Assembly (NCBI GenBank): GCA_036339975.1 | Contig: JAYYZV010000155.1 | Location: 1,449 to 65,448 of the forward strand | Length of the DNA: 64,000 bases | Source of the DNA: Pseudomonadota bacterium | Lineage (GTDB): Bacteria > Pseudomonadota > Alphaproteobacteria > MPNO01 > UBA830 | Reading direction: 5' to 3' | In this document: one piece after another, positions 1 to 64,000 of the stretch | How positions within the stretch are numbered: the first letter of the stretch is position 1 | Layout of the letters: each line of letters opens with the position of its first letter | The notes under the pieces: generated by a model | Database searches by the model: none | The model's input: the letters and a program-made list of their open reading frames with translations, nothing else | Told to the model about the DNA's origin: nothing | Translations under genes and position numbers: made by a program

Positions 1-344
1 AGGGAGATCTCGCAAACTGGTCAACTGGCGGACCGGATGCGGTACCGTCAGTCGGTGGAGCGATGGATCTTGCGTTGGGTGCGCAGCGGGTATTGGTAAT
101 GACAGATCACAACACTAAAAATGGCGACTTTAAGATAGTTGAGGAATGCACCTATCCGCCGACGGGCCTTGGGGTGGTTGGTACTGTTTGCACTGACATC
201 GCGGTCATCGATATTTCGGCCGACGGGCCGGTCGTACGCGAAAAGGTGTCGGGTCTTTCGTTTGACGATTTACAATCCCGGACGGGGGCTAGGCTTCTCG
301 GGGTTGAGAGCTGCGGCGAACTAAAAGTTCCCGTTCTGGATTAG
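1..344 (+). CDS. 3-oxoacid CoA-transferase subunit B (ScoB/AtoA-like), C-terminal part; 5' end lies upstream of the window
   Basis: Frame is open from nt 3. Sequence GGAMDLALGAQRVLVMTDHNTKNGDFKIVEECTYPPTG matches the conserved GAMDLV...MEH.AK.G..KI...CTLPLTG block of family I CoA-transferase B subunits. Confidence 0.7.
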   Translation, partial: GDLANWSTGGPDAVPSVGGAMDLALGAQRVLVMTDHNTKNGDFKIVEECTYPPTGLGVVGTVCTDIAVIDISADGPVVREKVSGLSFDDLQSRTGARLLGVESCGELKVPVLD

Positions 345-406
345 TTGTTGTCAACCTCACTTGTCCGAAAAAAACAGTGGCCCGTTTTCTCAGCGATAAA
401 TTTGCT

Positions 407-1054
407 TCATTTGAAATCGAACAGTCGTAGTGGATTCTGCACCAAGACCTGATGTCGGTCGTCCTCGTTTGGCAACAGATGTGGGATTATGGCCACGAGC
501 TCGCCGGTATCGTGCTGGTCACCAATGTTATATCGCTGGGAATGCGGCCAGTCTGTACCCCAGAGAATACGGTTCGGTGCCGACGTAACAAGTGCCTCCG
601 CGAACTCCGGCGCATCCATATAAGGTGGGCCCAAAGATGAGCAGCGATCGATACAGGAAATCTTGGCTCAGATATGCGCGTTGCCCCGCAAAAGTTCTAA
701 AAGTTTTGTGGACGCCGGCTGACTCAGGCCATCCCCAAAGTCAATTCCGGAATAGTGATCTATTATTGTAGGTGTTTCATGCTGGCCAGCCAGCTCGCGT
801 TTTGGATAAGGCCGTCTGGCTTGGTGTGAATTGTTAGGGAGCAGCCACTATCCATCACCATGCTGGTTACTCGTTCGATCAAGGACAGGTTTCTGGTCCC
901 GCCGCTTTCCGCGACCATGTTGAAACGCGCACCTCGAATGCCGCTTTCGTGGAGTTTGTCTATATCCACATCCGAAAACATGAAGATGCGCGTCTACAGA
1001 ACCTGGCGGCAACATATAAGACGGCTTCCGCGGGTTGGGGGTGTTGGAAAGCAA
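407..1054 (-). pseudogene. Degraded amidohydrolase-2 family gene (LigI/ACMSD-like), frameshifted and internally shortened
   Basis: Three minus-strand ORF fragments in different frames. 848..1054 carries the N-terminal metal site PGSVDAHLHVFG, then turns to nonsense. 763..981 is an amidohydrolase-like middle part (DVDIDKLHESGIRGARFNMV...). 407..634 is the C-terminal WGTDWPH motif. Total span is about 216 codons, against roughly 290 for intact members. Confidence 0.5.
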
Positions 1055-1175
1055 TATGGCAGATCGCCTGATCCGGTCATCTATCTTATCCCGGACTCAA
1101 TTCTTTAGCTTAGTCGTGACCAGTCTTTGATGGCAGAATATGCTACGCTTCAACGTTAACGAAAGGAAAAATAAA

Positions 1176-1778
1176 ATGGCTCGGGTAAAACCCATCCAAC
1201 GGGCGGAGGCGCCTGACTTAGAGGACGTTTTCAGCCGTGCGGAGCAGGCGCTTGGTTTTGTACCTAACAGCTTTTTTGCGATGGGACGTTCCCCCGGTAT
1301 CCTGCGCGCTTTTACGCGACTAGCGCGGGAGGTGATAGGCGTCCCTGGCAAGGTGCCGTTGCCATTGAAGCGGATGGCCGGATATATGGCTAGCCGCTCC
1401 GCAGGTTGCATGTATTGTTCATCCCATACGGCGGAGTCCGCAAGTGTTGTCGATGGAGTTCCGCCAGAAAAGGTAGCGGCGATTTGGAATTACGAAACGA
1501 ACGATCAGTTCGATGACGCGGAGCGGGCAGTTCTCCGAATGGCACAGGGCGCCGGGACATCGCCCAATGCCGTATCCGATCAAGATATGGAAGAGCTTCA
1601 CAAATACTTTGATGATGACCAGATCGTCGAATTGGTTGCTGTGGTCTGTTTGTTCGGCTGGCTCAACCGTTGGAACGACACAATGGCCACTGATCTTGAG
1701 CCGCGGCCGCTAGAATTTGGGCTGTCCAACCTGTCCGACAGCGGTTGGGCGCCCGGCAAACATGCGACTGAAGTTTGA
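1176..1778 (+). CDS. Carboxymuconolactone decarboxylase family protein (AhpD-like peroxidase-related)
   Basis: AhpD-type Cys/His motif AGCMYCSSHT. ATG at 1176 has an AGGA-containing upstream (GAAAGGAAAAATAAAATG); the longer ORF from 1140 has no ribosome-binding site. Confidence 0.7.
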   Translation: MARVKPIQRAEAPDLEDVFSRAEQALGFVPNSFFAMGRSPGILRAFTRLAREVIGVPGKVPLPLKRMAGYMASRSAGCMYCSSHTAESASVVDGVPPEKVAAIWNYETNDQFDDAERAVLRMAQGAGTSPNAVSDQDMEELHKYFDDDQIVELVAVVCLFGWLNRWNDTMATDLEPRPLEFGLSNLSDSGWAPGKHATEV

Positions 1779-1781
1779 TCC

Positions 1782-2630
1782 GTGAAGTATTCGCCCAGCT
1801 CCGGACCTCAGGGCCCGGAGGCATATCCGTCTCTCTCTGGGCGTCCGGTGATCGTAACCGGGGGTGGGCAAGGCATAGGTCGCTACCTTGCGCTGGCCTT
1901 GGCCGAGCGGGGCGCGCTCGTCGTGATCACAGCTGCTCGGGATCCATCCTCTCTGGATGAATCTGTTGCTCTGGCAGCAGGGTTGGATGGCGAGGTGGTC
2001 CCCTTGGTGGCAGATATACGCGATTTGAAAGATTGCGAGCGGACGCTGGCGTTTGCAATCTCGGAATTCGGTGGAGTACAGGCATTGGTAAATAACGCGG
2101 CACGCGGTATCGCCTATGTCCGAGAAACCACCGGTGGCGGGCCGGTGCCGTTTTGGGAAACCGACCGTTTTCGCTGGGCTGAAACCATGGTGACTAACGT
2201 CGTCGGCCCATTTCAGATGAGCGCCGTGGTAGGGGCGTATATGACCGAAATCGGGTTCGGACGGATCATAAATGTGTCGACCAGCGACCGGTCTATGGTA
2301 CGTGAGATGAATTCGCCCTACGGCCCCTCTAAGGCCGCGCTAGAGGCGATGAGTGTAGTCTGGGCAAAAGAGGGAGCTGCCAGCGGTATAGCCGTCAACG
2401 TGCTGTTGCCAGGCGGAGCGACAGAAACCCGAATGGTAACTGGCGTTTCTCAACGTGCTCCGCTTCCACCGGATATTATGAATGCATCAATCTTGTGGCT
2501 GTGTTCCGATGGGTCAAATGGCTATACGGGTGGCCGCTATAAGGCGGATGAATGGGATATTACGCTGGAGCCAGAACAGGCGGCGGCTGGCGCTCGCCAA
2601 GCATCACATGATCTACCTGTAGTCATGTAG
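1782..2630 (+). CDS. SDR family NAD(P)-dependent oxidoreductase
   Basis: N-terminal Rossmann VIVTGGGQGIGRYLALALAERGA; NNAA motif; length and architecture of a classical SDR. Confidence 0.8.
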   Translation: MKYSPSSGPQGPEAYPSLSGRPVIVTGGGQGIGRYLALALAERGALVVITAARDPSSLDESVALAAGLDGEVVPLVADIRDLKDCERTLAFAISEFGGVQALVNNAARGIAYVRETTGGGPVPFWETDRFRWAETMVTNVVGPFQMSAVVGAYMTEIGFGRIINVSTSDRSMVREMNSPYGPSKAALEAMSVVWAKEGAASGIAVNVLLPGGATETRMVTGVSQRAPLPPDIMNASILWLCSDGSNGYTGGRYKADEWDITLEPEQAAAGARQASHDLPVVM

Positions 2631-2634
2631 GGGG

Positions 2635-3543
2635 CTACTCCCGGGTCTCTCGGTGCCAAATATACAGACCGCTGCCAATCACGATTGCCGTTCCGAGGAT
2701 TGAGTACCCATCCGGGATCTGTTCAAAAACAATGATGCTCAAGATAGTAACCCAGATAATTTGAGTATAGAGGAACGGCGAAAGCGTGGATATTGCCGCA
2801 ACTTCGAACGCGCGAATTAGCAAATAATGGCCAAATCCGAATAGCGCGCCGGTCCCGACCATTATTGCCCATGCTTGTGCATCCGGCGCCTTCCAAACAA
2901 AAGGGGTAATACAGGACATCACAATGACGCCTACTGTCGATGTCCAGAACAGGCTTGTTTTCGTGTCTTCTGTTCTACCGGCAATACGGGTCATAATCTG
3001 ATATGAAGCGTAGCAAATGGCCGTACCTAGGGGCAGAATTGCAGCCCAGTGCATCATTCCCATACCCGGCCGGATGATAACTAGTACACCTAAGAGGCCA
3101 ACAAATATTGCTGCCCAGCGGCGCCGTCCGACTTTTTCGCCAAGAAAAGGGATTGATAATGCCGTGACGATAAGTGGTGCGGCGAAGTTGATAGCGACCG
3201 CGTCTGGCAGGGACAGGTAGATCAGCGCCGTAAAAAAAGTGATGGTTCCCAGCATCAGCGTGACAGATCGCGCGATGTGTAAAAACGGCCGCGAAGTTTT
3301 CATCTGGCTAACGATCCCTGAACGGGAAAATATTGCAAGGAAGACCAGCGCGTGAAAGACGTAGCGCGCCCATACGACCTGCATAATATGATAATCTGCG
3401 GCCAGTATTTTCACACATGCCTCGCCCAATGCGAAAAACGCGATACCCGAACACAGCAGAAAAATGCCGAGGCGCGGGTTTTGAACTCTTGGGCCTACGT
3501 CCATAAGTCGCTTATGATGGTCGTCCGCACACTTACCCCGCAA
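2635..3543 (-). CDS. DMT superfamily (EamA-like) transporter
   Basis: 302 aa and about 10 hydrophobic segments; the duplicated EamA-type topology is inferred from the hydrophobicity pattern. Confidence 0.7.
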   Translation of the reverse strand: MRGKCADDHHKRLMDVGPRVQNPRLGIFLLCSGIAFFALGEACVKILAADYHIMQVVWARYVFHALVFLAIFSRSGIVSQMKTSRPFLHIARSVTLMLGTITFFTALIYLSLPDAVAINFAAPLIVTALSIPFLGEKVGRRRWAAIFVGLLGVLVIIRPGMGMMHWAAILPLGTAICYASYQIMTRIAGRTEDTKTSLFWTSTVGVIVMSCITPFVWKAPDAQAWAIMVGTGALFGFGHYLLIRAFEVAAISTLSPFLYTQIIWVTILSIIVFEQIPDGYSILGTAIVIGSGLYIWHRETRE

Positions 3544-3645
3544 TCTCTACGATGTCTCGTTGACCGGTGACTTGGTTTCCTAACCTGAGAAATTTGCGCA
3601 TTACATCGGAGAAAAACCTGCATTGAGCCTTCTTCGTTAAAGATT

Positions 3646-3969
3646 CTATTGTAGAATCGACATTTGGGTTGGGGTGAGGCGGGTCACCACCATTGCTTCG
3701 CGGTTCAGCATTGAGGATAGCCGTGGGCTAACATCCTCATTCCAGTAGTCGCTGCCATACACCTCGTCGTAGAGGCGCTCGCGTTCTGCCTCGTTCTCGA
3801 AACGGCGGATCCAGACGTATACCGTGTCGTCCTCCTCGCCGCGGAAACTACCGGCAATCACCATGCCTTTGGCAACCTGGAAGGGGATAATCTCTTCATG
3901 CATCACCTTCAGCCAGTTTTCCATCTGTCCTTCGAGAACTGTGTATTGCCTTAGTTCATAAAATGCCAT
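3646..3969 (-). CDS. NIPSNAP family protein
   Basis: 107 aa; MAFYELRQYTV...VYVWIRRFENEAERE resembles the NIPSNAP/stress-responsive dimeric alpha+beta barrel family. Confidence 0.6.
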   Translation of the reverse strand: MAFYELRQYTVLEGQMENWLKVMHEEIIPFQVAKGMVIAGSFRGEEDDTVYVWIRRFENEAERERLYDEVYGSDYWNEDVSPRLSSMLNREAMVVTRLTPTQMSILQ

Positions 3970-4135
3970 CAGTCGTTTCTCCCTTGTTAATGTCTCTTAT
4001 TCGTCCACCATGCTCGTCACGTCAATATTGGTGGCGGGCATCCAGAGCTGAAGAATCCCAAGTGACGTTACCCCCGTATACAGGCTACCATGAAGGGAGA
4101 TACTGTCACCCCATCCGAAAATCGGATACCCATTT

Positions 4136-5098
4136 ATGAAACCCAACTTGTTTGCCGGCTCGCAACTCGCCCCCGTCTTCCGGGAGTGCGCTTTCTGCCT
4201 TTGGGATGTCGGTGCGCGCGGTGGCGTGGACCCAATATTCGCACCGTTTGCATTTGCGATTGACGCGGTCGGATTCGAGCCAGATCCGCCGGCTTTTGCA
4301 GAGTTATCTTCCTCAGGGCGATGGCGCAGCGAGAAGTTTTTCGAGACGGCCCTTGGCGGTCCCGACACTGGTTCCACTCTGAATATCACTAGTGACCCGG
4401 CCGGCGCGTCCTTTCTGAAACATGATGTGGCAATAGGTGTCCGTTATGGTCTTGACGATTTGTTCCAGGTTAGGCGTACCGTCGAAATTCCTACCGTGAC
4501 GATTGACCACGCAATGGCTGAGCTGGGCGTACCGGCGCCCACCCTTCTGAAACTCGACGTAGAAGGTCTGGAACTCGATATTCTAAAGGGTGCTGCTGAG
4601 GCGTTGAAAGGTGTCGTCGCGATAAAGCTCGAAGCCGGTTTTATGCGCCACCGATTTGGCCAGCCGCTGGTGGGCGAAGTGATCGCATTTCTAGAATGTC
4701 ATGGTCTTTATGCCGTCGATCTGGTTGACCAGATGCGCTGGCGCAAGCGGCCTTGGGCCGGGGATCCATATTCCGTAAAGGGGACACCCCCCTATTCGCG
4801 GGGTAGGTTGGCACAGGCGGACATCATATTTCTGCGCGAACCGCGGACAATAACACCCGGCATGGCAAGGCCAGCCGCATTAGCCGCCATCGGTCTTGGC
4901 TACTTCGATCACGGTTTAGAGTTATTGCGCGAAGGCAGCGACGAAGACGATAACTTCCTGCAAAATGCGATTTCTATAGCATCCAAACTCTATGCGCGCG
5001 CGCGGGGGCGACAAGAACTTCGAGACAGTATCATCCATATTTCCCGACTTGTGCGATCGCTAACAGTTGGCCTGAATGTACCGCCGCGGAATTCCTGA
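4136..5098 (+). CDS. FkbM family methyltransferase
   Basis: LLKLDVEGLELDILKGA and DVGARGG segments are typical of FkbM-domain SAM methyltransferases. Start uncertain, no clear ribosome-binding site. Confidence 0.6.
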   Translation: MKPNLFAGSQLAPVFRECAFCLWDVGARGGVDPIFAPFAFAIDAVGFEPDPPAFAELSSSGRWRSEKFFETALGGPDTGSTLNITSDPAGASFLKHDVAIGVRYGLDDLFQVRRTVEIPTVTIDHAMAELGVPAPTLLKLDVEGLELDILKGAAEALKGVVAIKLEAGFMRHRFGQPLVGEVIAFLECHGLYAVDLVDQMRWRKRPWAGDPYSVKGTPPYSRGRLAQADIIFLREPRTITPGMARPAALAAIGLGYFDHGLELLREGSDEDDNFLQNAISIASKLYARARGRQELRDSIIHISRLVRSLTVGLNVPPRNS

Positions 5099-5188
5099 AA
5101 TGTCTGATTTTGTTTTGAAAATTGCTTAGGGGAGAGGTTGCTAACCTTGGGCTTCTGCATTCCAAATACAGTGACGCTGAAAAATTAA

Positions 5189-6694
5189 CTACCTCTCTCG
5201 AGTGGCCGCCTTATTTCTTCGAATTATCAACAGTAAAGGGATCGGTATAAGGGCACCTAGCGCATATAGAATAAAAGAATTTAAGTAACCAATCATAACC
5301 GCCTGATTGCCGATCTCTTGTGCCAATGAAATAAGCCCGTTTGGTGTGTCCAAATTCATGAATTCTTCTACGCCGGGTCGCGCGAGAAGTTCATTATAAG
5401 AATTTGCTATTTCTGACAGCTCCGAGTGGTTCACCTTGCTTGTTCTGAGAACCACCATCACGTTGAGAGCTATAAAAATGCTACTCCCATAGTTTCGTAT
5501 CAGATGGAAAAAGGCAGTACCGTCCGCCATAAGGTTTTCCCGAAGTGTGGAAAAGGTGACTACCGAGAGTGGTACCCACAATAATCCGCAACCGATACCC
5601 TGCAGAATGCCAACCCAAGAGACGAACGAAACGGTTATATTGGCGTTGAAGCCCGCAGAGATTAATCCCGATAAACCAATTGCCACAAGACCCAGACCCA
5701 TACTATAGCGAGGGTCGGTCTTTGTGATCCTTGGGGCTACCAGAAACCCTAGAAAGATTCCAACGCTTCGCATCGCGAGGATAAAGCCGATGTCTGAATC
5801 CGGATATCCCACATAATCTTGCAGCATCGTTGGTAGAAGAACTGTTGTGGTTACATTAAGCATTCCGTACACAAAGACGAAAATTAGGCCGATAGCATAA
5901 TTACGATCGGTAAAAAGGTATGGGTTAATGAAAGGGTTTTTGTGAAAAAAAGAATGTACTAGAAAAAAATAACAACTCAGTACCAATATCACCCCGAGAA
6001 GGATTATAAATTTACTCTCGAACCAGTCGAGGCGCTCACCTCGATCAAGAATGATTTGCAAACACGATACAGCCAAAGACAGGGTCATAAACCCTACCCA
6101 ATCAAGCTTGGAATGTCCGGTTCTCTCAACGTCTTTTATAAAAGCTATGACACCAAGAAGTGCTGCGAGACACACCGGTAAGAGCAAATAAAAAGTCCAT
6201 CGCCAGCTATATTCTTCTGACATATATCCGCCAAGCGCAGGAGCAAGGCCGGGTCCAATGACCACCGACATACCCCAGATACTCATAGCGATCGCTCGCT
6301 TGTCGGGTTCCTTATATGTGTTGAGGATAACTGCCTGAGCAATGGGTACCAAGGGGGCACCAAAGGCGCCCTGCCCAATCCGGTATAGCAATAGTGGTTC
6401 TAGTGAGCTTGTTATTGCGCACATATAGGTGGTTGCTGTGAACCCAACTATGCACCAAATCAGTGTATTGCGTTGCCCCCATTTTGCTACCAACCATCCA
6501 GTAAGCGGTGTTGCTACCGCCGTCGCCACTAAGTTCAGGGTGATTACCCATGAAATTTGATCCGGCGTCGCGGCCAGAGCACCCTGCATTTGTGGTAACG
6601 CGACGTTAACAATGGTTAATGCACATATGTAAACTGCGGTAACCAGCGACATTACCAGTAGAACAATTACTTTCGGAATTCCCCGATCAGCCAT
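5189..6694 (-). CDS. MFS transporter, DHA2 (EmrB/QacA-like, 14-TMS) drug/H+ antiporter family
   Basis: 501 aa with about 14 hydrophobic segments. The N-terminal ALPQMQGAL...DQISWVIT motif region is typical of EmrB/QacA. Markedly lower GC (about 42%) than its neighbours. Confidence 0.75.
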   Translation of the reverse strand: MADRGIPKVIVLLVMSLVTAVYICALTIVNVALPQMQGALAATPDQISWVITLNLVATAVATPLTGWLVAKWGQRNTLIWCIVGFTATTYMCAITSSLEPLLLYRIGQGAFGAPLVPIAQAVILNTYKEPDKRAIAMSIWGMSVVIGPGLAPALGGYMSEEYSWRWTFYLLLPVCLAALLGVIAFIKDVERTGHSKLDWVGFMTLSLAVSCLQIILDRGERLDWFESKFIILLGVILVLSCYFFLVHSFFHKNPFINPYLFTDRNYAIGLIFVFVYGMLNVTTTVLLPTMLQDYVGYPDSDIGFILAMRSVGIFLGFLVAPRITKTDPRYSMGLGLVAIGLSGLISAGFNANITVSFVSWVGILQGIGCGLLWVPLSVVTFSTLRENLMADGTAFFHLIRNYGSSIFIALNVMVVLRTSKVNHSELSEIANSYNELLARPGVEEFMNLDTPNGLISLAQEIGNQAVMIGYLNSFILYALGALIPIPLLLIIRRNKAATRER

Positions 6695-6958
6695 AAGAAT
6701 TTTTATTGGTAGAACTCAGGTAACAAAGTTTGTCGGCCGTTTCCCGCTCTGATCCACGTTCATAAGAGCTGCGGTCACACGACTTGTTAATCGATAACAA
6801 GTTACATGGCCACAAGCCAGCCGGACGGTGGTAAAAAAGCTGAATTATATCTTTTGGCCAGTGCCACAGTATTCAAATTTGAATAAAGCCGGCCAGATCG
6901 GAGAAATGAACCGGCGGTTGCGAGCCGCGATATCTAATCGCCAAATTTGGAGGTTTTC

Positions 6959-7035
6959 TGGTCGGAGTGAGAGGATTCGAACCTCCGGCCCCTGCCTCCC
7001 GAAGACAGTGCTCTACCAGGCTGAGCTACACTCCG
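6959..7035 (-). tRNA. tRNA-Pro (anticodon CGG), including the encoded CCA
   Basis: Reverse complement folds as a cloverleaf: acceptor CGGAGTG/CACTCCG, D-arm GCTC-AGCCTGGTA-GAGC, anticodon stem CTGTC/GGCAG with loop TTCGGGA (anticodon CGG), T-arm GGAGG-TTCGAAT-CCTCT, discriminator A plus CCA. Near-identical in the D, anticodon and T arms to enterobacterial tRNA-Pro(CGG). Confidence 0.9.
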
Positions 7036-7124
7036 ACCGGAACCGGCGGGTTTATACCTCTAGCGACAGCGACCGGCAAGCAATAGGAGGGTTTCCGTCG
7101 GCGGATTGTTGACTTGTCTCTGGC

Positions 7125-7982
7125 GTGGTTTCACTCTGCGAGTTGTGTTTCTTGAAGGAATTAACCAACGTGTCTGAAATATCGAAGCCCGACGCAACTC
7201 CCGGCAAGATGCATGCCTGTAAAGAAAACGGTATTGGTTGGATGATTTACGATCAACAGGCCAAATACAATGCCGTGACCTATGATATGCGTCGCGCAAT
7301 TCCCGGGATCATGGCGGATTTTGAGGCTGACGACGAAATCCGGGTGGTGGTGATCACTGGGGCCGGAGAGAAAGCATTTATTTCCGGGTCCGATATTTCT
7401 CAGTTCGATGAAAAGCGTTCGTCGGAAGAGGCGAGGCGGAGATACGACGAGGCCTCTGAAATGGCCAATCTGGCGATGCGCAACTTCCCAAAACCGATGA
7501 TCGGGATGATCCATGGGTTTTGCTTGGGCGCGGGTGTGCTTACGGCGATGCTCTGTGACTTCCGCATCGCCGCGGAAAATGCTCAATTTGGGGCACCTCC
7601 CGCAAAGCTTGGCCTCGGCTTCGGATATAGTGGGGTCGACGACCTAGTGAAGCTGGTGGGTCCGGCCTATGCCGCTGAAATTCTGTTCACCGGTAACCGT
7701 TATGATGCGAGGGATGCCCTTAAGATGGGCTTGGTCAGCCGGATTGTACCATACGATGAACTCCGGGAGAGCGTGCGGGAAATAGCCACCACCATCGCTG
7801 CCAATGCCCCGCTTACATTGAAATCGGTTAAGACATCTATTCGCAACGTTCAGCTCGACCGGCGCGCGCGTGACATGAAGACCGTCCAAGCTCAGATAGA
7901 CGCCTGCTTCGCCAGCGAGGATTACAAGGAAGGCCGACAGGCGTTTATGGACAAGCGAAAGCCGGTTTTTATAGGGAAATAG
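7125..7982 (+). CDS. Enoyl-CoA hydratase/isomerase (crotonase) family protein
   Basis: VVVITGAGEKAFISGSDI oxyanion-hole region and crotonase fold length. Real start may be the internal GTG near 7170 or the ATG at 7209. Confidence 0.8.
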   Translation: MVSLCELCFLKELTNVSEISKPDATPGKMHACKENGIGWMIYDQQAKYNAVTYDMRRAIPGIMADFEADDEIRVVVITGAGEKAFISGSDISQFDEKRSSEEARRRYDEASEMANLAMRNFPKPMIGMIHGFCLGAGVLTAMLCDFRIAAENAQFGAPPAKLGLGFGYSGVDDLVKLVGPAYAAEILFTGNRYDARDALKMGLVSRIVPYDELRESVREIATTIAANAPLTLKSVKTSIRNVQLDRRARDMKTVQAQIDACFASEDYKEGRQAFMDKRKPVFIGK

Positions 7983-7988
7983 GTATTT

Positions 7989-9011
7989 CTAGTAACTGCG
8001 GTGGATCGCAAATTCTACAGCCTCTATCAGTGACCGCTTAATGTATCCATCCGGGAACGGTTCGAGAGAAGCCCGAGCTTTCGCACCATACTCATGGGCA
8101 CGTTCCATGGTCGCGGCCAGCGCGCCGGATTTTTCCAGCATTGAGACTGCACGACGGAAGTCTCCTTTTTTCTGTTCAAGGTCTTCCAACGCGCGGCGCC
8201 AGAAGGCTTTTTCATTATTGTCCGCAGTCCTGAAAGCTAAAACGACGGGCAGGGTGATTTTGCCATCGCGGAAATCATCACCCACGGCCTTTCCTAGCGT
8301 TGCCTGTCGAGCTGAATAGTCCAGCACGTCATCTACTAACTGGAAGGCCATGCCGATATTGTGACCGAAATACGAAAGCGCCTTCCAGTCGGCTTCGGGC
8401 CGCTCTGCAATGACGGCGCCGATCTCGCTGGCAGCGGCGAAAAGCTTCGCTGTCTTGGAACTGATCACTTCTAGGTAGTCCGACTCGGCCGTTTCGGTGT
8501 CGTTGGCAGTGACAAGCTGCAGTACCTCCCCCTCCGCGATAATCGACGAGGCCTGCGACAGGATGCGGAGCACGTCGAGATTGCCGTCTTCGACCATCAG
8601 TTCGAAAGCGCGGCTGAACAAAAAGTCACCAACCAACACGCTGGATTTGTTACCCCACAAGGCGTTGGCACTTGCCGCGCCGCGGCGAAGATCACTTTCG
8701 TCGACGACGTCATCATGTAGAAGCGTCGCTGTGTGAATGAACTCCACGCAGGCAGCGAGACCGATGTGCCGGTTAGCCTCGTAGCCGCACATCCGAGCGC
8801 TAGCGATGGTGAGCATCGGGCGTAAACGTTTTCCGCCAGCAGCAATGATATGGCTTGCGACCTGTGGAATTAAAATGACGGGACTTTCCATCCGATCAAT
8901 AATAGTCTGGTTGACCCGCTGGATATCATCCAATGTCAGTGCGGTCAGCGCGTCGATGGACGGCTTAGGACGCTCTTGGCGTTCACGTTCAAAGTCGACA
9001 ATAACGCTCAC
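7989..9011 (-). CDS. ispB: Octaprenyl/all-trans-polyprenyl diphosphate synthase
   Basis: Trans-isoprenyl diphosphate synthase with both Asp-rich motifs (LLHDDVVDESDLRRG and FQLVDDVLD); 340 aa. Conserved alphaproteobacterial neighbourhood. Confidence 0.85.
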   Translation of the reverse strand: MSVIVDFERERQERPKPSIDALTALTLDDIQRVNQTIIDRMESPVILIPQVASHIIAAGGKRLRPMLTIASARMCGYEANRHIGLAACVEFIHTATLLHDDVVDESDLRRGAASANALWGNKSSVLVGDFLFSRAFELMVEDGNLDVLRILSQASSIIAEGEVLQLVTANDTETAESDYLEVISSKTAKLFAAASEIGAVIAERPEADWKALSYFGHNIGMAFQLVDDVLDYSARQATLGKAVGDDFRDGKITLPVVLAFRTADNNEKAFWRRALEDLEQKKGDFRRAVSMLEKSGALAATMERAHEYGAKARASLEPFPDGYIKRSLIEAVEFAIHRSY

Positions 9012-9089
9012 GGAGGCCTCGATTCTTGACGATTGCTATAGATATACGGAACATAGTTCGAGCAAGGTGCCGGTCAAGATGGAAGAAGC

Positions 9090-9308
9090 ATGAAAGAACT
9101 GCTCCGATCCAATGAAATTGTGTTTCTGTCGTGGGTTGAAGCGCTGCTCAAATCCGAAGGCGTAGAAACCTTCATCCTCGACGGCCATATGAGTGTGCTG
9201 GAAGGCAGCGTCAGTGCTATACCCCGAAGGATCATGGTTTCTGAAAAAGACTATCATCGTGCACGCGGGGTACTTCATGAATCGGGCGAAGGAGATCGTT
9301 TTGCCTGA
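9090..9308 (+). CDS. DUF2007 domain protein (putative signal-transducing protein)
   Basis: 72-aa protein in the conserved position divergent from ispB and upstream of the MTase. Sequence family recognised only by resemblance. Confidence 0.5.
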   Translation: MKELLRSNEIVFLSWVEALLKSEGVETFILDGHMSVLEGSVSAIPRRIMVSEKDYHRARGVLHESGEGDRFA

Positions 9309-10065
9309 GCGGCCATTCGCCGCGCTACCCGAAGGAATCAGTGAGGATTCATTTCTCGGCGGGACCGTGACCCTACGTCAGCCCGTCCGCGGTTATCGGG
9401 CCGCGATAGATCCCGTAATGTTGGCGGCATCGGTGAATGCGGGACCGGGGGAGCGGGTGCTGGAAGCTGGAACAGGGCATGGTGCTCCGGCGATATGTCT
9501 TGCAAGACGTGTCCCCGAATGCATTGTTACTGGCCTTGAGATCCAGCCCGATCTGGTGCGCCTGGCGAATGATAACGCTCGGCTGAACGGTCTGGCCAAA
9601 AACGTTCAGGTTATGATAGGTGATTTGGGGAGGCAAATGCCGCGAATTGCGGCCGGGGCATTCGACCACGTGATGGCAAACCCTCCGTTTCTTGATGCGG
9701 CCCATGCCCACAAGTCGCCGGATGGTGGTCGCGCCGCCGCGAACGTGGAAGGCGAAGCCAAACTGCGCGACTGGGTAGAGTTTCTTTTGCGAATGGTGCG
9801 TCCAAAAGGCACAGTCACCCTTATACATCGTGCTGACCGGCTGGACGAAATTCTCACACTTTTGTATGGAAATGCAGGGGAAACGGTCGTGTTTCCCCTC
9901 TGGCCTAAACGAGACGTCGATGCCAAACGGGTGATTATATGTGCGCGCAAGGGAATTAGGGCGCCATTGACTATGTCGCCCGGGCTTATTTTGCACGAAG
10001 ATGATGGCTCCTACACAAAACAGGCTGATGCAATTCTACGCGGCGGTGCCTGCTATCTTCGATAA
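9277..10065 (+). CDS. Class I SAM-dependent methyltransferase (tRNA1(Val) adenine-N6-MTase-like, NPPF motif)
   Basis: VLEAGTGHGAPAICLA glycine-rich SAM motif and NPPF (amino-MTase) motif. ATG at 9277 overlaps the end of the DUF2007 gene; the ORF listed from 9193 is an upstream in-frame extension. Confidence 0.75.
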   Translation: MNRAKEIVLPERPFAALPEGISEDSFLGGTVTLRQPVRGYRAAIDPVMLAASVNAGPGERVLEAGTGHGAPAICLARRVPECIVTGLEIQPDLVRLANDNARLNGLAKNVQVMIGDLGRQMPRIAAGAFDHVMANPPFLDAAHAHKSPDGGRAAANVEGEAKLRDWVEFLLRMVRPKGTVTLIHRADRLDEILTLLYGNAGETVVFPLWPKRDVDAKRVIICARKGIRAPLTMSPGLILHEDDGSYTKQADAILRGGACYLR

Positions 10066-10081
10066 ATGATATAAATGTCCC

Positions 10082-10951
10082 ATGACTTTCGATGAAATCA
10101 AGAACATCCTCAGCAATCTGATTGCAAGACTCCCAGTCGAGCGCTTCCGCAACCCGCCGCCGGTAATTGGCATACTGCGATTGGAAGGTGTAATCGGCCG
10201 GTCTGCAGGATCTGGCCGTCAGAGCCTAAGCCTCGACAGTTACGAGCGTGCCATCGGCAAGCTGTTCGATCGAAAAAACCTCAAAGCCGTTGCGCTGGTA
10301 ATAAATTCCCCGGGTGGCTCGCCGGTGCAAAGTGCCCTGATTGCCAAACGTATCCGTGATCTTGCTGATGATAAGGGTATGCCTGTTGTATCCTTCTGCG
10401 AGGATGTCGCTGCATCGGGCGGCTACTGGCTGGCCTGCGCAGGCGACGAGATTTTTGCAGACGCTAATTCGATTGTCGGTTCGATCGGAGTGATTTCCGC
10501 CGGGTTCGGGTTTGCAGATCTGATAGAACGTTTCGGGATCGAACGTCGGATTTATTCGACTGGCCCTCGTAAGGGCATGCTTGACCCATTCCAGGATGAG
10601 AAACCTGAAGACGTGGATCGGCTACGTGAATTACAAGAAGATGTCTTCGAAAACTTCAAATCCTACGTCTATGAGCGCCGCGGCGACATGCTGAAGGGGA
10701 GTGACGAGGCACTGTTCACCGGAGACATCTGGACCGGTAATCAGGCTCTCGAGATCGGGCTTGTCGACGGACTGGCCGAGATGCGCTCGGAGATGCGAAA
10801 ACGGTACGGTGACAAGGTTAAATTCTATAAGGCCGGCGTGCGCCGAGGCCTGTTCAGTCGTTTGCGGAACCGCAGTTTGTCAATAACTGCCCCAGCAGAA
10901 ATCGTGTCGGCGCTAGACGACTGGGCGTTATGGAAACGCTACGGGCTCTAG
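10082..10951 (+). CDS. S49 family peptidase (SppA-like signal peptide peptidase)
   Basis: INSPGGSPVQS...DVAASGGYWLACAGD...GSIGV matches the SppA/S49 catalytic region. Confidence 0.8.
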   Translation: MTFDEIKNILSNLIARLPVERFRNPPPVIGILRLEGVIGRSAGSGRQSLSLDSYERAIGKLFDRKNLKAVALVINSPGGSPVQSALIAKRIRDLADDKGMPVVSFCEDVAASGGYWLACAGDEIFADANSIVGSIGVISAGFGFADLIERFGIERRIYSTGPRKGMLDPFQDEKPEDVDRLRELQEDVFENFKSYVYERRGDMLKGSDEALFTGDIWTGNQALEIGLVDGLAEMRSEMRKRYGDKVKFYKAGVRRGLFSRLRNRSLSITAPAEIVSALDDWALWKRYGL

Positions 10952-10961
10952 GAACGATGTT

Positions 10962-11168
10962 GTGATTCTTAAATTGGTTATTTTGATGCTGATCATTGGC
11001 ATCGTTTGGTGGGGTTTTAAAAGGGTGGCCCGTCAGAATGTTGGTGGACAGGGCGCTGAGAAAAGGCGCGATCGGATTGAAAACGAAGAGATGTTGGCGT
11101 GTGACATATGTGGGACGTTCGTAACCGCGAGGTCGTCGAATTGTGGGCAGGAGAGGTGTCCCTTTTGA
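10962..11168 (+). CDS. Small membrane-anchored protein with C-terminal Cys motif (CxxC-x11-CxxxxC); function unknown
   Basis: 68 aa. Strongly hydrophobic N-terminus (ILKLVILMLIIGIVWWGF), basic/acidic middle, C-terminal CDICGTFVTARSSNCGQERC. Tightly follows the peptidase gene. Confidence 0.5.
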   Translation: MILKLVILMLIIGIVWWGFKRVARQNVGGQGAEKRRDRIENEEMLACDICGTFVTARSSNCGQERCPF

Positions 11169-11234
11169 GTGCTTAGAGGTCACCTATTTCTACGTCCTAT
11201 GCCCGACTAAACCGCCTTTAATAAGGAAATCCTT

Positions 11235-12338
11235 ATGGACTGGTTTAAATTCTTTCTCAAGCGGACAAAGCGTTACGCCTATTCATTCTACATTTTGAAT
11301 AAAAACAAGTTTCTCGGTAGAACATTCGTTCCGCCCCCGTATCGGCGGCTCTTTATCGAAACTGTCAGTTTCTGCAATCTAGAATGCAAGTTTTGCACCT
11401 ATCCCAAACATCTGCATCCCCGTGGTGTAATGGAAGATGAATTATTCCGGCAAGGAATAGATCAAGCAGCCGCATTGGGTATTGATGAAATCGCCCTGAC
11501 GCCTATCAACGGTGAGGTGTTTATGGATCGAAATATCCTAGAGCGGTGGCAGTATATTGAGGATAGCAGCATAAAATCCCACGTATTTTACACAAACTTT
11601 ATAGGCGCTGATGAAACGATGATTTTAGCGCTGTTATCGATGAAAAAATGTCGTTTTATTGAAATAAGTCTGTACGGCCACGATCTTGAGAGTTTCAGTA
11701 AAATAACTGGAAGAAGCGAAATACAATTTAACCGATTGATCGAAAACCTTAGAATCCTGAAACGGCATCTGGATAGAAAGCGGCCCGGTTTAGAAATTGT
11801 GATTGCCTTTCGAACTTATCGGACCTTTCGCCTGAACGGCGCGGCCTCCGACGGGCTTCTGGGTATAGTTAACCGGTTGGGCGCGGCTGGTGTCCATATC
11901 AGCGTCAGTTCAACGGTCGATAATTGGGGTGGCGATGTCACAAAGGATGATATTTCCGGCATTCAAATGAACCTGACAGAGGGACGTCATCTATACCGAA
12001 AAGGCCCGTGTGGGCTCCCGTTTGACAGTGTGCAAGTGACCGCCAGTGGACAGGTGAATGCGTGCGCTTGCAGGGATCCGCGAGGTACTTTGAGGTTGGG
12101 TGACCTGCGATCAGAACCGCTTGCGGATATCCTGTCTCCTCTAAACAAAAGATGGCTAAAAATCGTAGAAGACCATGAAGCTGGCCACTTCAATGACGTG
12201 TGTCGGTCTTGCGGCTTTTATAACAGCATTTACGACGAACGCCGTGCAAACGCCTTCAGGCAACTCGGTATCATCAGTAAGGAGGAGTTTATGTCGCGAG
12301 CAGTTTGTAAAGAAAATGGTCAAGCGCTTTCCCTTTAA
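11235..12338 (+). CDS. Radical SAM protein with C-terminal Cys-rich SPASM/twitch-like auxiliary cluster domain
   Basis: Canonical CNLECKFC (CxxxCxxC) at residues 47-54 after an unusual 40-aa Lys/Tyr/Phe-rich N-extension. C-terminal Cys cluster (GPCG, NACACRD, VCRSCG). About 43% GC against about 55% around it. Confidence 0.75.
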   Translation: MDWFKFFLKRTKRYAYSFYILNKNKFLGRTFVPPPYRRLFIETVSFCNLECKFCTYPKHLHPRGVMEDELFRQGIDQAAALGIDEIALTPINGEVFMDRNILERWQYIEDSSIKSHVFYTNFIGADETMILALLSMKKCRFIEISLYGHDLESFSKITGRSEIQFNRLIENLRILKRHLDRKRPGLEIVIAFRTYRTFRLNGAASDGLLGIVNRLGAAGVHISVSSTVDNWGGDVTKDDISGIQMNLTEGRHLYRKGPCGLPFDSVQVTASGQVNACACRDPRGTLRLGDLRSEPLADILSPLNKRWLKIVEDHEAGHFNDVCRSCGFYNSIYDERRANAFRQLGIISKEEFMSRAVCKENGQALSL

Positions 12339-12598
12339 TCGGCATTCGTGGGTGCCCTGCCTCCCGATAAACAAAACCGGACTTTGCGTCAGTTTACATT
12401 CTCTCTAGCCTTATGCACTAACGCCCCTTATCACCTCACCATTGGGACTGGGGAATTAGTTTTCATTATGATCACAACCATGAAAGAATTAGGTCAATTT
12501 CGACAGAATATTCCGTTTGTTCAGCGATTCGTTGACCCGCCTCCTGACCCCTCGTATTTTGCGACCCACTATCACCTCATGGGCCCGAGAATTACGCC

Positions 12599-13486
12599 AT
12601 GTCGCAGACCAACACTGCCGACACTTCCTTCCAATCGCTCATACTAAGGCTGCAAGCTTACTGGGCGGGGCAGGGCTGTGTCATTCTGCAGCCGTATGAT
12701 ATGGAAGTCGGCGCCGGGACATTCCATCCGGCGACGACCTTGCGGGCGCTCGGTCCGGAACCGTGGAAGGCGGCATACGTGCAGCCCTCAAGACGGCCGA
12801 CTGACGGTCGCTATGGTCAAAATCCAAACCGGCTGCAGCATTACTACCAGTACCAGACGATCTTGAAGCCGTCGCCTGCCAACAGTCAGGATTTGTATCT
12901 AGACTCTCTTCGTCAACTCGGCATCGATCCCGACTACCACGATATTCGTTTCGTGGAGGATGACTGGGAAAGCCCGACCCTTGGTGCGGCGGGCCTTGGG
13001 TGGGAGGTTTGGTGTGACGGAATGGAGGTCACCCAGTTCACCTATTTTCAGCAAGTTGGAGGCATTGAATGCGACCCCGTCGCAGTCGAAATGACCTACG
13101 GTCTTGAACGCCTCGCCATGTACATTCAGGGCGTGGATAACGTCTACGATCTGGATTTTAATGGCGCGGGCGTGTTCTACGGCGATGTGTTCCTGCGTGC
13201 CGAGAGAGAATTTTCGGCCTATAACTTCGAGCACGCAAACACCGAAAAACTATTTCGCGAGTTTGAATATGCGGAAGACGAATGCCATGCGCTTCTGGAT
13301 GAGAAACTTGCTTTGCCTGCTTACGATCAATGCATCAAGGCCAGCCACGTCTTCAACCTGCTGGATGCCCGGAATGCTATCAGCGTCACTGAACGCGCGT
13401 CCTACATCGGCCGGGTGCGGGCGTTGGCAAAGGGCAGTTGCGAAGCATGGTTGGGCACGACTGCCGCGGCCAATCCGGCGGGATAG
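12599..13486 (+). CDS. glyQ: Glycine--tRNA ligase alpha subunit
   Basis: Highly conserved GlyQ sequence ([29 protein letters not shown]). Confidence 0.95.
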
Positions 13487-13488
13487 CG

Positions 13489-15588
13489 ATGCCTGAACTT
13501 TTGTTTGAGCTATTTTCCGAGGAAATTCCCTCCCGTATGCAGAGCCGTGCCGTGGATGATCTGGCGCGACTAGCCACCTCAAGTCTGCAAGAGGCCGGGC
13601 TGGTACACGGCGACTTACGCACCTTTGTAACTCCTCGGCGATTAACGCTCGTCGTTGACGGGTTGCCCGAAAAACAGCCCGATCTGCGCGAGGAAAAACG
13701 TGGCCCTAATGTCGACGCGCCGGAAAAGGCAATTGAGGGTTTTTTGAAGGCCAACGGCTTGACCCGCGAGGAATGCGAGGAACGGACGCTGGAAAAAGGC
13801 ACGTTTTTGTTCGCGGTGGTTGAACAGGCGGGTGCCGAAACGGCGCACATCTTAACCCAATTATTATCGGATGTGATCGCAAAATTTCGTTGGCAGAAGT
13901 CTATGCGGTGGGGGAGCGGGGGCCTGCGCTGGGTGCGTTCTCTGGAGCGGATATTGTGTCTATTTGACGGCCAAGTGCTGGCCGTCGCCACCCGGAACGA
14001 CGTACCCTGTGGTGACGTTACATCCGGACATCGGTTTCTTGCCCCGGAAACGTTTGCCGTGACGCATTTCGCAGATTACGAGAAGAAGCTGCGCGATACA
14101 TACGTGATTCTCGATCAGGAATATCGTAAAAGTTTCATCCTCAATGGGGTCCAGAATGCGGCGGCTGGAGAAGGACTGACGTTGCGCGAAGATACCGGCT
14201 TGTTGGAAGAGGTCGCGGGGCTAGTTGAATGGCCGGTTGTGTTGCTCGGGCGGATCGACGACGATTTCATGGATGTGCCGGACGAGGTGCTAATCACCTC
14301 GATGCGGGCCCATCAGAAATATTTTTCTTTGAAAAAAGACGATGGTTCCCTCGCGCCGTGTTTTGTAGTGGTGGCAAACATGGAGGCGAAGGACGGCGGA
14401 AAGTCGATAGTTTCCGGTAACGAGCGGGTGTTGCGGGCCCGGCTGGCGGATGCCAAGTTCTTCTGGGATCAGGACCGAAAGGCGACGTTGGAAAGCCGGA
14501 TCCCGGTGCTGGCTAAGAGTGTGTTTCAAGCTAGGCTTGGCACCATGGCACAAAAAGTCCAACGAGTGACGGCGCTTTCCGGTGACATTGCTACTTTTAT
14601 CCCCAACTGCGATGTCGAAAAGGCCCGGCGGGCAGCGCGTCTCGCCAAGGCCGACTTGGTGAGCGAAATGGTCTATGAGTTTCCCGAGCTGCAGGGCACA
14701 ATGGGCCGCTATTACGCGCTCAACGATGGTGAGGATGCGGTCATCGCCGATGCCATCGCTGACCACTATTCCCCGGCGGGGCCGGGTGATGATTGTCCGA
14801 CCTCTCCCGTTTCTGTGGCTGTCGCGTTGGCCGATAAGCTAGACACGCTGGTCGGTTTCTTTGCCATTGACGAAAAGCCGACTGGTTCGCGAGACCCCTA
14901 TGCGCTGAGACGATCTGCGCTCGGTATCATTCGGCTGATCCTGGAGAACGAACTGCGACTGCCATTGCGCGACGCTTTTTTGAAGGCCTATTGCGGTTAT
15001 AACGACACCGTTTCCGGTTTTTCAAACACGTCCGCCGACAGTCGCCAACCAGAAATCGTCGAACGCGAACTGCTCGATTTCTTTGCCGACCGGTTAATGG
15101 TTCATTTGCGTGAGCGCGGTGTGCGCCGAGACTATGTCGAGGCGGTTTTTGCACTGGGTGGGGACGACGATCTGGTTCGGCTTATCGCGCGGGTTGACGC
15201 CCTGTCCGGGTTTCTCGCAACCGATGACGGAGAGAATCTTTTGGCAGCCTACAAACGCGCCTCGAATATCGTTGCAATCGAAGAAAAGAAGGAAGGCGTA
15301 TCCTTTGGTGGGGGTGTTTCAGCCGATAAACTAACGCAGGTGGAAGAACGCGCCCTACTCGACGGGCTTTCTTCATCGTCGGCAAGCGCCAACGCTGCAA
15401 TTAATGAAGAAAAATACGTTGTCGCGATGGAGGCTATGTCGTCTCTGCGTCGGCCAGTCGATTTGTTTTTTGAGAATGTCACGGTAAATGCCGACGACGC
15501 TGACCTTCGTAAAAACCGCCTGCGGCTGCTGTCGGAGTTCCGTTCTACACTCGGCAAGATCGCCGATTTATCGCGCATAGAGGGTTAG
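13489..15588 (+). CDS. glyS: Glycine--tRNA ligase beta subunit
   Basis: MPELLFELFSEEIPSRMQ N-terminus typical of GlyS. ATG sits 2 nt after the glyQ stop; the longer ORF from 13438 is an in-frame upstream extension overlapping glyQ. Confidence 0.9.
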   Translation: MPELLFELFSEEIPSRMQSRAVDDLARLATSSLQEAGLVHGDLRTFVTPRRLTLVVDGLPEKQPDLREEKRGPNVDAPEKAIEGFLKANGLTREECEERTLEKGTFLFAVVEQAGAETAHILTQLLSDVIAKFRWQKSMRWGSGGLRWVRSLERILCLFDGQVLAVATRNDVPCGDVTSGHRFLAPETFAVTHFADYEKKLRDTYVILDQEYRKSFILNGVQNAAAGEGLTLREDTGLLEEVAGLVEWPVVLLGRIDDDFMDVPDEVLITSMRAHQKYFSLKKDDGSLAPCFVVVANMEAKDGGKSIVSGNERVLRARLADAKFFWDQDRKATLESRIPVLAKSVFQARLGTMAQKVQRVTALSGDIATFIPNCDVEKARRAARLAKADLVSEMVYEFPELQGTMGRYYALNDGEDAVIADAIADHYSPAGPGDDCPTSPVSVAVALADKLDTLVGFFAIDEKPTGSRDPYALRRSALGIIRLILENELRLPLRDAFLKAYCGYNDTVSGFSNTSADSRQPEIVERELLDFFADRLMVHLRERGVRRDYVEAVFALGGDDDLVRLIARVDALSGFLATDDGENLLAAYKRASNIVAIEEKKEGVSFGGGVSADKLTQVEERALLDGLSSSSASANAAINEEKYVVAMEAMSSLRRPVDLFFENVTVNADDADLRKNRLRLLSEFRSTLGKIADLSRIEG

Positions 15589-15591
15589 TTT

Positions 15592-18264
15592 ATGAGCCAG
15601 CGGCAATGGGTATATAAATTTGGTGGCGGAGGTGCGGAAGGCGCGTCCGACATGAAAAACTTGCTCGGTGGTAAGGGTGCAAACCTCGCCGAGATGTCGT
15701 CTCTTGGCCTTCCCGTCCCTCCCGGCTTCACGATCACCACGGAATTGTGCGCCGCTTACTATGACGCTGGCGAGAATTACCCAGACGATCTTTCCGGTCA
15801 GGTGGATGCGGCGCTGGAGTTCGTTGAGGAAACCGTCTGTGCCAAGTTCGGTGATTCCGAGAATCCGATGCTGGTGTCGGTTAGATCTGGCGCTCGGGTC
15901 TCCATGCCCGGCATGATGGATACCGTGCTCAACCTTGGCCTCAATAATGCTACGGTCATGGGTCTGGCAGCGAAAAGCGGTGATTCCCGATTTGCGTGGG
16001 ATTCCTATCGTCGTTTCATCCAAATGTACGGTGTTGTTGTCCTCGGCGTCGATCACGATAATTTTGAGGAAATTATTGACAACCAAAAGATGATGAATGG
16101 CGCCACCCTCGATACCGATCTCGATGCTGATGACTGGAGGGCGGTTGTATCCGGAGTCATGGAGCGAGTCGAGGACGAGACTGGCAAGCCTTTTCCTCAG
16201 GAACCGCGTGATCAGCTATGGGGCGCGATCACGGCAGTGTTTGGCAGCTGGCAGAACGACCGCGCGAACACGTACCGCAGGCTTCATAATATCCCCGAAA
16301 GCTGGGGCACGGCGGTTAACGTTCAGGCTATGGTGTTCGGAAATATGGGAGACGATTGCGCTACCGGCGTTGCCTTTACCCGTGATCCGTCGGACGGACG
16401 CAATACGTTCTATGGTGAATATTTGGTAAATGCTCAGGGCGAGGATGTGGTCGCCGGCATTCGCACGCCCCAACACCTGACAATATCTGGCAAAAACGAG
16501 CATGGCTCCGATGTGCCCGCTATGGAAGAAGTCATGCCTGAAGTATTCAGGCAACTCGATGAAGTGCGCTTGAGTCTCGAAAAGCATTATCGTGACATGC
16601 AGGATATCGAATTCACTGTTCAGCAAAACAAGCTGTGGATGCTGCAGACCCGGTCGGGCAAGCGAACGGCGGAGGCGGCGCTGAAAATAGCCTGTGAGAT
16701 GGTTAATGAGGGGCTGATATCGAAAGAGGAAGCAATTTTGCGCGTCGATCCGGAATCTCTTGATCAACTTTTGCACCCTACGCTTGATCCCGACGCGGAA
16801 CGCGACCTGCTTGCCAAGGGTCTCCCGGCGTCGCCAGGTGCGGCGTCTGGCGCGGTAGTGTTCTCCGCTGATGAAGCAGAGGCCAGATCGGCGGATGGCG
16901 AGAAGGTGCTTCTGGCTCGTATTGAAACCAGCCCCGAAGACATCCATGGCATGCATGCAGCGCAGGGCATCCTTACCAGCAGAGGCGGAATGACGAGCCA
17001 TGCAGCAGTCGTCGCGCGGGGGATGGGACGTCCATGCGTTTCTGGAGCCGGGGACCTGAGGATCGATTATGAAACCCAGAAGCTAACGGTTGGTGGTCGT
17101 GAAATTTTAGCCGGCGAAACCCTGACCATCGACGGCACGTCTGGTGAGGTCATGTTCGGAGAAGTACCGACACGGCAGCCGAAACTGTCCGGCAATTTTG
17201 CGACGCTGATGGCTTGGGTTGATGAAGTGCGTGACCTCAATGTCCGGACTAACGCGGAAACGCCTCTGGATGCGGAGACGGCCATAAGTTTTGGTGCCGA
17301 GGGTATCGGGCTCTGTCGGACCGAACATATGTTTTTCGATGCGGAACGCAGAGTGGCAGTCCGTGAGATGATTCTTGCTAAAGACGGTGACGGTCGCCGT
17401 GCGGCTCTTGCTAAGATCCTCCCTATGCAGCGTCAAGACTTTGTCGAGCTGTTTCGGATTATGGCGGGCAAGCCGGTAACAATCCGCTTGCTAGATCCTC
17501 CCCTGCATGAGTTTTTACCCCACACGGCTGAAGAAATGCGGAAGGTTGCAGATGCTTCAGGTGTTTGTGCGGAGGATTTGCGGATCCGAATCAGCGAATT
17601 GGCTGAAGTAAATCCGATGCTGGGTCATCGCGGCTGTAGGTTGGGCGTGACATATCCCGAAATTCCGGAAATGCAGGCCCGGGCTATATTCGAAGCCGCG
17701 ATCGAAGTTTCGAAGGGCACCGATAAACCAGTCGAGCCCGAGGTCATGATTCCGTTGGTGTCCGACAAGATGGAATTCGATCTTCTGCGGGAGCGCATTG
17801 ACGGTGTTGCCATGACAGTTTTCCAAGAAACCGGGTCAGAGGTTCCATATCTTGTCGGCACTATGATTGAACTGCCGCGCGCTGCTTTGCGTGCGGGCGA
17901 AATTGCGGAAGGTGCTGAATTTTTCTCCTTTGGGACAAATGACCTGACCCAGACCACTTTTGGGTTGTCGCGCGATGACACCGCGGGCCTGCTTAAAGAG
18001 TACGAACGTCGTGGCATATTTGGGATTGATCCTTTCGTATCGATCGATGTGGACGGTGTCGGCGAACTTTTAAAGCTAGGTGTCGAACGCGGACGCGAGA
18101 CACGTCCTGGGATTAAACTCGGTATCTGCGGCGAACACGGCGGTGATCCGTCGTCTGTGCATTTCTGCGCCGATATTGGATTGGATTACGTTTCTTGCTC
18201 GCCTTATCGCGTTCCAGTCGCTCGGCTTGCCGCCGCTCAGGCAGCGCTGCGGATTCGTCGGTAA
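15592..18264 (+). CDS. ppdK: Pyruvate, phosphate dikinase
   Basis: 890 aa. PEP-utilising enzyme N-terminal ATP-grasp, central mobile His domain (GGMTSHAAVVARGMG) and C-terminal PEP/pyruvate domain. Starts 3 nt after glyS. Confidence 0.95.
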   Translation: MSQRQWVYKFGGGGAEGASDMKNLLGGKGANLAEMSSLGLPVPPGFTITTELCAAYYDAGENYPDDLSGQVDAALEFVEETVCAKFGDSENPMLVSVRSGARVSMPGMMDTVLNLGLNNATVMGLAAKSGDSRFAWDSYRRFIQMYGVVVLGVDHDNFEEIIDNQKMMNGATLDTDLDADDWRAVVSGVMERVEDETGKPFPQEPRDQLWGAITAVFGSWQNDRANTYRRLHNIPESWGTAVNVQAMVFGNMGDDCATGVAFTRDPSDGRNTFYGEYLVNAQGEDVVAGIRTPQHLTISGKNEHGSDVPAMEEVMPEVFRQLDEVRLSLEKHYRDMQDIEFTVQQNKLWMLQTRSGKRTAEAALKIACEMVNEGLISKEEAILRVDPESLDQLLHPTLDPDAERDLLAKGLPASPGAASGAVVFSADEAEARSADGEKVLLARIETSPEDIHGMHAAQGILTSRGGMTSHAAVVARGMGRPCVSGAGDLRIDYETQKLTVGGREILAGETLTIDGTSGEVMFGEVPTRQPKLSGNFATLMAWVDEVRDLNVRTNAETPLDAETAISFGAEGIGLCRTEHMFFDAERRVAVREMILAKDGDGRRAALAKILPMQRQDFVELFRIMAGKPVTIRLLDPPLHEFLPHTAEEMRKVADASGVCAEDLRIRISELAEVNPMLGHRGCRLGVTYPEIPEMQARAIFEAAIEVSKGTDKPVEPEVMIPLVSDKMEFDLLRERIDGVAMTVFQETGSEVPYLVGTMIELPRAALRAGEIAEGAEFFSFGTNDLTQTTFGLSRDDTAGLLKEYERRGIFGIDPFVSIDVDGVGELLKLGVERGRETRPGIKLGICGEHGGDPSSVHFCADIGLDYVSCSPYRVPVARLAAAQAALRIRR

Positions 18265-18272
18265 GCAGAGGT

Positions 18273-19145
18273 CTATACGGCCATCCAGACCGGTTTCTGC
18301 GGCGTCACTTTTACGCCGTTCGCTAAAAGTTGGCCATTTTCAAAGACATCTAGCCGGAGCATGGCAATGCCCCTCCCTTTCTGCGCCGAATGTATCTCGC
18401 CGGCGTGTATATCACCTGCCGTAACCAAGGTTCCTGACGCGATCTCACCGTCGAATGTGATGGGGAATAACCTTTTTTTAACGAGGTTGCGGTGTTTCAT
18501 TCGCGCGGTTACTTCCTGGCCGACGTAACAGCCTTTCCCAAAATCGACGCCGTTCAGTTCGTCGAACCCGACTTCGAGTGGTAGGGATTTTTGGGGTATT
18601 AGGTCGGTGAAGCTTTCAGGGATTCCCAGAGAGATTCGCTTCGCGTCGTACTCGGCTCGGTTTTTTTCCATCAAGGTTTTGGCCGGCGAAGATAACTCGT
18701 TCTTGTCTATCAGCTGTATCGTTCGCTCTCCCATTTCTGCGTGACGGGGGTCAATATAGGATACGCTATCAACCTGAGTTTTGGCGGAGCCAGCTTTCGC
18801 TGAGACGTCGCGACTGTCGATATCGAGCATTACGCGGACCGCGAAAGTGCTGGTTTTACAGGCGATTGTAACCTTCGCCCGAAGTCGATACATGGTCAGG
18901 CGTTTTATGAGCCCTGGAATGTTTTCGGTTTTGCAGTCCAGTAGAAACTGTCCCTCGAAATCGACAACGAAGAAGTCGTACAGATACTTACCCTGAGGCG
19001 TCAGAAGTGCGGCGTATATTGCCGAGTTCTTAGTCACTTTATTAATATCGTTGGTGATCAGGCCCTGAAGAAATTCGCCCGCGTCTTCGCCAGCAACTGA
19101 GACGATGCCGCGATCCATAAGGGGAATGTCGATTTTATGCCCCAT
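18273..19145 (-). CDS. ygfZ: YgfZ/GcvT-like folate-binding protein (tRNA-modifying Fe-S cluster repair family)
   Basis: Aminomethyltransferase-like fold length and the KGCYVGQE signature of the YgfZ family. Confidence 0.7.
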   Translation of the reverse strand: MGHKIDIPLMDRGIVSVAGEDAGEFLQGLITNDINKVTKNSAIYAALLTPQGKYLYDFFVVDFEGQFLLDCKTENIPGLIKRLTMYRLRAKVTIACKTSTFAVRVMLDIDSRDVSAKAGSAKTQVDSVSYIDPRHAEMGERTIQLIDKNELSSPAKTLMEKNRAEYDAKRISLGIPESFTDLIPQKSLPLEVGFDELNGVDFGKGCYVGQEVTARMKHRNLVKKRLFPITFDGEIASGTLVTAGDIHAGEIHSAQKGRGIAMLRLDVFENGQLLANGVKVTPQKPVWMAV

Positions 19146-19219
19146 CGGCAGAAACTCCTTTTTTGACTAATTATAGCTTTCGCGTGGAATTATTCAGTCG
19201 TGAGGCTATAACTCGCCAC

Positions 19220-19984
19220 ATGATCGCAGAACAATGCGTCCTCTCCGCGGTAATTTCAATACGCAACGAGGAAGATCAGCTCGCCGATTGCCTCGCGATG
19301 CTTTCTTTCGCGGATGAAGTCGTCGTATTGCTGGATGACTGCACAGATGGGTCTCGCGAAATCGCTGCGCGTTATACCGATCGCCTTGTTGATGGCGACT
19401 GGGCGCTGGAAGGTGACCGGCGCAATGCAGGGATCGAGGCGTGTCGAGGAGTTTGGATTTTCGAGATCGACGCAGACGAACGCGTACCGGTGGCGCTGGG
19501 CGCGGAAATTCGTCAGGTTGTGGAAACCAGCTTGCACGACTGGCATGGAATTTTGGTCGACAACTATATCGGCGACCACCTTGTACGGCATGGCTGGGGC
19601 GGATCTTGGGGAAAAGCTCAATATCCAGGCCTGTTCCGGAAGGGAACAAAGCGCTGGGGGCGGCAGCGGCTGCATCCGGCCCTAGAACTGAACGGGAGTG
19701 AGGGACCGCCTCTGAATAACAGGGTTGACCATTACGTCGACCGGAATATTTCGGACATGATGCGACGACTAGATTCTTATACCACTGCCCGAGCCCGCGA
19801 TATTCGCGAGCATAATGACGGTGGATCTTATGCCAGAAATTTACGTCGGTTCTTCACCCGTTTCTGGAAGTGCTATGTCTCACGTAGGGGTTATCGCGAG
19901 GGTAAATACGGCTTTCTGATCGCATTATGCGCCGCGCTTTATCCTCTTCTGTCTTATCTGAAAGCCACGCTGGAGGAGAATTAG
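19220..19984 (+). CDS. Glycosyltransferase family 2 protein (LPS core/KdtX-WaaE-like)
   Basis: LSAVISIRNEE...DDCTDGS N-terminal GT2 (GT-A) motif; DxD region. ATG at 19220 is chosen over the listed upstream start. Confidence 0.7.
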   Translation: MIAEQCVLSAVISIRNEEDQLADCLAMLSFADEVVVLLDDCTDGSREIAARYTDRLVDGDWALEGDRRNAGIEACRGVWIFEIDADERVPVALGAEIRQVVETSLHDWHGILVDNYIGDHLVRHGWGGSWGKAQYPGLFRKGTKRWGRQRLHPALELNGSEGPPLNNRVDHYVDRNISDMMRRLDSYTTARARDIREHNDGGSYARNLRRFFTRFWKCYVSRRGYREGKYGFLIALCAALYPLLSYLKATLEEN

Positions 19985-19998
19985 TGGCTATCGTTAGG

Positions 19999-21021
19999 AT
20001 GGCAGACGATGGCATTGCGTTTGATGGCGATACGCTTTCGCACGGACCCCTCGGTGGTGCGGAAACGGCGTTTGTGTCCCTGGCGGAAGCGTTGGCCGCG
20101 CGCGGCCACCAAGTGTCCGTCTATAATAAGTGCGAGACGCCTATGACCCGCAACGGTGTTTCGTGGGAGCCGTTGGAAAATGCCTTGCCGGACTCGGCCG
20201 ATCTTTATATCGCTAATCGTGGTGACAGGCTCATTCAGCTTGTACCGCAGGCTCGGTCTCGGGTTTTTTGGATTCATAATCCCGCCCAGTATTTAAACAA
20301 GTGGCGTTACTGGCGGAAACTGCGGCGCTGGAGGCCGATCGTGGTATTTTCCTCCGATTTTCATGCGAGGACGATGGCCGGCTGGATGCCGGCTGGCGGT
20401 CGGCAGACGATCCCTTACGGAATATCGGAGAGTTTCCTGAAAGTAACACCGCCTGCGGATCCGCCGCCTCCATGTGTGGCGTTCACCTCCAGTCCTCTGC
20501 GGTCGCTCGACTGGCTTCTTGATTTGTGGTGTGCGGGCATCCGACCGAAAGTGCCGCATGCTCAGCTTCATGTGTTTTCTAGTCCTAAGACCTATGGCGC
20601 CCATGGTGATACGAGGTTAGAGGCGATGAACGCAGTACTCGAGCGTGCAGCCGGAATGGTGGATCAGGGCGTCGTGATCCGAGACCCGCTGCCGAAGGCG
20701 GAGCTTGCGGATGCCCTTGCTGGCTTCCGCGCGATGCTATATCGCGGCGACCCAGGCGAGACCTATTGTCTAGCGGTGGGTGAAGCACAGGCGGTCGGCA
20801 TTCCCGCGGTGGTGCAGGATATAGGCTGTGTAGCCGAGCGTGTGGTCGAGGGCGAGACGGGTTTTGTGGCGATCGACGATATGGATTTCGCGAGACGCGG
20901 CTGCGATATCCTGACGGATGACGAACTCTGGCGCCGTCTTCAGAAAAAAACGCTTGAACGGCAGCGCCGCTGGACATGGAGCGATGCTGCTGCCGACTTC
21001 GAAAAGCTGATTCCTGAATGA
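19999..21021 (+). CDS. Glycosyltransferase family 4 (GT-B) protein
   Basis: GGAETAFVSLAEALAARGHQV N-terminal GT4 motif; C-terminal E-x7-E-like region (GEAQAVGIPAVV...ETGFV). Confidence 0.7.
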   Translation: MADDGIAFDGDTLSHGPLGGAETAFVSLAEALAARGHQVSVYNKCETPMTRNGVSWEPLENALPDSADLYIANRGDRLIQLVPQARSRVFWIHNPAQYLNKWRYWRKLRRWRPIVVFSSDFHARTMAGWMPAGGRQTIPYGISESFLKVTPPADPPPPCVAFTSSPLRSLDWLLDLWCAGIRPKVPHAQLHVFSSPKTYGAHGDTRLEAMNAVLERAAGMVDQGVVIRDPLPKAELADALAGFRAMLYRGDPGETYCLAVGEAQAVGIPAVVQDIGCVAERVVEGETGFVAIDDMDFARRGCDILTDDELWRRLQKKTLERQRRWTWSDAAADFEKLIPE

Positions 21022-22058
21022 AAATTATGCAGACTATGGCCGGTGGAACCGTTGGTGGCGCGGAGGAGTTTTTCGTCCGTCTTGCGGCCGCGTTTGCATC
21101 CCGCCGGGTAGACCAATCCATCATAGTTCGACCCAACGGTACGAGGAGCCCTAGGCTACGCGAAGTAGGAGTTGATCCCGTAGAACTGCGCTTCGGTGGA
21201 CCACTTGATTTCCGTACCGTACCGTCACTCGCTTTGGAGATAGATCGAGTGCAACCCGATATCGTGTTGTCGTGGATGAACCGTGCGTCCGCGTTAACGG
21301 GAAAGGCCCGGCTGCGGGCCCGTGCAAAACCTGTACAGATCGGCCGGCAGGGCGGTTACTACGATCTCAAATACTATCGGTATTGTGATCACCTTATCGG
21401 CAATACCCCGGACATAGTAAAACACATGGTCGACAACGGCTGGCCGATGGACCGTGCGCATTATGTTCCCAACTTCGTACGCGCCGATCCGGGTGTTGTG
21501 CTGCCGCGCAGCCTGTTTGACGTTCCTAGTGACACACCGCTGATGCTTGCTGCGGGCCGCCTCCACCGGAACAAGGCTTTTGATATACTCTTACAAGCCA
21601 TGAAGTATGTGGACGGTGTACATTTGCTTCTGGCTGGAGACGGCCCGGACGCGCGCGCGTTGGAAGCGCTCGCTCACAAGCTAGGCGTTGCGCGAAGAGT
21701 AAGGTTCCTTGGGTGGCGCACGGACATCGCAGACCTGATGAAGACCGTCGATTTTCTCGTCTGTCCGTCGCGGATAGAGCCTCTAGGTAATGTCGTGATC
21801 GAAGCATGGGCCAGACATCTGCCCGTGGTTGCTGCGGCATCAGAAGGGCCTAGTTGGTTGATAACTGAGGGTAAAGATGGGTTGCTTTCTCCCATCGGTG
21901 ATTACCGCGCGCTGGCGTCGGCAATATCCCGCGTCGCGGTCGATCGCGACCTACCTGCTCAACTTGCTGCTGCCGGACATAAAAGATTCAAGGCAGAATT
22001 CACTGAGGCGGCGGTAGTCTCACAATTTTTGGCCCTGTTCGAGAAAGTGTCTCGCTGA
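21018..22058 (+). CDS. Glycosyltransferase family 4 (GT-B) protein
   Basis: GG(AE)EFFVRLAAAFASRR N-terminus; EPLGNVVIEAWARHLPVVAAASEGPSWLITEGKDGLL donor-binding region. ATGA overlap with the previous gene. Confidence 0.75.
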   Translation: MKIMQTMAGGTVGGAEEFFVRLAAAFASRRVDQSIIVRPNGTRSPRLREVGVDPVELRFGGPLDFRTVPSLALEIDRVQPDIVLSWMNRASALTGKARLRARAKPVQIGRQGGYYDLKYYRYCDHLIGNTPDIVKHMVDNGWPMDRAHYVPNFVRADPGVVLPRSLFDVPSDTPLMLAAGRLHRNKAFDILLQAMKYVDGVHLLLAGDGPDARALEALAHKLGVARRVRFLGWRTDIADLMKTVDFLVCPSRIEPLGNVVIEAWARHLPVVAAASEGPSWLITEGKDGLLSPIGDYRALASAISRVAVDRDLPAQLAAAGHKRFKAEFTEAAVVSQFLALFEKVSR

Positions 22059-23818
22059 TGTGCGGTATCGCCGGGATAATGACCACCAATCAGACGCCGC
22101 CGGATAGCAACCTGTTGGATGCTATGAAAACGGCGTTGGCGCATCGTGGCCCGGACGGGGATGCTGTTTGGGTGTCCGGTGATACCGGGCTGGTTCATAC
22201 ACGACTTGCCATCATCGATCTCGAAACCGGAAACCAGCCACTTTTCGACCTTGGTGGTGTGGCGTTGGTCGCAAATGGTGAGATCTATAACTATATCGAG
22301 CTACGAGACGAATTAACGGAGGTCGATTTCGTTACTGGTTCCGACTGCGAGTCGGTTCTGCACTATTACCATAGTTACGGTCTGGAATTCGCTGGCTGGC
22401 TGCGTGGTATGTATGCGTTGGCGATATTCGATCCGCAGAAGCACCAGCTTGTGCTTGCGCGCGACCCCTTCGGTATCAAGCCGCTTTACTATGCCCAGTC
22501 TGCGGATGGATTTGCTTTCGCCTCCGAACCGCAGGCTTTGCTGGCAGCGGGGTTTGGCGAGCGTTCCCTCCGCGAAAGAGCGGTCTGCGAATTGCTGCAA
22601 CTTCAGTTTACAACGGGTGCGGAGACTCCGTATGACGGTATTCAGCGCGTTCTGCCCGGCGAAACTATCGTGGTGGCCGGAGGTCGTGTAGTTGACCGTC
22701 GGCGACAGGACGCGTTGCCTGTCAGCGGGCCTAAACGTGTCGGAGAACGTTCTGCTTTGAGACGTGTGGAAGACGCCCTACTAGACAGTGTTGAAATGCA
22801 CCAGCGGTCAGATGTGCCATACGCGATGTTTTTGTCCGGCGGGATAGACTCTTCTGCCATTCTCGCTCTAATGGCGAGATTGAATGACCGTCCCGTAAAT
22901 GCGTTTACCGCCGGATTTCCTGGCACCGGTGCCGCGGATGAACGAGACCATGCGCGAACGGTAGCGCAGTCTCTTGGCGCAGTTCACCATGAAATTATCT
23001 TCGATGCTGACGACTTTGTGACGTTGCTACCCACAATTGCAGCATCGATGGACGAACCCGTAGCCGACTACGCTATCCTACCAACCTGGAAACTTGCGCA
23101 GGAGGCATCAAAATCTTTCAAGGTGATCCTGTCTGGTGAAGGCGGCGACGAGATTTTTGGTGGTTATGGCCGTTATCGCAACGCGATCCGGCCGAGATGG
23201 CTGGGCGGGCGGAACATGCGCCGGCGCGGCGCGATGGACGGACTCAATATTTTAAAAATGCCAAATTCAGGCTGGCGCGACGGATTTGCTGCCAGCGAAG
23301 CGCTGGCAGCAACAGGCGAGCGTTCTCGATTGCAGGTGGCCCAGGCTACCGATTGCGCTGACTGGTTACCAAACGATCTGCTTACTAAGCTCGATCGCTG
23401 TCTAATGGCGCATGGCGTGGAGGGGCGTACGCCGTTTCTTGACCCTGCAGTCGCTAATGCGGCGTTCGGATTGCCGGACAGGATGAAGATTCGGAAAAGA
23501 CAGGGGAAATGGATTCTTCGAAAATGGCTGGATGGGGCTGCGCCGGAGGCAGCGGCTTTTGCCGCAAAAAAAGGATTCACTGTTCCGGTTGGAGAATGGA
23601 TTTCAGACCAAGGTAAGAGACTCGGACCCCTTGTTGCATCTCAGGCCGGGGTGGCCGAATGGTGTAGGCCGGAAGCGGTGGAAACCGTATTCCGATCGAG
23701 CGGAAAGCACGAACTATTTGCGGCCTGGACACTGCTGTTTTTCGCTCTCTGGCATCAGTATCATATTGTTCGGGTTGAGGTCGGAGGTGATATTTTCGAC
23801 GCTTTGTCTCGCGCGTGA
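22058..23818 (+). CDS. asnB: Asparagine synthase (glutamine-hydrolysing) family amidotransferase
   Basis: N-terminal MCGIAG class-II glutamine amidotransferase nucleophile. SGGIDSS PP-loop ATP pyrophosphatase motif; 586 aa. Confidence 0.85.
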   Translation: MCGIAGIMTTNQTPPDSNLLDAMKTALAHRGPDGDAVWVSGDTGLVHTRLAIIDLETGNQPLFDLGGVALVANGEIYNYIELRDELTEVDFVTGSDCESVLHYYHSYGLEFAGWLRGMYALAIFDPQKHQLVLARDPFGIKPLYYAQSADGFAFASEPQALLAAGFGERSLRERAVCELLQLQFTTGAETPYDGIQRVLPGETIVVAGGRVVDRRRQDALPVSGPKRVGERSALRRVEDALLDSVEMHQRSDVPYAMFLSGGIDSSAILALMARLNDRPVNAFTAGFPGTGAADERDHARTVAQSLGAVHHEIIFDADDFVTLLPTIAASMDEPVADYAILPTWKLAQEASKSFKVILSGEGGDEIFGGYGRYRNAIRPRWLGGRNMRRRGAMDGLNILKMPNSGWRDGFAASEALAATGERSRLQVAQATDCADWLPNDLLTKLDRCLMAHGVEGRTPFLDPAVANAAFGLPDRMKIRKRQGKWILRKWLDGAAPEAAAFAAKKGFTVPVGEWISDQGKRLGPLVASQAGVAEWCRPEAVETVFRSSGKHELFAAWTLLFFALWHQYHIVRVEVGGDIFDALSRA

Positions 23819-23972
23819 TCTGTGGTTGTTATAGTTAAGTGGCATTGTCCTATAAAACTTTGCTCATCTGCAGTATGACGAGTGTTACTCGCTTGCAGTC
23901 TATCGTTAAGCCGTCCGCATAAAATATGGACAGAGATCGGCAGTTGCCGCATCATCCGCGACGAGGAGTGAA

Positions 23973-25184
23973 ATGGATACGATCGAAAGAACAATTAGCA
24001 GCGTCGACGCCGACGAATTGGTAGCCCGAGCTGCGGCAAAGAAACGTTCGCTGCGGGAGCGCCAACGCGATACAGAGCGCAATCGGCGTGTGTCCGATGA
24101 AGCCGTGGCCGAACTCAAAACCGAGGGGCTTTACAAGGTTATTCAGCCGGCCCGCTACGGTGGTTACGAGCATGATTTGTGGACTTTTGCCAGATGCGCT
24201 GCGGAGATCGGTGCCGGCTGCGGTTCGACAGGTTGGGTATATGCGACGGCGGCCCAGCATCAATGGCAGATAGGGATGTATGACGACCGGGCGCAGGCCG
24301 AGGTCTGGGGTGATACGCCGGAAGCAATTGCGGCGTCTTCCTATTCACCCGGCGGAACCGCGGTTGAAGTCGACGGTGGATACCGTATATCTGGTAAATG
24401 GCTCTATTGTTCTGGTGTTCTGAACGCCGACTGGATGATCCTAGGTGCGATGATTTCTAAGGATTTGGATTCGGAGCCATATACTCAGGGATACATTCTG
24501 GTGCCCAAAGCGGATTATCAGGTCGACGACAACTGGGATGTTGTGGGGTTAATCGGAACCGGCAGCAACGATGTGATTATCAATGATCTATTTGTACCAT
24601 CGTACCGCATGCTGACCCTGGATGAGGCCCTGTCTGGTAAGCCACCGGGGGCGGCAGTTAATCCCCATGAGCTCTGGCGGATCCCGTTTTTTGCCGCGAT
24701 TTCCCTGTGTCTATGCGCGCCCGCAATTGGGATGGCGCAGGGTGCGCTTGAAACGTATCTGGAAACGACCGGTGCACGGAAAACCCGTGGGGCGGCGCTC
24801 AGCCAACCGCAAAGCATGGCAGAGTTTCCGACTATACAAGTGCGTGTAGCGGAGGCCTCAGCCGCAATTGATGCCGCTAAGATGCTGGTTCGACGCGATT
24901 GTCAGGAAATTATGCGGATCATGGCGGAAGGGCGCCAACTGACCGTCGAAGAGCGGGCCAGAAATAAGGGCGACTTGAGCTTTGCCGTAAAAATGTCGCG
25001 TGGTGCAGTGGACCTGCTCTATGAAAGTGTCGGCGGTGCCGGTCTATCGAGCGAAAGCAAGACCCAGCGTTACTGGCGCGATGTCCACAGCGCATCCAAG
25101 CATATCAGCATGAACTGGGATATGTGTTCGACCCTCTATGGTCGCGTGTTGCTCGGCCTTCCGTCTGGGACGGCACAGTTCTAA
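23973..25184 (+). CDS. Acyl-CoA dehydrogenase-fold flavin-dependent monooxygenase (HsaA/HpaH-C2/DszC-like)
   Basis: ACAD N- and middle-domain architecture (YGGYEHD, GTGSNDV) without the ACAD catalytic-base context. Resembles group D flavin monooxygenase oxygenase components. Confidence 0.55.
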   Translation: MDTIERTISSVDADELVARAAAKKRSLRERQRDTERNRRVSDEAVAELKTEGLYKVIQPARYGGYEHDLWTFARCAAEIGAGCGSTGWVYATAAQHQWQIGMYDDRAQAEVWGDTPEAIAASSYSPGGTAVEVDGGYRISGKWLYCSGVLNADWMILGAMISKDLDSEPYTQGYILVPKADYQVDDNWDVVGLIGTGSNDVIINDLFVPSYRMLTLDEALSGKPPGAAVNPHELWRIPFFAAISLCLCAPAIGMAQGALETYLETTGARKTRGAALSQPQSMAEFPTIQVRVAEASAAIDAAKMLVRRDCQEIMRIMAEGRQLTVEERARNKGDLSFAVKMSRGAVDLLYESVGGAGLSSESKTQRYWRDVHSASKHISMNWDMCSTLYGRVLLGLPSGTAQF

Positions 25185-25188
25185 AGAT

Positions 25189-26379
25189 TTAAACAGCCTG
25201 TCCCGCCGCGTGGCCGCTCGACCAAGCCCACTGGAAATTAAAGCCGCCTAACCAACCAGTCACGTCGACCGCTTCGCCGATCGCATAAAGACCTGGAACG
25301 GATTTTGCTTCCATTGTTTGTGACGAAAGACTTCGGGTGTCGATGCCGCCCAAAGTCACCTCGGCTTTGGCATAACCTTCCGAGCCGGATGGGCTTAGCC
25401 GCCAACCGTTTAGCAGACTACCAAGAACAGTTAGAGATTGGTTGGTTTGCTCCGCCAACGGTCGATCGGGCAGATAGGCGGCGGCAAGTGCGGCCGCTAG
25501 CCGGGTGGGTAAGACGTCTGACAACACGGTTCGGACTTCAGACCTAGGTCTTTTTTTCTTTTGTTCAGCAAGCCATTTGGTTGCGCACATTTCCGGCAGT
25601 AGATCTATCGATATGTAGTCGCCGTTTTGCCAATAGGAAGATATCTGAAGGATAGAAGGACCCGACAGCCCGCGATGTGTGAAAAGAATGGCCTCACGGA
25701 ACTCCGCCCGGTCTAAACGCGCAATGCATTCTAGCGACACACCACTAAGAGGCTGCATCAGGTTCAGCGCTTCCCCCTCGAATGTCAGCGGCACTAGACC
25801 CGGCCGGATCTCGGAAAGGACGAGGTCGAAGCGCCTGGCGAGATCGTGTGCAAACCCGGTCGCACCCATCTTGGGGATCGAAAGGCCGCCCGTCGCCATC
25901 ACAACTGATTGTGCGGAGAAATACCCTTTGTCAGTGGTCACCCGAAAACGATCTGCCTTGGAAATATCGGTAATGCGTTGGGCGGTTCGAATGTCGACTG
26001 CGGAAGCCCCGCATTCATCAAGCAACATCTGGACCACTTCCCTAGCGGAGCCGTCGCAAAAAAGCTGTCCGTGAGTTTTTTCGTGCCAGAGAATGCCATG
26101 TTTGTCGATAAGGGAGATAAAATCATGCTGGGTGTACCGCGCCAGTGCCGATTTACAGAAATGTGGATTGCCCGATATAAAATTGTCCGCCGACACATAA
26201 AGATTGGTGAAATTGCACCTCCCGCCCCCTGAAATCTGGATTTTCCGGCCGGCTTCGTTCGCATGATCCAGCAATAACACCCGGCGCCCGCGGGTGCCCG
26301 CGGTCATCGCGCACAACATTCCCGCTGCTCCCGCACCGAGAACGATGACGTCGAATTCCTCCGGTCGTGCATTGTTCAT
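25189..26379 (-). CDS. NAD(P)/FAD-dependent oxidoreductase, HI0933/BaiN family flavoprotein
   Basis: DVIVLGAGAAGMLCA Rossmann motif and SGGGRCNFTN signature of the HI0933-like family. Confidence 0.8.
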   Translation of the reverse strand: MNNARPEEFDVIVLGAGAAGMLCAMTAGTRGRRVLLLDHANEAGRKIQISGGGRCNFTNLYVSADNFISGNPHFCKSALARYTQHDFISLIDKHGILWHEKTHGQLFCDGSAREVVQMLLDECGASAVDIRTAQRITDISKADRFRVTTDKGYFSAQSVVMATGGLSIPKMGATGFAHDLARRFDLVLSEIRPGLVPLTFEGEALNLMQPLSGVSLECIARLDRAEFREAILFTHRGLSGPSILQISSYWQNGDYISIDLLPEMCATKWLAEQKKKRPRSEVRTVLSDVLPTRLAAALAAAYLPDRPLAEQTNQSLTVLGSLLNGWRLSPSGSEGYAKAEVTLGGIDTRSLSSQTMEAKSVPGLYAIGEAVDVTGWLGGFNFQWAWSSGHAAGQAV

Positions 26380-26552
26380 GGCGTGGTCATAACATGTGGA
26401 TGGTCGTTAGGAACGTGTCAATAATTCTCAAGGCTGCCGGTTGCTCCCGATGGCTGGCGTTATTACACCCTGCTGCGGGTGCATAACTGTATAATGTCTC
26501 TCAATGACCTGTTCATATATCCTAACTAACATCTGCCGAGATAAACTAAAAA

Positions 26553-27863
26553 TTGCGGCTGCTATGTCTGAGTTTGTCTCTGACTTTGCTTGTTCTGCCG
26601 ATGATGGCGCGTTTTAAATCTATATCTTTTAACGGAGTTATGCTGGGTGGCATCGGTCGCGCTCTCGCTAGCCCCCACTATCGGCTTTACGCCTGCGGTC
26701 ATATAGCGAATGTATTCGGATGGTGGGGAAATCGCCTTGGCATTGGCTGGTTAACCTGGGATTTGACGGGATCGGCGGGCTTGCTTGGGATTGTTGCTTT
26801 CGCGGGCATGATACCGGTTACGCTTGTAGCGCCGTTTGCCGGGGTTTTTGCGGATCGGTATGGACATCGGCGAATGGCGATTCTTTCTGGTCTGGCCAGT
26901 GGAACGGTGACGCTGACGCTGGCTTTGCTCGTTCTGGCTGATAACATCACTGTACCGCTATTGCTGTTTCTCAGCGTCCTGCAGGGAGTTGGCTTTGGAA
27001 CAGAATTTCCTGCTCGACAGGCGCTGATACCCCAGCTGTGCAAACGGGAAAATCTTCCTGCCGCACTGGCTTTTAACTCTACCTCGTTTCAGGTTGGGAC
27101 GTTTCTAGGCCCCGTCGTCGCCGGGTATCTTATAGCGAGATATGGTACGGGTGCTTCAATCCTGATGTTTGCCGTTACTAACTACTGGATGGTGCTTATG
27201 ATCTTCCTGATTCGCCACCGACCAGAGCCTCGGGAGCGCAGACCCTTTTCAGGCTTCCTCGACGAGATTATGGAGGGATTCCGTTATATCGCGGCTAAGC
27301 CGGCACTTCGCCTTCTGTTTGCAATCAGCTTGACCATGGGTGTTTTGCTTCGGCCCTATACAGAGCTCTTGGCAGGGTTTGCAGACAATGTTTTCGGCGG
27401 CGGACCGGAAGAACTTGCTGCCCTGACCGCGGCGGCCGGTTTCGGCGCCCTGGCCAGCGGGTTGTTTTTGGCATTTCGGGGGCGCACACGCGGTTTGGTG
27501 AACATAATGTTGCTCGGGGCAGTGACCGGGTCTGTAGGCCTTGGGCTGTTTGCTATACAGACAAATATGACACTGGGTGTCATCACGATTTGCGTGGCGT
27601 CTCTCCTGCTGCTTACATGTCACGTTGGCGTCTATAGCCTGATCCAAAATGCCACCGATCAAGAGATGCGCGGCCGGGTTATCAGTTGCAGCGTTTCCAT
27701 CACTATCGGCGGTCCGGCACTTGGCGCCCTGTTAATTGGCTGGCTGGCGGAGTTGGTTGGATTTCAATGGGCAGTCGGTATAAGCGCGATTGCGGCCCTG
27801 ATTATTTTTTTCGCTCTATTGTCCCCGATCCGGAATGTGACCTCCGAAATAGAGGCAGAATAG
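26553..27863 (+). CDS. MFS transporter (EntS/YbdA-like)
   Basis: 12 hydrophobic segments; conserved ELLAGFAD and MRGRV motifs shared with the paralog at 44841..46082. True start probably the ATG at 26640. Confidence 0.75.
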   Translation: MRLLCLSLSLTLLVLPMMARFKSISFNGVMLGGIGRALASPHYRLYACGHIANVFGWWGNRLGIGWLTWDLTGSAGLLGIVAFAGMIPVTLVAPFAGVFADRYGHRRMAILSGLASGTVTLTLALLVLADNITVPLLLFLSVLQGVGFGTEFPARQALIPQLCKRENLPAALAFNSTSFQVGTFLGPVVAGYLIARYGTGASILMFAVTNYWMVLMIFLIRHRPEPRERRPFSGFLDEIMEGFRYIAAKPALRLLFAISLTMGVLLRPYTELLAGFADNVFGGGPEELAALTAAAGFGALASGLFLAFRGRTRGLVNIMLLGAVTGSVGLGLFAIQTNMTLGVITICVASLLLLTCHVGVYSLIQNATDQEMRGRVISCSVSITIGGPALGALLIGWLAELVGFQWAVGISAIAALIIFFALLSPIRNVTSEIEAE

Positions 27864-28100
27864 TAGGGTGGTCGGGTCAAGTTGCTAACTTTAAGTTGCC
27901 GGAATGCTAGCTCTTATTTCTGCGTTATTGGCCGGTTTCCAGTATGACAGGGGCCTATCAATCCCGATTTAGAGTATGCTGATTTTCTATGCTTGCGATG
28001 GTAGTTTTTGTATGTGAAACTAAAATGTTGATTAATAAACAGTTCGATATCTAAGTAATTGTTAAAATGCCGGTAACGGGAGATGAGGGTGAGCGAGAAT

Positions 28101-28586
28101 ATGAAATCGATGCTGTCGTTTCAGGTCAACGGTCGTCAGCGTGACGATGCTGTAGCCGGCAATTTGCTGCTAGTCGACTATCTGCGAGAAACTGTAGGGC
28201 TCACAGGTACGAAAATTGGTTGCGACGGCGGCGAATGTGGATTGTGCACTGTCTTAATCGACGGCCAGGCCCAACACTCATGTCTGACGCTAGCTGCAAC
28301 CTGCAATGGAACGTCGGTCGAGACGATCGAATCGCTTGCGGATGGTGGTCGATTGAATGCCATCCAGCGTGGATTTCACGAAAAACTCGGTGCCCAGTGT
28401 GGGTTTTGTACTCCTGGTATGGTGATGGCTGCAGAAGGGCTTCTCCGGTCGGATCCAGATCCGGATGACGCGACAATCCGTAGGGAAATGGCGGCAAATA
28501 TTTGCCGTTGCACAGGGTATGTGAAGATCATCGAAGCCGTTCGCTTTGCCGCCGACGAAATCAAAATAGCGACGGAGGCCGTGTGA
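28101..28586 (+). CDS. Molybdenum hydroxylase (xanthine dehydrogenase/CoxS family) small subunit, (2Fe-2S)-binding
   Basis: Two [2Fe-2S] motifs: [11 protein letters not shown] (plant-type) and [12 protein letters not shown]...CRCTGY (four-helix bundle type). Confidence 0.9.
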
Positions 28587-30919
28587 TGGATGGAGACGGT
28601 GTGCCGCCAGTTCCTATACCCTCTATCGGACAGCCCCTGCCGATGGTGGATGGGCCGGAAAAGATAGCTGGTAAAGCCCAGTACACATCCGACTTCTACG
28701 ACCCCTCCGCGCTGACTGGTGTTATAAAGCGTTCTACCGTTGCGCACGCCCGGATACTATCCGTGGACACTTCGGCGGCCGAGGAACTCCCCGGGGTCCA
28801 TGCCGTAATTACAGGCAGCGAAACTGACGAAGGTCACGGGGTGCTACCCATCGCCCGGACAGAACTACCAATTGCCTACGATCGTGTGCGCTATCGAGGC
28901 GAGCCCGTCGCGGCGGTCGCTGCCGACAGCGTCGAGATCGCGGCGCAAGCCAGCGATCTGATAAAAGTCGAATATGAGGAGCTTCCTGCCTATTTTACCG
29001 CTGCCGATGCGATGGCTGACGGGGCGGTTGATTTACACGAACACCGGCTCGGAAACATAGAACGTCATGTTGAATTCGAAATCGGCGACGTTGACGGTGG
29101 ATTTGCAGAGGCCGATCTTATCCATGAAACGGAATACCATTGTGCTGAGGTTTGCCAGGTCCAAACCGAACCTCACGCGGCATATGCTGAGTACGATGCT
29201 GAACGGGGCGAACTAACAGTTCGTGCAAGCACGCAGGTTCCATATTACGTGCATCTGATGCTCGCTAAGACCCTCAAGATGCCGAAGTCCAAGATCCGCG
29301 TGATCAAGCCTTATCTGGGTGGCGGTTTCGGCTGTCGGACCGAAGCGCTAAACGTAGAAATGATCACGGCAATGCTTGCGCGACGAGCTAAGGGTACGGT
29401 GCGGACCGTGATCAGTCGGGAGGACACCTTCATTACGCACCGCGGTCGCCAAGAGCAGACTGTCAGAATTCGTATGGGAATGACAAAGGAAGGCCGCGTC
29501 ACTGCAATAGACTGTCATACGGTTCAGCGTGGGGGTGCCCATTCGGGTTACGGTATCGTTACAATTCTATATGCGGGTTCGATGCTATTCGCGATCTACG
29601 ACCTTCAGAACGCGCGCTACGACGGTAAACGCGTTCTCACCAATACGCCGCCATGCGGGGCTTTTCGCGGTCACGGGACGGTCAATACACGGCATGCATT
29701 TGAGAATGCGCTTGACGAGATGGCCGAGAAACTTGGTCTCGATCCGTTCGCTGTTAGGCGTGTCAACCTGATTCCGGAACTGGGTTTTACGGCCACCGAT
29801 CAGTGGATCAACTCCTATGGCCTACCAGAATGCCTTGATATCGTTGAGAAGGCGTCCGGTTGGAAGGATAAGATAGGTAATATGCCGCCCGGCAAAGGTT
29901 TGGGGCTTGGGTGTTCGCACTATATTTCGGGTGCTTCGAAGCCAGTCAACTGGACAGGCGAGCCGCATGCGACGATCAACCTCAAGCTCGATTTCGATGG
30001 GACCGTTGTAATACTCACCGGCGCGTCAGAGATTGGGCAGGGATCAAATACGATACTAGTTCAATGCGTCGCGGAGGTGCTGGGGATAGACCCGTCACGG
30101 GTGAAGGTCGTCGATGCAGATAGCCGCGTAACGCCTAAAGACAACGGTTCCTATTCGTCACGGGTCACCTATATGGTTGGCAATGCGGCAATAGAGGCTG
30201 CGAATAACCTTAAAGGTGTACTGGTAGAGGCGGCGGCACGTAAATTTGAAGTTAGCCCAGAGGATGTCGAGTGTCTTGGAGAAGTATACCGCGCAGGTAC
30301 CCAGGACGAGGGCATGACGTTTGAAGAGGTTGTTATGGCGGCGCTCGAAGGCACCGGTACTATTACAGTGAAGGGAAATTTCGATACGCTGCCTGAAAGT
30401 TGGGGTGGAAAAAAATACCGGGGCGCAGCGATTGGTGGGACGATGGCATTTTCTTACGCTGCGCAGGTGGTCGAGGTCACCGTTGATCCTGACACTGCCG
30501 AAATCACTGTAGACAAGGTCTGGGTTGCGCATGACTGCGGCAAGGCCCTGAATCCGTTGACGGTCGAGGGTCAGATTCAGGGGTCCGTCTGGATGGGGAT
30601 GGGGCAGGCGATGACAGAGGAGACGGCCTACCACGATGGGTTGCTAATCAGTGGTAACATGTTGGACTATCGCGTCCCGACTTTCATGGATTCACCACCC
30701 ATCGAGGCGTATATCGTGGAATCTAACGATCCTAATGGCCCGTTTGGCGCGAAAGAGGCGGGTGAGGCTTCGTTAGCGGGATTTCTGCCGGCGCTTACCA
30801 GCGCAGTCGCAAATGCTATGGGCGTGCGCATTCATGAGCTACCCGTTACACCCGACCGGCTACTTCAGTTGCTGGAAGATAAGGAGCGTGAAATGGGCGC
30901 TTCAACGGCGGCGGAATAG
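28586..30919 (+). CDS. Molybdenum hydroxylase large subunit (molybdopterin-binding, aldehyde oxidase/xanthine dehydrogenase a/b hammerhead + MoCo domains)
   Basis: About 778 aa with the GAFRGHG Mo-site region. No CODH-type VAYRCSFR loop, so not a CO dehydrogenase. ATG overlaps the small-subunit stop (TGATG); the listed ORF from 28502 is an in-frame upstream extension. Confidence 0.85.
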
Positions 30920-30929
30920 GAGAGCTAGC

Positions 30930-31904
30930 ATGGAAAACATGCCTGAATTTAATCTTTACCGTCCGGAAACAGCTGCGGAAGCGGTTAAACTTAAAGCCTC
31001 CGATGCTACCTCCAGGTATCTCGCTGGCGGTACAGACATGATCGTCAACGTTCGCCGGGGTATTGAGACTCCTAGAACAATGATTGACCTGACCGCGATT
31101 ACGGAAATTGCGGCGATATCTGTTGGGGATGGGGATCTGCGAATTGGAGCTGGCGTAAAACTTTCCAAGCTGGCGACCGAAGAAAACATCCTTCGCGACT
31201 ATCCGGCTGTTGCACAGGCTGCTGCTTCTGTAGCCGGGCCGACACACCGATCCTATGGGACGATAGGCGGTAATTTGTGCCTGGATACGAGGTGTCTTTT
31301 CTATAACCAATCCCAGTGGTGGCGCGAAAGTAATAATTTCTGCCTTAAGCACAAGGGTGAAATATGCCACGTTGCACCTGGCGGCAAGCGGTGTTTCGCG
31401 GCTTTTTCCGGTGACGTCGCACCGGCAATGATGGTTTACGGGGCGCAGGCTGATCTAGAAGGGCCTGGCGGCGTACGTACAGTTGCATTGGCTGATATAT
31501 ACCGTAATGACGGTATGGACCATTTGGCGCTGGAACCCAACGAACTGCTTGTTTCGATCCGCCTTCCTAATCCAGCTGCGGGAACAGTTTCGGGATACGA
31601 AAAGTCACGTATCCGCGGATCGATCGACTTTCCGCTTGCCGGTTGCGCCGTGCGCCTGACGGCCAAAGATGGCAAACTTCTAGAGCTCGACATTGCACTG
31701 ACCGCGGTGAACCCCTATCCGCAGATGGTGACCGGCTTAGATGGCTTCACTGGTAAAGCGCTCGATGACCAAGCACTTGATGCCATCCGGGAGGTTGTCC
31801 GAAAACAGGCTAAGCCAATGCGAACAACGACGATTCGACCATGGTATCGGCGCCGCGTGGTTGGAGCGTTAGCGCGGAAACTGGTGGCGCGGCTCTCGGC
31901 TTAA
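30930..31904 (+). CDS. Molybdenum hydroxylase medium subunit, FAD-binding (CoxM/XdhB-like)
   Basis: YLAGGTDMIV FAD-binding PCMH motif and GGNLC motif. ATG at 30930 is preceded by AGGAGA 7 nt upstream. Confidence 0.85.
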   Translation: MENMPEFNLYRPETAAEAVKLKASDATSRYLAGGTDMIVNVRRGIETPRTMIDLTAITEIAAISVGDGDLRIGAGVKLSKLATEENILRDYPAVAQAAASVAGPTHRSYGTIGGNLCLDTRCLFYNQSQWWRESNNFCLKHKGEICHVAPGGKRCFAAFSGDVAPAMMVYGAQADLEGPGGVRTVALADIYRNDGMDHLALEPNELLVSIRLPNPAAGTVSGYEKSRIRGSIDFPLAGCAVRLTAKDGKLLELDIALTAVNPYPQMVTGLDGFTGKALDDQALDAIREVVRKQAKPMRTTTIRPWYRRRVVGALARKLVARLSA

Positions 31905-31905
31905 C

Positions 31906-32817
31906 TTATTGCCGGGCAAGCCGCCGCCATTTTTTTCCAACCAGGCACACTACCTTCGCAACGGTAAGCTCGTGCCTCAGAAATTCACCGTATCGCGAAA
32001 AACGGCGAGGGGTCAGAGAACCTCTCGGCGACTGGTTTTGAGGACCCTCGCTTGATTGCACACCACTTTCGTGTATCGCTGCAAGTAATGTCCGCGGCGC
32101 CGTCGAATATGAACGGCCCCGGCGGGGGGAGCCTGCAACATGAACGCCGATGACGTTTCCAGCGTCGTCGACCCACGGCCCACCACTAATCCCAGCGAGA
32201 TCGGCACCTATGTCCGGTATTCTTCGAATTTGCGTCCAAGCGACGACCGGCTCGTCCTTGCGGTAACGTCCTCGGGTTAGCATCCGACCACGACCAATGA
32301 CCTTGCCATAGACATCGCCTGGAGATCCCTGAGGAAATCCAAAAGAATAGCCATCTTGGCCAATTCGTAGGCGCGGTTTAATCACAGTCATTTGCGGCGC
32401 TCCACCATTGGTGCGAAGAATGCTGATGTCGGCATCGGGACGTTCTGTCACCGCGCGAACACGAACTAGCCGCCCGCCCGGTTTCTGAAGTCCCAGCATG
32501 TCGCAATCAGACGTGACATGATGGGCTGTGATCCACACGCCCGATCGGTCGATTGAGAAAGCGGTTCCCGTGGAGGTCCCTTGTTTTTTTCCGATTTTGA
32601 CCACCATACGGGGGTCGGCACTTGATTCATTTGGAAGGCGTTCCCCAAGGCCAAGCCCTAGTTCGGGGGTGGGTGGTTTTTGATCATACGGTTCAAAGCG
32701 ACGTGGATCCGGACGGCGCGGGGATTCTCCGTCCGGGGTACCAGCGTTGTTAACTGTTTGGCCCATGATTGCAACGACAAAGAGGACGGCGATTGCGATA
32801 TAGTCACGCAGTCTCAT
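31906..32817 (-). CDS. Secreted trypsin-like (S1/chymotrypsin family) serine protease
   Basis: N-terminal signal-like hydrophobic segment. Catalytic triad context TAHHV (His), DISIL (Asp), GISGGPW (Ser). No PDZ domain. Confidence 0.7.
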   Translation of the reverse strand: MRLRDYIAIAVLFVVAIMGQTVNNAGTPDGESPRRPDPRRFEPYDQKPPTPELGLGLGERLPNESSADPRMVVKIGKKQGTSTGTAFSIDRSGVWITAHHVTSDCDMLGLQKPGGRLVRVRAVTERPDADISILRTNGGAPQMTVIKPRLRIGQDGYSFGFPQGSPGDVYGKVIGRGRMLTRGRYRKDEPVVAWTQIRRIPDIGADLAGISGGPWVDDAGNVIGVHVAGSPRRGRSYSTAPRTLLAAIHESGVQSSEGPQNQSPRGSLTPRRFSRYGEFLRHELTVAKVVCLVGKKWRRLARQ

Positions 32818-32867
32818 GTTCTATTCGGTCTGCCCGACCCAGCGAGTCGTGAAAACTTCACCAAGAC

Positions 32868-33281
32868 CTAGCCCGCTATGGCCGCCGCATTAATGAATGC
32901 AACCGAGAGCTTTATACCCACGACAAGGACTGCTGCGCCGATTTCTCCATTCTCGATGCGGGTTGGGAGGTCCTTAACCAAGACATCGCCTATCCGGTAG
33001 GCCAGAATCTGGATCAACAATGCTAGCACGCCCCAGATCACGATATCCCATACGCTGACACTGGTCGCCATACATATTGCGAGGGGAATGGCCATACCCG
33101 AAATTGCTCCCGATATCGATATAGCCGCGGCTGTGTTGCCACCGCGCACCAACCTTAATTCGTGATAGGGCGTTACGTAGTGATAAACCGTTACCCCGAT
33201 AGAGAGCATCGCAATAGTCACGGCGAAATGGAGCAGCAAAACGGGGAAGCCGGCAAGAAAACTCTGAATAACGGGATCCAT
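32868..33281 (-). CDS. DUF350 domain membrane protein
   Basis: 137 aa with 4 hydrophobic segments; resembles DUF350 small membrane proteins. Confidence 0.5.
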   Translation of the reverse strand: MDPVIQSFLAGFPVLLLHFAVTIAMLSIGVTVYHYVTPYHELRLVRGGNTAAAISISGAISGMAIPLAICMATSVSVWDIVIWGVLALLIQILAYRIGDVLVKDLPTRIENGEIGAAVLVVGIKLSVAFINAAAIAG

Positions 33282-33351
33282 GTCATATTCCGTTTTTACT
33301 AAAAGAGAGACGTGATCCTATCTCTGTTTTGGGTTTCACCCAACCGTGGCA

Positions 33352-34587
33352 TTAGGCGCTTTTGGTTACGGTGCGACGCGGGATTGGCTTATCGTTGATG
33401 GGGTAATTCATCAACGATGCGACGAAACCCATAATAATAGCGGCCCACCACACGGCGTTGTAATTTCCAAACACATCAAAGAAATAGCCTGCGGCGTAGA
33501 TGCCAATAAAGCTGCCAAGTTGATGCGCTACGAATGCGAAACCAAATAGCATGCCCATAAAGCGAAGCCCGAATACCCGCGCGACGATGGAACCGGTCAG
33601 CGGCACGGTGCCTAACCATAGAAGTCCCATGGCCGCCGAGAAGATGATAACATTGGTAGCTGTCGGTGGAAGCATAATGAAGGCAACCATTATCACCGAC
33701 CGTAGGCTATACAGCCAGCACAGCAAGAATTTTTGCCTGAACTTACCGCCGGCGGCCCCCCAGGCGAATGTTCCAATAATGTTGAAAGCCCCAATGAGCG
33801 AAAGCGACATTGCGGCAATGGTTGTGTCCACGTCGAGGTTGCGCAGCATGTTAGGAAAGTGTGTGCCGATAAACATGGTCTGTAACCCACAAACGAAATA
33901 TCCGCCGGTCAAGAGTACATAACCTCTGTGGGAAAAGGCCTCTCGGATAGCTTCAGTGGTACTTTGCGGTGGAGGTGCGGCAGCCGCCGCGTCGCCCACA
34001 TTTTTGCGGACCATGACAAAGGCCAAAGGTACGATCAGCAGAGTCATGATCGACATTACATAAAGGGACATCACCCATCCCTGACTGTCGATAAAGAACT
34101 GTCCCAGTGGGATCATTATAACCTGACCCGACGAGCCGCCGGCACTGGCAATTCCGAGATAGAAATCGCGTTTTTCGGGGGCGACCGCGCGGCTGATGGC
34201 GGAGAGGATAATTGGGAACATAGCTCCCGACATCGCGAAGCCAGTGAAGACGCCAATTGACAGGTGCGCCATTAAAGGTGTGCTGGAAACAGTCATTAGA
34301 AGCAGGCCCGCGGTATAAATCAGCCCTGCTGCCGCGATGACCCGTCCTGTCCCGAATTTATCGGCAATATTCCCCGCAATTGGTGTGCCTATACCCCAGA
34401 AAAGAGATTGTAGTGCTATCGATAGCGACAGGATCTCGATCTGGCCGCCAAATAGTTCATTGGATGCATCAGGCATCCATAGACCGAAGGTCATCCGAGC
34501 GCCGAGCGACAGGAAGACAATTGTCGTGCCTGCTAACAGAATGACAAAGGGTGTGCGCCAGTTATGCACAGAATCTAATGAGGTCAT
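33352..34587 (-). CDS. MFS transporter (paralog A of tandem pair)
   Basis: 411 aa, 12 TMS. Homologous throughout to the downstream gene at 34713..35960 (shared WRTP, GIGTPIAG/GLTTPITA, GTHFPNML/GTHLPNFL). Confidence 0.8.
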   Translation of the reverse strand: MTSLDSVHNWRTPFVILLAGTTIVFLSLGARMTFGLWMPDASNELFGGQIEILSLSIALQSLFWGIGTPIAGNIADKFGTGRVIAAAGLIYTAGLLLMTVSSTPLMAHLSIGVFTGFAMSGAMFPIILSAISRAVAPEKRDFYLGIASAGGSSGQVIMIPLGQFFIDSQGWVMSLYVMSIMTLLIVPLAFVMVRKNVGDAAAAAPPPQSTTEAIREAFSHRGYVLLTGGYFVCGLQTMFIGTHFPNMLRNLDVDTTIAAMSLSLIGAFNIIGTFAWGAAGGKFRQKFLLCWLYSLRSVIMVAFIMLPPTATNVIIFSAAMGLLWLGTVPLTGSIVARVFGLRFMGMLFGFAFVAHQLGSFIGIYAAGYFFDVFGNYNAVWWAAIIMGFVASLMNYPINDKPIPRRTVTKSA

Positions 34588-34712
34588 TACAAGGTTATGC
34601 CTGTTTGTCTGAGAGCCGTCTAATCAGAATTGCGTGAGCCGAAGAGAATATTGCTCCTGCACCGATCTGAGCTGGGCCGGCAAAGTTGTTAGTTAATACC
34701 AAAACAGCCGTT

Positions 34713-35960
34713 TCACGCACCCGCCGGTTGCAACCGCTCGACCGGTTTATCGTCTATAGGGAAGTGCAGCGCTGCAGCGATGATGCCAAGTAAGATACCT
34801 ACCCACCAGATCGTATCGTAAGAACCCGTGCTTTCGAAAAATACACCCCCGAGCCAGGCACCGACGAAACTTCCGAGTTGGTGGCTGAAAAATACAATTC
34901 CTGTCAGTGTTGCCATGTACCTCAGGCCGAATATACGCGCGACGAGGCCGGAGGTCAGGGGCACCGTAGCTAGCCATAGAAGGCCTATTGCCGCTGCAAA
35001 GATGTAGGTGCTCCAAGGCGTGACAGGTAAGAGGATGAAGATCGCCAACACCAGAGAGCGAAGAAGGTAAATTGAAGTCAGTAGGTATTTCATTCGCCAT
35101 CTGCCGCCCATTGCGCCCCAGAACAGCGTACCGAGAATGTTGAACAAACCGATCAACGATAGCGCTGTCGCGCCGACCCAAGGGTCTTGTCCTGCTTCGC
35201 TGAGAAAATTGGGCAAGTGAGTACCGAGAAACATCACCTGATAACCGCAAACGAAATATCCGGCGGTAAGTAACAGAAAACCGCGATGAGCCATCGCTTC
35301 GCCGATGGCGTCCGTGAGTTTTTGTGCTGGTGCCGCACCGGAAACGGCAGACCCGCGCGTCTCATCTTTCATCGCGGTAGCTAGTGGGACAATAAGCGCG
35401 ACAAGACAACCAAAAACGATGGCGGTGATAGCCCAACCGTATCCGTTGATAAAAAACTGTCCCATCGGGACCAAGGCGAGCTGGCCGGACGAACCTGCGG
35501 CACTACCTATACCGAGAAATAGGCTGCGACGCTTTGCGTCGACACGCTTAGTGATCGCTGCGAGGATAATAGGAAAGCCCGTAGCGCTGAGCCCAAGACC
35601 TAGCATCAACCCAGCGGTTAAATTCATATGCATTGGCGTTTGCACCAGCGACATAAGGATGAGTCCACCGGCATAAAGCACGCCGCCGATCGCAATCATC
35701 CTCCCTGTTCCGAAGCGTTCGGCTAGCGATGCGGTGATCGGAGTAGTTAGACCCCAGATCACCGCCTGAAGTCCGATAGCAAAGGAGAAGTCGCCCACAC
35801 TTAGCCCCGCCGACTCTGTCATCGGGTCTAGCAGAATTCCGAAAATGTTACGTGCGCCAAAACTGATGAACAGGATGATAGTTCCGCAGGTCAAAACGAC
35901 CATTGGGGTGCGCCAAGTGTTTTTCATGATCAAAAAATTCCTCAAAGATCTTAGAGACAA
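34713..35960 (-). CDS. MFS transporter (paralog B of tandem pair)
   Basis: 415 aa, 12 TMS; see the paralog at 33352..34587. Confidence 0.8.
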   Translation of the reverse strand: MSLRSLRNFLIMKNTWRTPMVVLTCGTIILFISFGARNIFGILLDPMTESAGLSVGDFSFAIGLQAVIWGLTTPITASLAERFGTGRMIAIGGVLYAGGLILMSLVQTPMHMNLTAGLMLGLGLSATGFPIILAAITKRVDAKRRSLFLGIGSAAGSSGQLALVPMGQFFINGYGWAITAIVFGCLVALIVPLATAMKDETRGSAVSGAAPAQKLTDAIGEAMAHRGFLLLTAGYFVCGYQVMFLGTHLPNFLSEAGQDPWVGATALSLIGLFNILGTLFWGAMGGRWRMKYLLTSIYLLRSLVLAIFILLPVTPWSTYIFAAAIGLLWLATVPLTSGLVARIFGLRYMATLTGIVFFSHQLGSFVGAWLGGVFFESTGSYDTIWWVGILLGIIAAALHFPIDDKPVERLQPAGA

Positions 35961-36174
35961 TATTCGATTTTAGTTTTCCCTGCCATCTAGGACATACACC
36001 GTTGGTCAGCGGTGAATAGGGCTTCTAGTTAATGGGTGGCAGCAGACGTTAGAACTCGTATCCGTTCGCCGGCATGTCGCGTGACCGGGTGCCGGAAATG
36101 TTTAAATCAGAAAGACCCAGCGTGTCGTGCCACGAGCAATGTTGGATAGCCAGGGCGCTCCTTAGCAGGCTCAT

Positions 36175-37653
36175 TCAATCCATCAGATAACCGTATTTCT
36201 CCTTCGCCTCGCGAACCAATTCCGGCTTCGGCGCATTGACGGTTGGGAAGCTATCTTTCCAGTGGAAGGGCTTACAGGCGTCGATTATTGCCCTGCTGTT
36301 GGTGATGTTGCCGTTAGCTTTCTGTTCGGGTGTCAGGCGAGGATCGGCAGGAGAGGTCCAGGCACCCTTTACGATGTCGATCGTTGTCGCAGGGTCGCAT
36401 CGTGTACACATGGCCCAGATGAGCTGTTCCAGATTGGTTACGTCTATATCTTCGTCGACCACGATTATAAATCGGTTGGCGTAATTTGCTGCCTGACACT
36501 GGGCCGCTATATGGCCGGCCTGTTTCGAATGACCCGGGTAGCGTTGCTTGATAGCCACGCCATGGAGTAATCGTGATGCACCGATTTCGTGGCACCAAAC
36601 ACTGGTGACGTCTGGCACGCCAGCGTCTGCCAAATTTTGTTTCAGCATGGCTGACCGCAATACGGCTCGGTATCGTGCCATCTCGTCCGATCCCTGCCCC
36701 ATTGGCGGCACCCCCAATATGATTGGGTCGTTACGATGATATATCGCCTCTACTTCCAGAACTGGTTCCGGGTGCTCACCGCTGGCATAGTAGCCCGTCC
36801 ATTCGCCAAAGGGACCTTCGTTTTTTACTTTACCTTCATACAAATGTCCTTCGAGGACGATTTCTGCATTAGCGGGAAAAGGTAAGCCGGTGATTTTGCC
36901 GGCAACACATTCCACTGCCTTACCACGAATGCCGCCGGTTATATCCAGCTCGAACGTTCCGTAGGGCGCCTCGGCCCCGCCGTTAAAGAACGCGATGGGC
37001 TCACCACCGATAACCATTGCTACTGGGCAAGGTTCACCCTTCGCCCAGTATTTGTTTCGGTGCACAAAACCGTGTTTGCCGGTTACCATGAAACAGCCAA
37101 CGGATTTTTTATCATGGACCATGGCGCGATAGGCGCCGCAGTTCATCCACCCTTCGTCCGGATCGCGGGTAACAGTATATGTGCCGGTGCCGATATAACG
37201 GCCACCATCTTCTGGGTGCCACATAGGTGTTGGGAACTTCATTAAGTCGACATCGTCATTGGTGAGTATATTCTCGAATACGGGGCCATCCTCGACCATC
37301 ACGTGTGGAATGGTCTTGCGTTCTTTTACGAAGGCGTTGAAACAGCCGTCGGAAAGCTCTTGCTTGGTGAGATGATCAGGAAAGCCCAGCGTCATATTAC
37401 GACGCAACCCACCGAACACATTGATTAGTACTCGGAAACCGTCTGGACAGCCCGGTACCCTGTCAAATAAAACCGCGGGGCCGTCGTCTTCCCGGATCAC
37501 CACCTCGGCGGCAAGCCCGATGTCCTTTTCCCAGCTGGCGCCGTCGACGCGTTTAAGTTCCCCGAGGCGGTCTGCCTGCTCGATCCAGTCGCGCAGATCT
37601 TCGTATGTGAAATTCTGGGCCGTATTGGCCCGTGATTGATCGATGTTATCCAT
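36175..37653 (-). CDS. UbiD family (prFMN-dependent) decarboxylase, paralog 2
   Basis: 492 aa. UbiD-family conserved blocks GEPCPVAMVIGG, AEIVLEGHL, EGPFGEWTGYY (catalytic Glu region), and C-terminal IVVDEDID. Confidence 0.85.
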   Translation of the reverse strand: MDNIDQSRANTAQNFTYEDLRDWIEQADRLGELKRVDGASWEKDIGLAAEVVIREDDGPAVLFDRVPGCPDGFRVLINVFGGLRRNMTLGFPDHLTKQELSDGCFNAFVKERKTIPHVMVEDGPVFENILTNDDVDLMKFPTPMWHPEDGGRYIGTGTYTVTRDPDEGWMNCGAYRAMVHDKKSVGCFMVTGKHGFVHRNKYWAKGEPCPVAMVIGGEPIAFFNGGAEAPYGTFELDITGGIRGKAVECVAGKITGLPFPANAEIVLEGHLYEGKVKNEGPFGEWTGYYASGEHPEPVLEVEAIYHRNDPIILGVPPMGQGSDEMARYRAVLRSAMLKQNLADAGVPDVTSVWCHEIGASRLLHGVAIKQRYPGHSKQAGHIAAQCQAANYANRFIIVVDEDIDVTNLEQLIWAMCTRCDPATTIDIVKGAWTSPADPRLTPEQKANGNITNSRAIIDACKPFHWKDSFPTVNAPKPELVREAKEKYGYLMD

Positions 37654-37662
37654 GGTAGTTTT

Positions 37663-37839
37663 CTAATTCTTAATAATTTCCTTGGCGTCTGCTGACGTGA
37701 ACGCATGGCCACAGCTCGGACAGATCAAGTCGATATCGCTCATCTTCAGCAACGCAGGTGATACATGAAACCAGTGATCGCATTTCCGGCACTGAGCCCA
37801 GTTGGAATTGCCTTGTTTTTCGAACGGTGCGTCGGTCAT
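37663..37839 (-). CDS. Small Cys4 zinc-ribbon protein (58 aa), candidate accessory small subunit of the UbiD pair (BsdD/VdcD/PpcC-like in size and position)
   Basis: Found by hand; below the 60-aa cutoff of the six-frame track. Translation: MTDAPFEKQGNSNWAQCRKCDHWFHVSPALLKMSDIDLICPSCGHAFTSADAKEIIKN, giving CxxC-x19-CxxC. Starts 8 nt after the UbiD-1 stop and ends 9 nt before the UbiD-2 start. Confidence 0.55.
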   Translation of the reverse strand: MTDAPFEKQGNSNWAQCRKCDHWFHVSPALLKMSDIDLICPSCGHAFTSADAKEIIKN

Positions 37840-37847
37840 TTGGAGTC

Positions 37848-39260
37848 TCAGCTGGGCCAGCTAGACATATCCACACCGTCCAATGTCGCCGTCGCGGCGG
37901 CCAATGCTTGGTCAGATACTCTGTTGCGGGGTGCCACGGGTTTGGGCTGATTTGGCAGGGCGGCGGCTGGGAGTGTTGCGTCGATTGCGGCTTTGGTGAT
38001 GGTATTGCCAGACGCCGGCGCGGAAGGGTCGAGCGGCGCTAAGGTTAGACCGTTGAGACGAATTACATCGCGATGCCATTGCACGCGGGTGGCCAGAGCC
38101 CACATTGCCTGACGGTCGTCGAAAATATCTATATCATCATCGAACGCATACACCGCCTTTAGACGCCGGAAGGCGATTGCCGCCATCATGGCATCGCGAG
38201 CTTCGCCGGGGCGTGGGTTCTTAAACTGCAGATAGGCATGGAACCGTCGCCCTGATACCGGCACATGTACGTTGATCAATGAAGGCGACACCTGACGAGC
38301 AAGAGAATAAACGTAGCCTTCCATACCCATGTTGTCTGGGACGAGGTGGTCGGGTAGGCCTGACCCGCAATCGTGGTAAATAGCATCCTTCCGCCGGGTT
38401 ATGCATGTCACTTCAACGACCGGATTGGGAATCTGTGGCCCCTGATAGCCGGAAAACTCAGCGAAAGGACCCTCGGCCTCGATCCGGTTGGGCGGAAGAA
38501 AACCCTCGATCACGATCTCAGCGTCCGCCGGTACCATGATTTTGTCGCCATGGGTCACGGAAGGTGCGAGCCGTAAAGGCTTGCCGAGCGCACCGCCGGC
38601 GACGCCCCAATGGCTTTCCGGATAGCCCAACTTTGACTGCGCACCCATTTCGATCGCCGGGTGATGGCCGATCCAGATAGCTACCGGACAAGGCTCGCCA
38701 TTTTTCCAGAACTTCCGGAGATTTATCATGTTGTGCGAAGTTTCCAGCATATAACAGCCCATCAAATTTTTTCCACGGACCCACAGCCGCTGGATTCCCA
38801 TATTGTCTATCCCGGTATCCGGATCGTAGGTCACAACATGTCCGCAGGTTACGTAGTGTCCGGCATCTCCATCATGCTGGCGTAGAGCCGGTAAAACCTG
38901 AAGATCTGCAACATCGCCTTCCTCAACGATTTCGCGTACCGGAGCCGAGGTGGGATCGACCGTGACCGGATCTATCGCACGTGCCGAAAGCCCGGCCATT
39001 TCCTTGGCCGAGTTTCGATGATCTTCTATCCCCATGGCTCTTGCTGAAAGTTCGCGGCTAGCGAACAGATTGGTGAGCACCGGCATATCAGAAATTCTTC
39101 CGTTGGGAAGTTTCGGCTGGCGTACCAGAATTGCGGGGTTGGCATTCCTCGCCGCCATGACGTGCTGTAGTGCCGTGATTTCCTGTTCGACTGCAATAGG
39201 TTGGTCAGGCCGAAATATCGCATTGTCGATTTCGTTAAGGTAGGTGCGTAGATCAGTCAT
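37848..39260 (-). CDS. UbiD family (prFMN-dependent) decarboxylase, paralog 1
   Basis: 470 aa. GEPCPVAIWIGH, AEIVIEGFL, EGPFAEFSGYQ and FDDDIDIFD blocks, homologous to paralog 2. Start overlaps the upstream PhyH gene by 8 nt. Confidence 0.85.
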   Translation of the reverse strand: MTDLRTYLNEIDNAIFRPDQPIAVEQEITALQHVMAARNANPAILVRQPKLPNGRISDMPVLTNLFASRELSARAMGIEDHRNSAKEMAGLSARAIDPVTVDPTSAPVREIVEEGDVADLQVLPALRQHDGDAGHYVTCGHVVTYDPDTGIDNMGIQRLWVRGKNLMGCYMLETSHNMINLRKFWKNGEPCPVAIWIGHHPAIEMGAQSKLGYPESHWGVAGGALGKPLRLAPSVTHGDKIMVPADAEIVIEGFLPPNRIEAEGPFAEFSGYQGPQIPNPVVEVTCITRRKDAIYHDCGSGLPDHLVPDNMGMEGYVYSLARQVSPSLINVHVPVSGRRFHAYLQFKNPRPGEARDAMMAAIAFRRLKAVYAFDDDIDIFDDRQAMWALATRVQWHRDVIRLNGLTLAPLDPSAPASGNTITKAAIDATLPAAALPNQPKPVAPRNRVSDQALAAATATLDGVDMSSWPS

Positions 39261-40095
39261 TCGGGGCTGTCGATCTTTCCACTTCGGAGATATTTTCGGG
39301 ATCGATATAGGAATTCCAGAAGTCGTTGTAGTACTTCAAATTGGCTGGGTCGAGGTCACGCTCGGGCAATGGGTCGCGTTTCCAATATCCGTAATCGTCC
39401 TTTCCGCGCACCAGGATTGCGGTGTTTAGCTGATTAGTTGGCTTTACGTGCGTCGGACAGAAGACGAATAAGATTCCCACACGGCGACGATCGCTGGTGT
39501 TGGGTTCCGACGAATGCGCCAGCCGGAAGTGGTGCAAGGTGCACTCTCCCGGGTCCAATTCGACGTTGATAGCGCCGGATTCGTCAAACTGGTCTGATGA
39601 AATTTTTTGTCCGCGGGCTAACATGTTCTGCGGGTCGTGAGTTTCATCATGCATCATTTCCGGATCGTTGTGACTGCCGGGAAGGTATTTAAGGCAACCG
39701 TTGTCGAAGTGACTATCGGTAATTGCGATCCAAGCGCTCCATACTTCCATCGGCTCGTACCCAAAGTAAGCCGAATCCTGATGCCAGGTCACAAAGCGTG
39801 GGTCGCGCGCATCCTTGGGCCAGATCGCACAGGTCGTAAGCAGTATGTCAGGTCCTAACACGTCTTCTATGGCGTCCAGAAGTTTGGGTGTTGTTCCGAG
39901 CTCGAATAGCCACTTAAACAGGACATGTGGTTTTACTGAAAGCAATTCCGGTACATCGATACCCTGCCGCGCCTCAACTGACTCATACGCGGCCCTTACT
40001 TTGGCTATATTGTCACTATCCATAATTCGGACCGGAAAGACGCATCCGTCCGCCTGCGCGCGCTTCATTTGCTCTTCCGTCAGCAACTTGGTCAT
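39253..40095 (-). CDS. Phytanoyl-CoA dioxygenase (PhyH) family Fe(II)/2-oxoglutarate-dependent oxygenase
   Basis: WHQDSAYF (HxD iron ligands) and later His in the LHHFRLAHSS region; about 280 aa, typical of PhyH-family proteins. Confidence 0.7.
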   Translation of the reverse strand: MTKLLTEEQMKRAQADGCVFPVRIMDSDNIAKVRAAYESVEARQGIDVPELLSVKPHVLFKWLFELGTTPKLLDAIEDVLGPDILLTTCAIWPKDARDPRFVTWHQDSAYFGYEPMEVWSAWIAITDSHFDNGCLKYLPGSHNDPEMMHDETHDPQNMLARGQKISSDQFDESGAINVELDPGECTLHHFRLAHSSEPNTSDRRRVGILFVFCPTHVKPTNQLNTAILVRGKDDYGYWKRDPLPERDLDPANLKYYNDFWNSYIDPENISEVERSTAPND

Positions 40096-40396
40096 TTCCG
40101 CTTTCTCCCACGAAACAGAGCAAAAGAATGGCGGCGTGAGGCGGCAGTGTCCAGAGGATTGGGGTAGGCTCGCCTGGAAACCAGAGAAATTCCGGGGGTC
40201 GCGGACTACGTCTTGTTAACCACGCGGCTGCTCTATAAGATTTCGATCGATTGTTTGTCTGCACCACCGGTTCGGAGGTTTTGGCTGCGGGTTTATTGTC
40301 CTAGCAAACAATTGCGATTAGTCGGGTCGCGGGGGAGTGCGTACATTTGACATACAGCCGGGGGTTTTCCCGGTATCCAAATCAGGGAAACGCATA

Positions 40397-41461
40397 ATGG
40401 GAAAATTTAGGGTGATTAGTAGGGGTATCGCAGCGGCAGCAGTGTTAGGGGCCGTGGCAGTATCCCCGGTACAGGCGCAGAAATATAATTTCAAACTCAC
40501 CTCCTTTGTCCCGGCAAAGGGCGGTTTTTGGAATAACTACATGGGTCGTTTCATCAACGCTGTCGATCTGATGACTAACGGCCAAGTAAAAATCAAGGGT
40601 TACAGTGTGGGTGTGCTAGCAGGCCCATTTGATGGATGGAAAGCGGTTCAAAAAGGCACTGCCGATATCTGTTATTGTTATCCGGGCTTTGCGGTCAATG
40701 CTGATCCGTCAAACGGCATCTTCGCCGGCATGGTGGGCGGGATGCCGATGGAAGAGTTCATGCACTGGTTCGTAGCTGGAGAGGGAACCAAACTACTCAC
40801 AGAGATGAGAAGCAAAACACAGAAGCTTCACCCCGTTGTCACCGGTTTTGGGCCAACAGAGATATTTCTGCATTCCCATCGAAAAATTCAGACCATTGCC
40901 GATCTCAAAGGAATGAAAATCAGAACAGCGGGAGCCTGGGCTGATATTTTGAAATTGGTGGGGGCATCGCCGACGGTTCTACCGCCGGCTGATATATATA
41001 CTGCGCTAGAACGGCGCGTGATTGATGGAACGGAATTCACGTCGCCGTCAACAAATATCAAACTAGGCTTTCATAAAATTGCTAAGTACATCATCGTCCC
41101 AGGTATTCATTCTCCGTCTCACATGAATGAAGCCGTATTCAGTGAGAGTACTTGGAAGAGCCTGCCCAAAAAGATTCAAGAGCAGATCACGGCCGCTGGA
41201 CTCTACGCTGGGTTTAGGACGGCTATGAAGGCTGGTCTGGATGACATCCAAGCCATGGAAACTATGAGTAAAGGCAAAAACGAGTGGGTTTCACTTACTG
41301 CGGCCGCACAACAAAAAATTAAGGACCTTGGTCGGGAATGGTCTTTCGATCAGGCAAAAAAACAGTCGGCTAAAGGAAACCCATGGATGGCGAAGGTTGC
41401 GGGGTCTTACTGGGGTTTCTATGACCGGTGGAAGAAGTACGGTACCTACCGGCATAACTGA
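40397..41461 (+). CDS. dctP: TRAP transporter substrate-binding protein (DctP family)
   Basis: Signal peptide (RGIAAAAVLGAVAVSPVQA) followed by a DctP-type periplasmic binding fold of about 330 aa. ATG at 40397 with AGGGAAA upstream; the listed ORF from 40337 is an upstream extension. Confidence 0.8.
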   Translation: MGKFRVISRGIAAAAVLGAVAVSPVQAQKYNFKLTSFVPAKGGFWNNYMGRFINAVDLMTNGQVKIKGYSVGVLAGPFDGWKAVQKGTADICYCYPGFAVNADPSNGIFAGMVGGMPMEEFMHWFVAGEGTKLLTEMRSKTQKLHPVVTGFGPTEIFLHSHRKIQTIADLKGMKIRTAGAWADILKLVGASPTVLPPADIYTALERRVIDGTEFTSPSTNIKLGFHKIAKYIIVPGIHSPSHMNEAVFSESTWKSLPKKIQEQITAAGLYAGFRTAMKAGLDDIQAMETMSKGKNEWVSLTAAAQQKIKDLGREWSFDQAKKQSAKGNPWMAKVAGSYWGFYDRWKKYGTYRHN

Positions 41462-41511
41462 CCATAAACAAATTCTGGGGCCGAAGCCTTTGCATCTATA
41501 AATGCTTTGAC

Positions 41512-42084
41512 TTGAGCTTCGGCCCCGATTTTAAAATGCGTCGCATCCTCTCCATAGTTGACAGGGTCTCGGTTCTCCTCGCCGTGATAGCGGGGGTTAT
41601 GTTGCTGGTCCTGATTGTTGACATGATGTACGAGGTCGTTTCACGTCGCGTGTTCTCCGCACCGACGCTATGGGCTTACGATATCGCTTATATGGTCAAC
41701 GGTGTCGGTTTCCTTTTTGCTGCAGGTTACACACTCCGCAAAAACGCCCATATACGCATTGATTTTCTGTCTACGCGGCTGGCTCGACGGCATCAGGACT
41801 GGATCAATGTGGTTGCGTACATTTTTCTAATTTTTCCGGCATTATTGTTTTTTGTCATCGGCGCGTATTCTGAATTTGTAGAGGCTTTCAAGACGAATGA
41901 ACTCGACCCAGCCAGCCCTTGGAAACCTCTGTTGTGGCCGCTTTTTGCGGGTCTGTTGATAGGATTTACAGGCCTTTTTCTGCAGGCCGTTGTGGAATGC
42001 ATACGACATACCTATAGCGCCCTTGGTTTAATTCTGTCGCCACTGGAGCAGTCAGGAGACAGCCTGACCGAGAAAAATGGCTGA
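41512..42084 (+). CDS. dctQ: TRAP transporter small permease (DctQ family)
   Basis: 4-TMS, about 180 aa, located between the DctP and DctM genes. The alternative ATG at 41536 could also be the start. Confidence 0.75.
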   Translation: MSFGPDFKMRRILSIVDRVSVLLAVIAGVMLLVLIVDMMYEVVSRRVFSAPTLWAYDIAYMVNGVGFLFAAGYTLRKNAHIRIDFLSTRLARRHQDWINVVAYIFLIFPALLFFVIGAYSEFVEAFKTNELDPASPWKPLLWPLFAGLLIGFTGLFLQAVVECIRHTYSALGLILSPLEQSGDSLTEKNG

Positions 42085-43402
42085 TCTGTCCTTAGCTGTT
42101 TTTATGTTTCCGATGCTGTTTTTGCTGGTATTTGCAGGTATACCGGTCGCATTTAGCCTGATCGCTACAGCCTTTCTGTTCGGTGTGATGGAGTTCGGCA
42201 TGGTGCTGCCAACTCAATTCCACAGCCGTCTGTTCGACGTAACATCCAATTTTGTGCTTGCCGCTATTCCGTTGTTTGTATTCATGGGTGCGATGCTGGA
42301 GCGTGCGGGCATCGCTGCCCGACTTTTTGAAGCGATCAAGATCTGGTTTGGCGCGCTGCGCGGTGGCCTAGCGATCACGACCATTATCATGTGCGGCATC
42401 TTTGCGGCTTCGTCTGGTGTCGTCGGCGCGGTCGAAATTGTCGTAGGCCTGATGGCGGTGCCAGCGATGATGGGGGCTGGATATAAAAAGGATCTTGCAG
42501 CCGGCACAGTCTGTGCCGGCGGGTCTTTGGGCACTACTATCCCGCCATCCGTAGTCATTATCGTTTATGCGTCCATCACAGAACAGTCAGTCGGCGATCT
42601 GTTCGCCGGAATTCTTATTCCTGCCGGAGTGCTGGTTAGTTTGTTCCTAGTCTATATCGTCGGCCGTTGCCTATTGCAGCCCGAAGCGGGCCCCGGTCTC
42701 TCCGCTGACCAAGAAAGAGTACCACTATCAACTAAGTTATGGTTGATGCTGACAGCTTTACTTCCTGCGTCGTTACTGATCGTCGCTGTCTTAGGTAGTA
42801 TTTTTGCCGGTATCGCGGCTCCAACGGAAGCGGCTGCCGTGGGAGCGATGGGCTCCGTTCTTCTCGCGATCGCCTATCGTCAATTTTCTTTCCGTATTTT
42901 GAAGGAAGCCGTGACCCAGACAATCAAGATCACGTCGATGGTAATGTTAATCGTACTCGGTGGGATTTTATTCGCCAGCGTGTTCATCATTCAAGGTGGT
43001 GACGACCTGGTATCCAATATTGTAGAAAGCACCGGCCTAGGGCCAGCAGGGATCGTGGTAGTGTTTTTGCTGGTTGTCTTTGTGCTTGGATTCGTTCTGG
43101 ATTGGATATCGGTGTTAATCATCGTGCTACCGATCGCCGACCCGATCGTCCGTGCGGCAGAGATAGATCCGCTATGGTTCGGCGTTATGGTTTGTATCAT
43201 CCTGCAGACATCGTATTTGACACCCCCGATGGCACCGTCAATCTTTTATCTACGGTCTATTGCGCCCAGAGAAATTACCTATATCGACATGTACAAGGGT
43301 GTCGTGCCTTTTGTTTTAGCGCAACTCCTGACACTGGCTATGGTCGCGATTTATCCCGTGACCGCCACGTGGTTACCGGAGGTTCTGTTCGGCGGCTTCT
43401 AG
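42077..43402 (+). CDS. dctM: TRAP transporter large permease (DctM family)
   Basis: 441 aa, about 12 TMS. Overlaps the dctQ stop by 8 nt, the classical TRAP operon order. Confidence 0.85.
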   Translation: MADLSLAVFMFPMLFLLVFAGIPVAFSLIATAFLFGVMEFGMVLPTQFHSRLFDVTSNFVLAAIPLFVFMGAMLERAGIAARLFEAIKIWFGALRGGLAITTIIMCGIFAASSGVVGAVEIVVGLMAVPAMMGAGYKKDLAAGTVCAGGSLGTTIPPSVVIIVYASITEQSVGDLFAGILIPAGVLVSLFLVYIVGRCLLQPEAGPGLSADQERVPLSTKLWLMLTALLPASLLIVAVLGSIFAGIAAPTEAAAVGAMGSVLLAIAYRQFSFRILKEAVTQTIKITSMVMLIVLGGILFASVFIIQGGDDLVSNIVESTGLGPAGIVVVFLLVVFVLGFVLDWISVLIIVLPIADPIVRAAEIDPLWFGVMVCIILQTSYLTPPMAPSIFYLRSIAPREITYIDMYKGVVPFVLAQLLTLAMVAIYPVTATWLPEVLFGGF

Positions 43403-43414
43403 AGCCACAAACAG

Positions 43415-44746
43415 CTAACCGGTTTCTGAAATTGCTTCGCCCAATATTGAGATGATCTCGGTAATTTGGCCCGTCGTCGCAATCAGGGGTGGCGACATGG
43501 CAATGGTATCTCCAGTTTGACGTACCAGCAGGCCTTTTTCGTAGCACTTGAGAAAAACTTCATAGGCCCGGGCCGTAGGCTCACCGTCGCGAGGAGACAA
43601 CTCTACCGCTCCCATCAAACCCAAATTGCGGATATCTATAACGTTCGGCATGGGCTTCAGCCCGTGAATAGCATCTTCCCACATCGGTGCCAGAGCCTTA
43701 CCCCGGCTAAACAAGTCGTCTTCCGCAAATACGTCGAGCGTCGCCAGCGCCGCCGCGCAGGCCAGAGGGTGCGCGGAGTAGGTATAGCCGTGAAAAAGCT
43801 CAATCATTTGGGACGGTCCATGCATAAACGTGTCATATATTTCAGCGCGAGCAGCGACCGCAGACATCGGCACGGTGCCGTTGGTCAAGCCCTTCGCCAT
43901 GGTCAAAAGGTCCGGCACAATCCCGAAATACTCTGCGGCAAAAGTATCTCCAAGTCGGCCGAAGCCAGTGATGACCTCGTCAAAGATTAACAAGATGCCA
44001 TTGGCGTCGCAGGTTTTGCGCAGTTTATCGAGATATCCTTTCGGCGGCACTAACACGCCCGTAGATCCCGCTACAGGTTCGACGATGACCGCGGCGATCG
44101 TGGAAGGATCATGTAACGCGATGATACGTTCCAAGTTGTCTGCCAGATGGCCGCCCCAGTCCGGCTCACCCCGTGAGAAGGCCATTTCAGCTAGATTATG
44201 GGTGTGCGGAAGGTGATCTATACCTGCCAGTAGATTTCCGAACTGTTTTCGGTTGTTCGAAATGCCGCCTACCGAGGTACCCCCGATGCCGACACCATGA
44301 TAACCGCGTTCGCGCCCGATCAGCCGGGTGCGGCCCGCTTCGCCACGGAGTTGATGATATGCCAGCGCCATTTTCAATGCCGTGTCGACTGCTTCCGAGC
44401 CAGAGTTAGCGTAAAACACGTAGTCGAGATCACCTGGAAACAGGTTGGCGAGCCGCGATGACAGGTCGAAAGCGCCGGGGTGTCCCCACTGGAATGTAGG
44501 CGCATAATCCATGACACCCGCCTGAGTGCGGATGGCCTCCGTGATTTTCTCCCGCGCGTGGCCGGCGTTGACACACCACATGCCGGCTGCTGCATCCAGA
44601 ATCTGACGCCCCTGATCGTCCGTATAGTGCATGTCTTTAGCGGAAACCATTAGCCGCGGAGCCGATTTGAACTGTCGGTTCGCTGTAAACGGCATCCAGA
44701 AATGCTCAAGAGTGTTGGTCTTTCGTGCCGTTGCGTCGTCGGGCAT
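43415..44746 (-). CDS. Class III (omega) aminotransferase, beta-alanine/omega-amino acid--pyruvate transaminase-like
   Basis: PLP fold type I class III. FDEVITGFGRLG region with the PLP-Lys context TMAKGLTNG; 443 aa. Confidence 0.8.
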   Translation of the reverse strand: MPDDATARKTNTLEHFWMPFTANRQFKSAPRLMVSAKDMHYTDDQGRQILDAAAGMWCVNAGHAREKITEAIRTQAGVMDYAPTFQWGHPGAFDLSSRLANLFPGDLDYVFYANSGSEAVDTALKMALAYHQLRGEAGRTRLIGRERGYHGVGIGGTSVGGISNNRKQFGNLLAGIDHLPHTHNLAEMAFSRGEPDWGGHLADNLERIIALHDPSTIAAVIVEPVAGSTGVLVPPKGYLDKLRKTCDANGILLIFDEVITGFGRLGDTFAAEYFGIVPDLLTMAKGLTNGTVPMSAVAARAEIYDTFMHGPSQMIELFHGYTYSAHPLACAAALATLDVFAEDDLFSRGKALAPMWEDAIHGLKPMPNVIDIRNLGLMGAVELSPRDGEPTARAYEVFLKCYEKGLLVRQTGDTIAMSPPLIATTGQITEIISILGEAISETG

Positions 44747-44840
44747 CCCTGTTCCTCCGGTGTTTAGCTGAAGCTATCAACGGGTAGGGAAGGCCGCAAG
44801 GTGGACGTGACTCCGTGATTCCCGCCGGCTAAGACTAAGT

Positions 44841-46082
44841 ATGGCCGCTATTTCCGGATATCCTGCAATAATCGCCGCTTTTTCAGAACGTAATTACCGT
44901 ACGTACTCGGTTGGTAATATTCTTTCTCATAACGGCACCTGGGCCCAGCGAACAGCAGTGTTATGGTTTACCTGGGAAATGACAGAATCCGGTCTTTGGC
45001 TCGGGCTTATGACGGTTGCGGACCTTCTCCCCGTGGTTGTTGTTGGCCCACTGGCTGGCGCCATCGCCGACCGTGTTAACCTGTTGAATATGATGAAAAT
45101 CACCCAGATTGTGGCTGTCGTTCAGTCCGCGGCATTGGCTGGGTTGACTTTTGCGGGTGTGATCACCCCTGAACTATTGCTGCTACTGGTATTTGCGCAT
45201 GGAATTATTCTATCCTTCAACCAGCCGGCTAGGCTGGCGATGGTCCCGCACTTGATAAAGCGAGAAAACCTGTCAGCTGCGATCGGTATAAATTCGATGA
45301 TCTTCAATTCTGCCCGCGCCACAGGGCCGATGATATCGGGTGCGCTGATCGGCGGATGGGGAATTGCGTTCGCTTTTTTATTCAACGCCCTCAGTTATGT
45401 GTGGTTTATTGGATCGCTGTTTCTTCTGCGGGTCAATAATCCGCGTAGTACCAAGGCACGGACGCCGATGCGAGAGGTTCCGCGAGAAATCGTTGAAGGA
45501 TTCCGCTACGCGATTCAGCATTTCGGTATTAGCCGCGTGCTAGTAATTCTGTCGGTGGTTTCGATCTTCGGGCGCCCCTACATGGAACTACTCGCCGGTT
45601 TCGCCGACGAGGTTTTCGGGCGAGGCGCCGCGGGTTACGCGTTAATGGTGTCTATGACCGGAATCGGTGCGGTGATTGGTGGGTTCTGGTTGGCACAGCG
45701 CGGGCATGTAAAGGGCCTGATGTCGCGTGTGGTCTTGGCGCTTCTACTGCTTGGCCTTGCACTAATAGGTTTTGCTGCTACCAACCTGTTTTTCTTCGCG
45801 CTGGTCTGCCTCCTGATCACTGGGTTTGCCGTGATTGTCATCGGCGTTGGCGAACAGACATTGCTGCAGAATGCCGTCGATCCTGCTATGCGCGGCCGCG
45901 TGATGAGTCTCTACGGTATGATTGGAAGGGGTTTGCCGGCAATCGGGGCGTTAATCATGGGTTCGCTTGCTGAAATTTTTGGCTTCCAGATACCAGTTCT
46001 CGTGGGTGCTATCGTGTTGCTCGCTCTGTGGTGGTGGGCCCGGGAGCGTCAGAGCGCAATGTGCAAAATTCTTGAGCTGTAA
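44841..46082 (+). CDS. MFS transporter (EntS/YbdA-like), paralog of 26553..27863
   Basis: 12 TMS. Shares ELLAGFAD, MRGRVMS and N-terminal YRxY..G motifs with the other copy. Confidence 0.75.
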   Translation: MAAISGYPAIIAAFSERNYRTYSVGNILSHNGTWAQRTAVLWFTWEMTESGLWLGLMTVADLLPVVVVGPLAGAIADRVNLLNMMKITQIVAVVQSAALAGLTFAGVITPELLLLLVFAHGIILSFNQPARLAMVPHLIKRENLSAAIGINSMIFNSARATGPMISGALIGGWGIAFAFLFNALSYVWFIGSLFLLRVNNPRSTKARTPMREVPREIVEGFRYAIQHFGISRVLVILSVVSIFGRPYMELLAGFADEVFGRGAAGYALMVSMTGIGAVIGGFWLAQRGHVKGLMSRVVLALLLLGLALIGFAATNLFFFALVCLLITGFAVIVIGVGEQTLLQNAVDPAMRGRVMSLYGMIGRGLPAIGALIMGSLAEIFGFQIPVLVGAIVLLALWWWARERQSAMCKILEL

Positions 46083-46207
46083 GGGGTAGACTAGGGTGCT
46101 CGCCTCTACGGCTTCATACCGGCTATCTTCTCAGAATAGTGCTCTTAACCGCACCTATCAGAATTTCAAAAAATACAAGTGATGAAATGCGGGCCGTCTC
46201 CCCGCCG

Positions 46208-47425
46208 TTATTCGATTGCTTTTGCTTCCTCCAACATTTGCATCAGAGATGATCGCATTAGGTAATCCCGCTTAGCTTCTGCATCAGTCGCGGTAAACTC
46301 TAATTCCTTGAGACGTTTTTCCCGCGCCTCTGGATCGTTTTCCTCCAGCAGTCTCTTGTTGGCGATAGACTGCGCCTGAACGTATTTCTCGGCCATTGGC
46401 CGTCGTTGGCGGTCGTAGCGGCTGAGCAGGGCATCATAGTCACCACCGTGCCAAGCTGCGACGAGCTTCTCGGCCAGGTTCAGCCCGTCATGAATTCCAC
46501 TATTCATTCCCATGCCGCCTAGAGGGTTGTTTACATGGGCGGCGTCCCCTGCGAGTGCGACCCGACCCTTCGCGAAGCTTTCAGCCACCCGCTGATGCAC
46601 GCTATAGAGATTTCTGTGTAGCAGGTCGTAAGGTGGATCGTACGGATAGCACTCGGCGAAGCGGGCTTGGATCCATTCATCACTGAGCAGGTATTCGTCG
46701 GTGCTATCGCCGAAAGCCGGAAAGAGCGCCCGCCAGACACCCTCGGCCTGCTCGCCCGGCACCTTGATCATTGCACACCATTGTTCCGGATGCGCGACGT
46801 AGTTGCGATACCGATAGCCGGCCGCCGCCTCAAAGTCATAGTAGGTAGACACGATAATGAACCGTTCTTCCCAGGTAAAACCTGGGAAATTAATATCGAG
46901 TAATTTGCGCACCGCTGATTTCCCGCCGTCGGCTCCGATCAGAAATTTTCCGCGATGTGTTTCAGTCGATCCGTCCGGCGCTTGGACGCGGGCTTCAACC
47001 CCGTCATCGTCCTGCGATAACTCCGAGAGTTTATGTTCGCGATAAAGCTCGAATCCGTCGATAGCCACCGCAATGTCGTGAGCGATTTCAATCGTCTTGT
47101 GCTGTTCCAGCTGTAGCGCATAAGGGTAGGTAAGAACATCTGAGATATCGCGATAATCAAACTCTGCGACGATGCGGTCGCTCATCCGGTCGCGCCACTG
47201 AAAAAGTGGGGATTGGATGCCCCGACGGATAAGCTCCTCTGTCATATCCAATTTTTCGAGTAGCATCAGTGTCGAAGGGTGCAAAGTGGACGCTCGGTGG
47301 TCCGCCGGTATTTCAGCGAGTGTGTCAAACACCTTTACCGGTATGCCTGCTTTCGACAAGGCTAGAGCCGTGGTCATACCCACCGGTCCCGCTCCTGCTA
47401 TCAAAATGCAATCGTTGTTCGCCAT
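46208..47425 (-). CDS. FAD-dependent monooxygenase (UbiH/salicylate hydroxylase-like, class A flavoprotein)
   Basis: ILIAGAGPVGMTTALAL (GxGxxG) and GRVALAGDAAHVNNPLGGMGMNSG (GD and DG fingerprints). Confidence 0.8.
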   Translation of the reverse strand: MANNDCILIAGAGPVGMTTALALSKAGIPVKVFDTLAEIPADHRASTLHPSTLMLLEKLDMTEELIRRGIQSPLFQWRDRMSDRIVAEFDYRDISDVLTYPYALQLEQHKTIEIAHDIAVAIDGFELYREHKLSELSQDDDGVEARVQAPDGSTETHRGKFLIGADGGKSAVRKLLDINFPGFTWEERFIIVSTYYDFEAAAGYRYRNYVAHPEQWCAMIKVPGEQAEGVWRALFPAFGDSTDEYLLSDEWIQARFAECYPYDPPYDLLHRNLYSVHQRVAESFAKGRVALAGDAAHVNNPLGGMGMNSGIHDGLNLAEKLVAAWHGGDYDALLSRYDRQRRPMAEKYVQAQSIANKRLLEENDPEAREKRLKELEFTATDAEAKRDYLMRSSLMQMLEEAKAIE

Positions 47426-47442
47426 TTTTTTATTTCCAGTAT

Positions 47443-48414
47443 CTACTTCTCGTTGGAATTGACCGCATCTGCGTCAGGCTTATTGGTATTAGCCTTTCGT
47501 CGCCCTGCTGACACCAGCCAGACGCCAGTGAAAATAACCGCGACACCCGCGATATGGTATGTTTTTATGGATTCGCCTAGTAGAGTAACCGACAAAAAGA
47601 CGCCAATGATAGGGATAAGATATTGTGCTATGGCCGCAACGCTGGCGCCAACCACGGGAACCGCCCTGTTCCAAAGAATATAGGATATGAAAGACGGAAA
47701 TATAACCGCGTAGCTGATGATCGCGATGTTATCAAAGTTTTTGTCGAAGGTTTTGCCCTGGATGAGGTCGACGGCGTAGAGCGGTGCCATAAGAATGACG
47801 GCAAAAATCGTCATCGACGTCAGGAATGCTAGTTCGCCCATTTCGGTCGGTTTCCACCTCAACATCACTGTGTAGACGGCCCATGAAAAAAAACCGACTA
47901 GCACCATGATGTCGCCGACATTGATAGAAAAATGCGAGAGTACCGCAATATCCGCGCGCGATACGATCAGGATGGTGCCGAAAAATCCTAGCAGTACGCC
48001 GAGTGACTGTTTCCAAGTGATGGTCTCTCCTGTCATCAGGAAGGCAATACCCACGATCCACAGTGCACCGGACGTATTCATAAGGGAAGCGTTGATGGCG
48101 ACGGTAAACTGTAGCCCCACATAATACGGGACGCTAAAGCCCACCACTCCGAAGAAACCGAATGCAACCAGAAGTCTCCAGTGTTCCAGCACCAGATGAC
48201 GCTGTTTCCAAGTCTCCTTGCCACCGATTGCAAGAAAGCATAGTGCGACGAAAAACCACCTGATAAATGCCAGGGTGAACGGTGGCACGTTACCGGATGC
48301 CATGCGTCCTGCCACCGAACTTCCGGCCCAAGAAAAAGCACCGATCACTAAAAAGACAAATGCAACCCAGTAGGGAATCGTACGTTTTGTTCTGGAATTG
48401 TTTTCGTTGGCCAA
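47443..48414 (-). CDS. DMT superfamily (EamA-like) transporter
   Basis: 323 aa, 10 TMS, duplicated EamA-type pattern. Confidence 0.7.
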   Translation of the reverse strand: MANENNSRTKRTIPYWVAFVFLVIGAFSWAGSSVAGRMASGNVPPFTLAFIRWFFVALCFLAIGGKETWKQRHLVLEHWRLLVAFGFFGVVGFSVPYYVGLQFTVAINASLMNTSGALWIVGIAFLMTGETITWKQSLGVLLGFFGTILIVSRADIAVLSHFSINVGDIMVLVGFFSWAVYTVMLRWKPTEMGELAFLTSMTIFAVILMAPLYAVDLIQGKTFDKNFDNIAIISYAVIFPSFISYILWNRAVPVVGASVAAIAQYLIPIIGVFLSVTLLGESIKTYHIAGVAVIFTGVWLVSAGRRKANTNKPDADAVNSNEK

Positions 48415-48512
48415 GAGTACCCCTGTCTATGGAAGCAAGGTAGTGTCCGACGTACGTCGGCACAATACATCCTTCTTGACACCTCTGGTGTCTACGCCGC
48501 ACGTTCGGCCAT

Positions 48513-49568
48513 GTGATGACCAAGATCAAAACATGGGACACCGGCGGTGCCGATTTGTCCGCGCTATACCGGGTACTAGCGGCCTCTGCATTCTCCGAGG
48601 GACTTGAGCCGGATGACCTGATTCCTATGCGGTTGAAGGGATTGGTCCATGCTCACGTCCGGATTCGGGGTACCAGCAGGATCTTACGTATTCCGCGCTT
48701 CGGCGCTTTCGGGATGTCTCCGTTGAAAAATCTGGAATATCAGGCAGCTTGCTTCACTCGTGCTCACCCGAGCGGTCACGTGCCGGCATTACATGGTACG
48801 ATATCGCCACAGGTCGGGATCCCTTGGGGTGCCCTGATAATCTCCGAGATCGAAGGCGTTATACCGCCAGTCCCGGGCGGGCTTGGGGCTATGGCGCGGG
48901 CTCTTGCTGCAATTCACTCGTTGCCGGTGCCCGCGGAGTGCAATCGTCCGCCATTGCAATCTTATGCTGATCCAGTAGCGGCTACGCTGACGGTGATCAA
49001 GGCTCAATCGGGGTATTTGGACGCGGCAGAAATAGCCCCTGCTGCTCGTCAGCAGATTGATGAGGAATTGCGTCGCGCAAATGATTTTGTCACCCAATCT
49101 GTTAGCCATGATATGCCTATCACATTAGTCGGCACCGATACCCACCCCGGAAATTTCATGATGCAGTCTGACGGGCATGTGGTGTTCGTCGATCTTGAGA
49201 AAATGCTGTACGGCGCGCCGGCAATAGATCTCGCCCATGCTACGGTTTACACCTCAACAATGTGGGACCCGGATGTTGCGGTGGCGCTCAATGACAGTGA
49301 CGTAAACTCTTTCTATAATGCATATTTTTCCGCGATGCCCACGGAGCTCGGCGATCGTGTTCGGCCTTGGTGCGGCCCGCTAAGAAGAATCACTTGGTTA
49401 CGGACCACGACCTGGTGTGCGAAGCTGAGGGTCGAAATTGAAGACGGTGCGGCATGGTTGGCCGGCCAGCATGATCCTACCTATATTGCGGCCGTTCGGC
49501 AGCGTATCGATGATTATTTTGAGCCAGAAACGATCGCGGATATTCTGGTGGCGTTCGATGAGGACTAA
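48513..49568 (+). CDS. Phosphotransferase enzyme family protein (APH/choline-kinase-like small-molecule kinase)
   Basis: Brenner motif region HPGNFMM followed by VFVDLE (the HxDxxxxN...D catalytic and Mg-binding pattern of the APH fold). Confidence 0.55.
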   Translation: MMTKIKTWDTGGADLSALYRVLAASAFSEGLEPDDLIPMRLKGLVHAHVRIRGTSRILRIPRFGAFGMSPLKNLEYQAACFTRAHPSGHVPALHGTISPQVGIPWGALIISEIEGVIPPVPGGLGAMARALAAIHSLPVPAECNRPPLQSYADPVAATLTVIKAQSGYLDAAEIAPAARQQIDEELRRANDFVTQSVSHDMPITLVGTDTHPGNFMMQSDGHVVFVDLEKMLYGAPAIDLAHATVYTSTMWDPDVAVALNDSDVNSFYNAYFSAMPTELGDRVRPWCGPLRRITWLRTTTWCAKLRVEIEDGAAWLAGQHDPTYIAAVRQRIDDYFEPETIADILVAFDED

Positions 49569-49822
49569 AGATCAAATACCTCTGGCCCGGCGGAACCAAG
49601 TGCCGCATTTTGTCATAACGCTTGATACTGTGCATGCCTATGTCTAGATACGGGGTGAGGCAAGGTATCTAGGTGTTAAGATGGGCCGCTAGCGTTGCTA
49701 AAACCAGTTATCTTTATCAATCGAGAGAGCAACCTGAAAGATCCATAAATATAAGCGTTTGCGCGCCTCGACGTCAGCGGGTTGGTCAGACGTGGAATGA
49801 CAGTTCTCGTGCAGGCGAAAGC

Positions 49823-50602
49823 TTATCTGCCCTCAAACTGCGCCTTCTTCTTCGCCATAAATGATGTCCATGCATTGCGGTAATCCTCGGTGTCACCATA
49901 GGACGCCGCACGAGCGTATTGAGGCTCGGATTCATCACCTTCTAAACAAACTTTGCGGATCGCGTCTTTATTGAAACGTTGGGCAAGCGGCGCGCCGATA
50001 CAAATTCGCTCCACCGTTGCCGTTATTTCATCATCTAGACTGCCGTCTGGCGCTATACGGGTAATAAGCCCGAGTCCCAGTGCTTCGTCCGTATCCATAA
50101 ACCGGCCCTCCAGAACAAGCTGTAGAGCTGCAGTCCGGCCGATCGCATTGACCAACGTGTCCGCAAGCGCGGGATCCAGAAAAATACCCATGTTCTTAAC
50201 TGGCAGACCGAACGTCGATCCGGTCGCCGCGACGCGTATGTCGCAGGCGAGGGCTATTTCCAAGCCCCCGCCAATGCAAAAACCTTCTATCCGTGCAACT
50301 GTTGGGTGAATGCAGTGCTCGATCGCATGCACGGCGGCGATTGTAATATCATTATAGGCGCGTACCTTTTCTGAATTTTTACGAAGCGTCTCAAATTCAG
50401 AAATGTCATTGCCCGAGCCAAATGCTTTGCCCCCCGCCCCAGAAACGACAATGCATCGCAGTTCTGTGTCTTCAGATAATTCGTGGAAAATTTCGCCAAG
50501 CCGAAGCCAGGAGTTGCGATCCATCGCGTTCCTGCGTTCGGGGCGGTTGATGGTTACCGTCGCGACGACCCCGTCGCGGGCACATAGAATTGAATCGCTC
50601 AT
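49823..50602 (-). CDS. Enoyl-CoA hydratase/isomerase family protein
   Basis: CIVVSGAGGKAFGSGNDI and GFCIGGGLEIALACD crotonase-fold motifs. Confidence 0.8.
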   Translation of the reverse strand: MSDSILCARDGVVATVTINRPERRNAMDRNSWLRLGEIFHELSEDTELRCIVVSGAGGKAFGSGNDISEFETLRKNSEKVRAYNDITIAAVHAIEHCIHPTVARIEGFCIGGGLEIALACDIRVAATGSTFGLPVKNMGIFLDPALADTLVNAIGRTAALQLVLEGRFMDTDEALGLGLITRIAPDGSLDDEITATVERICIGAPLAQRFNKDAIRKVCLEGDESEPQYARAASYGDTEDYRNAWTSFMAKKKAQFEGR

Positions 50603-50674
50603 TGGACTTTCGCAAAATGTTATCGCACAAATTTTCTAACACACGCCGCAATATTCGACATAACAACGGTTTTA

Positions 50675-51442
50675 TCAGGGGATGAATTGTTCGTTTATGA
50701 TCCGATCCTCTAAATTATGGTCGGGATCGAATAGTAGCGAAAATGACTTGTCGGTGGCGGCGCGCACCGTGACTCGTTTCACGTCGCGCACCTCGGTGTA
50801 GTCGCCCACCGCGCTGACTGGCCGTTTTCTGGGCTCCAAAACCTCTAAAGAAATAGAAACTGAAGATGGCAAAAGCGCTCCGCGCCAACGACGGGGCCGG
50901 AAAGCACTGATCGGCGTCAGGGCCAGCAGGTTCGCATCCAACGGGATGATTGGGCCATCCGCCGAAAGGTTATAAGCCGTGCTGCCCGCAGGTGTTGCGA
51001 CTAGGGCCCCATCGCAAATTAGCTCGGACATTCGGACTTTGCCATCGATCTTGATCCGCAATTTAGCCGCCTGCCGAGTTTCGCGCAGTAAAGAAATTTC
51101 GTTGATGGCGACAGAGGTCGTTTTCTCACCGTGAATGTCGTGCACTGTCATTTGGAGCGGGCGCAGCTCTACATTTTTGGCATTGTCAATCCGTTTGCCC
51201 AAGTTCGCAACGCGGAACTCGTTCATCAAGAATCCGACTGTACCCCGGTTCATCCCGTATATGGCGATGTCGCTATCAAGCCAAGCATGCAGTGTTTCTA
51301 GCATGTGGCCATCACCACCCAGTGCCACAATTACATCGGCTTCCTCTGGTGCGAAGTATTTGTATCGCGCTTTCAGCGCTTTTGCCGCTTTGCGAGCTGA
51401 ATCGGATGCGGCAGCCACAAACGCGATTTTCTTTTCCGTCAT
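50675..51442 (-). CDS. nadK: NAD(+) kinase
   Basis: GGDGHML and [18 protein letters not shown] motifs of NAD kinase. Confidence 0.9.
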
Positions 51443-51697
51443 TGGGAATTCTACCTTGGTAGCCTAAGTGAAGTATATCGTGTGAGACGTCCGGCGCCAG
51501 TACTTGCGATTAACAAGTCATTGCGCGGGTGAAGCCTATAGGAATTTTTATACTCCTGCACTCCTTCACGATTGCCATATCTCTGGCTAATCACCTCATT
51601 GCAGCCCGGGAGGTAGTCAACTTCTTTTACTTTAAAATACCCTCGGAGAAACCTGTGGGACGGAGCCGAAAACGCTGCCGTGGAAAAAAGAGGTTTC

Positions 51698-52381
51698 TTA
51701 GGGCTCTTTTTTCTCCGGGTCTTGCTCGTCTGACAAAGTGTCGCCGGATCCCGATCCTTCCATGGCCGTGGTGGTTTCAGATTTATCGGTCTCGTCTACC
51801 ACCGATAAATCCACCGCATCCGGCGCCGCACCTTCTTCGAATACCGTTTCCAATTCGACGGCCCCTTCCTCTATGCCGATGACGTCGCCATCGCGGTTAA
51901 TCCGCTCGCCGCGAGACTGCATTTCCGCCTCTTCCTGAGAACGTGCTACATTTACAGTCAGTTCGACCGATACCTCCGGATGCAGGTCAACGCGGATCGG
52001 GTGCATCCCAACTGTTTTGATAGGGCGCTCCAGTTTGACTTGCCGCCGATCTGCCGTGATACCCGCTTCAGTGATACCTCCCGCAATATCGCGCGGCGTG
52101 ACCGATCCATAGAGTTGATCGCTGTCACTCGCCTGACGGACGATAATGACCGTAAGACCATTTAAATCCTTGGCGACACGTTCCGCTTCTTCACGGTACT
52201 TTAGGTTTTCGGCTTCTAGTTGGGTGCGTTGCTGTTCAAATACCCCGCGATTTTCTTCGGTTGCACGCAGCGCTTTCTTGCGTGGAAGAAGATAATTCCG
52301 TGCGAAACCAGGCTTGACGGTGACTACATCACCCATCTGTCCCAGTTTTTCAATTCGTTCGAGAAGTATTACATCCATCAT
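51698..52381 (-). CDS. rplI: 50S ribosomal protein L9 with a roughly 75-aa acidic C-terminal extension
   Basis: N-terminal MDVILLERIEKLGQMGDVVTVKPGFARNYLLP is canonical L9. Total 227 aa against about 150 typical; the tail is Glu/Asp-rich. Confidence 0.85.
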   Translation of the reverse strand: MMDVILLERIEKLGQMGDVVTVKPGFARNYLLPRKKALRATEENRGVFEQQRTQLEAENLKYREEAERVAKDLNGLTVIIVRQASDSDQLYGSVTPRDIAGGITEAGITADRRQVKLERPIKTVGMHPIRVDLHPEVSVELTVNVARSQEEAEMQSRGERINRDGDVIGIEEGAVELETVFEEGAAPDAVDLSVVDETDKSETTTAMEGSGSGDTLSDEQDPEKKEP

Positions 52382-53316
52382 TCATTTCCTTTTTTTGAAC
52401 GCCGTGCCCTTGCGCGGTCACGAAGGCATAGCCGCGATTCCAACACCCCAAGAATTGCGAAGAATGCCGCAGGCCAGAGCGCCATAATCAAAAATAAATA
52501 GACTACTGCGAGAACAATCGAGCGACCGGGCCAAGTGGAGGAGATACTATGCAGAACTGCTAGTCCGATAAAGAAAAAAGGTATGGCGGCGATAAACATT
52601 ATATTTAAACCGATAAATGCTGATTCTCCGCCATAAAACGCCAGAATCGCGCCTAAAATCACGATTGTCATCGGCCATAAAGGGACTTCAATTTCCGAAT
52701 AAACCGGCTTTGGTCGAATATTTTTGTTTGCGGCGGCCAAAAATCGCTGTGCTAGCAAGCAATTGACGAGGTTCATAAGTATCCAGGAGGCGACGGCAAC
52801 GCCCGGAAAAATTCTTGCGGTGGTCGCAATGATTGTATCCATGGCTACCTGATCGGCCTGAATTAGGCCCGCTAGGCTTGATTTTAGATAGCCTTCGACC
52901 GCCCCCCGAATTCCGCCGTCGCTCTGCAGGAAAACAACGTGTGCGACGATCAGGGTGGCGAGGCCCAGTATCGATAACCATACAAGAATCCGCCCCACCG
53001 GATACCAGGAGATACCTCCCTGTCCATCAGACCGGTTCTTCAGGGCAAAATGGACAACCATAAGAACAGGCAAGGCGGATGTGATGACGAAGAGACTTAG
53101 CGTGCCTGCGCCCGTAGACAGAAGGGCGACCAGTATTGCCGCAAACGCGGCTGCGACGGCGGCCGGCATTAGCCCCAAAGCCAAGCCCGTCGCAGCAATA
53201 GGCAGTTGTGCGAAATAGGCGCACATAAGTGCACCAGGCGATCCCAGCGTGATGGAAAGGTGTAGGGTTGCGGAGACAACGCCCGCACCCAGTGGAATGA
53301 GCATGGCGTTGCGCAT
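52378..53316 (-). CDS. DUF2232 (YybS-like) membrane protein
   Basis: Polytopic membrane protein in the conserved alphaproteobacterial slot between rpsR and rplI. Confidence 0.55.
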   Translation of the reverse strand: MRNAMLIPLGAGVVSATLHLSITLGSPGALMCAYFAQLPIAATGLALGLMPAAVAAAFAAILVALLSTGAGTLSLFVITSALPVLMVVHFALKNRSDGQGGISWYPVGRILVWLSILGLATLIVAHVVFLQSDGGIRGAVEGYLKSSLAGLIQADQVAMDTIIATTARIFPGVAVASWILMNLVNCLLAQRFLAAANKNIRPKPVYSEIEVPLWPMTIVILGAILAFYGGESAFIGLNIMFIAAIPFFFIGLAVLHSISSTWPGRSIVLAVVYLFLIMALWPAAFFAILGVLESRLCLRDRARARRSKKGNE

Positions 53317-53345
53317 AAAGACCTGCCCGCCGGCTAGCTGCCGTA

Positions 53346-53573
53346 TCAGTCGATAATAAAAGGCATAAGGGCGAGGTTGCGTGCGCGCTTGATAGCGGAT
53401 GCAAGCTCCCGCTGCTTTTTGGCTGAAACCGCGGTAATCCGGCTGGGCACGATTTTGCCGCGTTCAGAAGTAAAACGTTGCAGCAGTTTCACGTTTTTAT
53501 AATCGATTTTCGGAGCGTTTTCCCCGGAAAATGGGCAGCTTTTGGGCCGCCGAAAAAATGGTCGCCGGCTCAT
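53346..53573 (-). CDS. rpsR: 30S ribosomal protein S18
   Basis: CPF...IDYKNV.LL..F.SERGKI.P.RITA conserved S18 sequence. Confidence 0.95.
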
Positions 53574-54067
53574 TCGTCGGTTTCCTTGCTATCTTTGGCT
53601 TCATTGTTGTCTTCGGCTTCATTGCGATCAATGACAGCATCCGCAGCCATAGGTTCTTCAGACTTCGGTTTGAATTCAGTGGAACTGTCCTGTTGCTCAT
53701 CGTTCTCATCGCGGCCGCGCCCTCGATCACGTTCATCGCGGCTATTTCTGTTTTGCATGATTATCGATGGGCCTTCTTCATGCTCGTCGACGCGGACGGT
53801 CATATAGCGCAATACATCTTCGCTCAGGCGCATGTTGCGCTCCATCTCCGCCAGTGCGGCAGGCGGCGCATCTATGTTCATCAGCGAATAGTGGCCTTTT
53901 CGATTTTTCTTAATCCGATAAGCAAGGGATTTCAGGCCCCAGTATTCGTCTTTGGTAACTTTTCCGCCATTTTCTTCAAGTATCTTCGTCCAGTCCCCTG
54001 TGAGGGCTTCGACCTGAGTCGCAGAAATGTCCGGGCGTGCGATATACACGCTTTCGTATAGAGGCAC
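53570..54067 (-). CDS. rpsF: 30S ribosomal protein S6 (with acidic C-terminal tail)
   Basis: [13 protein letters not shown]...EYWGLK.LAYRI canonical S6, then an Asp/Glu-rich tail. Confidence 0.9.
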
Positions 54068-54333
54068 CTTTTATACTCCTAGTTGGTATCCGGCGCGTTT
54101 CCCCGTCCGGCACTCATTTCCGTCACACTTTCTTTTTCTCCGATCCACACAATATCAGCGTCAAAAATCAGGAGAAAAGACGCGCGGCGTTATGAGGCGC
54201 CGGAATATACACATTTGTATGGCACGCGCAAGCAATCGTCGCATGATTCGTGTCACTATCTTGACTCGCGTTTTTCACCCTATATGACTGCCTGGATGGG
54301 TCCGAACAGAGCTAAAATGGTGGAACGGGACAA

Positions 54334-55275
54334 ATGACATGCGCATTCGTGTTTCCTGGACAGGGATCCCAAGCGGTGGGTATGGGGCAGGAACTGCTTG
54401 CCGCGTTCCCGGTCGCCCGCGAAACATTGGAAGAGGTCGATGATGCGCTAGGCGAGAACCTAACCAAACTGATAGCCGAAGGTCCGGCGGAAGACCTGAC
54501 GCTGACCGAAAACGCTCAACCGGCGTTGATGGCGATCAGCATGGCGGTAATGCGTGTCCTGGAAACAGAGGGTGGGGGTAAGATCGATAAGGTTGCCGCC
54601 TTCGTCGCGGGTCATTCGCTGGGCGAGTACTCTGCCTTGGCGGCAGCTCGATCTTTTGGATTGGCGGATGCCGCTCGGCTGCTGAAGACCCGTGGACTGG
54701 CTATGCAGAAGGCTGTTCCTATAGGCGGGGGCGGTATGGCGGCGCTGTTGGGTGCCAACCTTGACCAAGCAGAGAAAATTGCCGCCGCCGCGGCCGAAGG
54801 ACAGGTCTGTTCGGTGGCTAACGACAACGCGCCTGGCCAGGTGGTTTTGTCCGGCGCAATGGAAGCGATTGACCGGGCTATCCAAATTGCTAGCGACCGC
54901 GGCATCCGTCGTAGTGTTAAATTGCCGGTAAGCGCCCCGTTTCATTGTGAAATGATGGCCCCCGCCGCTGATGTGATGAAAAAGACGCTTGGCGAAGTCG
55001 AGATTGTGCGCCCCCTCGTGCAAGTGATGGCGAATGTAACGGCTTCGTCTGCTGAGAACCCCGACCACATTAAATCGTTATTAGTGGAACAAGTGACGTC
55101 GATAGTTCGATGGCGTGAGAGTGTACTGGCAATGCGGGATGCCGGCGTAGATACGGTGATCGAGCTCGGGGCGGGCAAAGTATTGTCCGGCCTGACCAAA
55201 AGAATTGACCCTGACCTGAGATCGCTTAATGCTGAGACGCCGGAAGACGTCGAGGCCGCCCTCAAAATTATCTAG
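54334..55275 (+). CDS. fabD: Malonyl CoA-ACP transacylase
   Basis: FVFPGQGSQ and GHSLGEYSAL active-site Ser motif. Confidence 0.9.
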   Translation: MTCAFVFPGQGSQAVGMGQELLAAFPVARETLEEVDDALGENLTKLIAEGPAEDLTLTENAQPALMAISMAVMRVLETEGGGKIDKVAAFVAGHSLGEYSALAAARSFGLADAARLLKTRGLAMQKAVPIGGGGMAALLGANLDQAEKIAAAAAEGQVCSVANDNAPGQVVLSGAMEAIDRAIQIASDRGIRRSVKLPVSAPFHCEMMAPAADVMKKTLGEVEIVRPLVQVMANVTASSAENPDHIKSLLVEQVTSIVRWRESVLAMRDAGVDTVIELGAGKVLSGLTKRIDPDLRSLNAETPEDVEAALKII

Positions 55276-55286
55276 GAGCACTCGAC

Positions 55287-56024
55287 ATGTTTGCACTTTC
55301 CGATAAGAAGGCTTTAGTCACTGGCGCATCGGGTGGTATAGGCGGTGCGATAGCTAGGGCACTTCACGCGCAGGGAGCGACGGTTGCGCTGGCTGGAAGA
55401 AATAAGAACGCCCTCGATGAGCTTGCGGCAGATCTCGGGGCACGTGCTCACGTTGTAACAGGCGACTTAGGGGATGCCGGGAGTGCCGATGTGATGTTGT
55501 CTGCCGCGGAGAAGGCGATGGATGGGATCGACATTCTAGTCAATAACGCAGGCTTTACCCGAGACAATCTCGCCATGCGCATAAAAGATCAGGATTGGCA
55601 GACCGTTATTGATGTAAACCTGACGGCCTGCTTCCGCCTGTCGCGCGCCGTATTACGTGGCATGATGAAGGCGCGTTGGGGCCGTATCATCAACATGGCC
55701 TCTATCGTCGGAGTCACAGGAAATCCAGGACAAGCTAACTATGCTGCGTCTAAAGCTGGCATAATCGGAATGTCAAAGGCTTTGGCCAGTGAGGTGGCGA
55801 CCCGGGGGATCACGGTTAATTGCATCGCACCGGGTTTCATTGAGACGGCGATGACCGAATCACTGGCTGATGATCAGCAGGCGAAACTGATCGCGTCCGT
55901 GCCCGCCGGACGGCTGGGAACCCCGGAAGACGTAGCGGGCTGCGCAGTATTTCTAGCGTCCGATGAAGCCGCATATGTGACTGGTCAAACCTTGCATGTG
56001 AATGGTGGAATGGCCATGATATAG
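55287..56024 (+). CDS. fabG: 3-oxoacyl-ACP reductase
   Basis: [16 protein letters not shown], and YAASKAG (YxxxK) SDR motifs. Position between fabD and acpP. Confidence 0.9.
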
Positions 56025-56152
56025 ATCGCTTGGGCGCATGGTCGCCCTTCAGCGCAGAGCCCTTAAAAATGTTGATTTTGGGTCAGGAGAAAACGAAACC
56101 AGAGGCCGGCCCGACGTTTGCTCGGACGCCGCCAAATTCCAAGGAAAAAATA

Positions 56153-56389
56153 ATGAGTGATACAGCAGACCGGGTGAAAAAGATCGTCGTTGAACATCTT
56201 GGCGTTGACGAAAGCAAAGTAACCGATAACGCCAGCTTTATAGAAGACCTAGGGGCGGATAGCCTCGACACAGTCGAACTCGTGATGGCATTTGAAGAGG
56301 AATTTGGATGCGAGATACCGGATGATGCTGCTGAGAAAATTCTCACCGTCAAGGATGCTATGGCGTTTATTGACGAGAATGCCGGCTGA
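56153..56389 (+). CDS. acpP: Acyl carrier protein
   Basis: [20 protein letters not shown] with phosphopantetheine Ser. ATG at 56153 preceded by AAGGAAAAAATA; the ORF listed from 56030 is an upstream in-frame extension. Confidence 0.95.
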
Positions 56390-56452
56390 TGCCCTACAAC
56401 AGGATCTGATAATTTTCCCACAGAGAGGGAATGTACTCGCGAGTGTGAAAGA

Positions 56453-57727
56453 ATGGCCATGCCATTGAGACGTGTCGTAGTTACCGGTGTTGGAGCGGTG
56501 ACCCCTCTGGGTGCCGGTGTAGAATACGTCTGGGACCGCTTGTTGAAGAGTGAGTCCGGGGCGGGGAAAATCCAGTCGTTCGATACCGACGATCTATCGG
56601 TTAAGATTGCCTGTCAGGTTCCCCTTGGAGAAAGCAGTAGCGGCGCTTTTGATCCTGACGACCATTTGTCTCCCAAAGACCAGCGGAAGATGGATCAATT
56701 CATCATCTTTGCTCTCGGAGCGGCGGCCGAGGCGATTGAAGATTCTGGCTGGACGATCGACAGCGATGAGGATGCCTGGCAGACCGGCGTGATGATAGGA
56801 TCGGGTATTGGGGGACTAGAGACCATCTCCGAGGCGGCAACGTTACTTCAGGAAAAGGGCCCCCGGAGGATTTCGCCGTTCTTTATTCCGTCCAGTTTGA
56901 TCAACCTTGCATCGGGACAGGTGTCCATAAAATACGGGTACAAGGGGCCTAACCATGCCCCTGTGACCGCCTGCTCCACCGGTGCCCACGCGATTGGTGA
57001 CGCATCCAGACTGATAGGGTTCGGAGATGCAGATGTCATGATTGCGGGCGGCGCGGAGGCGGCGGTCTGTCGTTTGGGGTTAGCGGGCTTCGCGGCAGCC
57101 AGGGCCCTTTCGTCTAATTTTAATGAAGAGCCTGAACGAGCGTCGCGTCCTTGGGACAAGGATCGGGATGGTTTCGTGATGGGTGAGGGAGCCGGCGTCG
57201 TCGTATTGGAAGAATATGAACACGCTAAGGCTCGCGGCGCAAAAATTTATGCCGAGGTGGCTGGCTATGGCTTGTCCGGCGATGCCTATCACATCACTTC
57301 CCCGCCAGAAGACGGTAATGGCGGGTATCGCGCAATGCAGTCGGCCTTGCGAAACGCTGGTATTAATGTGGAAGATATTGACTACATCAATGCCCATGGT
57401 ACTTCGACGCCGGTTGGCGATGAGATAGAACTGGGCGCGGTTAAACGACTTTTTGGGGAACACGCCTATAGTTTGTCGATGTCGTCCACCAAATCGGCGA
57501 TCGGTCATTTGCTGGGAGCCGCCGGTGCGGTAGAGGCTATCTTCTCGTTAAAGGCGATCGAAGACGGCGTTGCACCGCCAACGCTCAACCTCGAAGATCC
57601 GTCGGAAGGCTGCGACATTGACCTCGTGGCTAATGAGCCGAAAGAGCGACCTATAAAGGTTGCATTGTCGAATTCGTTCGGCTTCGGCGGTACAAATGCC
57701 TCAGTCGTGTTTAAAAAGGCCTCCTAA
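56453..57727 (+). CDS. fabF: 3-oxoacyl-ACP synthase II
   Basis: ACSTGAHAIG (active Cys), HGTSTPVGD and NSFGFGGTN KAS II motifs. Confidence 0.9.
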   Translation: MAMPLRRVVVTGVGAVTPLGAGVEYVWDRLLKSESGAGKIQSFDTDDLSVKIACQVPLGESSSGAFDPDDHLSPKDQRKMDQFIIFALGAAAEAIEDSGWTIDSDEDAWQTGVMIGSGIGGLETISEAATLLQEKGPRRISPFFIPSSLINLASGQVSIKYGYKGPNHAPVTACSTGAHAIGDASRLIGFGDADVMIAGGAEAAVCRLGLAGFAAARALSSNFNEEPERASRPWDKDRDGFVMGEGAGVVVLEEYEHAKARGAKIYAEVAGYGLSGDAYHITSPPEDGNGGYRAMQSALRNAGINVEDIDYINAHGTSTPVGDEIELGAVKRLFGEHAYSLSMSSTKSAIGHLLGAAGAVEAIFSLKAIEDGVAPPTLNLEDPSEGCDIDLVANEPKERPIKVALSNSFGFGGTNASVVFKKAS

Positions 57728-57733
57728 CCCGAA

Positions 57734-58720
57734 ATGTGGCGGTCCGCCGTCCGCTTTCTTGCCATCCTGATATCGGTGGCTTCCGTTGCCATCGGATCGG
57801 GTATATTTTGGGCATGGGCCGCGTATCGCGCCGATGGCCCGTTAACACAACCGATTACCATCATAATAGCTAAGGGAGTTGGCGTTAAGCAGATCGCCGC
57901 GCAACTTGTCTCATCTGGCGCTATAGAGAACGAACACCTGTTCGTGCTCGGTGCGAGATATAACGAAACGGCCAGACGAATGCGTGCTGGAGAATTCATA
58001 CTACAACCCGGTATGAGTATCCGCGCAATTTCCGATCACTTGGTTAACGGCGAGTTTGTGAAACGTCGTCTTACGATTCCTGAAGGCTTTTTGACGGAGG
58101 AGGTGGTATCTTTGGTCGCCGCGACCGACGGTCTGGTCGGAGATGTACCGTTAGATCGCCCGGAGGGGATTTACCTGCCCGATACCTATTTCTTCATTTA
58201 TGGCGATACGCGGTTGTCAATTTTGTCGCGCATGAAAAAAGCCATGGATTCGGCGTTGGTGGAAGTCTGGAACGCGCGGGATGTGAATATTGCCATTTCT
58301 TCCCCGCGCGAAGCCTTGATACTCGCTTCGATCATCGAGTGTGAAACGGGGGTCGAGGCCGAACGTGCGAGGGTCTCCAGCGTATTTCACAATAGGATTA
58401 GGCTCCGTATGCGGCTGCAATCCGATCCGACTGTCGCTTATGCAGTGACAGGCGGAAGGCGCCCTTTAGGTCGCCCCCTAAGCCGCGCCGATATGAAAAT
58501 CGACTCCCACTACAACACCTATCTCCGCTTCGGTATGCCACCAGGCCCAATCGCTAACCCTGGTCGTGCGGCGCTGATGGCGGCGGTCCAGCCGGCGGAT
58601 ACGAAAGATCTTTATTTTGTTGCTGACGGTACCGGAGGGCACGCTTTTGCGAGGACCCTTGCCGAACATAACCGTAATGTCACTAAATGGCGCCGAATTC
58701 AGCGGCGACGAACAAAATGA
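57734..58720 (+). CDS. mltG: Endolytic murein transglycosylase MltG (YceG-like)
   Basis: N-terminal TM anchor, YceG-like domain. Conserved position after fabF. Confidence 0.8.
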   Translation: MWRSAVRFLAILISVASVAIGSGIFWAWAAYRADGPLTQPITIIIAKGVGVKQIAAQLVSSGAIENEHLFVLGARYNETARRMRAGEFILQPGMSIRAISDHLVNGEFVKRRLTIPEGFLTEEVVSLVAATDGLVGDVPLDRPEGIYLPDTYFFIYGDTRLSILSRMKKAMDSALVEVWNARDVNIAISSPREALILASIIECETGVEAERARVSSVFHNRIRLRMRLQSDPTVAYAVTGGRRPLGRPLSRADMKIDSHYNTYLRFGMPPGPIANPGRAALMAAVQPADTKDLYFVADGTGGHAFARTLAEHNRNVTKWRRIQRRRTK

Positions 58721-58809
58721 TGCGCAACCCAAAGGCGACTTTCGACACTGAAAATGATAAAATACGACTAATACAAATACGCTAGGCGCAAACAAGAAAA
58801 GAGGGGCCA

Positions 58810-59694
58810 TTGACGGTAACGAGTATGACTGGGTTTGCCCGGACGGACGGTTCAGTCGCCGGTTACAGTTGGGTGTGGGAAGTTAAAAGCGTAAATTCCA
58901 AGGGGCTCGACCTGCGTTTTCGTCTGCCTCATGGATTTGATGCACTTGAAGCACAGGCGCGGAAGCGCGCAGTAGAGAAGTTTGTGCGGGGAAACCTGTC
59001 CATAAATTTGGTGATTCAACGACCAAAGAAACCGGCTGCTCTAGAAATCAACCGGCCCGTGCTGGAAAAAATGATGTCACTAGCGGCGGAGTACCGCGGC
59101 AGTGCAGACGCGGTTAACGTAGAAAATCTGATGGGATTGCGTGGCGTGATTGAACTCGTCGAAGAGGATATAGAGGAAAAGGATACGATTGCCATGCGGG
59201 ACACCGCGGTCATCGCTTCGCTTGAAGAACTTTTCGATTCTCTTACCTATTCCCGATCGTGTGAGGGCAAACGCCTCGCGGGTATCGTCGAAGAACATAT
59301 TGGAGAAATTGCATCACTTACCGCCGAAGCAGCGGGTTTGGTTGAGCTTCAGCCTGAGCGCATAAAGGGCAGATTGATGGATCAGCTTGGTGAGTTGCTC
59401 CATGACGACAACTCTCTCTCTGAGGACCGAATCGCTCAGGAACTGGCATTGATCGTCGTGCGCGGTGACGTTCGTGAAGAACTGGACCGGTTGGTGGCCC
59501 ACGTCGCTGCAGCACGTGAACTAATGGGCGAGGGGGTGGCCGTCGGTCGCCGTTTGGATTTTCTGTGTCAGGAATTCAACCGGGAGGCTAATACTCTGTG
59601 TTCCAAGTCCTCCGACATGGATTTAACACGGATTGGTCTCGCCTTAAAATCGGCGATAGAACGGCTCCGCGAACAAATTCAAAATATCGAGTAG
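58810..59694 (+). CDS. yicC: YicC family stress-induced protein (endoribonuclease YicC)
   Basis: SMTGFAR N-terminus and C-terminal NREANT-LCSKS region typical of YicC/YloC. Apparent TTG start. Confidence 0.8.
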   Translation: MTVTSMTGFARTDGSVAGYSWVWEVKSVNSKGLDLRFRLPHGFDALEAQARKRAVEKFVRGNLSINLVIQRPKKPAALEINRPVLEKMMSLAAEYRGSADAVNVENLMGLRGVIELVEEDIEEKDTIAMRDTAVIASLEELFDSLTYSRSCEGKRLAGIVEEHIGEIASLTAEAAGLVELQPERIKGRLMDQLGELLHDDNSLSEDRIAQELALIVVRGDVREELDRLVAHVAAARELMGEGVAVGRRLDFLCQEFNREANTLCSKSSDMDLTRIGLALKSAIERLREQIQNIE

Positions 59695-59702
59695 ATTTAA
59701 AT

Positions 59703-60347
59703 ATGGTTGATACGGTTAGCAGGATTGAGCGACGGGGGTTAATGCTTGTGCTGTCGTCGCCTTCCGGGGCCGGCAAGACGACCATTTCGCGAATGTTGCT
59801 AGAGCGCGACGAGGATATATCCCTTTCTGTGTCCGTAACGACACGGCCTAAGCGACCAGGTGAGGTGGATGGCCGTGATTACCATTTTATAGACCCGACG
59901 GAATTCAATCTCATGCTTAACCGACGTGAATTATTGGAGCATGCTAAGGTCTTCGACCACTATTATGGAACGCCCCAGAGTGCCGTCGAAGAAGCGTTGG
60001 CGGTTGGTAAGGATGTACTATTCGACATCGACTGGCAGGGAGAACAGCAACTAAAACAAGCGACCCGTAACGATCTTGCCAGCGTCTTCATCCTACCCCC
60101 GTCTACCGAGGAACTGGCGCGGCGACTGCAATCGAGGGCGCAGGATCCAGCCGATGTGGTTGCGGTGCGCATGGAAAAAGCGCCTGATGAAATTAGCCAT
60201 TGGCCGGAATATGACTACATCATCGTCAACTACGATATAGAGGAGAGTGTCTCCCAGGTTCAAGCGGTCTTGGCGGCCGAGCGGTTGAAACGCGAACGCC
60301 AGATCGGGCTGACAAATTTTGTTAAACGTCTTCGCGAGTGGCAGTAA
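59703..60347 (+). CDS. gmk: Guanylate kinase
   Basis: P-loop SSPSGAGKTT and TTRPKRPGEVDGRDYHF GMP-binding motif. ATG at 59703 just after yicC; the ORF listed from 59598 overlaps yicC. Confidence 0.9.
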   Translation: MVDTVSRIERRGLMLVLSSPSGAGKTTISRMLLERDEDISLSVSVTTRPKRPGEVDGRDYHFIDPTEFNLMLNRRELLEHAKVFDHYYGTPQSAVEEALAVGKDVLFDIDWQGEQQLKQATRNDLASVFILPPSTEELARRLQSRAQDPADVVAVRMEKAPDEISHWPEYDYIIVNYDIEESVSQVQAVLAAERLKRERQIGLTNFVKRLREWQ

Positions 60348-61206
60348 ACGTCAGTTTTGTTTCTCTTTTGTAGGCTCGGGCTAGAGAACAAAAACCCTCT
60401 ATATCAATAGTTTCTGCTCGCGCGGTGGGGTCTATGCCGGCATCAGTTAGAGTGATATTGGCATTGTTAAACAAGCCTTTCAGGCTGGATCTAAGCATTT
60501 TCCTCCGTTGCGAAAATGCAGCAGCGACTACGGTTTCCAGTGCTGCGCCATCGGCCTTTGCCAGTGGTTCGGCTCTGGGGGTAATTGTAACAACTGTTGA
60601 ATCAACCTTCGGTGCCGGCGTAAACGCCCGGGCTGGTAAGGTGAGTACAGGTCTTACATCGCAGCGCCATTGTGTTGCGACGGACAGGCGTCCGTATGCT
60701 TTTGTTCCTGGTGATGCAACGAGCCGTTCGGCGACCTCGCTTTGGAACATCAGGACCATGCGGCCGAAGAGCTCTATTTTCTTCAGCCAGAGAATTAGTA
60801 ACGACGTCGCAATGTTGTATGGGAGGTTAGCAACAATCGTAAGAGGTCCGAACTCGGTCGCAAATGGGGCCGGGTCAAATTCGATGGCGTTTTGTTGGAC
60901 TAAATGTAGGCTCCCGCCCGCAACCCTTTTCAGCCCCGCGAGTGCATCGATACACCTTGGATCGCGTTCAACCGCAATCACGGGACGGGCACCCGCTTCC
61001 AGTAGGGCGCGCGTTAGGCCCCCGGGGCCAGGACCGATTTCAATCGTAGGCCTATCTTCCAGTGGGCCGGCGGCCTGTACTATTCGGCGGGTAATATTGA
61101 GGTCTAGCAGAAAATTCTGCCCAAGGGATTTGCGCGCCGAGAGGTCGTGGAGCGCGATTACATCGCGAAGTGGTGGCAAGGTTGAGAGGTTTGGGATTAC
61201 AGCCAT
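60322..61206 (-). CDS. rsmA: 16S rRNA (adenine1518/1519-N6)-dimethyltransferase
   Basis: KSLGQNFL and EIGPGPGGLT motifs. Start taken at MAVIP (61206), 4 nt after the pdxA stop; an upstream in-frame Met at 61245 would overlap pdxA. Confidence 0.85.
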   Translation of the reverse strand: MAVIPNLSTLPPLRDVIALHDLSARKSLGQNFLLDLNITRRIVQAAGPLEDRPTIEIGPGPGGLTRALLEAGARPVIAVERDPRCIDALAGLKRVAGGSLHLVQQNAIEFDPAPFATEFGPLTIVANLPYNIATSLLILWLKKIELFGRMVLMFQSEVAERLVASPGTKAYGRLSVATQWRCDVRPVLTLPARAFTPAPKVDSTVVTITPRAEPLAKADGAALETVVAAAFSQRRKMLRSSLKGLFNNANITLTDAGIDPTARAETIDIEGFCSLARAYKRETKLTFTATREDV

Positions 61207-61210
61207 TACC

Positions 61211-62224
61211 TTAACTTTTGAGTGTCCGTTCCCGGCATGATGCAATCTGAGCTGCCATCCTGATTGCCGAGATTAGGCTTTTGGGGTTCGCCGTTCCGGT
61301 GCCAGCTATATTATAGGCTGTTCCGTGATCTGGAGACGTGCGGACAAACGGCAGACCAACTGAGATATTTACCCCGTTCTCGAAATCAAGTGTCTTCATC
61401 GGTATCAATGCTTGATCGTGATACATGCAGACGGCGACATCGTATGTTCCGCGCGCTGCTTCATGGAACATTGTGTCTCCAGCAAGCGGTCCTATCATAT
61501 CGAGGCCAGGTTCTTTTACGTGCTCAATAGCGGGAGAGATAATGTCAATTTCCTCACGCCCCATATGTCCGCTTTCCCCTGCATGCGGGTTAAGCCCAGA
61601 GACCGCAATACGAGGATGCGGTATACCGAAATCATATCTCAACGAGGCAATCGTAATTTCTAGCGTTCGCACGATTTCGTTGGTTGTCAGGGCGGAAATG
61701 GCATCCTTAAGCGACAAATGGATGGTAACGGGAACAACTTTTAAGTTGGGCCCAGCCAAGAGCATTACCGGTGGAGCCTGCAGTCCGGAGCGTTCGCCAA
61801 GATATTCCGTGTGACCCGGTGCTGTGAAACCAGCTTCGTAAAGCCGGCTTTTTTGGATCGGATTTGTAGTCATGCCTGCCGCGTTGCCTTTCATTGCGGC
61901 ATCGATCGAGCGGTCTATCGCTTCGATCACCATCGCCCCGTCCGCTGTACTATCTTGACCGGGAAGTGCCAAAACTGGCCGGCTAAGAGGTATCACGGGC
62001 AGGGCGTTTGGTAACACGGCGGTGGCATCGGAGGGGTCTTCTATTTCGGTTACTAGACAGTCGATACCAGTAAGCCGGGCAAGGCGCCTAAGTCGCCCGG
62101 GGTCGTCAAACAAACAAAATGGAGGTAGGTGAGACCTATGATCTCGCCAAGCTAGCAGGGCGATTTCGCCACCGATTCCAGCGGGGTCACCCATCGTGAC
62201 GACGATTGGGCGATCACCGGACAT
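61211..62224 (-). CDS. pdxA: 4-hydroxythreonine-4-phosphate dehydrogenase
   Basis: TMGDPAGIG, GHTEYL, NPHAGE and AVCMYHDQ PdxA motifs. Conserved surA-pdxA-ksgA order. Confidence 0.9.
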   Translation of the reverse strand: MSGDRPIVVTMGDPAGIGGEIALLAWRDHRSHLPPFCLFDDPGRLRRLARLTGIDCLVTEIEDPSDATAVLPNALPVIPLSRPVLALPGQDSTADGAMVIEAIDRSIDAAMKGNAAGMTTNPIQKSRLYEAGFTAPGHTEYLGERSGLQAPPVMLLAGPNLKVVPVTIHLSLKDAISALTTNEIVRTLEITIASLRYDFGIPHPRIAVSGLNPHAGESGHMGREEIDIISPAIEHVKEPGLDMIGPLAGDTMFHEAARGTYDVAVCMYHDQALIPMKTLDFENGVNISVGLPFVRTSPDHGTAYNIAGTGTANPKSLISAIRMAAQIASCRERTLKS

Positions 62225-62228
62225 TATG

Positions 62229-63521
62229 TTAAACTCGAATGTCGACGACAGCGGAAAGACGGATGTCGCGTAGGTAACGCCGCGCCATTAACGAAAGCCT
62301 TTCCTGTATCAGTCTATCTGCAATTGTTTCGCGTGCTGGCAGCTTTATCTCGGCGTCGCCGCCCTCTCGGCCGCATACCATCAGCAATAAAACGCCGTCT
62401 GGCGTTTTAATAGGATCGCTGATCTTTCCCGCTGGAACGTTGGTGACAACGGCCTGAATGGCAGGAGACAAATCCTTCAGCGCAAATCGGCCCATATTTG
62501 GTGGCCGTGGTGAGCGGATCTCTTTTGCAAGAAGATCAAAATCGCTGCAGCTTGTCGCCGTATCTCGTACGGTTTTTGCTAGTTCAATTTGAGCTTCTTT
62601 ATCCGAAGGAAATGCTACTTGGGGAAAGGGTAGGAAGATCTGATGAAGGTCCAAGTTTATAGGCTTGTTTCTAGACATAGCTATTTTTCGGCTATCACGC
62701 AGTGTCAGCAGCCGATAGCCGGTGATGGTCTTTACTGGCGCCGAAATGGCGCCGCGCTTAAGTGTTGGCACGATGGTCTTAAGATCGTCGCTAAGTTCGG
62801 CTTCATGCATCCAGCCAAGATCTCCCCCAACCGCTGCCGTGGGGCTCTGTGAGAACTGTCGCGCAATCGCTGCAAAGTTAGCGCCGTTCCGTATCTGGTT
62901 ACGAATTCGCCCAGCTGTAAGGCGGACATTATTTTCTTCATCCGGCCCATCGACAGCTAGCAATATCTCGGCGAGCCGATATTCAGTCTGTCCCTGGCGT
63001 GATCGTATGCGCTCCAGCGTTTCGTCAATTTCATCTTCACCGATGATGATCATGGGACGCAGTCTGCGGCCAAGAAGTTTAGACCACGCGATCCCAGCGC
63101 GGAGTTGCTCTTCCATTGCTTCAGGAGGTACCGAATTCTCCCGCAACATCCGATCGAGGCCATCTTTGGGCAGTTTGTTCTGTTTTTCGATTGTTGCTTT
63201 GGCACGCCGTATGTCACGCTTGCTAACGGAAATACTCCGCCGCTTCGCCTCCTGCACTTTTAACCGCTCATCTATAAGGGTGCGCAGAACCGGACCGCTT
63301 ATTCGTCGTCTCACTTCTAGCGTGTCCGGTAGGCGCGTGGACACAATCACCAGCTTTATACGTGATTCTAAGTCGTATGCGCTGATCGGTTCGTCGTTTA
63401 CGATCGCTGCAATACGCTGCACAGACTGCGATCTAACGCTGTCTGGCGAAACGATTGAGATCAATAAAAATACGATCGTAAAATTAAAAAAATACCTTTT
63501 GCCTGACTTCATCGAATCCAC
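62229..63521 (-). CDS. surA: Periplasmic chaperone/peptidyl-prolyl isomerase SurA
   Basis: Signal peptide, SurA N-domain and parvulin PPIase domain length. Position between lptD and pdxA. Confidence 0.8.
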   Translation of the reverse strand: MDSMKSGKRYFFNFTIVFLLISIVSPDSVRSQSVQRIAAIVNDEPISAYDLESRIKLVIVSTRLPDTLEVRRRISGPVLRTLIDERLKVQEAKRRSISVSKRDIRRAKATIEKQNKLPKDGLDRMLRENSVPPEAMEEQLRAGIAWSKLLGRRLRPMIIIGEDEIDETLERIRSRQGQTEYRLAEILLAVDGPDEENNVRLTAGRIRNQIRNGANFAAIARQFSQSPTAAVGGDLGWMHEAELSDDLKTIVPTLKRGAISAPVKTITGYRLLTLRDSRKIAMSRNKPINLDLHQIFLPFPQVAFPSDKEAQIELAKTVRDTATSCSDFDLLAKEIRSPRPPNMGRFALKDLSPAIQAVVTNVPAGKISDPIKTPDGVLLLMVCGREGGDAEIKLPARETIADRLIQERLSLMARRYLRDIRLSAVVDIRV

Positions 63522-63588
63522 GTTCAGAGTTCATTCCGAATATATATAGCCTTTTCCCTTTCCTTCAACTTACGAGATGGCGCCAATG

Positions 63589-64000
63589 TCAGTTGACGCC
63601 GCGGGAGGTTTCCACCTCGCCAAGGGTTTTAAAAACGAACCTGAACAGAATTGTATCCGTTGGGGCCACGTCCCGATCGCGGGTGAATGCTCGTGAATAA
63701 TCGGTGCGAAACTTGAAACAATCGTCCTCATACATCAGAGAAAATCCATGGCTTAACGCCCCCCCCCCGCTCGTCAGGTCGCGGTGCGTGCTGGCTCTAA
63801 CCATCCAGTGATCGGTTATATTCGACCGTAAACTGAATGTAATTTCCTCCCGGTCTCGAAAGTCATCTTGCGGCTCTTGGGAATCGATCAGGTTCTGCTG
63901 GTCGATCGACAAATAATTAATAGTGCCGTGCAATAATGGAACGCCAGCCGACGCTGTAACTTCATTGCGCCGTGCGGAAAAATCATCTTTGTCGACCCTA
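63589..64000 (-). CDS. lptD: LPS-assembly protein LptD, C-terminal part (5' end beyond window)
   Basis: C-terminal beta-barrel region (FRFVFKTLG). Frame stays open to the window edge; conserved lptD-surA synteny. Confidence 0.75.
   Translation of the reverse strand, partial: RVDKDDFSARRNEVTASAGVPLLHGTINYLSIDQQNLIDSQEPQDDFRDREEITFSLRSNITDHWMVRASTHRDLTSGGGALSHGFSLMYEDDCFKFRTDYSRAFTRDRDVAPTDTILFRFVFKTLGEVETSRGVN

Follow-up and report, generated by a model that had tools for sequence, protein, structure and literature searches.

An orphan radical SAM enzyme next to a PP0621-like membrane protein in Alphaproteobacteria: a probably coincidental gene pair and a tentative role in carbohydrate modification

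Radical SAM (rSAM) enzymes with SPASM or twitch domains are often RiPP maturases, and genome mining routinely treats SPASM-type rSAM genes with a small Cys-rich ORF beside them as peptide natural-product clusters. Such an arrangement is found in the 64-kb stretch of alphaproteobacterial DNA analyzed here (the window), in which the gene for a 68-aa membrane protein with a four-Cys core is followed, after 66 nt, by an rSAM gene that is separated from glyQ by 260 nt. The first-pass annotation, whose ORF positions and gap lengths agree with the ORF coordinates (Table 1), regarded the small protein either as a RiPP-like or anchored substrate of the rSAM enzyme or as an unrelated small membrane protein. 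The question is whether these two genes form a functional pair and, if they do not, what the rSAM enzyme might modify.

Table 1. Features of the region between the S49 peptidase gene and glyQ (window coordinates)
Feature	Coordinates	Strand	Evidence
S49-family (SppA/SohB-like, short form) serine peptidase, backbone gene	10082..10951	+	Pfam Peptidase_S49, synteny
68-aa PP0621-like protein, backbone gene	10962..11168	+	GTG start; NCBIfam PP0621_fam
367-aa radical SAM enzyme, accessory cargo	11235..12338	+	Pfam Radical_SAM and SPASM
Nonconserved spacer 3' of the rSAM gene, within the variable slot	12339..12520	.	Alignment of relatives, Rfam
glyQ promoter-like element and leader, conserved backbone	12532..12598	+	Promoter scan, alignment of relatives
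glyQ (glycyl-tRNA synthetase alpha subunit), at the downstream edge of the slot	12599..13486	+	ORF; 71-93% identical matches in relatives

The ancestral neighborhood in this alphaproteobacterial group comprises ispB, a methyltransferase gene, the S49 peptidase gene, the small gene, and glyQS. The S49 peptidase scores 97.3 bits against Pfam Peptidase_S49 and 138 bits, under the cutoff of 155, against NCBIfam SppA_dom; it is syntenic across loci L001 to L006 and L011 to L090, and the glyQ orthologs of the relatives match Pfam tRNA-synt_2e. Orthologs of the small protein were gathered by synteny via the S49 peptidase; a direct search with the short 68-aa query gave one match. Positioned 3' of the S49 peptidase gene and usually 70 to 190 nt upstream of glyQ, the small gene is present without any rSAM gene in ∼37 species-level alphaproteobacterial genomes. 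Among the 43 species-level loci with both S49 and glyQ in reach, tblastn recognized the small protein in 32 and the rSAM in a single one (L020), in line with the initial view of the rSAM gene as an addition to a conserved sppA-glyQ locus. The closest relative found (L013, with 82% identity in the S49 peptidase and 56% in the small protein) has no rSAM gene but keeps the small one. In three loci (L016, L019, and L051), extra DNA lies between the S49 and small genes, and the small gene is still 88 to 234 nt upstream of glyQ.

Three further lineages (L001, L004, and L020) have orthologs of the rSAM, 65 to 77% identical, at the corresponding site. This site also holds other genes: the L004 locus combines the rSAM with DLH, GFO_IDH_MocA, and a 104-aa gene, and the L011 to L013 loci have GFO_IDH_MocA and a small gene of 104 to 157 aa but no rSAM. 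Bounded by the small gene on one side and the glyQ promoter on the other, the slot is variable in content, and the rSAM gene is one of its accessory cargoes. Its homologs of 32 to 59% identity are encoded in quite different loci that lack both the S49 peptidase and the small protein, and no recurring small ORF was found beside the rSAM across 78 other loci. The juxtaposition of the small gene and the rSAM gene is very probably coincidental, the two genes being unrelated. Because the rSAM gene directly follows the small gene in all four carrier lineages of this clade, some room is left for a clade-specific functional link, which is nevertheless unlikely.

The 68-aa protein consists of an N-terminal transmembrane helix, a basic linker, and a C-terminal CxxC-x10-CxxxxC motif; the four-Cys core had been recognized at the outset, albeit with an x11 spacing in place of x10. 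Its best and sole meaningful match is the NCBIfam family PP0621_fam (NF041023), at 37.4 bits (E value of 2.4e-9; cutoff, 45 bits), with profile positions 2 to 55 of 71 aligned. Members of that family share the small size, and the aligned region takes in the N-terminal hydrophobic segment. However, eight orthologs score 28.3 to 40.6 bits, and, since the 68-aa protein and its orthologs, at 28 to 41 bits, are all short of the 45-bit cutoff, they probably represent a sister, alphaproteobacterial branch to the PP0621 family. The hydrophobic N terminus is kept throughout the 42-sequence alignment of orthologs, the four Cys residues are invariant in all sequences but one, and the motif is identical in genomes with and without the rSAM. 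The exceptional sequence (L068) is a weak, probably spurious match. The C-terminal four-Cys knuckle probably binds zinc, forming a zinc ribbon. The small gene is a conserved backbone gene that is not linked to the rSAM, and its product is not a RiPP precursor; synteny and alignment thus side with the more cautious of the two initial readings, that of an unrelated membrane protein.

The 260-nt noncoding stretch downstream of the rSAM gene was correctly measured at first, but ∼85 nt of it is the glyQ promoter/leader, which is conserved in all relatives, and only the remainder is not conserved. A promoter scan placed a promoter-like TTGACC-N17-TATTTT element at 12532-12560, ahead of glyQ, and TTGAC...TATTTTGC is kept in 7 of the 7 aligned relatives, whether or not they carry the rSAM. 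Apart from this conserved promoter, terminator and promoter scans gave nothing above shuffled sequence. No alignment was obtained between the variable part of the spacer and the corresponding stretches in L001, L020, and other relatives, and a search of the spacer revealed no decayed copies of the genes that fill the slot in relatives (GFO_IDH_MocA, DLH, and the 104-aa gene). A single match in the remnant search was an over-extended ORF overlapping the glyQ leader. Positions 9000 to 14000 have no Rfam match, which means that the 260-nt spacer does not belong to any known class of riboswitch or leader.

The rSAM gene has a GC content of 46.4%, rising from 41.3% in its first half to 51.7% in its second, compared with 54.5 to 56.4% in the neighboring genes and 53.4% in the window. 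The first-pass annotation was right in that the gene is lower in GC than its surroundings, but not in the figure of 43%, from which it suggested horizontal acquisition. The gene is indeed patchily present at a conserved site. Orthologs in hosts of 49 to 62% GC are all 5 to 9 points below their own flanks; because this offset is family-wide, low GC is no evidence of recent transfer. The divergence of the rSAM roughly tracks that of the S49 peptidase, and the comparison of sequences would fit an old gain followed by losses rather than a recent transfer. AT-rich donors of a recent transfer were considered and set aside, as the AT-rich clade is only 32 to 37% identical to the rSAM and the GC offset is family-wide. 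Repeats of the kind that mark a mobile element, direct or inverted, were not found on the flanks, and mobility genes are absent. The sole repeat, a 15-nt match in two copies, may be due to chance. Searches of phages and plasmids revealed only distant rSAM homologs: those in phages share 31% identity across 39% of the query, and those in plasmids share 22 to 26%.

The rSAM enzyme exceeds the gathering scores of both Pfam Radical_SAM (PF04055; 37.8 versus 29.5 bits) and Pfam SPASM (PF13186; 26.9 versus 21.5 bits, residues 259 to 326). The CNLECKFC sequence pointed out at first sight is indeed the CxxxCxxC motif (C47-N-L-E-C51-K-F-C54), and its three Cys residues are invariant in 28 family members. 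SPASM domains typically bind two auxiliary clusters and twitch domains bind one (PMC9012708). In the C-terminal region, only five Cys residues are family-invariant (C259, C277, C279, C323, and C326), and fused relatives lack C279; the seven or eight conserved Cys residues for two auxiliary clusters are not found in this family, which has four or five. The early description of a multi-Cys SPASM/twitch-like region accordingly holds for the type of domain, but five invariant Cys residues are short of a full SPASM. Because the fused relatives keep C259, C277, C323, and C326 alone, this region fits a twitch-like (reduced SPASM) domain with a single predicted auxiliary cluster. The atypical basic and aromatic N-terminal extension, also noticed initially, is real and conserved family-wide, with G28 and R29 nearly invariant; it was modeled as one long amphipathic helix (residues 2 to 26). 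Further family motifs beyond the rSAM core are NWGG and VNACACRD.

The AlphaFold2 model of the rSAM (pLDDT of 91, pTM of 0.88) has a core of alternating strands and helices, a predicted partial TIM-barrel fold. Foldseek returned 112 PDB matches at E values of ≤1e-3, and the best 50 of these 112 are all rSAM enzymes, with a probability of 1.0. The top matches (BtrN, SkfB, DesII, anSME, and BlsE) are a generic set, in which sugar-acting enzymes (BtrN, DesII, and BlsE) are not separated from peptide-acting ones (SkfB, anSME, CteB, and EpeE), with TM scores of ∼0.45 to 0.53. A profile search of PDB sequences matched the generic rSAM core only. The top match is the twitch enzyme BtrN, the 2-deoxy-scyllo-inosamine dehydrogenase (PDB 4M7T; E value of 3e-10; target TM score of 0.66), which acts on a carbohydrate-like small molecule and not on a peptide. 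The Cys spacing of the rSAM, 18/46/3 residues, presumably resembles that of BtrN. Both enzymes combine the CxxxCxxC cluster with one four-Cys C-terminal auxiliary cluster, predicted in the rSAM and known to have four Cys ligands in BtrN (PMC9012708). However, the two proteins are only 17% identical, with the sequence match confined to the cluster-binding loop (27 bits), and the rSAM is ∼120 residues longer, has its own conserved N-terminal helix and the NWGG and VNACACRD motifs, and, unlike BtrN, lies outside any aminoglycoside cluster. The modeled resemblance to a BtrN-type sugar dehydrogenase is limited to predicted fold and Cys layout. DesII and BlsE, which act on nucleotide-linked sugars in antibiotic pathways rather than in surface-glycan loci, also rank high as structural matches, and no other match exceeds BlsE in query TM score (0.53). 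Nucleotide-linked sugars are also the substrate class suggested for the rSAM by its context and fusions, but at 16 to 18% identity the likeness to these enzymes is structural only. The SPASM maturases anSME, SkfB, CteB, PqqE, and EpeE/YydG share the common architecture of an rSAM domain with a C-terminal Fe-S domain, and the SPASM match of the rSAM is above threshold; their TM scores (0.45 to 0.5) are similar to those of the other matches, and the rSAM lacks the seven-Cys set, the RRE, and a conserved precursor peptide, peptidase, or transporter.

The rSAM belongs, by sequence, to an uncharacterized, moderately sized family (339 clusters at 50% identity and E values of ≤1e-30). Literature searches found no characterized family member, and matches to "PP0621" were unrelated locus tags. 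None of the curated NCBIfam families comes near its own cutoff: the best, weak match is W_rSAM_matur (34.8 bits versus 380), the anSME model TIGR03942 gives 13.8 bits versus 349.45, and the best-scoring RiPP-maturase models are likewise far from their cutoffs (ScmF, 26.1 versus 400; StsB, 14.3 versus 625; CcpM, 13.3 versus 500; PapB, 11.8 versus 340). The expected classification as a peptide or protein maturase thus found no backing from any RiPP-maturase model. A PqqD/RRE domain was not matched at E values of ≤1 in either Pfam or NCBIfam; such domains are not present in all RiPP rSAMs, so their absence is supportive rather than decisive.

Gene neighborhoods and fusions of the homologs point to carbohydrates. 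Recurrent glycan or glycolipid genes adjoin the rSAM in 24 of the 50 loci outside the window's clade. An rSAM-sulfotransferase-methyltransferase cassette is embedded among genes for NeuB, CMP-sugar cytidylyltransferase, GT1, AsnB, SIS, and an ABC exporter; sulfotransferase genes are found in 13 loci. In the clade with 54 to 59% identity, L009 and L099 have genes for a flippase-like protein (LPG_synthase_TM), a UDP-sulfoquinovose-synthase-like protein (341 bits), GT2, and a PhyH dioxygenase, and L007 has a Wzx-type flippase gene; several other contexts in this clade (aldehyde dehydrogenase, PrpF, and an XDH-like molybdoenzyme) are uninformative. Fusions within the family join the rSAM to SDR epimerase, rhamnosyltransferase (PF11316), and kinase-like domains. 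However, the glycan association is strongest in a clade that is only 32 to 40% identical to the rSAM and could represent a paralog with another function. None of the 8 loci of the window's own clade (66 to 77% identity) has a glycan gene next to the rSAM, and none of the family's recurring partner genes was found within the 64-kb window.

Based on this context and these fusions, the rSAM is tentatively seen as an orphan carbohydrate- or glycoconjugate-modifying enzyme, an assignment with somewhat less than an even chance. A [4Fe-4S] cluster on C47, C51, and C54 would cleave SAM to the 5'-deoxyadenosyl radical, and C259, C277, C323, and C326, in a BtrN-like twitch layout, would provide an all-Cys ligand set for an auxiliary cluster, which would most likely serve as an electron acceptor or relay. 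Candidate substrates are nucleotide sugars and glycoconjugates, either lipid-linked or at the surface, from which an H atom could be abstracted at an unactivated sugar carbon. Oxidation, epimerization, or some related rearrangement would follow, and the genes of the partner pathway would be placed elsewhere in the genome. Taken jointly, a coincidental pair and a carbohydrate substrate make the best reading of the locus, and a reasonably probable one. The first-pass annotation had named two signs of coincidence: the small protein without the rSAM in relatives, which was found, and membership of the rSAM in a non-peptide family, which can be deduced only indirectly, from the lack of a maturase model and of a conserved small ORF, together with the carbohydrate context and fusions.

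A RiPP-type or anchored-peptide maturase that acts on the small protein, for instance by introducing thioether bonds or different cross-links into its CxxC...CxxxxC core, would account for a codirectional pair of genes with a 66-nt gap, in an order repeated in L001, L004, and L020, and the Foldseek matches include SkfB, CteB, and EpeE. Nevertheless, the small protein retains its invariant Cys motif in the ∼37 genomes without the rSAM and belongs to a conserved PP0621-like family rather than being a hypervariable core peptide, whereas out-of-clade rSAM homologs have neither this protein nor any recurring small ORF beside them. Further, RRE/PqqD is missing, one helix makes up the N-terminal extension, a conserved transporter or leader peptidase is absent, and RiPP-maturase models all give at most ∼26 bits against cutoffs of 250 to 725. 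The proposal that the 68-aa protein is a substrate of the rSAM is thereby largely refuted by synteny and has become very improbable. Maturation of a separately encoded protein, such as anSME-type formation of formylglycine on a sulfatase or maturation of a W/Mo-dependent oxidoreductase, would agree with W_rSAM_matur as the best NCBIfam score, the high rank of anSME in Foldseek, the homolog (P0028) that adjoins an XDH-like molybdoenzyme gene, and the sulfur/sulfate theme of the sulfotransferase neighbors. However, both model scores are far under their cutoffs, anSME requires two auxiliary clusters whereas just 4 or 5 C-terminal Cys residues are conserved here, no sulfatase or oxidoreductase gene recurs in the neighborhoods, and the fusion partners are sugar enzymes, all of which makes this role improbable.

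Action on a non-carbohydrate small molecule (a membrane lipid, a lipid head group, a cofactor, or some other metabolite), with the conserved amphipathic N-terminal helix as a membrane tether, is unlikely. It could explain the flippase-like and PhyH genes in L009 and L099, the basic and aromatic character of that helix, and the heterogeneous contexts in the closest clades; weak matches to MoaA and CofG also exist, arising from the generic rSAM core. However, L009 and L099 resemble glycolipid head-group (sugar) clusters because they also include the UDP-sulfoquinovose-synthase-like and GT2 genes, the SDR epimerase and rhamnosyltransferase fusions suggest sugar nucleotides, and genes of lipid or cofactor pathways do not recur. 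That the orphan rSAM gene, with no partner genes nearby and with both GC and GC3 below those of its neighbors, is a decaying, functionless relic of an old insertion is scarcely credible: the 367-aa ORF is intact and retains all family-invariant residues, a Shine-Dalgarno-like AAGGAAA lies 6 nt 5' of its ATG, and the orthologs in three other lineages occupy the same site and diverge roughly in step with the S49 peptidase. One homolog (L095) appears to be split into two ORFs, which would be in keeping with such decay.

Under the favored carbohydrate reading, the family may, more speculatively, introduce a new radical modification into the sugars of glycolipids or surface glycans, for instance with a sulfotransferase and a methyltransferase as partners in clusters of the nonulosonic-acid or sulfoquinovose type that belong to abundant AT-rich marine bacteria, and the orphan copy in the window would do likewise on an envelope glycoconjugate. 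If its chemistry were known, the family would add to the short list of rSAM sugar tailors outside antibiotic pathways, and it might help explain the glycan diversity of marine bacteria. An rSAM family with a single predicted auxiliary cluster that recurs in marine surface-glycan and glycolipid clusters is a more useful result than the RiPP lead, which fails here as a false pair produced by conserved synteny, sparing the follow-up effort. The PP0621-like protein, with its probable zinc ribbon and tight linkage to glyQS, is a conserved small membrane protein of separate interest.

The small PP0621-like protein (MILKLVILMLIIGIVWWGFKR...ACDICGTFVTARSSNCGQERCPF), encoded between the S49 peptidase and radical SAM (rSAM) genes of the window, consists of an N-terminal hydrophobic helix followed by a CxxC-x10-CxxxxC motif. 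It matches the NCBIfam model PP0621_fam with an E value of 2.4e-9 and 37.4 bits, under the 45-bit cut-off, and 8 orthologues from other genomes also match this model at 28-41 bits. These sub-cut-off matches suggest a sister branch of PP0621_fam. With the S49 peptidase as bait, 80 species-level loci were retrieved from GTDB genomes, and ispB, methyltransferase, S49, small-protein, rSAM, and glyQ genes were placed in each of them by tblastn. S49 and glyQ were both in reach in 43 loci; the small gene was detectable in 32 of these, one of which (L020) also had the rSAM. Across all 80 loci, ~38 encode the small protein. The common gene order is ispB (minus strand), methyltransferase, S49, small gene, and glyQ, with 70-190 nt between the last two. 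In L016, L019, L051, L048, and L084, where S49 and the small gene are 0.5-2.3 kb apart, the small gene still lies ~70-230 nt upstream of glyQ. The small gene is thus linked more tightly to glyQS than to the S49 peptidase and is a conserved backbone gene of the locus. Aligning 42 distinct small proteins shows a conserved hydrophobic N terminus (...VWYGFK) and four Cys residues that are invariant except in a weak match, L068, that is probably spurious; rSAM-plus and rSAM-minus genomes share the same motif. Because this Cys knuckle is strictly conserved in a widespread membrane protein, it looks like a structural zinc ribbon, not a RiPP core.

Features of the window locus, of the slots of its relatives, and of selected loci with rSAM homologues
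Locus	Positions	Feature	Remarks
Window	9090-9308	DUF2007-like ORF, 72 aa	ahead of the methyltransferase; called as a gene in L004
Window	9193-10065	methyltransferase ORF, 290 aa	probably over-extended 5'; orthologues 254-257 aa
Window	10082-10951	S49-family peptidase	backbone gene of the locus
Window	10962-11168	small protein, 68 aa	starts 10 nt past the S49 peptidase stop
Window	11235-12338	rSAM, 367 aa	66 nt after the small ORF; preceded by AAGGAAA
Window	12424-12438	15-nt direct repeat, upstream copy (13/15 identical)	in non-conserved spacer
Window	12532-12560	promoter-like TTGACC-N17-TATTTT	kept in all aligned relatives, whatever precedes it
Window	12565-12579	15-nt direct repeat, downstream copy	in conserved glyQ leader
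Window	starts 12599	glyQ	glyS next
L004	7110-9123	slot cargo beside the rSAM	DLH, GFO_IDH_MocA oxidoreductase, 104-aa gene
L011	7454-9726	slot without rSAM	GFO_IDH_MocA oxidoreductase, 104-157-aa protein; also a 305-aa protein with two 4Fe-4S ferredoxin motifs
L012	7662-9102	slot without rSAM	GFO_IDH_MocA oxidoreductase, 104-157-aa protein
L013	7084-8531	slot without rSAM	GFO_IDH_MocA oxidoreductase, 104-157-aa protein
L151	5086-8000	rSAM-sulfotransferase-methyltransferase cassette	
L170	1158-14720	seven genes annotated as radical SAM or SPASM	among rfbF, rfbC, epimerase, and glycosyltransferase genes; 36-kb plasmid; one is ~25% identical to the window's enzyme
L008	8328-11493	second rSAM/SPASM gene, 500 aa	adjoins a 37%-identical rSAM homologue
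L095	4051-5205	rSAM homologue in two ORFs	143 and 138 aa

The ORF positions of the first-pass annotation all agreed with the ORF listing of the window. Seven close relatives (S49 identity of at least 71%) were compared. Directly 3' of the small gene, the window, L001 (MarineAlpha11-like, 77%), L020 (68%), and L004 (66%) carry the rSAM gene; L013, which is the closest relative (82% identity in S49, 92% in glyQ), lacks it, as do L011 and L012. Genes are repeatedly gained and lost in the slot that separates the small gene from the glyQ promoter; rSAM is accessory cargo there, and the other cargo in L004 and L011-L013 is on the minus strand. In the window, no remnants of the relatives' slot genes were found, nor any flanking repeats or mobility genes around rSAM. 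The final ~85 nt before glyQ, a promoter-like element plus leader, are kept in every relative; the remainder of the 260-nt rSAM-glyQ spacer is unconserved, and an Rfam search of this spacer gave no match. The 15-nt direct repeat may be an insertion scar or a chance match.

The low GC content noted at first pass is real, although the dip is smaller than the 43% reported then would imply: rSAM measures 46.4%, its first half 41.3% and its second 51.7%, and the neighbouring genes 54.5-56.4%. The dip was not taken as a sign of recent transfer, since rSAM orthologues lie 5-9 GC points under their flanks in all hosts (host GC of 49-62%). Because rSAM identity across lineages (63-77%) runs roughly parallel to that of S49 (75-76%) and the GC offset is common to the orthologues, we read the gene as gained long ago by the clade and then differentially lost.

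The rSAM family is of modest size, with 67 clusters at 90% identity in a word-indexed search and 339 clusters at 50% identity (E<=1e-30) in an exhaustive profile search. In 28 aligned members, with identity down to 32%, the invariant Cys residues are C47/C51/C54 (the C47-x3-C51-x2-C54 motif), C259, C277, C279, C323, and C326; further motifs are LTPxxGD, S-x-YGHD-xx-SF, NWGG, and G-x-VNACACRD. C279 is missing from more distant fused relatives, leaving four universal C-terminal Cys residues with 18/46/3 spacing. Judged by these four residues, rSAM cannot hold the two auxiliary clusters of a full SPASM domain and matches the one-cluster definition of a "twitch" enzyme (PMC9012708). The AF2 model is a confident one (pLDDT of 91.1, pTM of 0.88) and shows the conserved N-terminal extension as one long helix instead of an RRE. 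rSAM exceeds the gathering cut-offs of Pfam for both Radical_SAM (37.8 bits) and SPASM (26.9 bits). No NCBIfam model came near its cut-off for rSAM, the top one being W_rSAM_matur (34.8 bits versus 380). Literature searches found no characterised member; the nearest published case is an uncharacterised cluster of sulfotransferase, glycosyltransferase, and "anSME-like" rSAM genes in Campylobacter jejuni HS:19 (PMC8743553).

Homologues of rSAM at 32-59% identity occupy unrelated loci that lack S49 and the small protein. Clustering of neighbour genes across 86 loci revealed, in AT-rich marine contigs (21-27% GC), a recurring rSAM-Sulfotransfer_3-like-Methyltransf_23 cassette (L144, L150-L155, L164, L166, and L140) surrounded by genes for NeuB, CTP_transf_3, glycosyltransferase 1, AsnB, SIS, a "surface carbohydrate biosynthesis protein" (TIGR04396), and an ABC exporter. 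This cassette looks like an undescribed glycan-tailoring module. In the 54-59% clade, a flippase-like gene adjoins the homologue in L009, L098, and L099, followed in L009 and L099 by a UDP-sulfoquinovose-synthase-like gene (341 bits) and a GT2 gene, and a Wzx-type flippase gene adjoins it in L007. L120 combines rSAM, a sulfotransferase, an HfsF-like flippase, and GT2. Distant homologues (~25% identity) lie inside an rfb/glycosyltransferase cluster on the Brachyspira hyodysenteriae plasmid pBHWA1 (L170). Recurrent glycan-type neighbours were found in 24 of the 50 loci that lie outside the window's clade and in 0 of 8 within it; the 64-kb window holds no partner genes of the family.

A profile search also detected natural fusions (P0129, P0130, P0145, P0126, and P0119), all of which retain the family motifs. 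They include an SDR epimerase with a kinase-like domain and rSAM (918 aa), an SDR epimerase with rSAM (637 aa), a putative rhamnosyltransferase (PF11316) with rSAM/SPASM (695 aa), and a kinase-like domain with rSAM. Such fusions to nucleotide-sugar enzymes give the most direct clue to what class of substrate is used.

The reading with the best support is that rSAM is a twitch-type enzyme that works alone; we infer its cluster content, substrate, and reaction. Its target would be a sugar, in the form of a nucleotide sugar or of a lipid-linked or surface glycoconjugate, from which it would abstract an H atom. In line with what is proposed for BtrN, the auxiliary cluster, with Cys as every ligand, would accept or relay electrons, and the sugar would end up oxidised, epimerised, or rearranged. 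A carbohydrate substrate is favoured tentatively, at a little short of an even chance. A lipid, cofactor, or other non-sugar substrate is rather unlikely. Foldseek against the PDB ranked BtrN at the top, followed by SkfB, DesII, anSME, CteB, BlsE, and EpeE (query TM of 0.45-0.53); the fold class is clear, but sugar-acting relatives are not separated from peptide-acting ones. In its mode of action rSAM would resemble BtrN-type twitch enzymes, but with 17% identity it falls outside every characterised family. An anSME- or metalloenzyme-type protein maturase is improbable. rSAM lacks the defining features tested for two-cluster SPASM enzymes, RiPP maturases, and anSME, and its scores against the RiPP maturase, anSME, and MoaA models of NCBIfam are far lower still relative to their cut-offs.

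The suggestion that rSAM and the adjacent small protein form a RiPP-like pair is not supported, with ~37 small-protein genomes lacking rSAM, the same Cys motif either way, and no recurring small ORF beside rSAM homologues in the neighbour analysis. Their pairing is very probably coincidental, and a RiPP-type maturase modifying the small protein is highly improbable. Least credible is a decaying relic. The remaining interest lies in an uncharacterised glycan-associated rSAM family and in a conserved PP0621-like protein linked to glyQS.

In Paraburkholderia jirisanensis (L008), three DUF1842/DUF1843 proteins of 62-208 aa come after the 500-aa rSAM/SPASM gene. Its appearance makes this cluster a better candidate for a system that modifies peptides or proteins, but the rSAM involved is the 500-aa one. 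Pseudogene formation or a frameshift in the assembly may explain the apparent split of the homologue in L095.

Follow-up and report, generated by a model that had tools for sequence, protein, structure and literature searches.

UbiD-1, a decarboxylase related to HmfF, and a small Cys4 zinc ribbon encoded directly behind it are a widespread predicted enzyme pair and the conserved core of the operon described here. A complex of the two UbiD-type decarboxylases found at this locus is not favoured. We read the locus as a chromosomal operon for the breakdown of at least one (hetero)aromatic carboxylic acid, built on the UbiD-1/ribbon core and extended by lineage-specific additions, and assign this reading a probability of roughly 0.55. 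The operon genes and flanking transporters are listed in Table 1 with their positions in the window, i.e. the whole stretch of 64,000 nucleotides that was analysed.

Table 1. Positions of the operon genes and the flanking transporters in the window.
Feature	Length	Position	Strand	Basis
MFS transporter 2		33352-34587	-	family scans, tblastn cross-matches; paralogue of MFS transporter 1, ~47% identity
MFS transporter 1		34713-35960	-	family scans; distant kin of the oxalate/formate-antiporter and monocarboxylate-transporter groups
UbiD-2, PhdA/PpcB-clade prFMN-type decarboxylase	492 aa	36175-37653	-	family scans, PhdA similarity
Cys4 zinc-ribbon protein (micro-ORF)	58 aa	37663-37839	-	conserved ORF; putative UbiD-1 accessory subunit
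UbiD-1, HmfF-related prFMN-type decarboxylase	470 aa	37848-39260	-	domain and family scans
PhyH-type Fe(II)/2-oxoglutarate oxygenase	280 aa	39253-40095	-	Pfam PF05721, 93.8 bits vs cut-off 22
TRAP transporter DctP/DctQ/DctM, divergent		40337-43402	+	Pfam

Layout of the operon

The ORF listing and direct reading place PhyH, UbiD-1, the micro-ORF and UbiD-2 in this order on the minus strand, and the operon is genuine. The stop of PhyH overlaps the start of UbiD-1 by 8 nt (ATGACTGA), the ATG of the micro-ORF follows the UbiD-1 stop after a gap of 8 nt, and 9 nt separate the micro-ORF stop from the ATG of UbiD-2. The original prediction of four packed minus-strand genes with these gaps was reproduced exactly, and the two tandem MFS genes and the divergent TRAP transporter that it described at the flanks were all located. 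Its statement that UbiX, a CoA ligase and a regulator are lacking also agrees with our data: tblastn detected no UbiX in the window, and neither a CoA ligase nor a regulator is present among its annotated ORFs, which comprise all but about a dozen smaller ones. No characterised operon equivalent to the locus was found, in agreement with the earlier view of an arrangement that matches no known pathway.

UbiD-1 and the zinc ribbon

Both decarboxylases possess the UbiD_N/UbiD/UbiD_C architecture in Pfam and NCBIfam scans, pass the TIGR00148 model (259 and 271 bits, cut-off 244.85) and contain the EGPF(A/G)E..GY and GEPCPVA blocks. At 29% identity to each other they belong to separate subfamilies, HmfF-like for UbiD-1 and PhdA/PpcB-like for UbiD-2. 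Judged from their sequences both look catalytically competent, as was originally claimed, with Asn, Arg, His and E(D)GPFxE kept in each. The metal site, however, follows the expected pattern completely only in UbiD-2, which retains the canonical Asn, Arg, His and Glu together with the EGPFGE motif. In UbiD-1 the residues Asn153, Arg158, His176, Glu263 and Glu268 are retained, i.e. the catalytic E(D)-R-E set and, of the three Mn ligands, Asn and His, but the position of the canonical Mn-binding Glu is occupied by His217. According to the site table of the 82 related loci this His is invariant across the whole UbiD-1 family, whereas other UbiDs have Glu. The exchange could change or abolish binding of metal and prFMN. 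It is a family-wide feature that the original prediction had missed.

UbiD-1 has 954 relatives at E<=1e-30 and carries at its C-terminus a conserved extension of some 40 aa with Trp-Pro at the end. Since UbiX adjoins UbiD-1 homologues in 11 loci, the UbiD-1 family appears to be prFMN-dependent. The closest solved relative is PtHmfF, a 2,5-furandicarboxylate decarboxylase (PDB 6H6V; 213 bits, 37% identity). The His responsible for furan specificity in HmfF aligns with UbiD-1 His305, and Arg331, counted along the alignment, pairs with the invariant UbiD-1 Arg339. HmfF Arg304 presumably corresponds to Met313 of UbiD-1. In contrast to UbiD-1, HmfF has the canonical Glu metal ligand, no reported small partner and no counterpart of the C-terminal extension, and the hmf pathway genes are absent from the window.

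The micro-ORF, annotated at NCBI as a hypothetical protein (VX700_12080), has the pattern C17-x2-C20-x19-C40-x2-C43; its place between the two UbiD genes and its Cys spacing were as predicted. It is conserved, as the original prediction requires: of 82 related loci, 56 have a matching small ORF immediately behind the UbiD-1 homologue. These loci stem from Alpha-, Gamma- and Deltaproteobacteria, Acidobacteriota, Clostridia, Binatia and Spirochaetales, and the micro-ORF occurs down to 34% UbiD-1 identity. In 43 aligned micro-ORF sequences with a mean identity of 30% the four Cys are the sole invariant positions. With dN values of 0.17-0.35 and saturated dS, dN is far below dS. Because of this conservation, the invariant Cys residues and the purifying selection, the micro-ORF is a real gene beyond a chance ORF. 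Micro-ORF and UbiD-1 distances are correlated (r = 0.71, Mantel p<=0.001).

A UbiD gene followed by a very small gene for a ribbon with two CxxC pairs is also the arrangement of VdcCD/BsdCD, the hydroxyarylic (vanillic or 4-hydroxybenzoic) acid decarboxylases. VdcD is a Cys4 zinc ribbon that is essential for VdcC activity and is tightly bound as an allosteric subunit beside the E-R-E loops (PMC8379154). The differences from this system are considerable. UbiD-1 reaches 230 bits with the VdcC model (cut-off 650) and carries His in place of the Mn-ligand Glu; the window operon has no adjacent vdcB/UbiX. The first CxxC of our ribbon is found mid-sequence after an EKxGN motif, in VdcD at the N-terminus. 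In family scans the VdcD, BsdD and Ppc-gamma models did not match the ribbon, and it matches no VdcD chain in sequence or fold beyond the generic ribbon class. AF2 predicts a ribbon rich in beta structure (pLDDT 77.5). We infer that the ribbon family is VdcD-like in role but either non-homologous or undetectably related.

Alternative readings of the locus

In the original prediction UbiD-1, the ribbon and UbiD-2 were regarded as a single multi-subunit (de)carboxylase resembling phenylphosphate carboxylase alpha/beta/gamma, and, with the oxygenase, as one system. We consider such a heteromer unlikely. The tight packing of the three genes is in its favour, and UbiD-2 lies within 2.7 kb of UbiD-1 in all eight genomes of clade A, the narrow clade of the window. 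This is, however, the only clade in which the two adjoin, and in three of its members (L001, L006, L007) an Amidohydro_2 gene is inserted between ribbon and UbiD-2. About 48 loci have UbiD-1 and the ribbon but lack UbiD-2. Clade-A' loci comprise UbiD-1, ribbon and MFS, and in some 40 clade-B loci UbiD-1 and ribbon are followed by a CADD/PqqC-like oxygenase, SDR, GntR and MFS, with neither UbiD-2 nor PhyH. Conversely, UbiD-2 orthologues (64-73% identity) stand alone or in unrelated contexts without UbiD-1. Three distant loci (L041, L070 and L074) also show the order UbiD-ribbon-UbiD, and L075, L078 and L082 have tandem UbiDs, which would suit a heteromer, but the second UbiDs of the distant loci are not orthologues of UbiD-2. 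The micro-ORF thus travels with UbiD-1 and not with UbiD-2. An obligate link of the UbiD pair to the oxygenase is likewise not upheld, since PhyH is found upstream of UbiD-1 only in seven of the eight clade-A genomes and in one clade-A' genome; UbiD-2 and PhyH are separable from the UbiD-1/ribbon core. PpcABCD from Thauera/Aromatoleum does share two UbiD-like genes and a small ORF per operon, and the Ppc-beta model is the top NCBIfam match of UbiD-2. Yet no score comes near its equivalog cut-off (beta 293.8 bits vs 468.95; alpha 178 and 94 vs 565), the window encodes no phosphatase-like delta, no gamma homologue and no phenylphosphate synthase, and the two UbiD genes are not co-conserved. Tests for the Ppc alpha/beta, VdcC and small-subunit families all failed, both UbiDs staying below the cut-offs for phenylphosphate carboxylase and VdcC. 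Among solved and characterised proteins UbiD-2 is instead closest to PhdA, the phenazine-1-carboxylic acid decarboxylase of Mycobacterium fortuitum (7PDA; 368 bits, 40% identity over 463 aa), which shares the canonical residues and was solved as a single-protein hexamer. UbiD-2 differs from it by its marine host, its operon context and the absence of an adjacent PhdB/UbiX; as identity is only 40%, the substrate is not transferable.

It is about equally doubtful that the ribbon acts non-stoichiometrically, be it as a maturation or metal-insertion factor, a prFMN-loading chaperone or a small co-transcribed regulator. Its resemblance to generic zinc-ribbon models only (MJ0042-type, Zn_ribbon_4) would fit such a role, and tandem copies of the same ribbon inside long unrelated proteins suggest a general-purpose binding module. 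Moreover, the ribbon is missing from a Steroidobacteraceae/Acidibacter subclade and from Acidobacteriota members, and hence is not universally required; the description of PtHmfF as active, with no partner mentioned (PMC7976604), also counts against a required subunit. On the other hand, the strictly conserved position right after the UbiD-1 stop, frequently with an overlap of 4-16 nt, and the co-divergence of both proteins fit a stoichiometric partner, and in the one studied precedent VdcD proved to be an integral part of the enzyme and not a factor that binds transiently. Less probable still is a biosynthetic operon that would carboxylate or tailor a (hetero)aromatic compound, for instance a cofactor or a secondary metabolite. 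UbiD reactions can run in both directions (PMC8988006), and PhyH-type enzymes often are natural-product tailors, with EvdO2, SnoK/SnoN and MysH among the solved relatives. But no NRPS, PKS, ligases or other core biosynthetic genes lie near the operon, which is surrounded by housekeeping genes and transporters, and the GntR regulators, aldehyde dehydrogenases, amidohydrolases and transporters of related loci are typical of catabolism.

Proposed pathway, oxygenase and transporters

In the favoured catabolic reading, the operon would enable its host, an uncultured marine alphaproteobacterium, to degrade one or several (hetero)aromatic carboxylic acids. The core would be a two-gene unit of prFMN-dependent UbiD-1 and the ribbon directly downstream, which by analogy with VdcD/VdcC would be a small subunit bound to UbiD-1 in a structural or allosteric role. 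In the narrow lineage of the window an independently acting PhdA-like UbiD-2, a PhyH-type Fe(II)/2OG hydroxylase and two MFS carboxylate carriers would have been added, and in sister genomes an Amidohydro_2 decarboxylase. Import would presumably be followed by one or two non-oxidative decarboxylations and an O2/2OG-dependent hydroxylation, or hydroxylation would come first. A ubiX gene at another place in the genome would account for the supply of prFMN. Neighbouring genes give conflicting hints on the substrate, pointing to N-heterocycle catabolism on the one hand and including 4-hydroxybenzoyl-CoA-reductase-like genes on the other.

The iron-binding triad of PhyH is His105-x-Asp107...His194; 2OG is likely bound by Arg205. 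The closest solved relative of PhyH is 6zyk ("monooxygenase/uncharacterized protein", 127 bits), with which WHQD and HxxxxxHS..N....R line up. MFS transporter 1 likely carries the substrate or product; in every locus of clades A and A' the ribbon gene is followed by a transporter of this type. The TRAP system possibly belongs with the operon, but this assignment is uncertain: it adjoins the operon in L003 and L004 and lies elsewhere in L001. The nearest solved relatives of its binding protein are lactate or keto acid binders.

Operon layout and genomic setting

The genes and spacings that the original prediction described for the operon are borne out by the ORF listing and by the sequence itself, and the gene families were confirmed by Pfam and NCBIfam scans. 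Its remark that UbiX and a CoA ligase are missing likewise holds, since UbiX was not found in the 64-kb window and a CoA ligase not among its annotated ORFs; phenylphosphate synthase, Ppc delta/gamma and hmf genes were not found there either. The window is ordinary chromosome (glyS, ppdK, rplI, fabD/fabF, pdxA and surA are present), and the nearest relatives of UbiD-1 come from uncultured marine Alphaproteobacteria (UBA7314, 91% identity; UBA830 and MarineAlpha11, 87%). A promoter and terminator scan gave counts not above those of shuffled sequence. Comparison of the TRAP binding protein returned only lactate- or keto-acid-binding relatives and is uninformative on the substrate.

Features of the operon and its surroundings (positions in the window)
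Feature	Position	Strand	Size	Remarks
HcrCAB-like molybdenum enzyme	28083-28586; ~28586-30919; 30813-31904	+		NCBIfam 4-hydroxybenzoyl-CoA reductase equivalogs
MFS carriers (two paralogous genes)	34713-35960; 33352-34587			after UbiD-2
UbiD-2 (PhdA/PpcB-clade decarboxylase)	36175-37653	-	492 aa	start 9 nt past micro-ORF stop
Micro-ORF (zinc ribbon)	37663-37839	-	58 aa	start 8 nt past UbiD-1 stop; C17xxC20-x19-C40xxC43
UbiD-1 (HmfF-related decarboxylase)	37848-39260	-	470 aa	ATG overlaps PhyH stop by 8 nt
C-terminal extension of UbiD-1	37848-37970	-		residues ~430-470
PhyH (Fe(II)/2OG oxygenase)	39253-40095	-	280 aa
DctPQM TRAP system	40337-43402			divergently transcribed
Omega-aminotransferase	43415-44746	-
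FAD_binding_3 monooxygenase	46208-47425

UbiD-1 and the zinc ribbon as the conserved unit

We compared 82 loci with UbiD-1 relatives, 80 of them from the genome collection. The original prediction had staked the micro-ORF on its conservation in orthologous loci, and there it is indeed present: 56 of the 82 carry a two-CxxC small ORF that starts a few bases from the stop of the UbiD-1 homologue, frequently overlapping it by 4-16 nt, and one further copy is truncated by a contig end. Ribbon-bearing loci occur in Alpha-, Gamma- and Deltaproteobacteria, Acidobacteriota, Symbiobacteriaceae, Clostridia, Binatia and Spirochaetales, at UbiD-1 identities down to 34%. In an alignment of 43 ribbon proteins (mean identity 30%) the four Cys are the only invariant residues, while Pro41 and Phe47 are almost invariant. 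Comparison with close relatives gave dN values of 0.17-0.35 with saturated dS, and dN/dS was 0.11 in the single computable pair. Pairwise identities of the ribbon track those of UbiD-1 (r = 0.71, Mantel p<=0.001). The micro-ORF is a genuine gene that belongs with UbiD-1. The partner can nevertheless be lost, since the ribbon gene is missing from a Steroidobacteraceae/Acidibacter subclade and from Acidobacteriota members (L043, L045-L050, L057, L058, L061), and locus L030 has a remnant with an internal deletion at ~9400-9480 (MAQGMKIASSACCPLCHTKLPLA).

Searched exhaustively with the profile, 1.84 billion representatives yielded 80 members of the ribbon family, nearly all of them stand-alone proteins of 52-91 aa. 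The matches of the micro-ORF, of its homologues and of their profile are confined to generic zinc-ribbon models, with MJ0042_CXXC and Zn_ribbon_4 matched by 37 and 40 of the 43 homologues, respectively. Models and chains of VdcD, BsdD and the Ppc small subunits, by contrast, were matched neither by the micro-ORF nor by the 43 homologues taken singly, nor by their profile, including searches against the PDB. An AF2 model shows a beta-rich ribbon (pLDDT 77.5) at an alignment depth of 2 sequences, because the word-indexed homologue search gave only 2 matches; Foldseek with this model gave no match at E < 0.25 and no VdcD, only generic ribbons. As judged by these searches, the ribbon is outside every known UbiD accessory family. 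Rosetta-stone fusions of UbiD and ribbon were found neither among 120 UbiD-1 homologues nor among the 80 ribbon-family representatives. Four large proteins (P0245, 1919 aa; P0297, 932 aa; P0305, 682 aa; P0318, 1047 aa) contain 6-12 tandem modules that match the micro-ORF profile.

The remaining genes of the operon vary between lineages. Clade A (the window, L001 and L003-L008; UbiD-1 identity 79-91%) has the order PhyH, UbiD-1, ribbon, (Amidohydro_2), UbiD-2, MFS, MFS, with Amidohydro_2 only in L001, L006 and L007 and with PhyH missing from L008. In clade A' (61-64%) the order is UbiD-1, ribbon, MFS; UbiD-2 is absent and PhyH occurs in one genome only. Clade B (~40 loci, 49-57%) shows UbiD-1, in some cases preceded by UbiX, then the ribbon and, in 24 loci, a heme-oxygenase-fold protein; SDR, GntR, MFS, aldehyde dehydrogenase and methyltransferase genes are also carried. 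The most distant relatives (34-39%) are mostly from anaerobes, and a second, non-orthologous UbiD is common among them. The clade-B protein, an 'iron-containing redox enzyme' of ~240 aa, is encoded directly 3' of the ribbon (e.g. L018, 11961-12683; L015, L016, L019-L021, L024, L026, L030-L033 and others) and matches PF14518, CADD (94 bits) and PqqC (62 bits), all under the cut-offs. This protein may be an alternative oxygenase at the position filled by PhyH in the window.

Orthologues of UbiD-2 with 64-73% identity are found alone by an EamA transporter, together with TctC and a GMC-oxidoreductase, or together with another UbiD and a cupin. UbiD-1 and the ribbon are absent from these contexts, and the conserved functional unit is therefore UbiD-1 plus the ribbon. 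UbiD-2 and PhyH are lineage-specific add-ons, and the window operon is a combination of modules peculiar to its lineage. L083 (5962-9467) shows another UbiD, small ORF, UbiD layout, built from different parts: a 541-aa UbiD of a third type and a cupin-like ORF of 121 aa lie ahead of an orthologue with 73% identity to UbiD-2.

Active sites of the decarboxylases and the oxygenase

Both UbiDs contain the UbiD_N, UbiD and UbiD_C domains above the Pfam thresholds and pass TIGR00148 (259.3 and 271.1 bits, cut-off 244.85). They are only 29% identical to each other, which rules out a recent tandem duplication. The closest solved relative of UbiD-1 is PtHmfF (213 bits, 37% identity), that of UbiD-2 the phenazine-1-carboxylate decarboxylase PhdA (368 bits, 40% identity). 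An exact-sequence lookup of UbiD-2 returned no record.

We aligned both proteins with PtHmfF, PhdA and E. coli UbiD and compared the active sites in this alignment and in a site table over all loci. The E(D)-R-E network, numbered R173, E277 and E282 in Fdc1 (PMC8379154), is conserved across the families and complete in both proteins, as R158, E263 and E268 in UbiD-1 and as the aligned Arg and EGPFGE in UbiD-2. Asn and Arg in N-x4-R, the ligand His and the E(D)GPFxE motif are also retained in both. For the ligands of Mn2+ and the prFMN phosphate, which we take to be N168, H191 and E233 in Fdc1, UbiD-2 is fully canonical and has all three of Asn, His and Glu. UbiD-1 retains N153 and H176 and has His217 in the column of the Mn-binding Glu, thus departing from Asn-His-Glu. 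By their catalytic residues both copies look competent, as was proposed; the full canonical ligand set is kept by UbiD-2 alone. No locus with at least 45% UbiD-1 identity (L001-L066) departs from this His of UbiD-1; at 34-39% identity Glu or Asp is found, and Fdc1, HmfF, UbiD and PhdA have Glu. A His is still able to bind metal, and from its distribution in the alignment we regard His217 as a family signature, not as decay. Since UbiX lies within 8 kb of the UbiD-1 homologue in 11 related loci, the family is expected to depend on prFMN.

In HmfF, H297 is reported to recognise the heteroatom and to confer furan specificity (PMC7976604). The aligned residue of UbiD-1, His305, is shared by clades A and A', with Met at this position in clade B, and Arg338 and Arg339 are invariant in the site table. 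Such features hint, if weakly, at a heteroaromatic acid, perhaps a dicarboxylate, as the substrate of UbiD-1. A C-terminal extension of ~40 residues is conserved across the UbiD-1 family, with P439, P441, V448, A456, W468 and P469 invariant; the aligned segment of PtHmfF stops before it. This extension might be a docking element.

PhyH matches PF05721 with 93.8 bits (cut-off 22). H105, D107 and H194 of the HxD...H triad and R205, the 2OG Arg, align with 6zyk. Halogenases have Ala or Gly at the second facial-triad position. Because PhyH has an Asp there, a hydroxylase-type centre is expected, and judging by these residues PhyH would be a functional 2OG oxygenase of the hydroxylase type. A literature search on its best relative (6ZYK/6ZYL) found nothing relevant.

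Known UbiD systems and the proposed function

The original prediction was sound in its operon and its micro-ORF. Its likening of the locus to phenylphosphate carboxylase, a heteromer of two UbiDs and a small subunit, is not supported. Neither UbiD reaches the cut-off for Ppc beta (TIGR02724, 468.95; UbiD-2 293.8, UbiD-1 108.7) or Ppc alpha (TIGR02723, 564.6; UbiD-2 178.1, UbiD-1 94.2), and no gamma or delta subunit was found in the window. A Ppc-like heteromer of UbiD-1, ribbon and UbiD-2 would fit the tight packing of the operon genes and the recurrence of the order UbiD, ribbon, UbiD in distant loci. The co-occurrence statistics speak against it, and we consider it unlikely: Ppc membership would call for obligate co-occurrence of the two UbiD genes, and here UbiD-1 and the ribbon are found without UbiD-2 and vice versa.

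For VdcC (NF041204, cut-off 650 bits) UbiD-1 scored 230.0 and UbiD-2 239.7, and the locus shares with VdcCD only the general class, a Cys4 ribbon gene adjoining a UbiD gene. HmfF is 37% identical to UbiD-1, and HmfG/UbiX and the hmf pathway genes are not in the window. The equivalog cut-offs for UbiD proper, menaquinone decarboxylase and BagN are also unreached by both UbiDs. Accordingly, membership in the Ppc, VdcCD, HmfF or PhdA systems (PhdA at 40% identity to UbiD-2) was not assigned, and with cut-offs missed and partner genes absent the locus appears to lie outside every characterised UbiD system. Literature searches on UbiD with PhyH, UbiD similarity networks and UbiD with pyridine dicarboxylates found no description of the operon. 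For its activity VdcC requires VdcD, a Cys4 zinc ribbon bound beside the E-R-E loops, and VdcD, Ppc-gamma and LpdD have no mutual sequence similarity (PMC8379154). Thus, the ribbon follows a recurring theme of small accessory proteins, but as a new family. By analogy, the locus would work most like VdcCD, with a zinc ribbon activating the catalytic UbiD; it is improbable that the ribbon is a maturation factor or regulator instead.

We propose that an aromatic or heteroaromatic carboxylate enters through the MFS carriers, perhaps with a contribution from the TRAP system. The holoenzyme of UbiD-1 and ribbon would take off one carboxyl group, and UbiD-2 would take off another or act on a related acid, with prFMN for both presumably made by an unlinked UbiX. 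PhyH would hydroxylate the ring or side chain, before or after decarboxylation, and sister genomes would contribute an extra Amidohydro_2-type decarboxylase. The MFS carriers are distantly related to the oxalate/formate-antiporter (OFA) and monocarboxylate-transporter groups; since a decarboxylase is paired with OFA-like carriers, antiport of precursor and product is conceivable, if speculative. Neighbours in related loci (isochorismatase, Asp/Glu-racemase-type, hydantoinase, aconitase and ICL-type, HutI- and FGase-type genes) recall N-heterocycle catabolism, while phenolic acids would be suggested by the HcrCAB-like genes of the window. Least likely, indeed very improbable, is a role in biosynthesis or carboxylation, because the neighbours are of catabolic type.

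We give a probability of roughly 15% to the reading that UbiD-1 and the ribbon form a new, environmentally widespread class of prFMN (de)carboxylases, found so far only in marine, freshwater and soil bacteria represented by MAGs and, in one case, by a single-cell genome. Such enzymes may have an Asn-His-His metal site and their own obligate zinc-ribbon subunit, and may be repeatedly partnered with O2-dependent oxygenases, PhyH here and the CADD/PqqC-like enzyme in ~24 other loci. The substrate would be an abundant, unrecognised heteroaromatic polycarboxylate, e.g. a dicarboxylate of pyridine or pyrrole, or a compound resembling PQQ. In the lineage of the window a three-component complex with the PhdA-like UbiD-2 may be formed additionally, and the reaction might be coupled to precursor/product antiport by the OFA-like carriers.

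What is new here is an uncharacterised, widespread UbiD subfamily with its own ribbon partner and an altered metal site, in an undescribed operon; the novelty does not reside in a two-UbiD heteromer. UbiD enzymes are wanted as reversible CO2-fixing, C-H-activating biocatalysts. To our knowledge, only a handful have been characterised, and VdcD is the sole understood accessory subunit of the family. A second, unrelated ribbon partner on another UbiD branch would show ribbon activators to be recurrent in the UbiD family and provide a testable handle on the inactivity of many recombinant UbiDs. The invariant His-for-Glu metal ligand is a further testable point. The 80 best genome matches to UbiD-1 (L003-L082) are all MAGs except for one single-cell genome. 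Since marine and soil MAGs commonly contain the family and no cultured isolate is among these loci, its substrate may be a pool of dissolved (hetero)aromatic acids that has been overlooked.

The HcrCAB-like genes lie ~4.3 kb from UbiD-2 and are surprising for an apparently aerobic marine alphaproteobacterium. The alpha and beta subunits exceed the equivalog cut-offs (1093.5 vs 994.6 and 421.4 vs 404.6 bits), and gamma is just under (239.4 vs 257.8). A functional link to the operon was not adopted, because the proximity to UbiD-2 is not conserved in the sister genomes of clade A. In three distant loci (L069, L074, L075) Hcr-like CAB genes (alpha identity 41%) lie directly 5' of a UbiD gene; two of the loci, L069 and L074, also have a zinc ribbon after this UbiD and a PaaK-like CoA ligase ahead of the Hcr-like genes, and no ribbon follows the UbiD in L075. 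The omega-aminotransferase (720.6 bits, AptA equivalog cut-off 500) stays near the operon in all clade-A relatives, and the FAD_binding_3 monooxygenase is syntenic in L003 and L005-L008.

Follow-up and report, generated by a model that had tools for sequence, protein, structure and literature searches.

The window, by which we mean the whole stretch of 64,000 nucleotides analysed here (64 kb), contains on its minus strand a compact series of genes that begins with a PhyH-like Fe(II)/2-oxoglutarate dioxygenase gene (39253..40095; Pfam PhyH, 93.8 bits). This first gene of the apparent operon overlaps by 8 nt with the start of the gene for UbiD-470, a prFMN-dependent UbiD-family decarboxylase of 470 amino acids that belongs to an HmfF-like clade (37848..39260, minus strand; Pfam UbiD_N, UbiD and UbiD_C). 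Further downstream, a divergent second UbiD-family decarboxylase of 492 amino acids is encoded, the PhdA-like UbiD-492 (36175..37653, minus strand, assigned by Pfam). The gap between the two UbiD genes is 194 nt long, and it harbors an open reading frame of 58 amino acids for a putative Cys4 zinc-ribbon micro-protein (37663..37839, minus strand; ATG at 37839..37837, stop codon TAG at 37665..37663). Translated from this ATG, the product is MTDAPFEKQGNSNWAQCRKCDHWFHVSPALLKMSDIDLICPSCGHAFTSADAKEIIKN, and its four cysteines form two knuckles, C17/C20 (CRKC, 37780..37791) and C40/C43 (CPSC, 37711..37722). The ATG follows the TGA of UbiD-470 at a distance of 8 nt, and the TAG precedes the start of UbiD-492 by 9 nt, so that the small ORF overlaps neither of its UbiD neighbors, with all three genes on the minus strand. 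The neighborhood further comprises three MFS genes, a divergent TRAP transporter, a class-III aminotransferase and a FAD-dependent hydroxylase, which suggests a catabolic island for a carboxylic acid that is (hetero)aromatic or conjugated in another way.

The small ORF had been pointed out in a first-pass annotation of the window, and its coordinates as well as its translation with the CxxC...CxxC arrangement were reproduced, with the addition that it lies on the minus strand, which had not been stated. As had also been noted, the ORF is missing from the underlying ORF track, and this is due to the default cut-off of the ORF lister at 60 aa, which a product of 58 aa just fails to reach. What the track contains instead is an out-of-frame ORF of 68 aa with a GTG start (37670..37876, minus strand), which indeed overlaps the 3' end of the first UbiD gene, i.e. 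UbiD-470, by 29 nt. The designation of the micro-protein as unannotated is correct in the functional sense only, as an identical protein, encoded on a 73-kb contig, is already present in NCBI nr ('MAG: hypothetical protein VX700_12080 [Pseudomonadota bacterium]'). Also the view that such a gene is easily lost by gene callers was overstated, since NCBI and other callers do call members of this family, and they have done so in several other assemblies.

Taken for itself, the bare ORF is weak evidence for a gene, since an ATG-initiated ORF of at least 58 aa arose in 3.7% of the cases when the 194-nt gap was shuffled. It is the conservation of the ORF that gives it significance. An orthologue scan with one genome per species yielded five syntenic loci (L001-L005) from Alphaproteobacteria/Pseudomonadota MAGs, while a further locus (L006, Gemmataceae) was left out because its match comprises 20 residues only. 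The Cys4 frame is intact in all five relatives (57-58 codons, 62-72% protein identity), and all four cysteines and the CDHWFH segment are conserved in each of them. In comparison to these loci, the Cys4 frame has a mean pN of 0.167 and a mean pS of 0.771 (pN/pS 0.22), whereas the other two frames have pN/pS values of 1.25 and 2.18, the latter being the frame of the 68-aa ORF. Wherever dS is unsaturated, the dN/dS of the Cys4 frame is 0.07-0.13, and the differences at its first, second and third codon positions amount to 227, 92 and 428, respectively. The comparison of GC3 and codon usage that the first-pass annotation had suggested likewise favors the Cys4 frame, with a GC3 of 0.593 for the 58-aa ORF and 0.577-0.605 for the four flanking genes versus 0.42 for the 68-aa frame, and with a codon-usage log-odds of +12.0 bits versus -33.4 and -14.0 bits for the other two frames. 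The first-pass annotation had left the choice between both frames to their conservation in related genomes, and it is the Cys4 frame that is conserved there and the 68-aa frame that is not, as the latter contains an additional in-frame stop in four of the five relatives. A Pfam search with the 68-aa product gave no family match, and together with its pN/pS of 2.2, its stops and its low GC3 this refutes the 68-aa frame as a real gene. The region 37663..37839 thus is a genuine protein-coding gene under purifying selection, with four invariant cysteines. That the Cys4 frame could nevertheless be a chance ORF in a spacer that encodes either nothing or the 68-aa product is a notion to which we give practically no weight: the frequency of such ORFs in gap shuffles and the weak Shine-Dalgarno element would agree with it, but the opposite pN/pS ratios of both frames and a family of 80 clusters with invariant cysteines (see below) do not. 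The micro-protein evolves faster than its neighbors, with 62-72% identity versus 81-93% for the two UbiD proteins in L001-L005.

The junction between the UbiD-470 stop codon and the ATG of the micro-protein gene (37840..37847, minus strand) consists of the 8 nt GACTCCAA. The sole Shine-Dalgarno-like element at this junction is TGAGA, and as this element overlaps the stop codon of UbiD-470, translation of the micro-protein is probably coupled to that of UbiD-470. The TGAGA is kept in L001-L004, and in L005 there is a TGATG overlap instead. In case of the distant family members, the small gene either overlaps with its upstream gene by 4-16 nt or follows it after a gap of at most 24 nt. We also considered that the inter-UbiD gap might contain an RNA element or a regulatory signal and rejected this, as no Rfam match was obtained for the gap at E ≤ 1 and as its promoter and terminator counts do not exceed those of shuffled sequences.

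The micro-protein is a member of a larger family. In an HMM search against 1.84 billion representative proteins, clustered at 50% identity, 80 clusters were found at E ≤ 1e-3, 20 of them at E ≤ 1e-10, and nearly all members are small proteins that stand alone and comprise 52-75 aa. In addition, the search picked up a small number of long repeat proteins, which look unrelated. Two alignments were used for the analysis of conservation, one with 68 family sequences and one with 64 unique sequences from metagenomic loci, and the family signature can be written as [WF]-E-K-x-G-N-x-x-W-x-x-C-x(1,2)-C-x-x-W-F ... C-P-x-C-x-x-x-F. Its first part is the N-terminal motif E7-K8-x-G10-N11-x-x-W14 (EKQGNSNW, 37798..37821, minus strand), which is family-specific and lies outside of the zinc-ribbon core; among the 64 unique members, G10 is invariant, and K8, N11 and W14 are conserved to 97%, 91% and 97%, respectively. 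The first zinc knuckle, C17-x2-C20 followed by W23-F24 (CRKCDHWF, 37768..37791, minus strand), has both cysteines invariant in both alignments, with W23 at 97% and F24 at 95%. The same invariance applies to C40 and C43 of the second knuckle, C40-P41-x-C43 followed by F47 (CPSCGHAF, 37699..37722, minus strand), in which P41 reaches 92% and F47 94%.

No curated Pfam or NCBIfam model matches the micro-protein above its cut-off. The closest models are Zn_ribbon_4 (PF13717; 23.0 bits at a gathering threshold of 30.3) and MJ0042_CXXC (TIGR02098; 15.7 bits at a cut-off of 20.9), and the best-matching stretches of these zinc-ribbon models start at about residue 15-16, i.e. after the EKxGNxxW motif. 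Residues 16-48, which form the core, can be aligned over the full length of the 36-residue Zn_ribbon_4/MJ0042 model. As PF13717 is matched at E ≤ 0.01 by 51 of the 68 family members (best E-value 7.8e-9), with 40 of the 68 also matching TIGR02098, the family core can be described as an MJ0042-type zinc ribbon, and these sequence matches point to a relationship at the superfamily level. However, this is a generic domain without assigned function, which misses the N-terminal motif and the linkage to UbiD that characterize the micro-protein. The AlphaFold2 monomer model, calculated with the family alignment, has a pLDDT of 81.4 and shows short beta-strands that flank each knuckle, plus one short helix. 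A Foldseek comparison of this model with the PDB returned zinc-ribbon and treble-clef domains only, none of them significant (best E-value 0.13), and the direct sequence comparison with solved structures gave only spurious C2H2/PHD-type matches to the CPxCG segment.

Such a generic similarity raises the possibility that the micro-protein has nothing to do with a UbiD enzyme and shares the operon merely by position, for example as a zinc-finger regulator, as an RNA- or DNA-binding protein or in metal handling. In line with this, recognizable similarity is confined to the MJ0042-type/Zn_ribbon_4 domains, and one family member carries the NCBI title 'MJ0042-type zinc finger domain-containing protein'. 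We nevertheless regard an unrelated function as very improbable, because the gene is placed after one UbiD clade, often with an overlap, and keeps this place at loci of 52-91% identity despite changing downstream genes. The micro-protein moreover has no helix-turn-helix and no basic patch, and neither Rfam elements nor an excess of promoters or terminators were found nearby.

The linkage to UbiD was analysed from both sides. On the side of the small protein, nine distant members with 26-43% identity to the window protein could be located on contigs, and eight of these nine directly follow a UbiD gene or a UbiD fragment at a contig end, as recognized by Pfam domains or by BLAST; in case of the ninth, no more than a 27-aa fragment of the upstream gene is present on the contig. 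All seven upstream genes or fragments that were alignable by BLAST match UbiD-470 with 43-62% identity, whereas their matches to UbiD-492 are weak (28-34%) or absent. The eighth upstream gene was assigned by its Pfam UbiD domains. On the side of the enzyme, a metagenome scan with an alignment of UbiD-470 yielded 80 loci with 52-91% identity, and the downstream check was restricted to the 75 loci that have at least 230 nt downstream of the UbiD-470 orthologue. The small ORF is present directly downstream and on the same strand in 70 of these 75 loci, recognized by the HMM in 68 cases and by inspection in two (L026, L081). In the five exceptions (L085, L086, L090, L091, L095), the UbiD stop codon is followed by a PqqC/TENA-like gene, and the small ORF is thus not universally required in this clade.

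The second UbiD gene behaves differently. Besides the window and L001-L005, the arrangement with two UbiD genes is restricted to 14 metagenomic loci, all with at least 83% identity. At the loci of 52-63% identity, no orthologue of UbiD-492 was found in the downstream flank examined (at most 2.5 kb), although the small ORF is kept at nearly all of these loci, and the downstream gene, where it could be identified, usually is a TENA_THI-4/haem-oxygenase-like gene together with an SDR gene. Two loci illustrate this independence: in L099, an Amidohydro_2 gene lies between the small ORF and the UbiD-492 orthologue, and in L101 the small ORF is present and the second UbiD is absent. The order of PhyH, UbiD-470 and small ORF is kept in L099 and L101 as well as in L001-L005, and in the latter five it continues with UbiD-492 and an MFS gene. 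The micro-protein therefore tracks the UbiD-470 clade and not the gap between two UbiD genes. The first-pass annotation had described the gene as filling the inter-UbiD gap without any overlap, which is true for the window with its 8 and 9 nt of spacing, but in the family as a whole it is a single UbiD clade that the gene follows, and its placement between two UbiD genes is thus a lineage-specific, local accident. We also searched for Rosetta-stone fusions of UbiD with the zinc ribbon and found none among the best 120 UbiD-470 homologues, in which longer entries turned out to be N-terminal mis-starts.

What kind of enzymes are these UbiD proteins? The closest solved relative of UbiD-470 is PtHmfF, a furan-2,5-dicarboxylate decarboxylase (6H6V, 213 bits), which is represented in the PDB results by UbiD chains only. 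HmfF is not known to need a small subunit for its activity. In case of UbiD-492, the closest solved relative is PhdA, a phenazine-1-carboxylate decarboxylase (7PDA, 368 bits). The two proteins of the window share only 29% identity, and both have kept the N-x4-R and EGPFxE motifs, which we take, on the basis of A. niger Fdc1, to comprise the Asn that serves as metal ligand as well as the Arg and the pair of Glu residues involved in catalysis. The presence of these catalytic motifs in both paralogues fits two separately competent decarboxylases.

Nevertheless, two UbiD genes with a small gene in between are reminiscent of phenylphosphate carboxylase, which is composed of UbiD-like alpha and beta subunits and a small gamma subunit. 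In analogy to the gamma subunit PpcC of the PpcABCD system, the micro-protein could be a bridging subunit that joins UbiD-470 and UbiD-492 in a hetero-oligomer. Such an arrangement would agree with the position of the gene between two UbiD genes, as seen in the window, L001-L005 and the 14 close metagenomic relatives, with the fact that the beta subunit of phenylphosphate carboxylase is the best NCBIfam match of UbiD-492, and with the small subunits of obscure role that are known to accompany multi-UbiD carboxylases (PMC8379154). However, with 293.8 bits for the beta model (cut-off 468.95) and 178.1 bits for the alpha model (cut-off 564.6), UbiD-492 remains far below the cut-offs of TIGR02723/TIGR02724, and the corresponding two values of UbiD-470 are as low as 108.7 and 94.2 bits. 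PpcABCD further includes a phosphatase as delta subunit, whereas no HAD-phosphatase gene was found among the annotated neighboring genes. The two-UbiD layout is confined to the clade of at least 83% identity, most members of the micro-protein family accompany one UbiD gene and not a pair, the relatives of 52-63% identity almost always keep the small ORF with no UbiD-492 in the flank, the small ORF is separated from UbiD-492 in L099 and occurs without a second UbiD in L101, and the catalytic motifs kept in both paralogues fit two independent enzymes. As the small gene tracks UbiD-470 alone, we rejected a Ppc-like heteromer as main explanation, and a bridging role appears quite unlikely to us. 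Rather than a heteromeric Ppc-like carboxylase, the window more likely encodes two decarboxylases that are independent of each other, with a partner for just one of them.

The best precedent for a small partner of a single UbiD enzyme is VdcD. This protein of <10 kDa is a Cys4 zinc ribbon that binds Zn via two CxxC knuckles and contains a three-stranded sheet, and it buries about 1660 Å2 on the UbiD enzyme VdcC beside the loops with the catalytic E-R-E triad (PMC8379154). The complex of both proteins is tight, VdcD co-purifies with VdcC, and the activity of VdcC depends strictly on VdcD (PMC8379154). In our literature search, VdcD was the sole zinc-ribbon partner of a UbiD enzyme, and no paper was found that ties a micro-protein such as the one described here to the UbiD-470 clade. 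The micro-protein resembles VdcD and its counterparts BsdD, EcdD and ShdD in being a small stand-alone protein (58 aa here versus about 68-75 aa in case of VdcD), in having two CxxC knuckles some 20 residues apart within a zinc-ribbon fold, which is predicted here, and in being encoded adjacent to a UbiD-family decarboxylase gene. The differences are equally clear. VdcD starts at the first knuckle, whereas the micro-protein has a conserved N-terminal extension of 16 residues with the EKxGNxxW motif, and VdcD has a Pro-rich C-terminal tail, whereas the micro-protein ends with ...TSADAKEIIKN and thus without any Pro. Also the partner differs, as it belongs to the HmfF-like clade and not to VdcC (NF041204, 230 bits at a cut-off of 650), and while the VdcD operon includes the UbiX-type VdcB, there is no adjacent UbiX/VdcB gene here. 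The hosts of the micro-protein are Alphaproteobacteria MAGs, several of them with 'marine' in their title, and further loci originate from various metagenomes.

Homology between both proteins was not detectable, as three approaches gave negative results. The VdcD model NF041205 did not match the window protein at E ≤ 1 or any of the 68 family members at E ≤ 0.01, although it recognized B. subtilis BsdD as positive control with 108.8 bits (cut-off 30). An hhalign comparison of the family profile with BsdD resulted in a probability of 5%, and VdcD (PDB 7AE4, chain a) was absent from the Foldseek matches of the micro-protein model.

As the gene almost always follows one UbiD clade, its product probably serves the respective enzyme as a small partner subunit. 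By analogy with VdcD, we consider it rather probable that the micro-protein is a zinc-binding accessory subunit of UbiD-470 that binds the enzyme and stabilizes or activates it in the catabolism of (hetero)aromatic acids. What we infer here is that zinc is bound, that a complex is formed and activates the enzyme, and to which class the substrate belongs, whereas the reality of the gene and its linkage to one UbiD clade are shown. The mechanism could be envisaged as follows. The 58-aa product would fold as a Cys4 zinc ribbon, with one Zn2+ coordinated by C17, C20, C40 and C43, and the EKxGNxxW extension together with the presumably exposed aromatic residues W14, W23, F24 and F47 would be positioned outside or around this zinc core. 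The gene would be co-transcribed with the upstream UbiD-470 gene and is probably coupled to it translationally, and such a coupled translation would generate the micro-protein in step with the enzyme. The micro-protein might then dock onto the surface of UbiD-470 and stabilize or activate it, as VdcD does with VdcC, and UbiD-470 in turn would act in the catabolism of a (hetero)aromatic carboxylic acid that may be imported by the neighboring TRAP and MFS transporters. A fusion of UbiD-470 with the micro-protein, modelled as single sequence without an alignment, gave a pLDDT of 34.8 and was uninformative. Several observations count against a role as subunit, namely the lack of detectable homology to VdcD, the five loci of the clade that do not have the gene, the PDB results for PtHmfF with UbiD chains only, the lack of fusions among the best 120 UbiD-470 homologues, and the faster evolution of the micro-protein.

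Instead of being a stable subunit, the micro-protein could act transiently in maturation or assembly of the enzyme, e.g. in metal or prFMN loading or in folding, comparable to LpdD. LpdD, like the micro-protein, is an accessory protein encoded together with a UbiD decarboxylase, but it is larger and not known to be a zinc ribbon. LpdD is described as a prFMNH2-binding chaperone of the gallate decarboxylase LpdC that is needed for the active enzyme, so that chaperone-type accessory proteins do exist for UbiD enzymes (PMC10865409). The linkage to UbiD-470 would be explained by a maturation factor just as well as by a subunit, and the loss of the gene at five loci would be easier to tolerate in case of a helper than in case of an obligate subunit. 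There is also no UbiX or other gene for prFMN supply in the 64-kb window; a tblastn search with E. coli UbiX gave a best E-value of 3.6. On the other hand, a zinc ribbon of 58 aa does not offer an obvious prFMN cavity, the tight translational coupling suggests a roughly stoichiometric synthesis, and no curated family matches above its cut-off. According to the literature, the known small partners LpdD, PpcGamma and VdcD are not similar to each other in sequence (PMC8379154). We regard a transient factor as unlikely, and the accessory subunit of UbiD-470 remains our preferred interpretation.

As biocatalysts, the (de)carboxylases of the UbiD family are in demand, and many of them are not obtainable in active form. 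The one characterized zinc-ribbon partner, VdcD, proved to be essential for its enzyme, and a family of small partners that is unrelated to VdcD in sequence and linked to a whole uncharacterized HmfF-like clade thus constitutes a hypothesis that can be tested cheaply. The family identified here is covered by no curated model, and its members are titled only 'hypothetical' or as generic zinc finger. In a more far-reaching interpretation, which we propose tentatively and with somewhat less than even confidence, the micro-proteins, with the window protein as first example, may represent a second family of zinc-ribbon micro-subunits of prFMN-dependent UbiD decarboxylases that evolved independently of the first, and they may be obligatory activators of the HmfF-like clade. 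If this were true, small zinc-ribbon activators would be a recurrent, convergent means to control the domain dynamics of UbiD enzymes, and an enzyme of this clade would be inactive when expressed heterologously without its 58-aa partner. The micro-protein does not stand for a new principle, but it provides UbiD enzymology as well as the annotation of micro-proteins with a concrete lead that can be tested.

The two UbiD-type decarboxylases encoded on either side of the 58-aa Cys4 zinc-ribbon micro-protein, the PhdA-like UbiD-492 (36175..37653, minus strand) and the HmfF-like UbiD-470 (37848..39260, minus strand), belong to different clades and share only 29% identity. As both paralogues retain the N-x4-R and EGPFxE motifs, their sequences suggest two distinct decarboxylation steps rather than a single heteromeric enzyme. 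A tblastn search with E. coli UbiX found no gene for this prFMN synthase across the 64-kb window. L099 is a related locus within a metagenome contig of 4.5 Mb, and there the micro-protein gene and the orthologue of UbiD-492 are kept apart by an Amidohydro_2 gene (6695..7702). As this family includes non-oxidative aromatic acid decarboxylases, there may be three putative decarboxylases at that locus.

Ahead of UbiD-470, a gene for a PhyH-like Fe(II)/2-oxoglutarate dioxygenase (39253..40095, minus strand) shares 8 nt with the start of UbiD-470. The order PhyH, UbiD-470, micro-protein is retained in L099 (PhyH-like gene at 4167..5000), despite the displaced second UbiD, and also in the further contig L101 (4161..4991), where the second UbiD is absent. 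The coupling of a prFMN decarboxylase with a dioxygenase is an uncommon combination. The operon is flanked by a divergent TRAP transporter (DctP/Q/M; 40337..43402, plus strand), a class-III aminotransferase (43415..44746, minus strand) and an FAD_binding_3 aromatic-ring hydroxylase (46208..47425, minus strand), and these neighbors fit an island that serves to import and break down an aromatic or heteroaromatic acid.

In more distant loci of the UbiD-470 clade, a PqqC-like gene (TENA_THI-4/Haem_oxygenase_2) and a short-chain dehydrogenase gene come after the micro-protein gene, as found in L007 (6253..7666), L013 (5219..6644), L015 (5196..5915), L096 (711..2163) and many of the loci L037-L095. 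Aldehyde dehydrogenase, GntR regulator, and TRAP or MFS transporter genes are frequently close by, and the gene set of these loci is a conserved putative catabolic module.

The micro-protein HMM also matches tandem repeats of about 50 residues, with the pattern H...C.E.GN.EY[WY].C..C.K[YF]F.D, in four proteins, 680-1900 aa long, that are secreted or anchored at the surface (P0005, P0057, P0065, P0078); the core GN..W..C..C..F is common to these repeats and the micro-protein, which could reflect either homology or convergence.

Proteins of the UbiD-470 clade share a C-terminal tail, ...G(V/T)D.S.WP.., which is retained over 50-90% identity and which in the window reads DGVDMSSWPS, encoded at about 37851..37880 (minus strand) directly ahead of the micro-protein start. 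This tail could be part of an interface or of a coupling signal. Five loci of the clade (L085, L086, L090, L091, L095; 52-53% identity) lack the micro-protein gene; here the UbiD C-terminus is ...AWPKF*, and the very next gene is the PqqC-like one. These loci are a natural loss lineage, which could reveal whether the micro-protein partner is dispensable.
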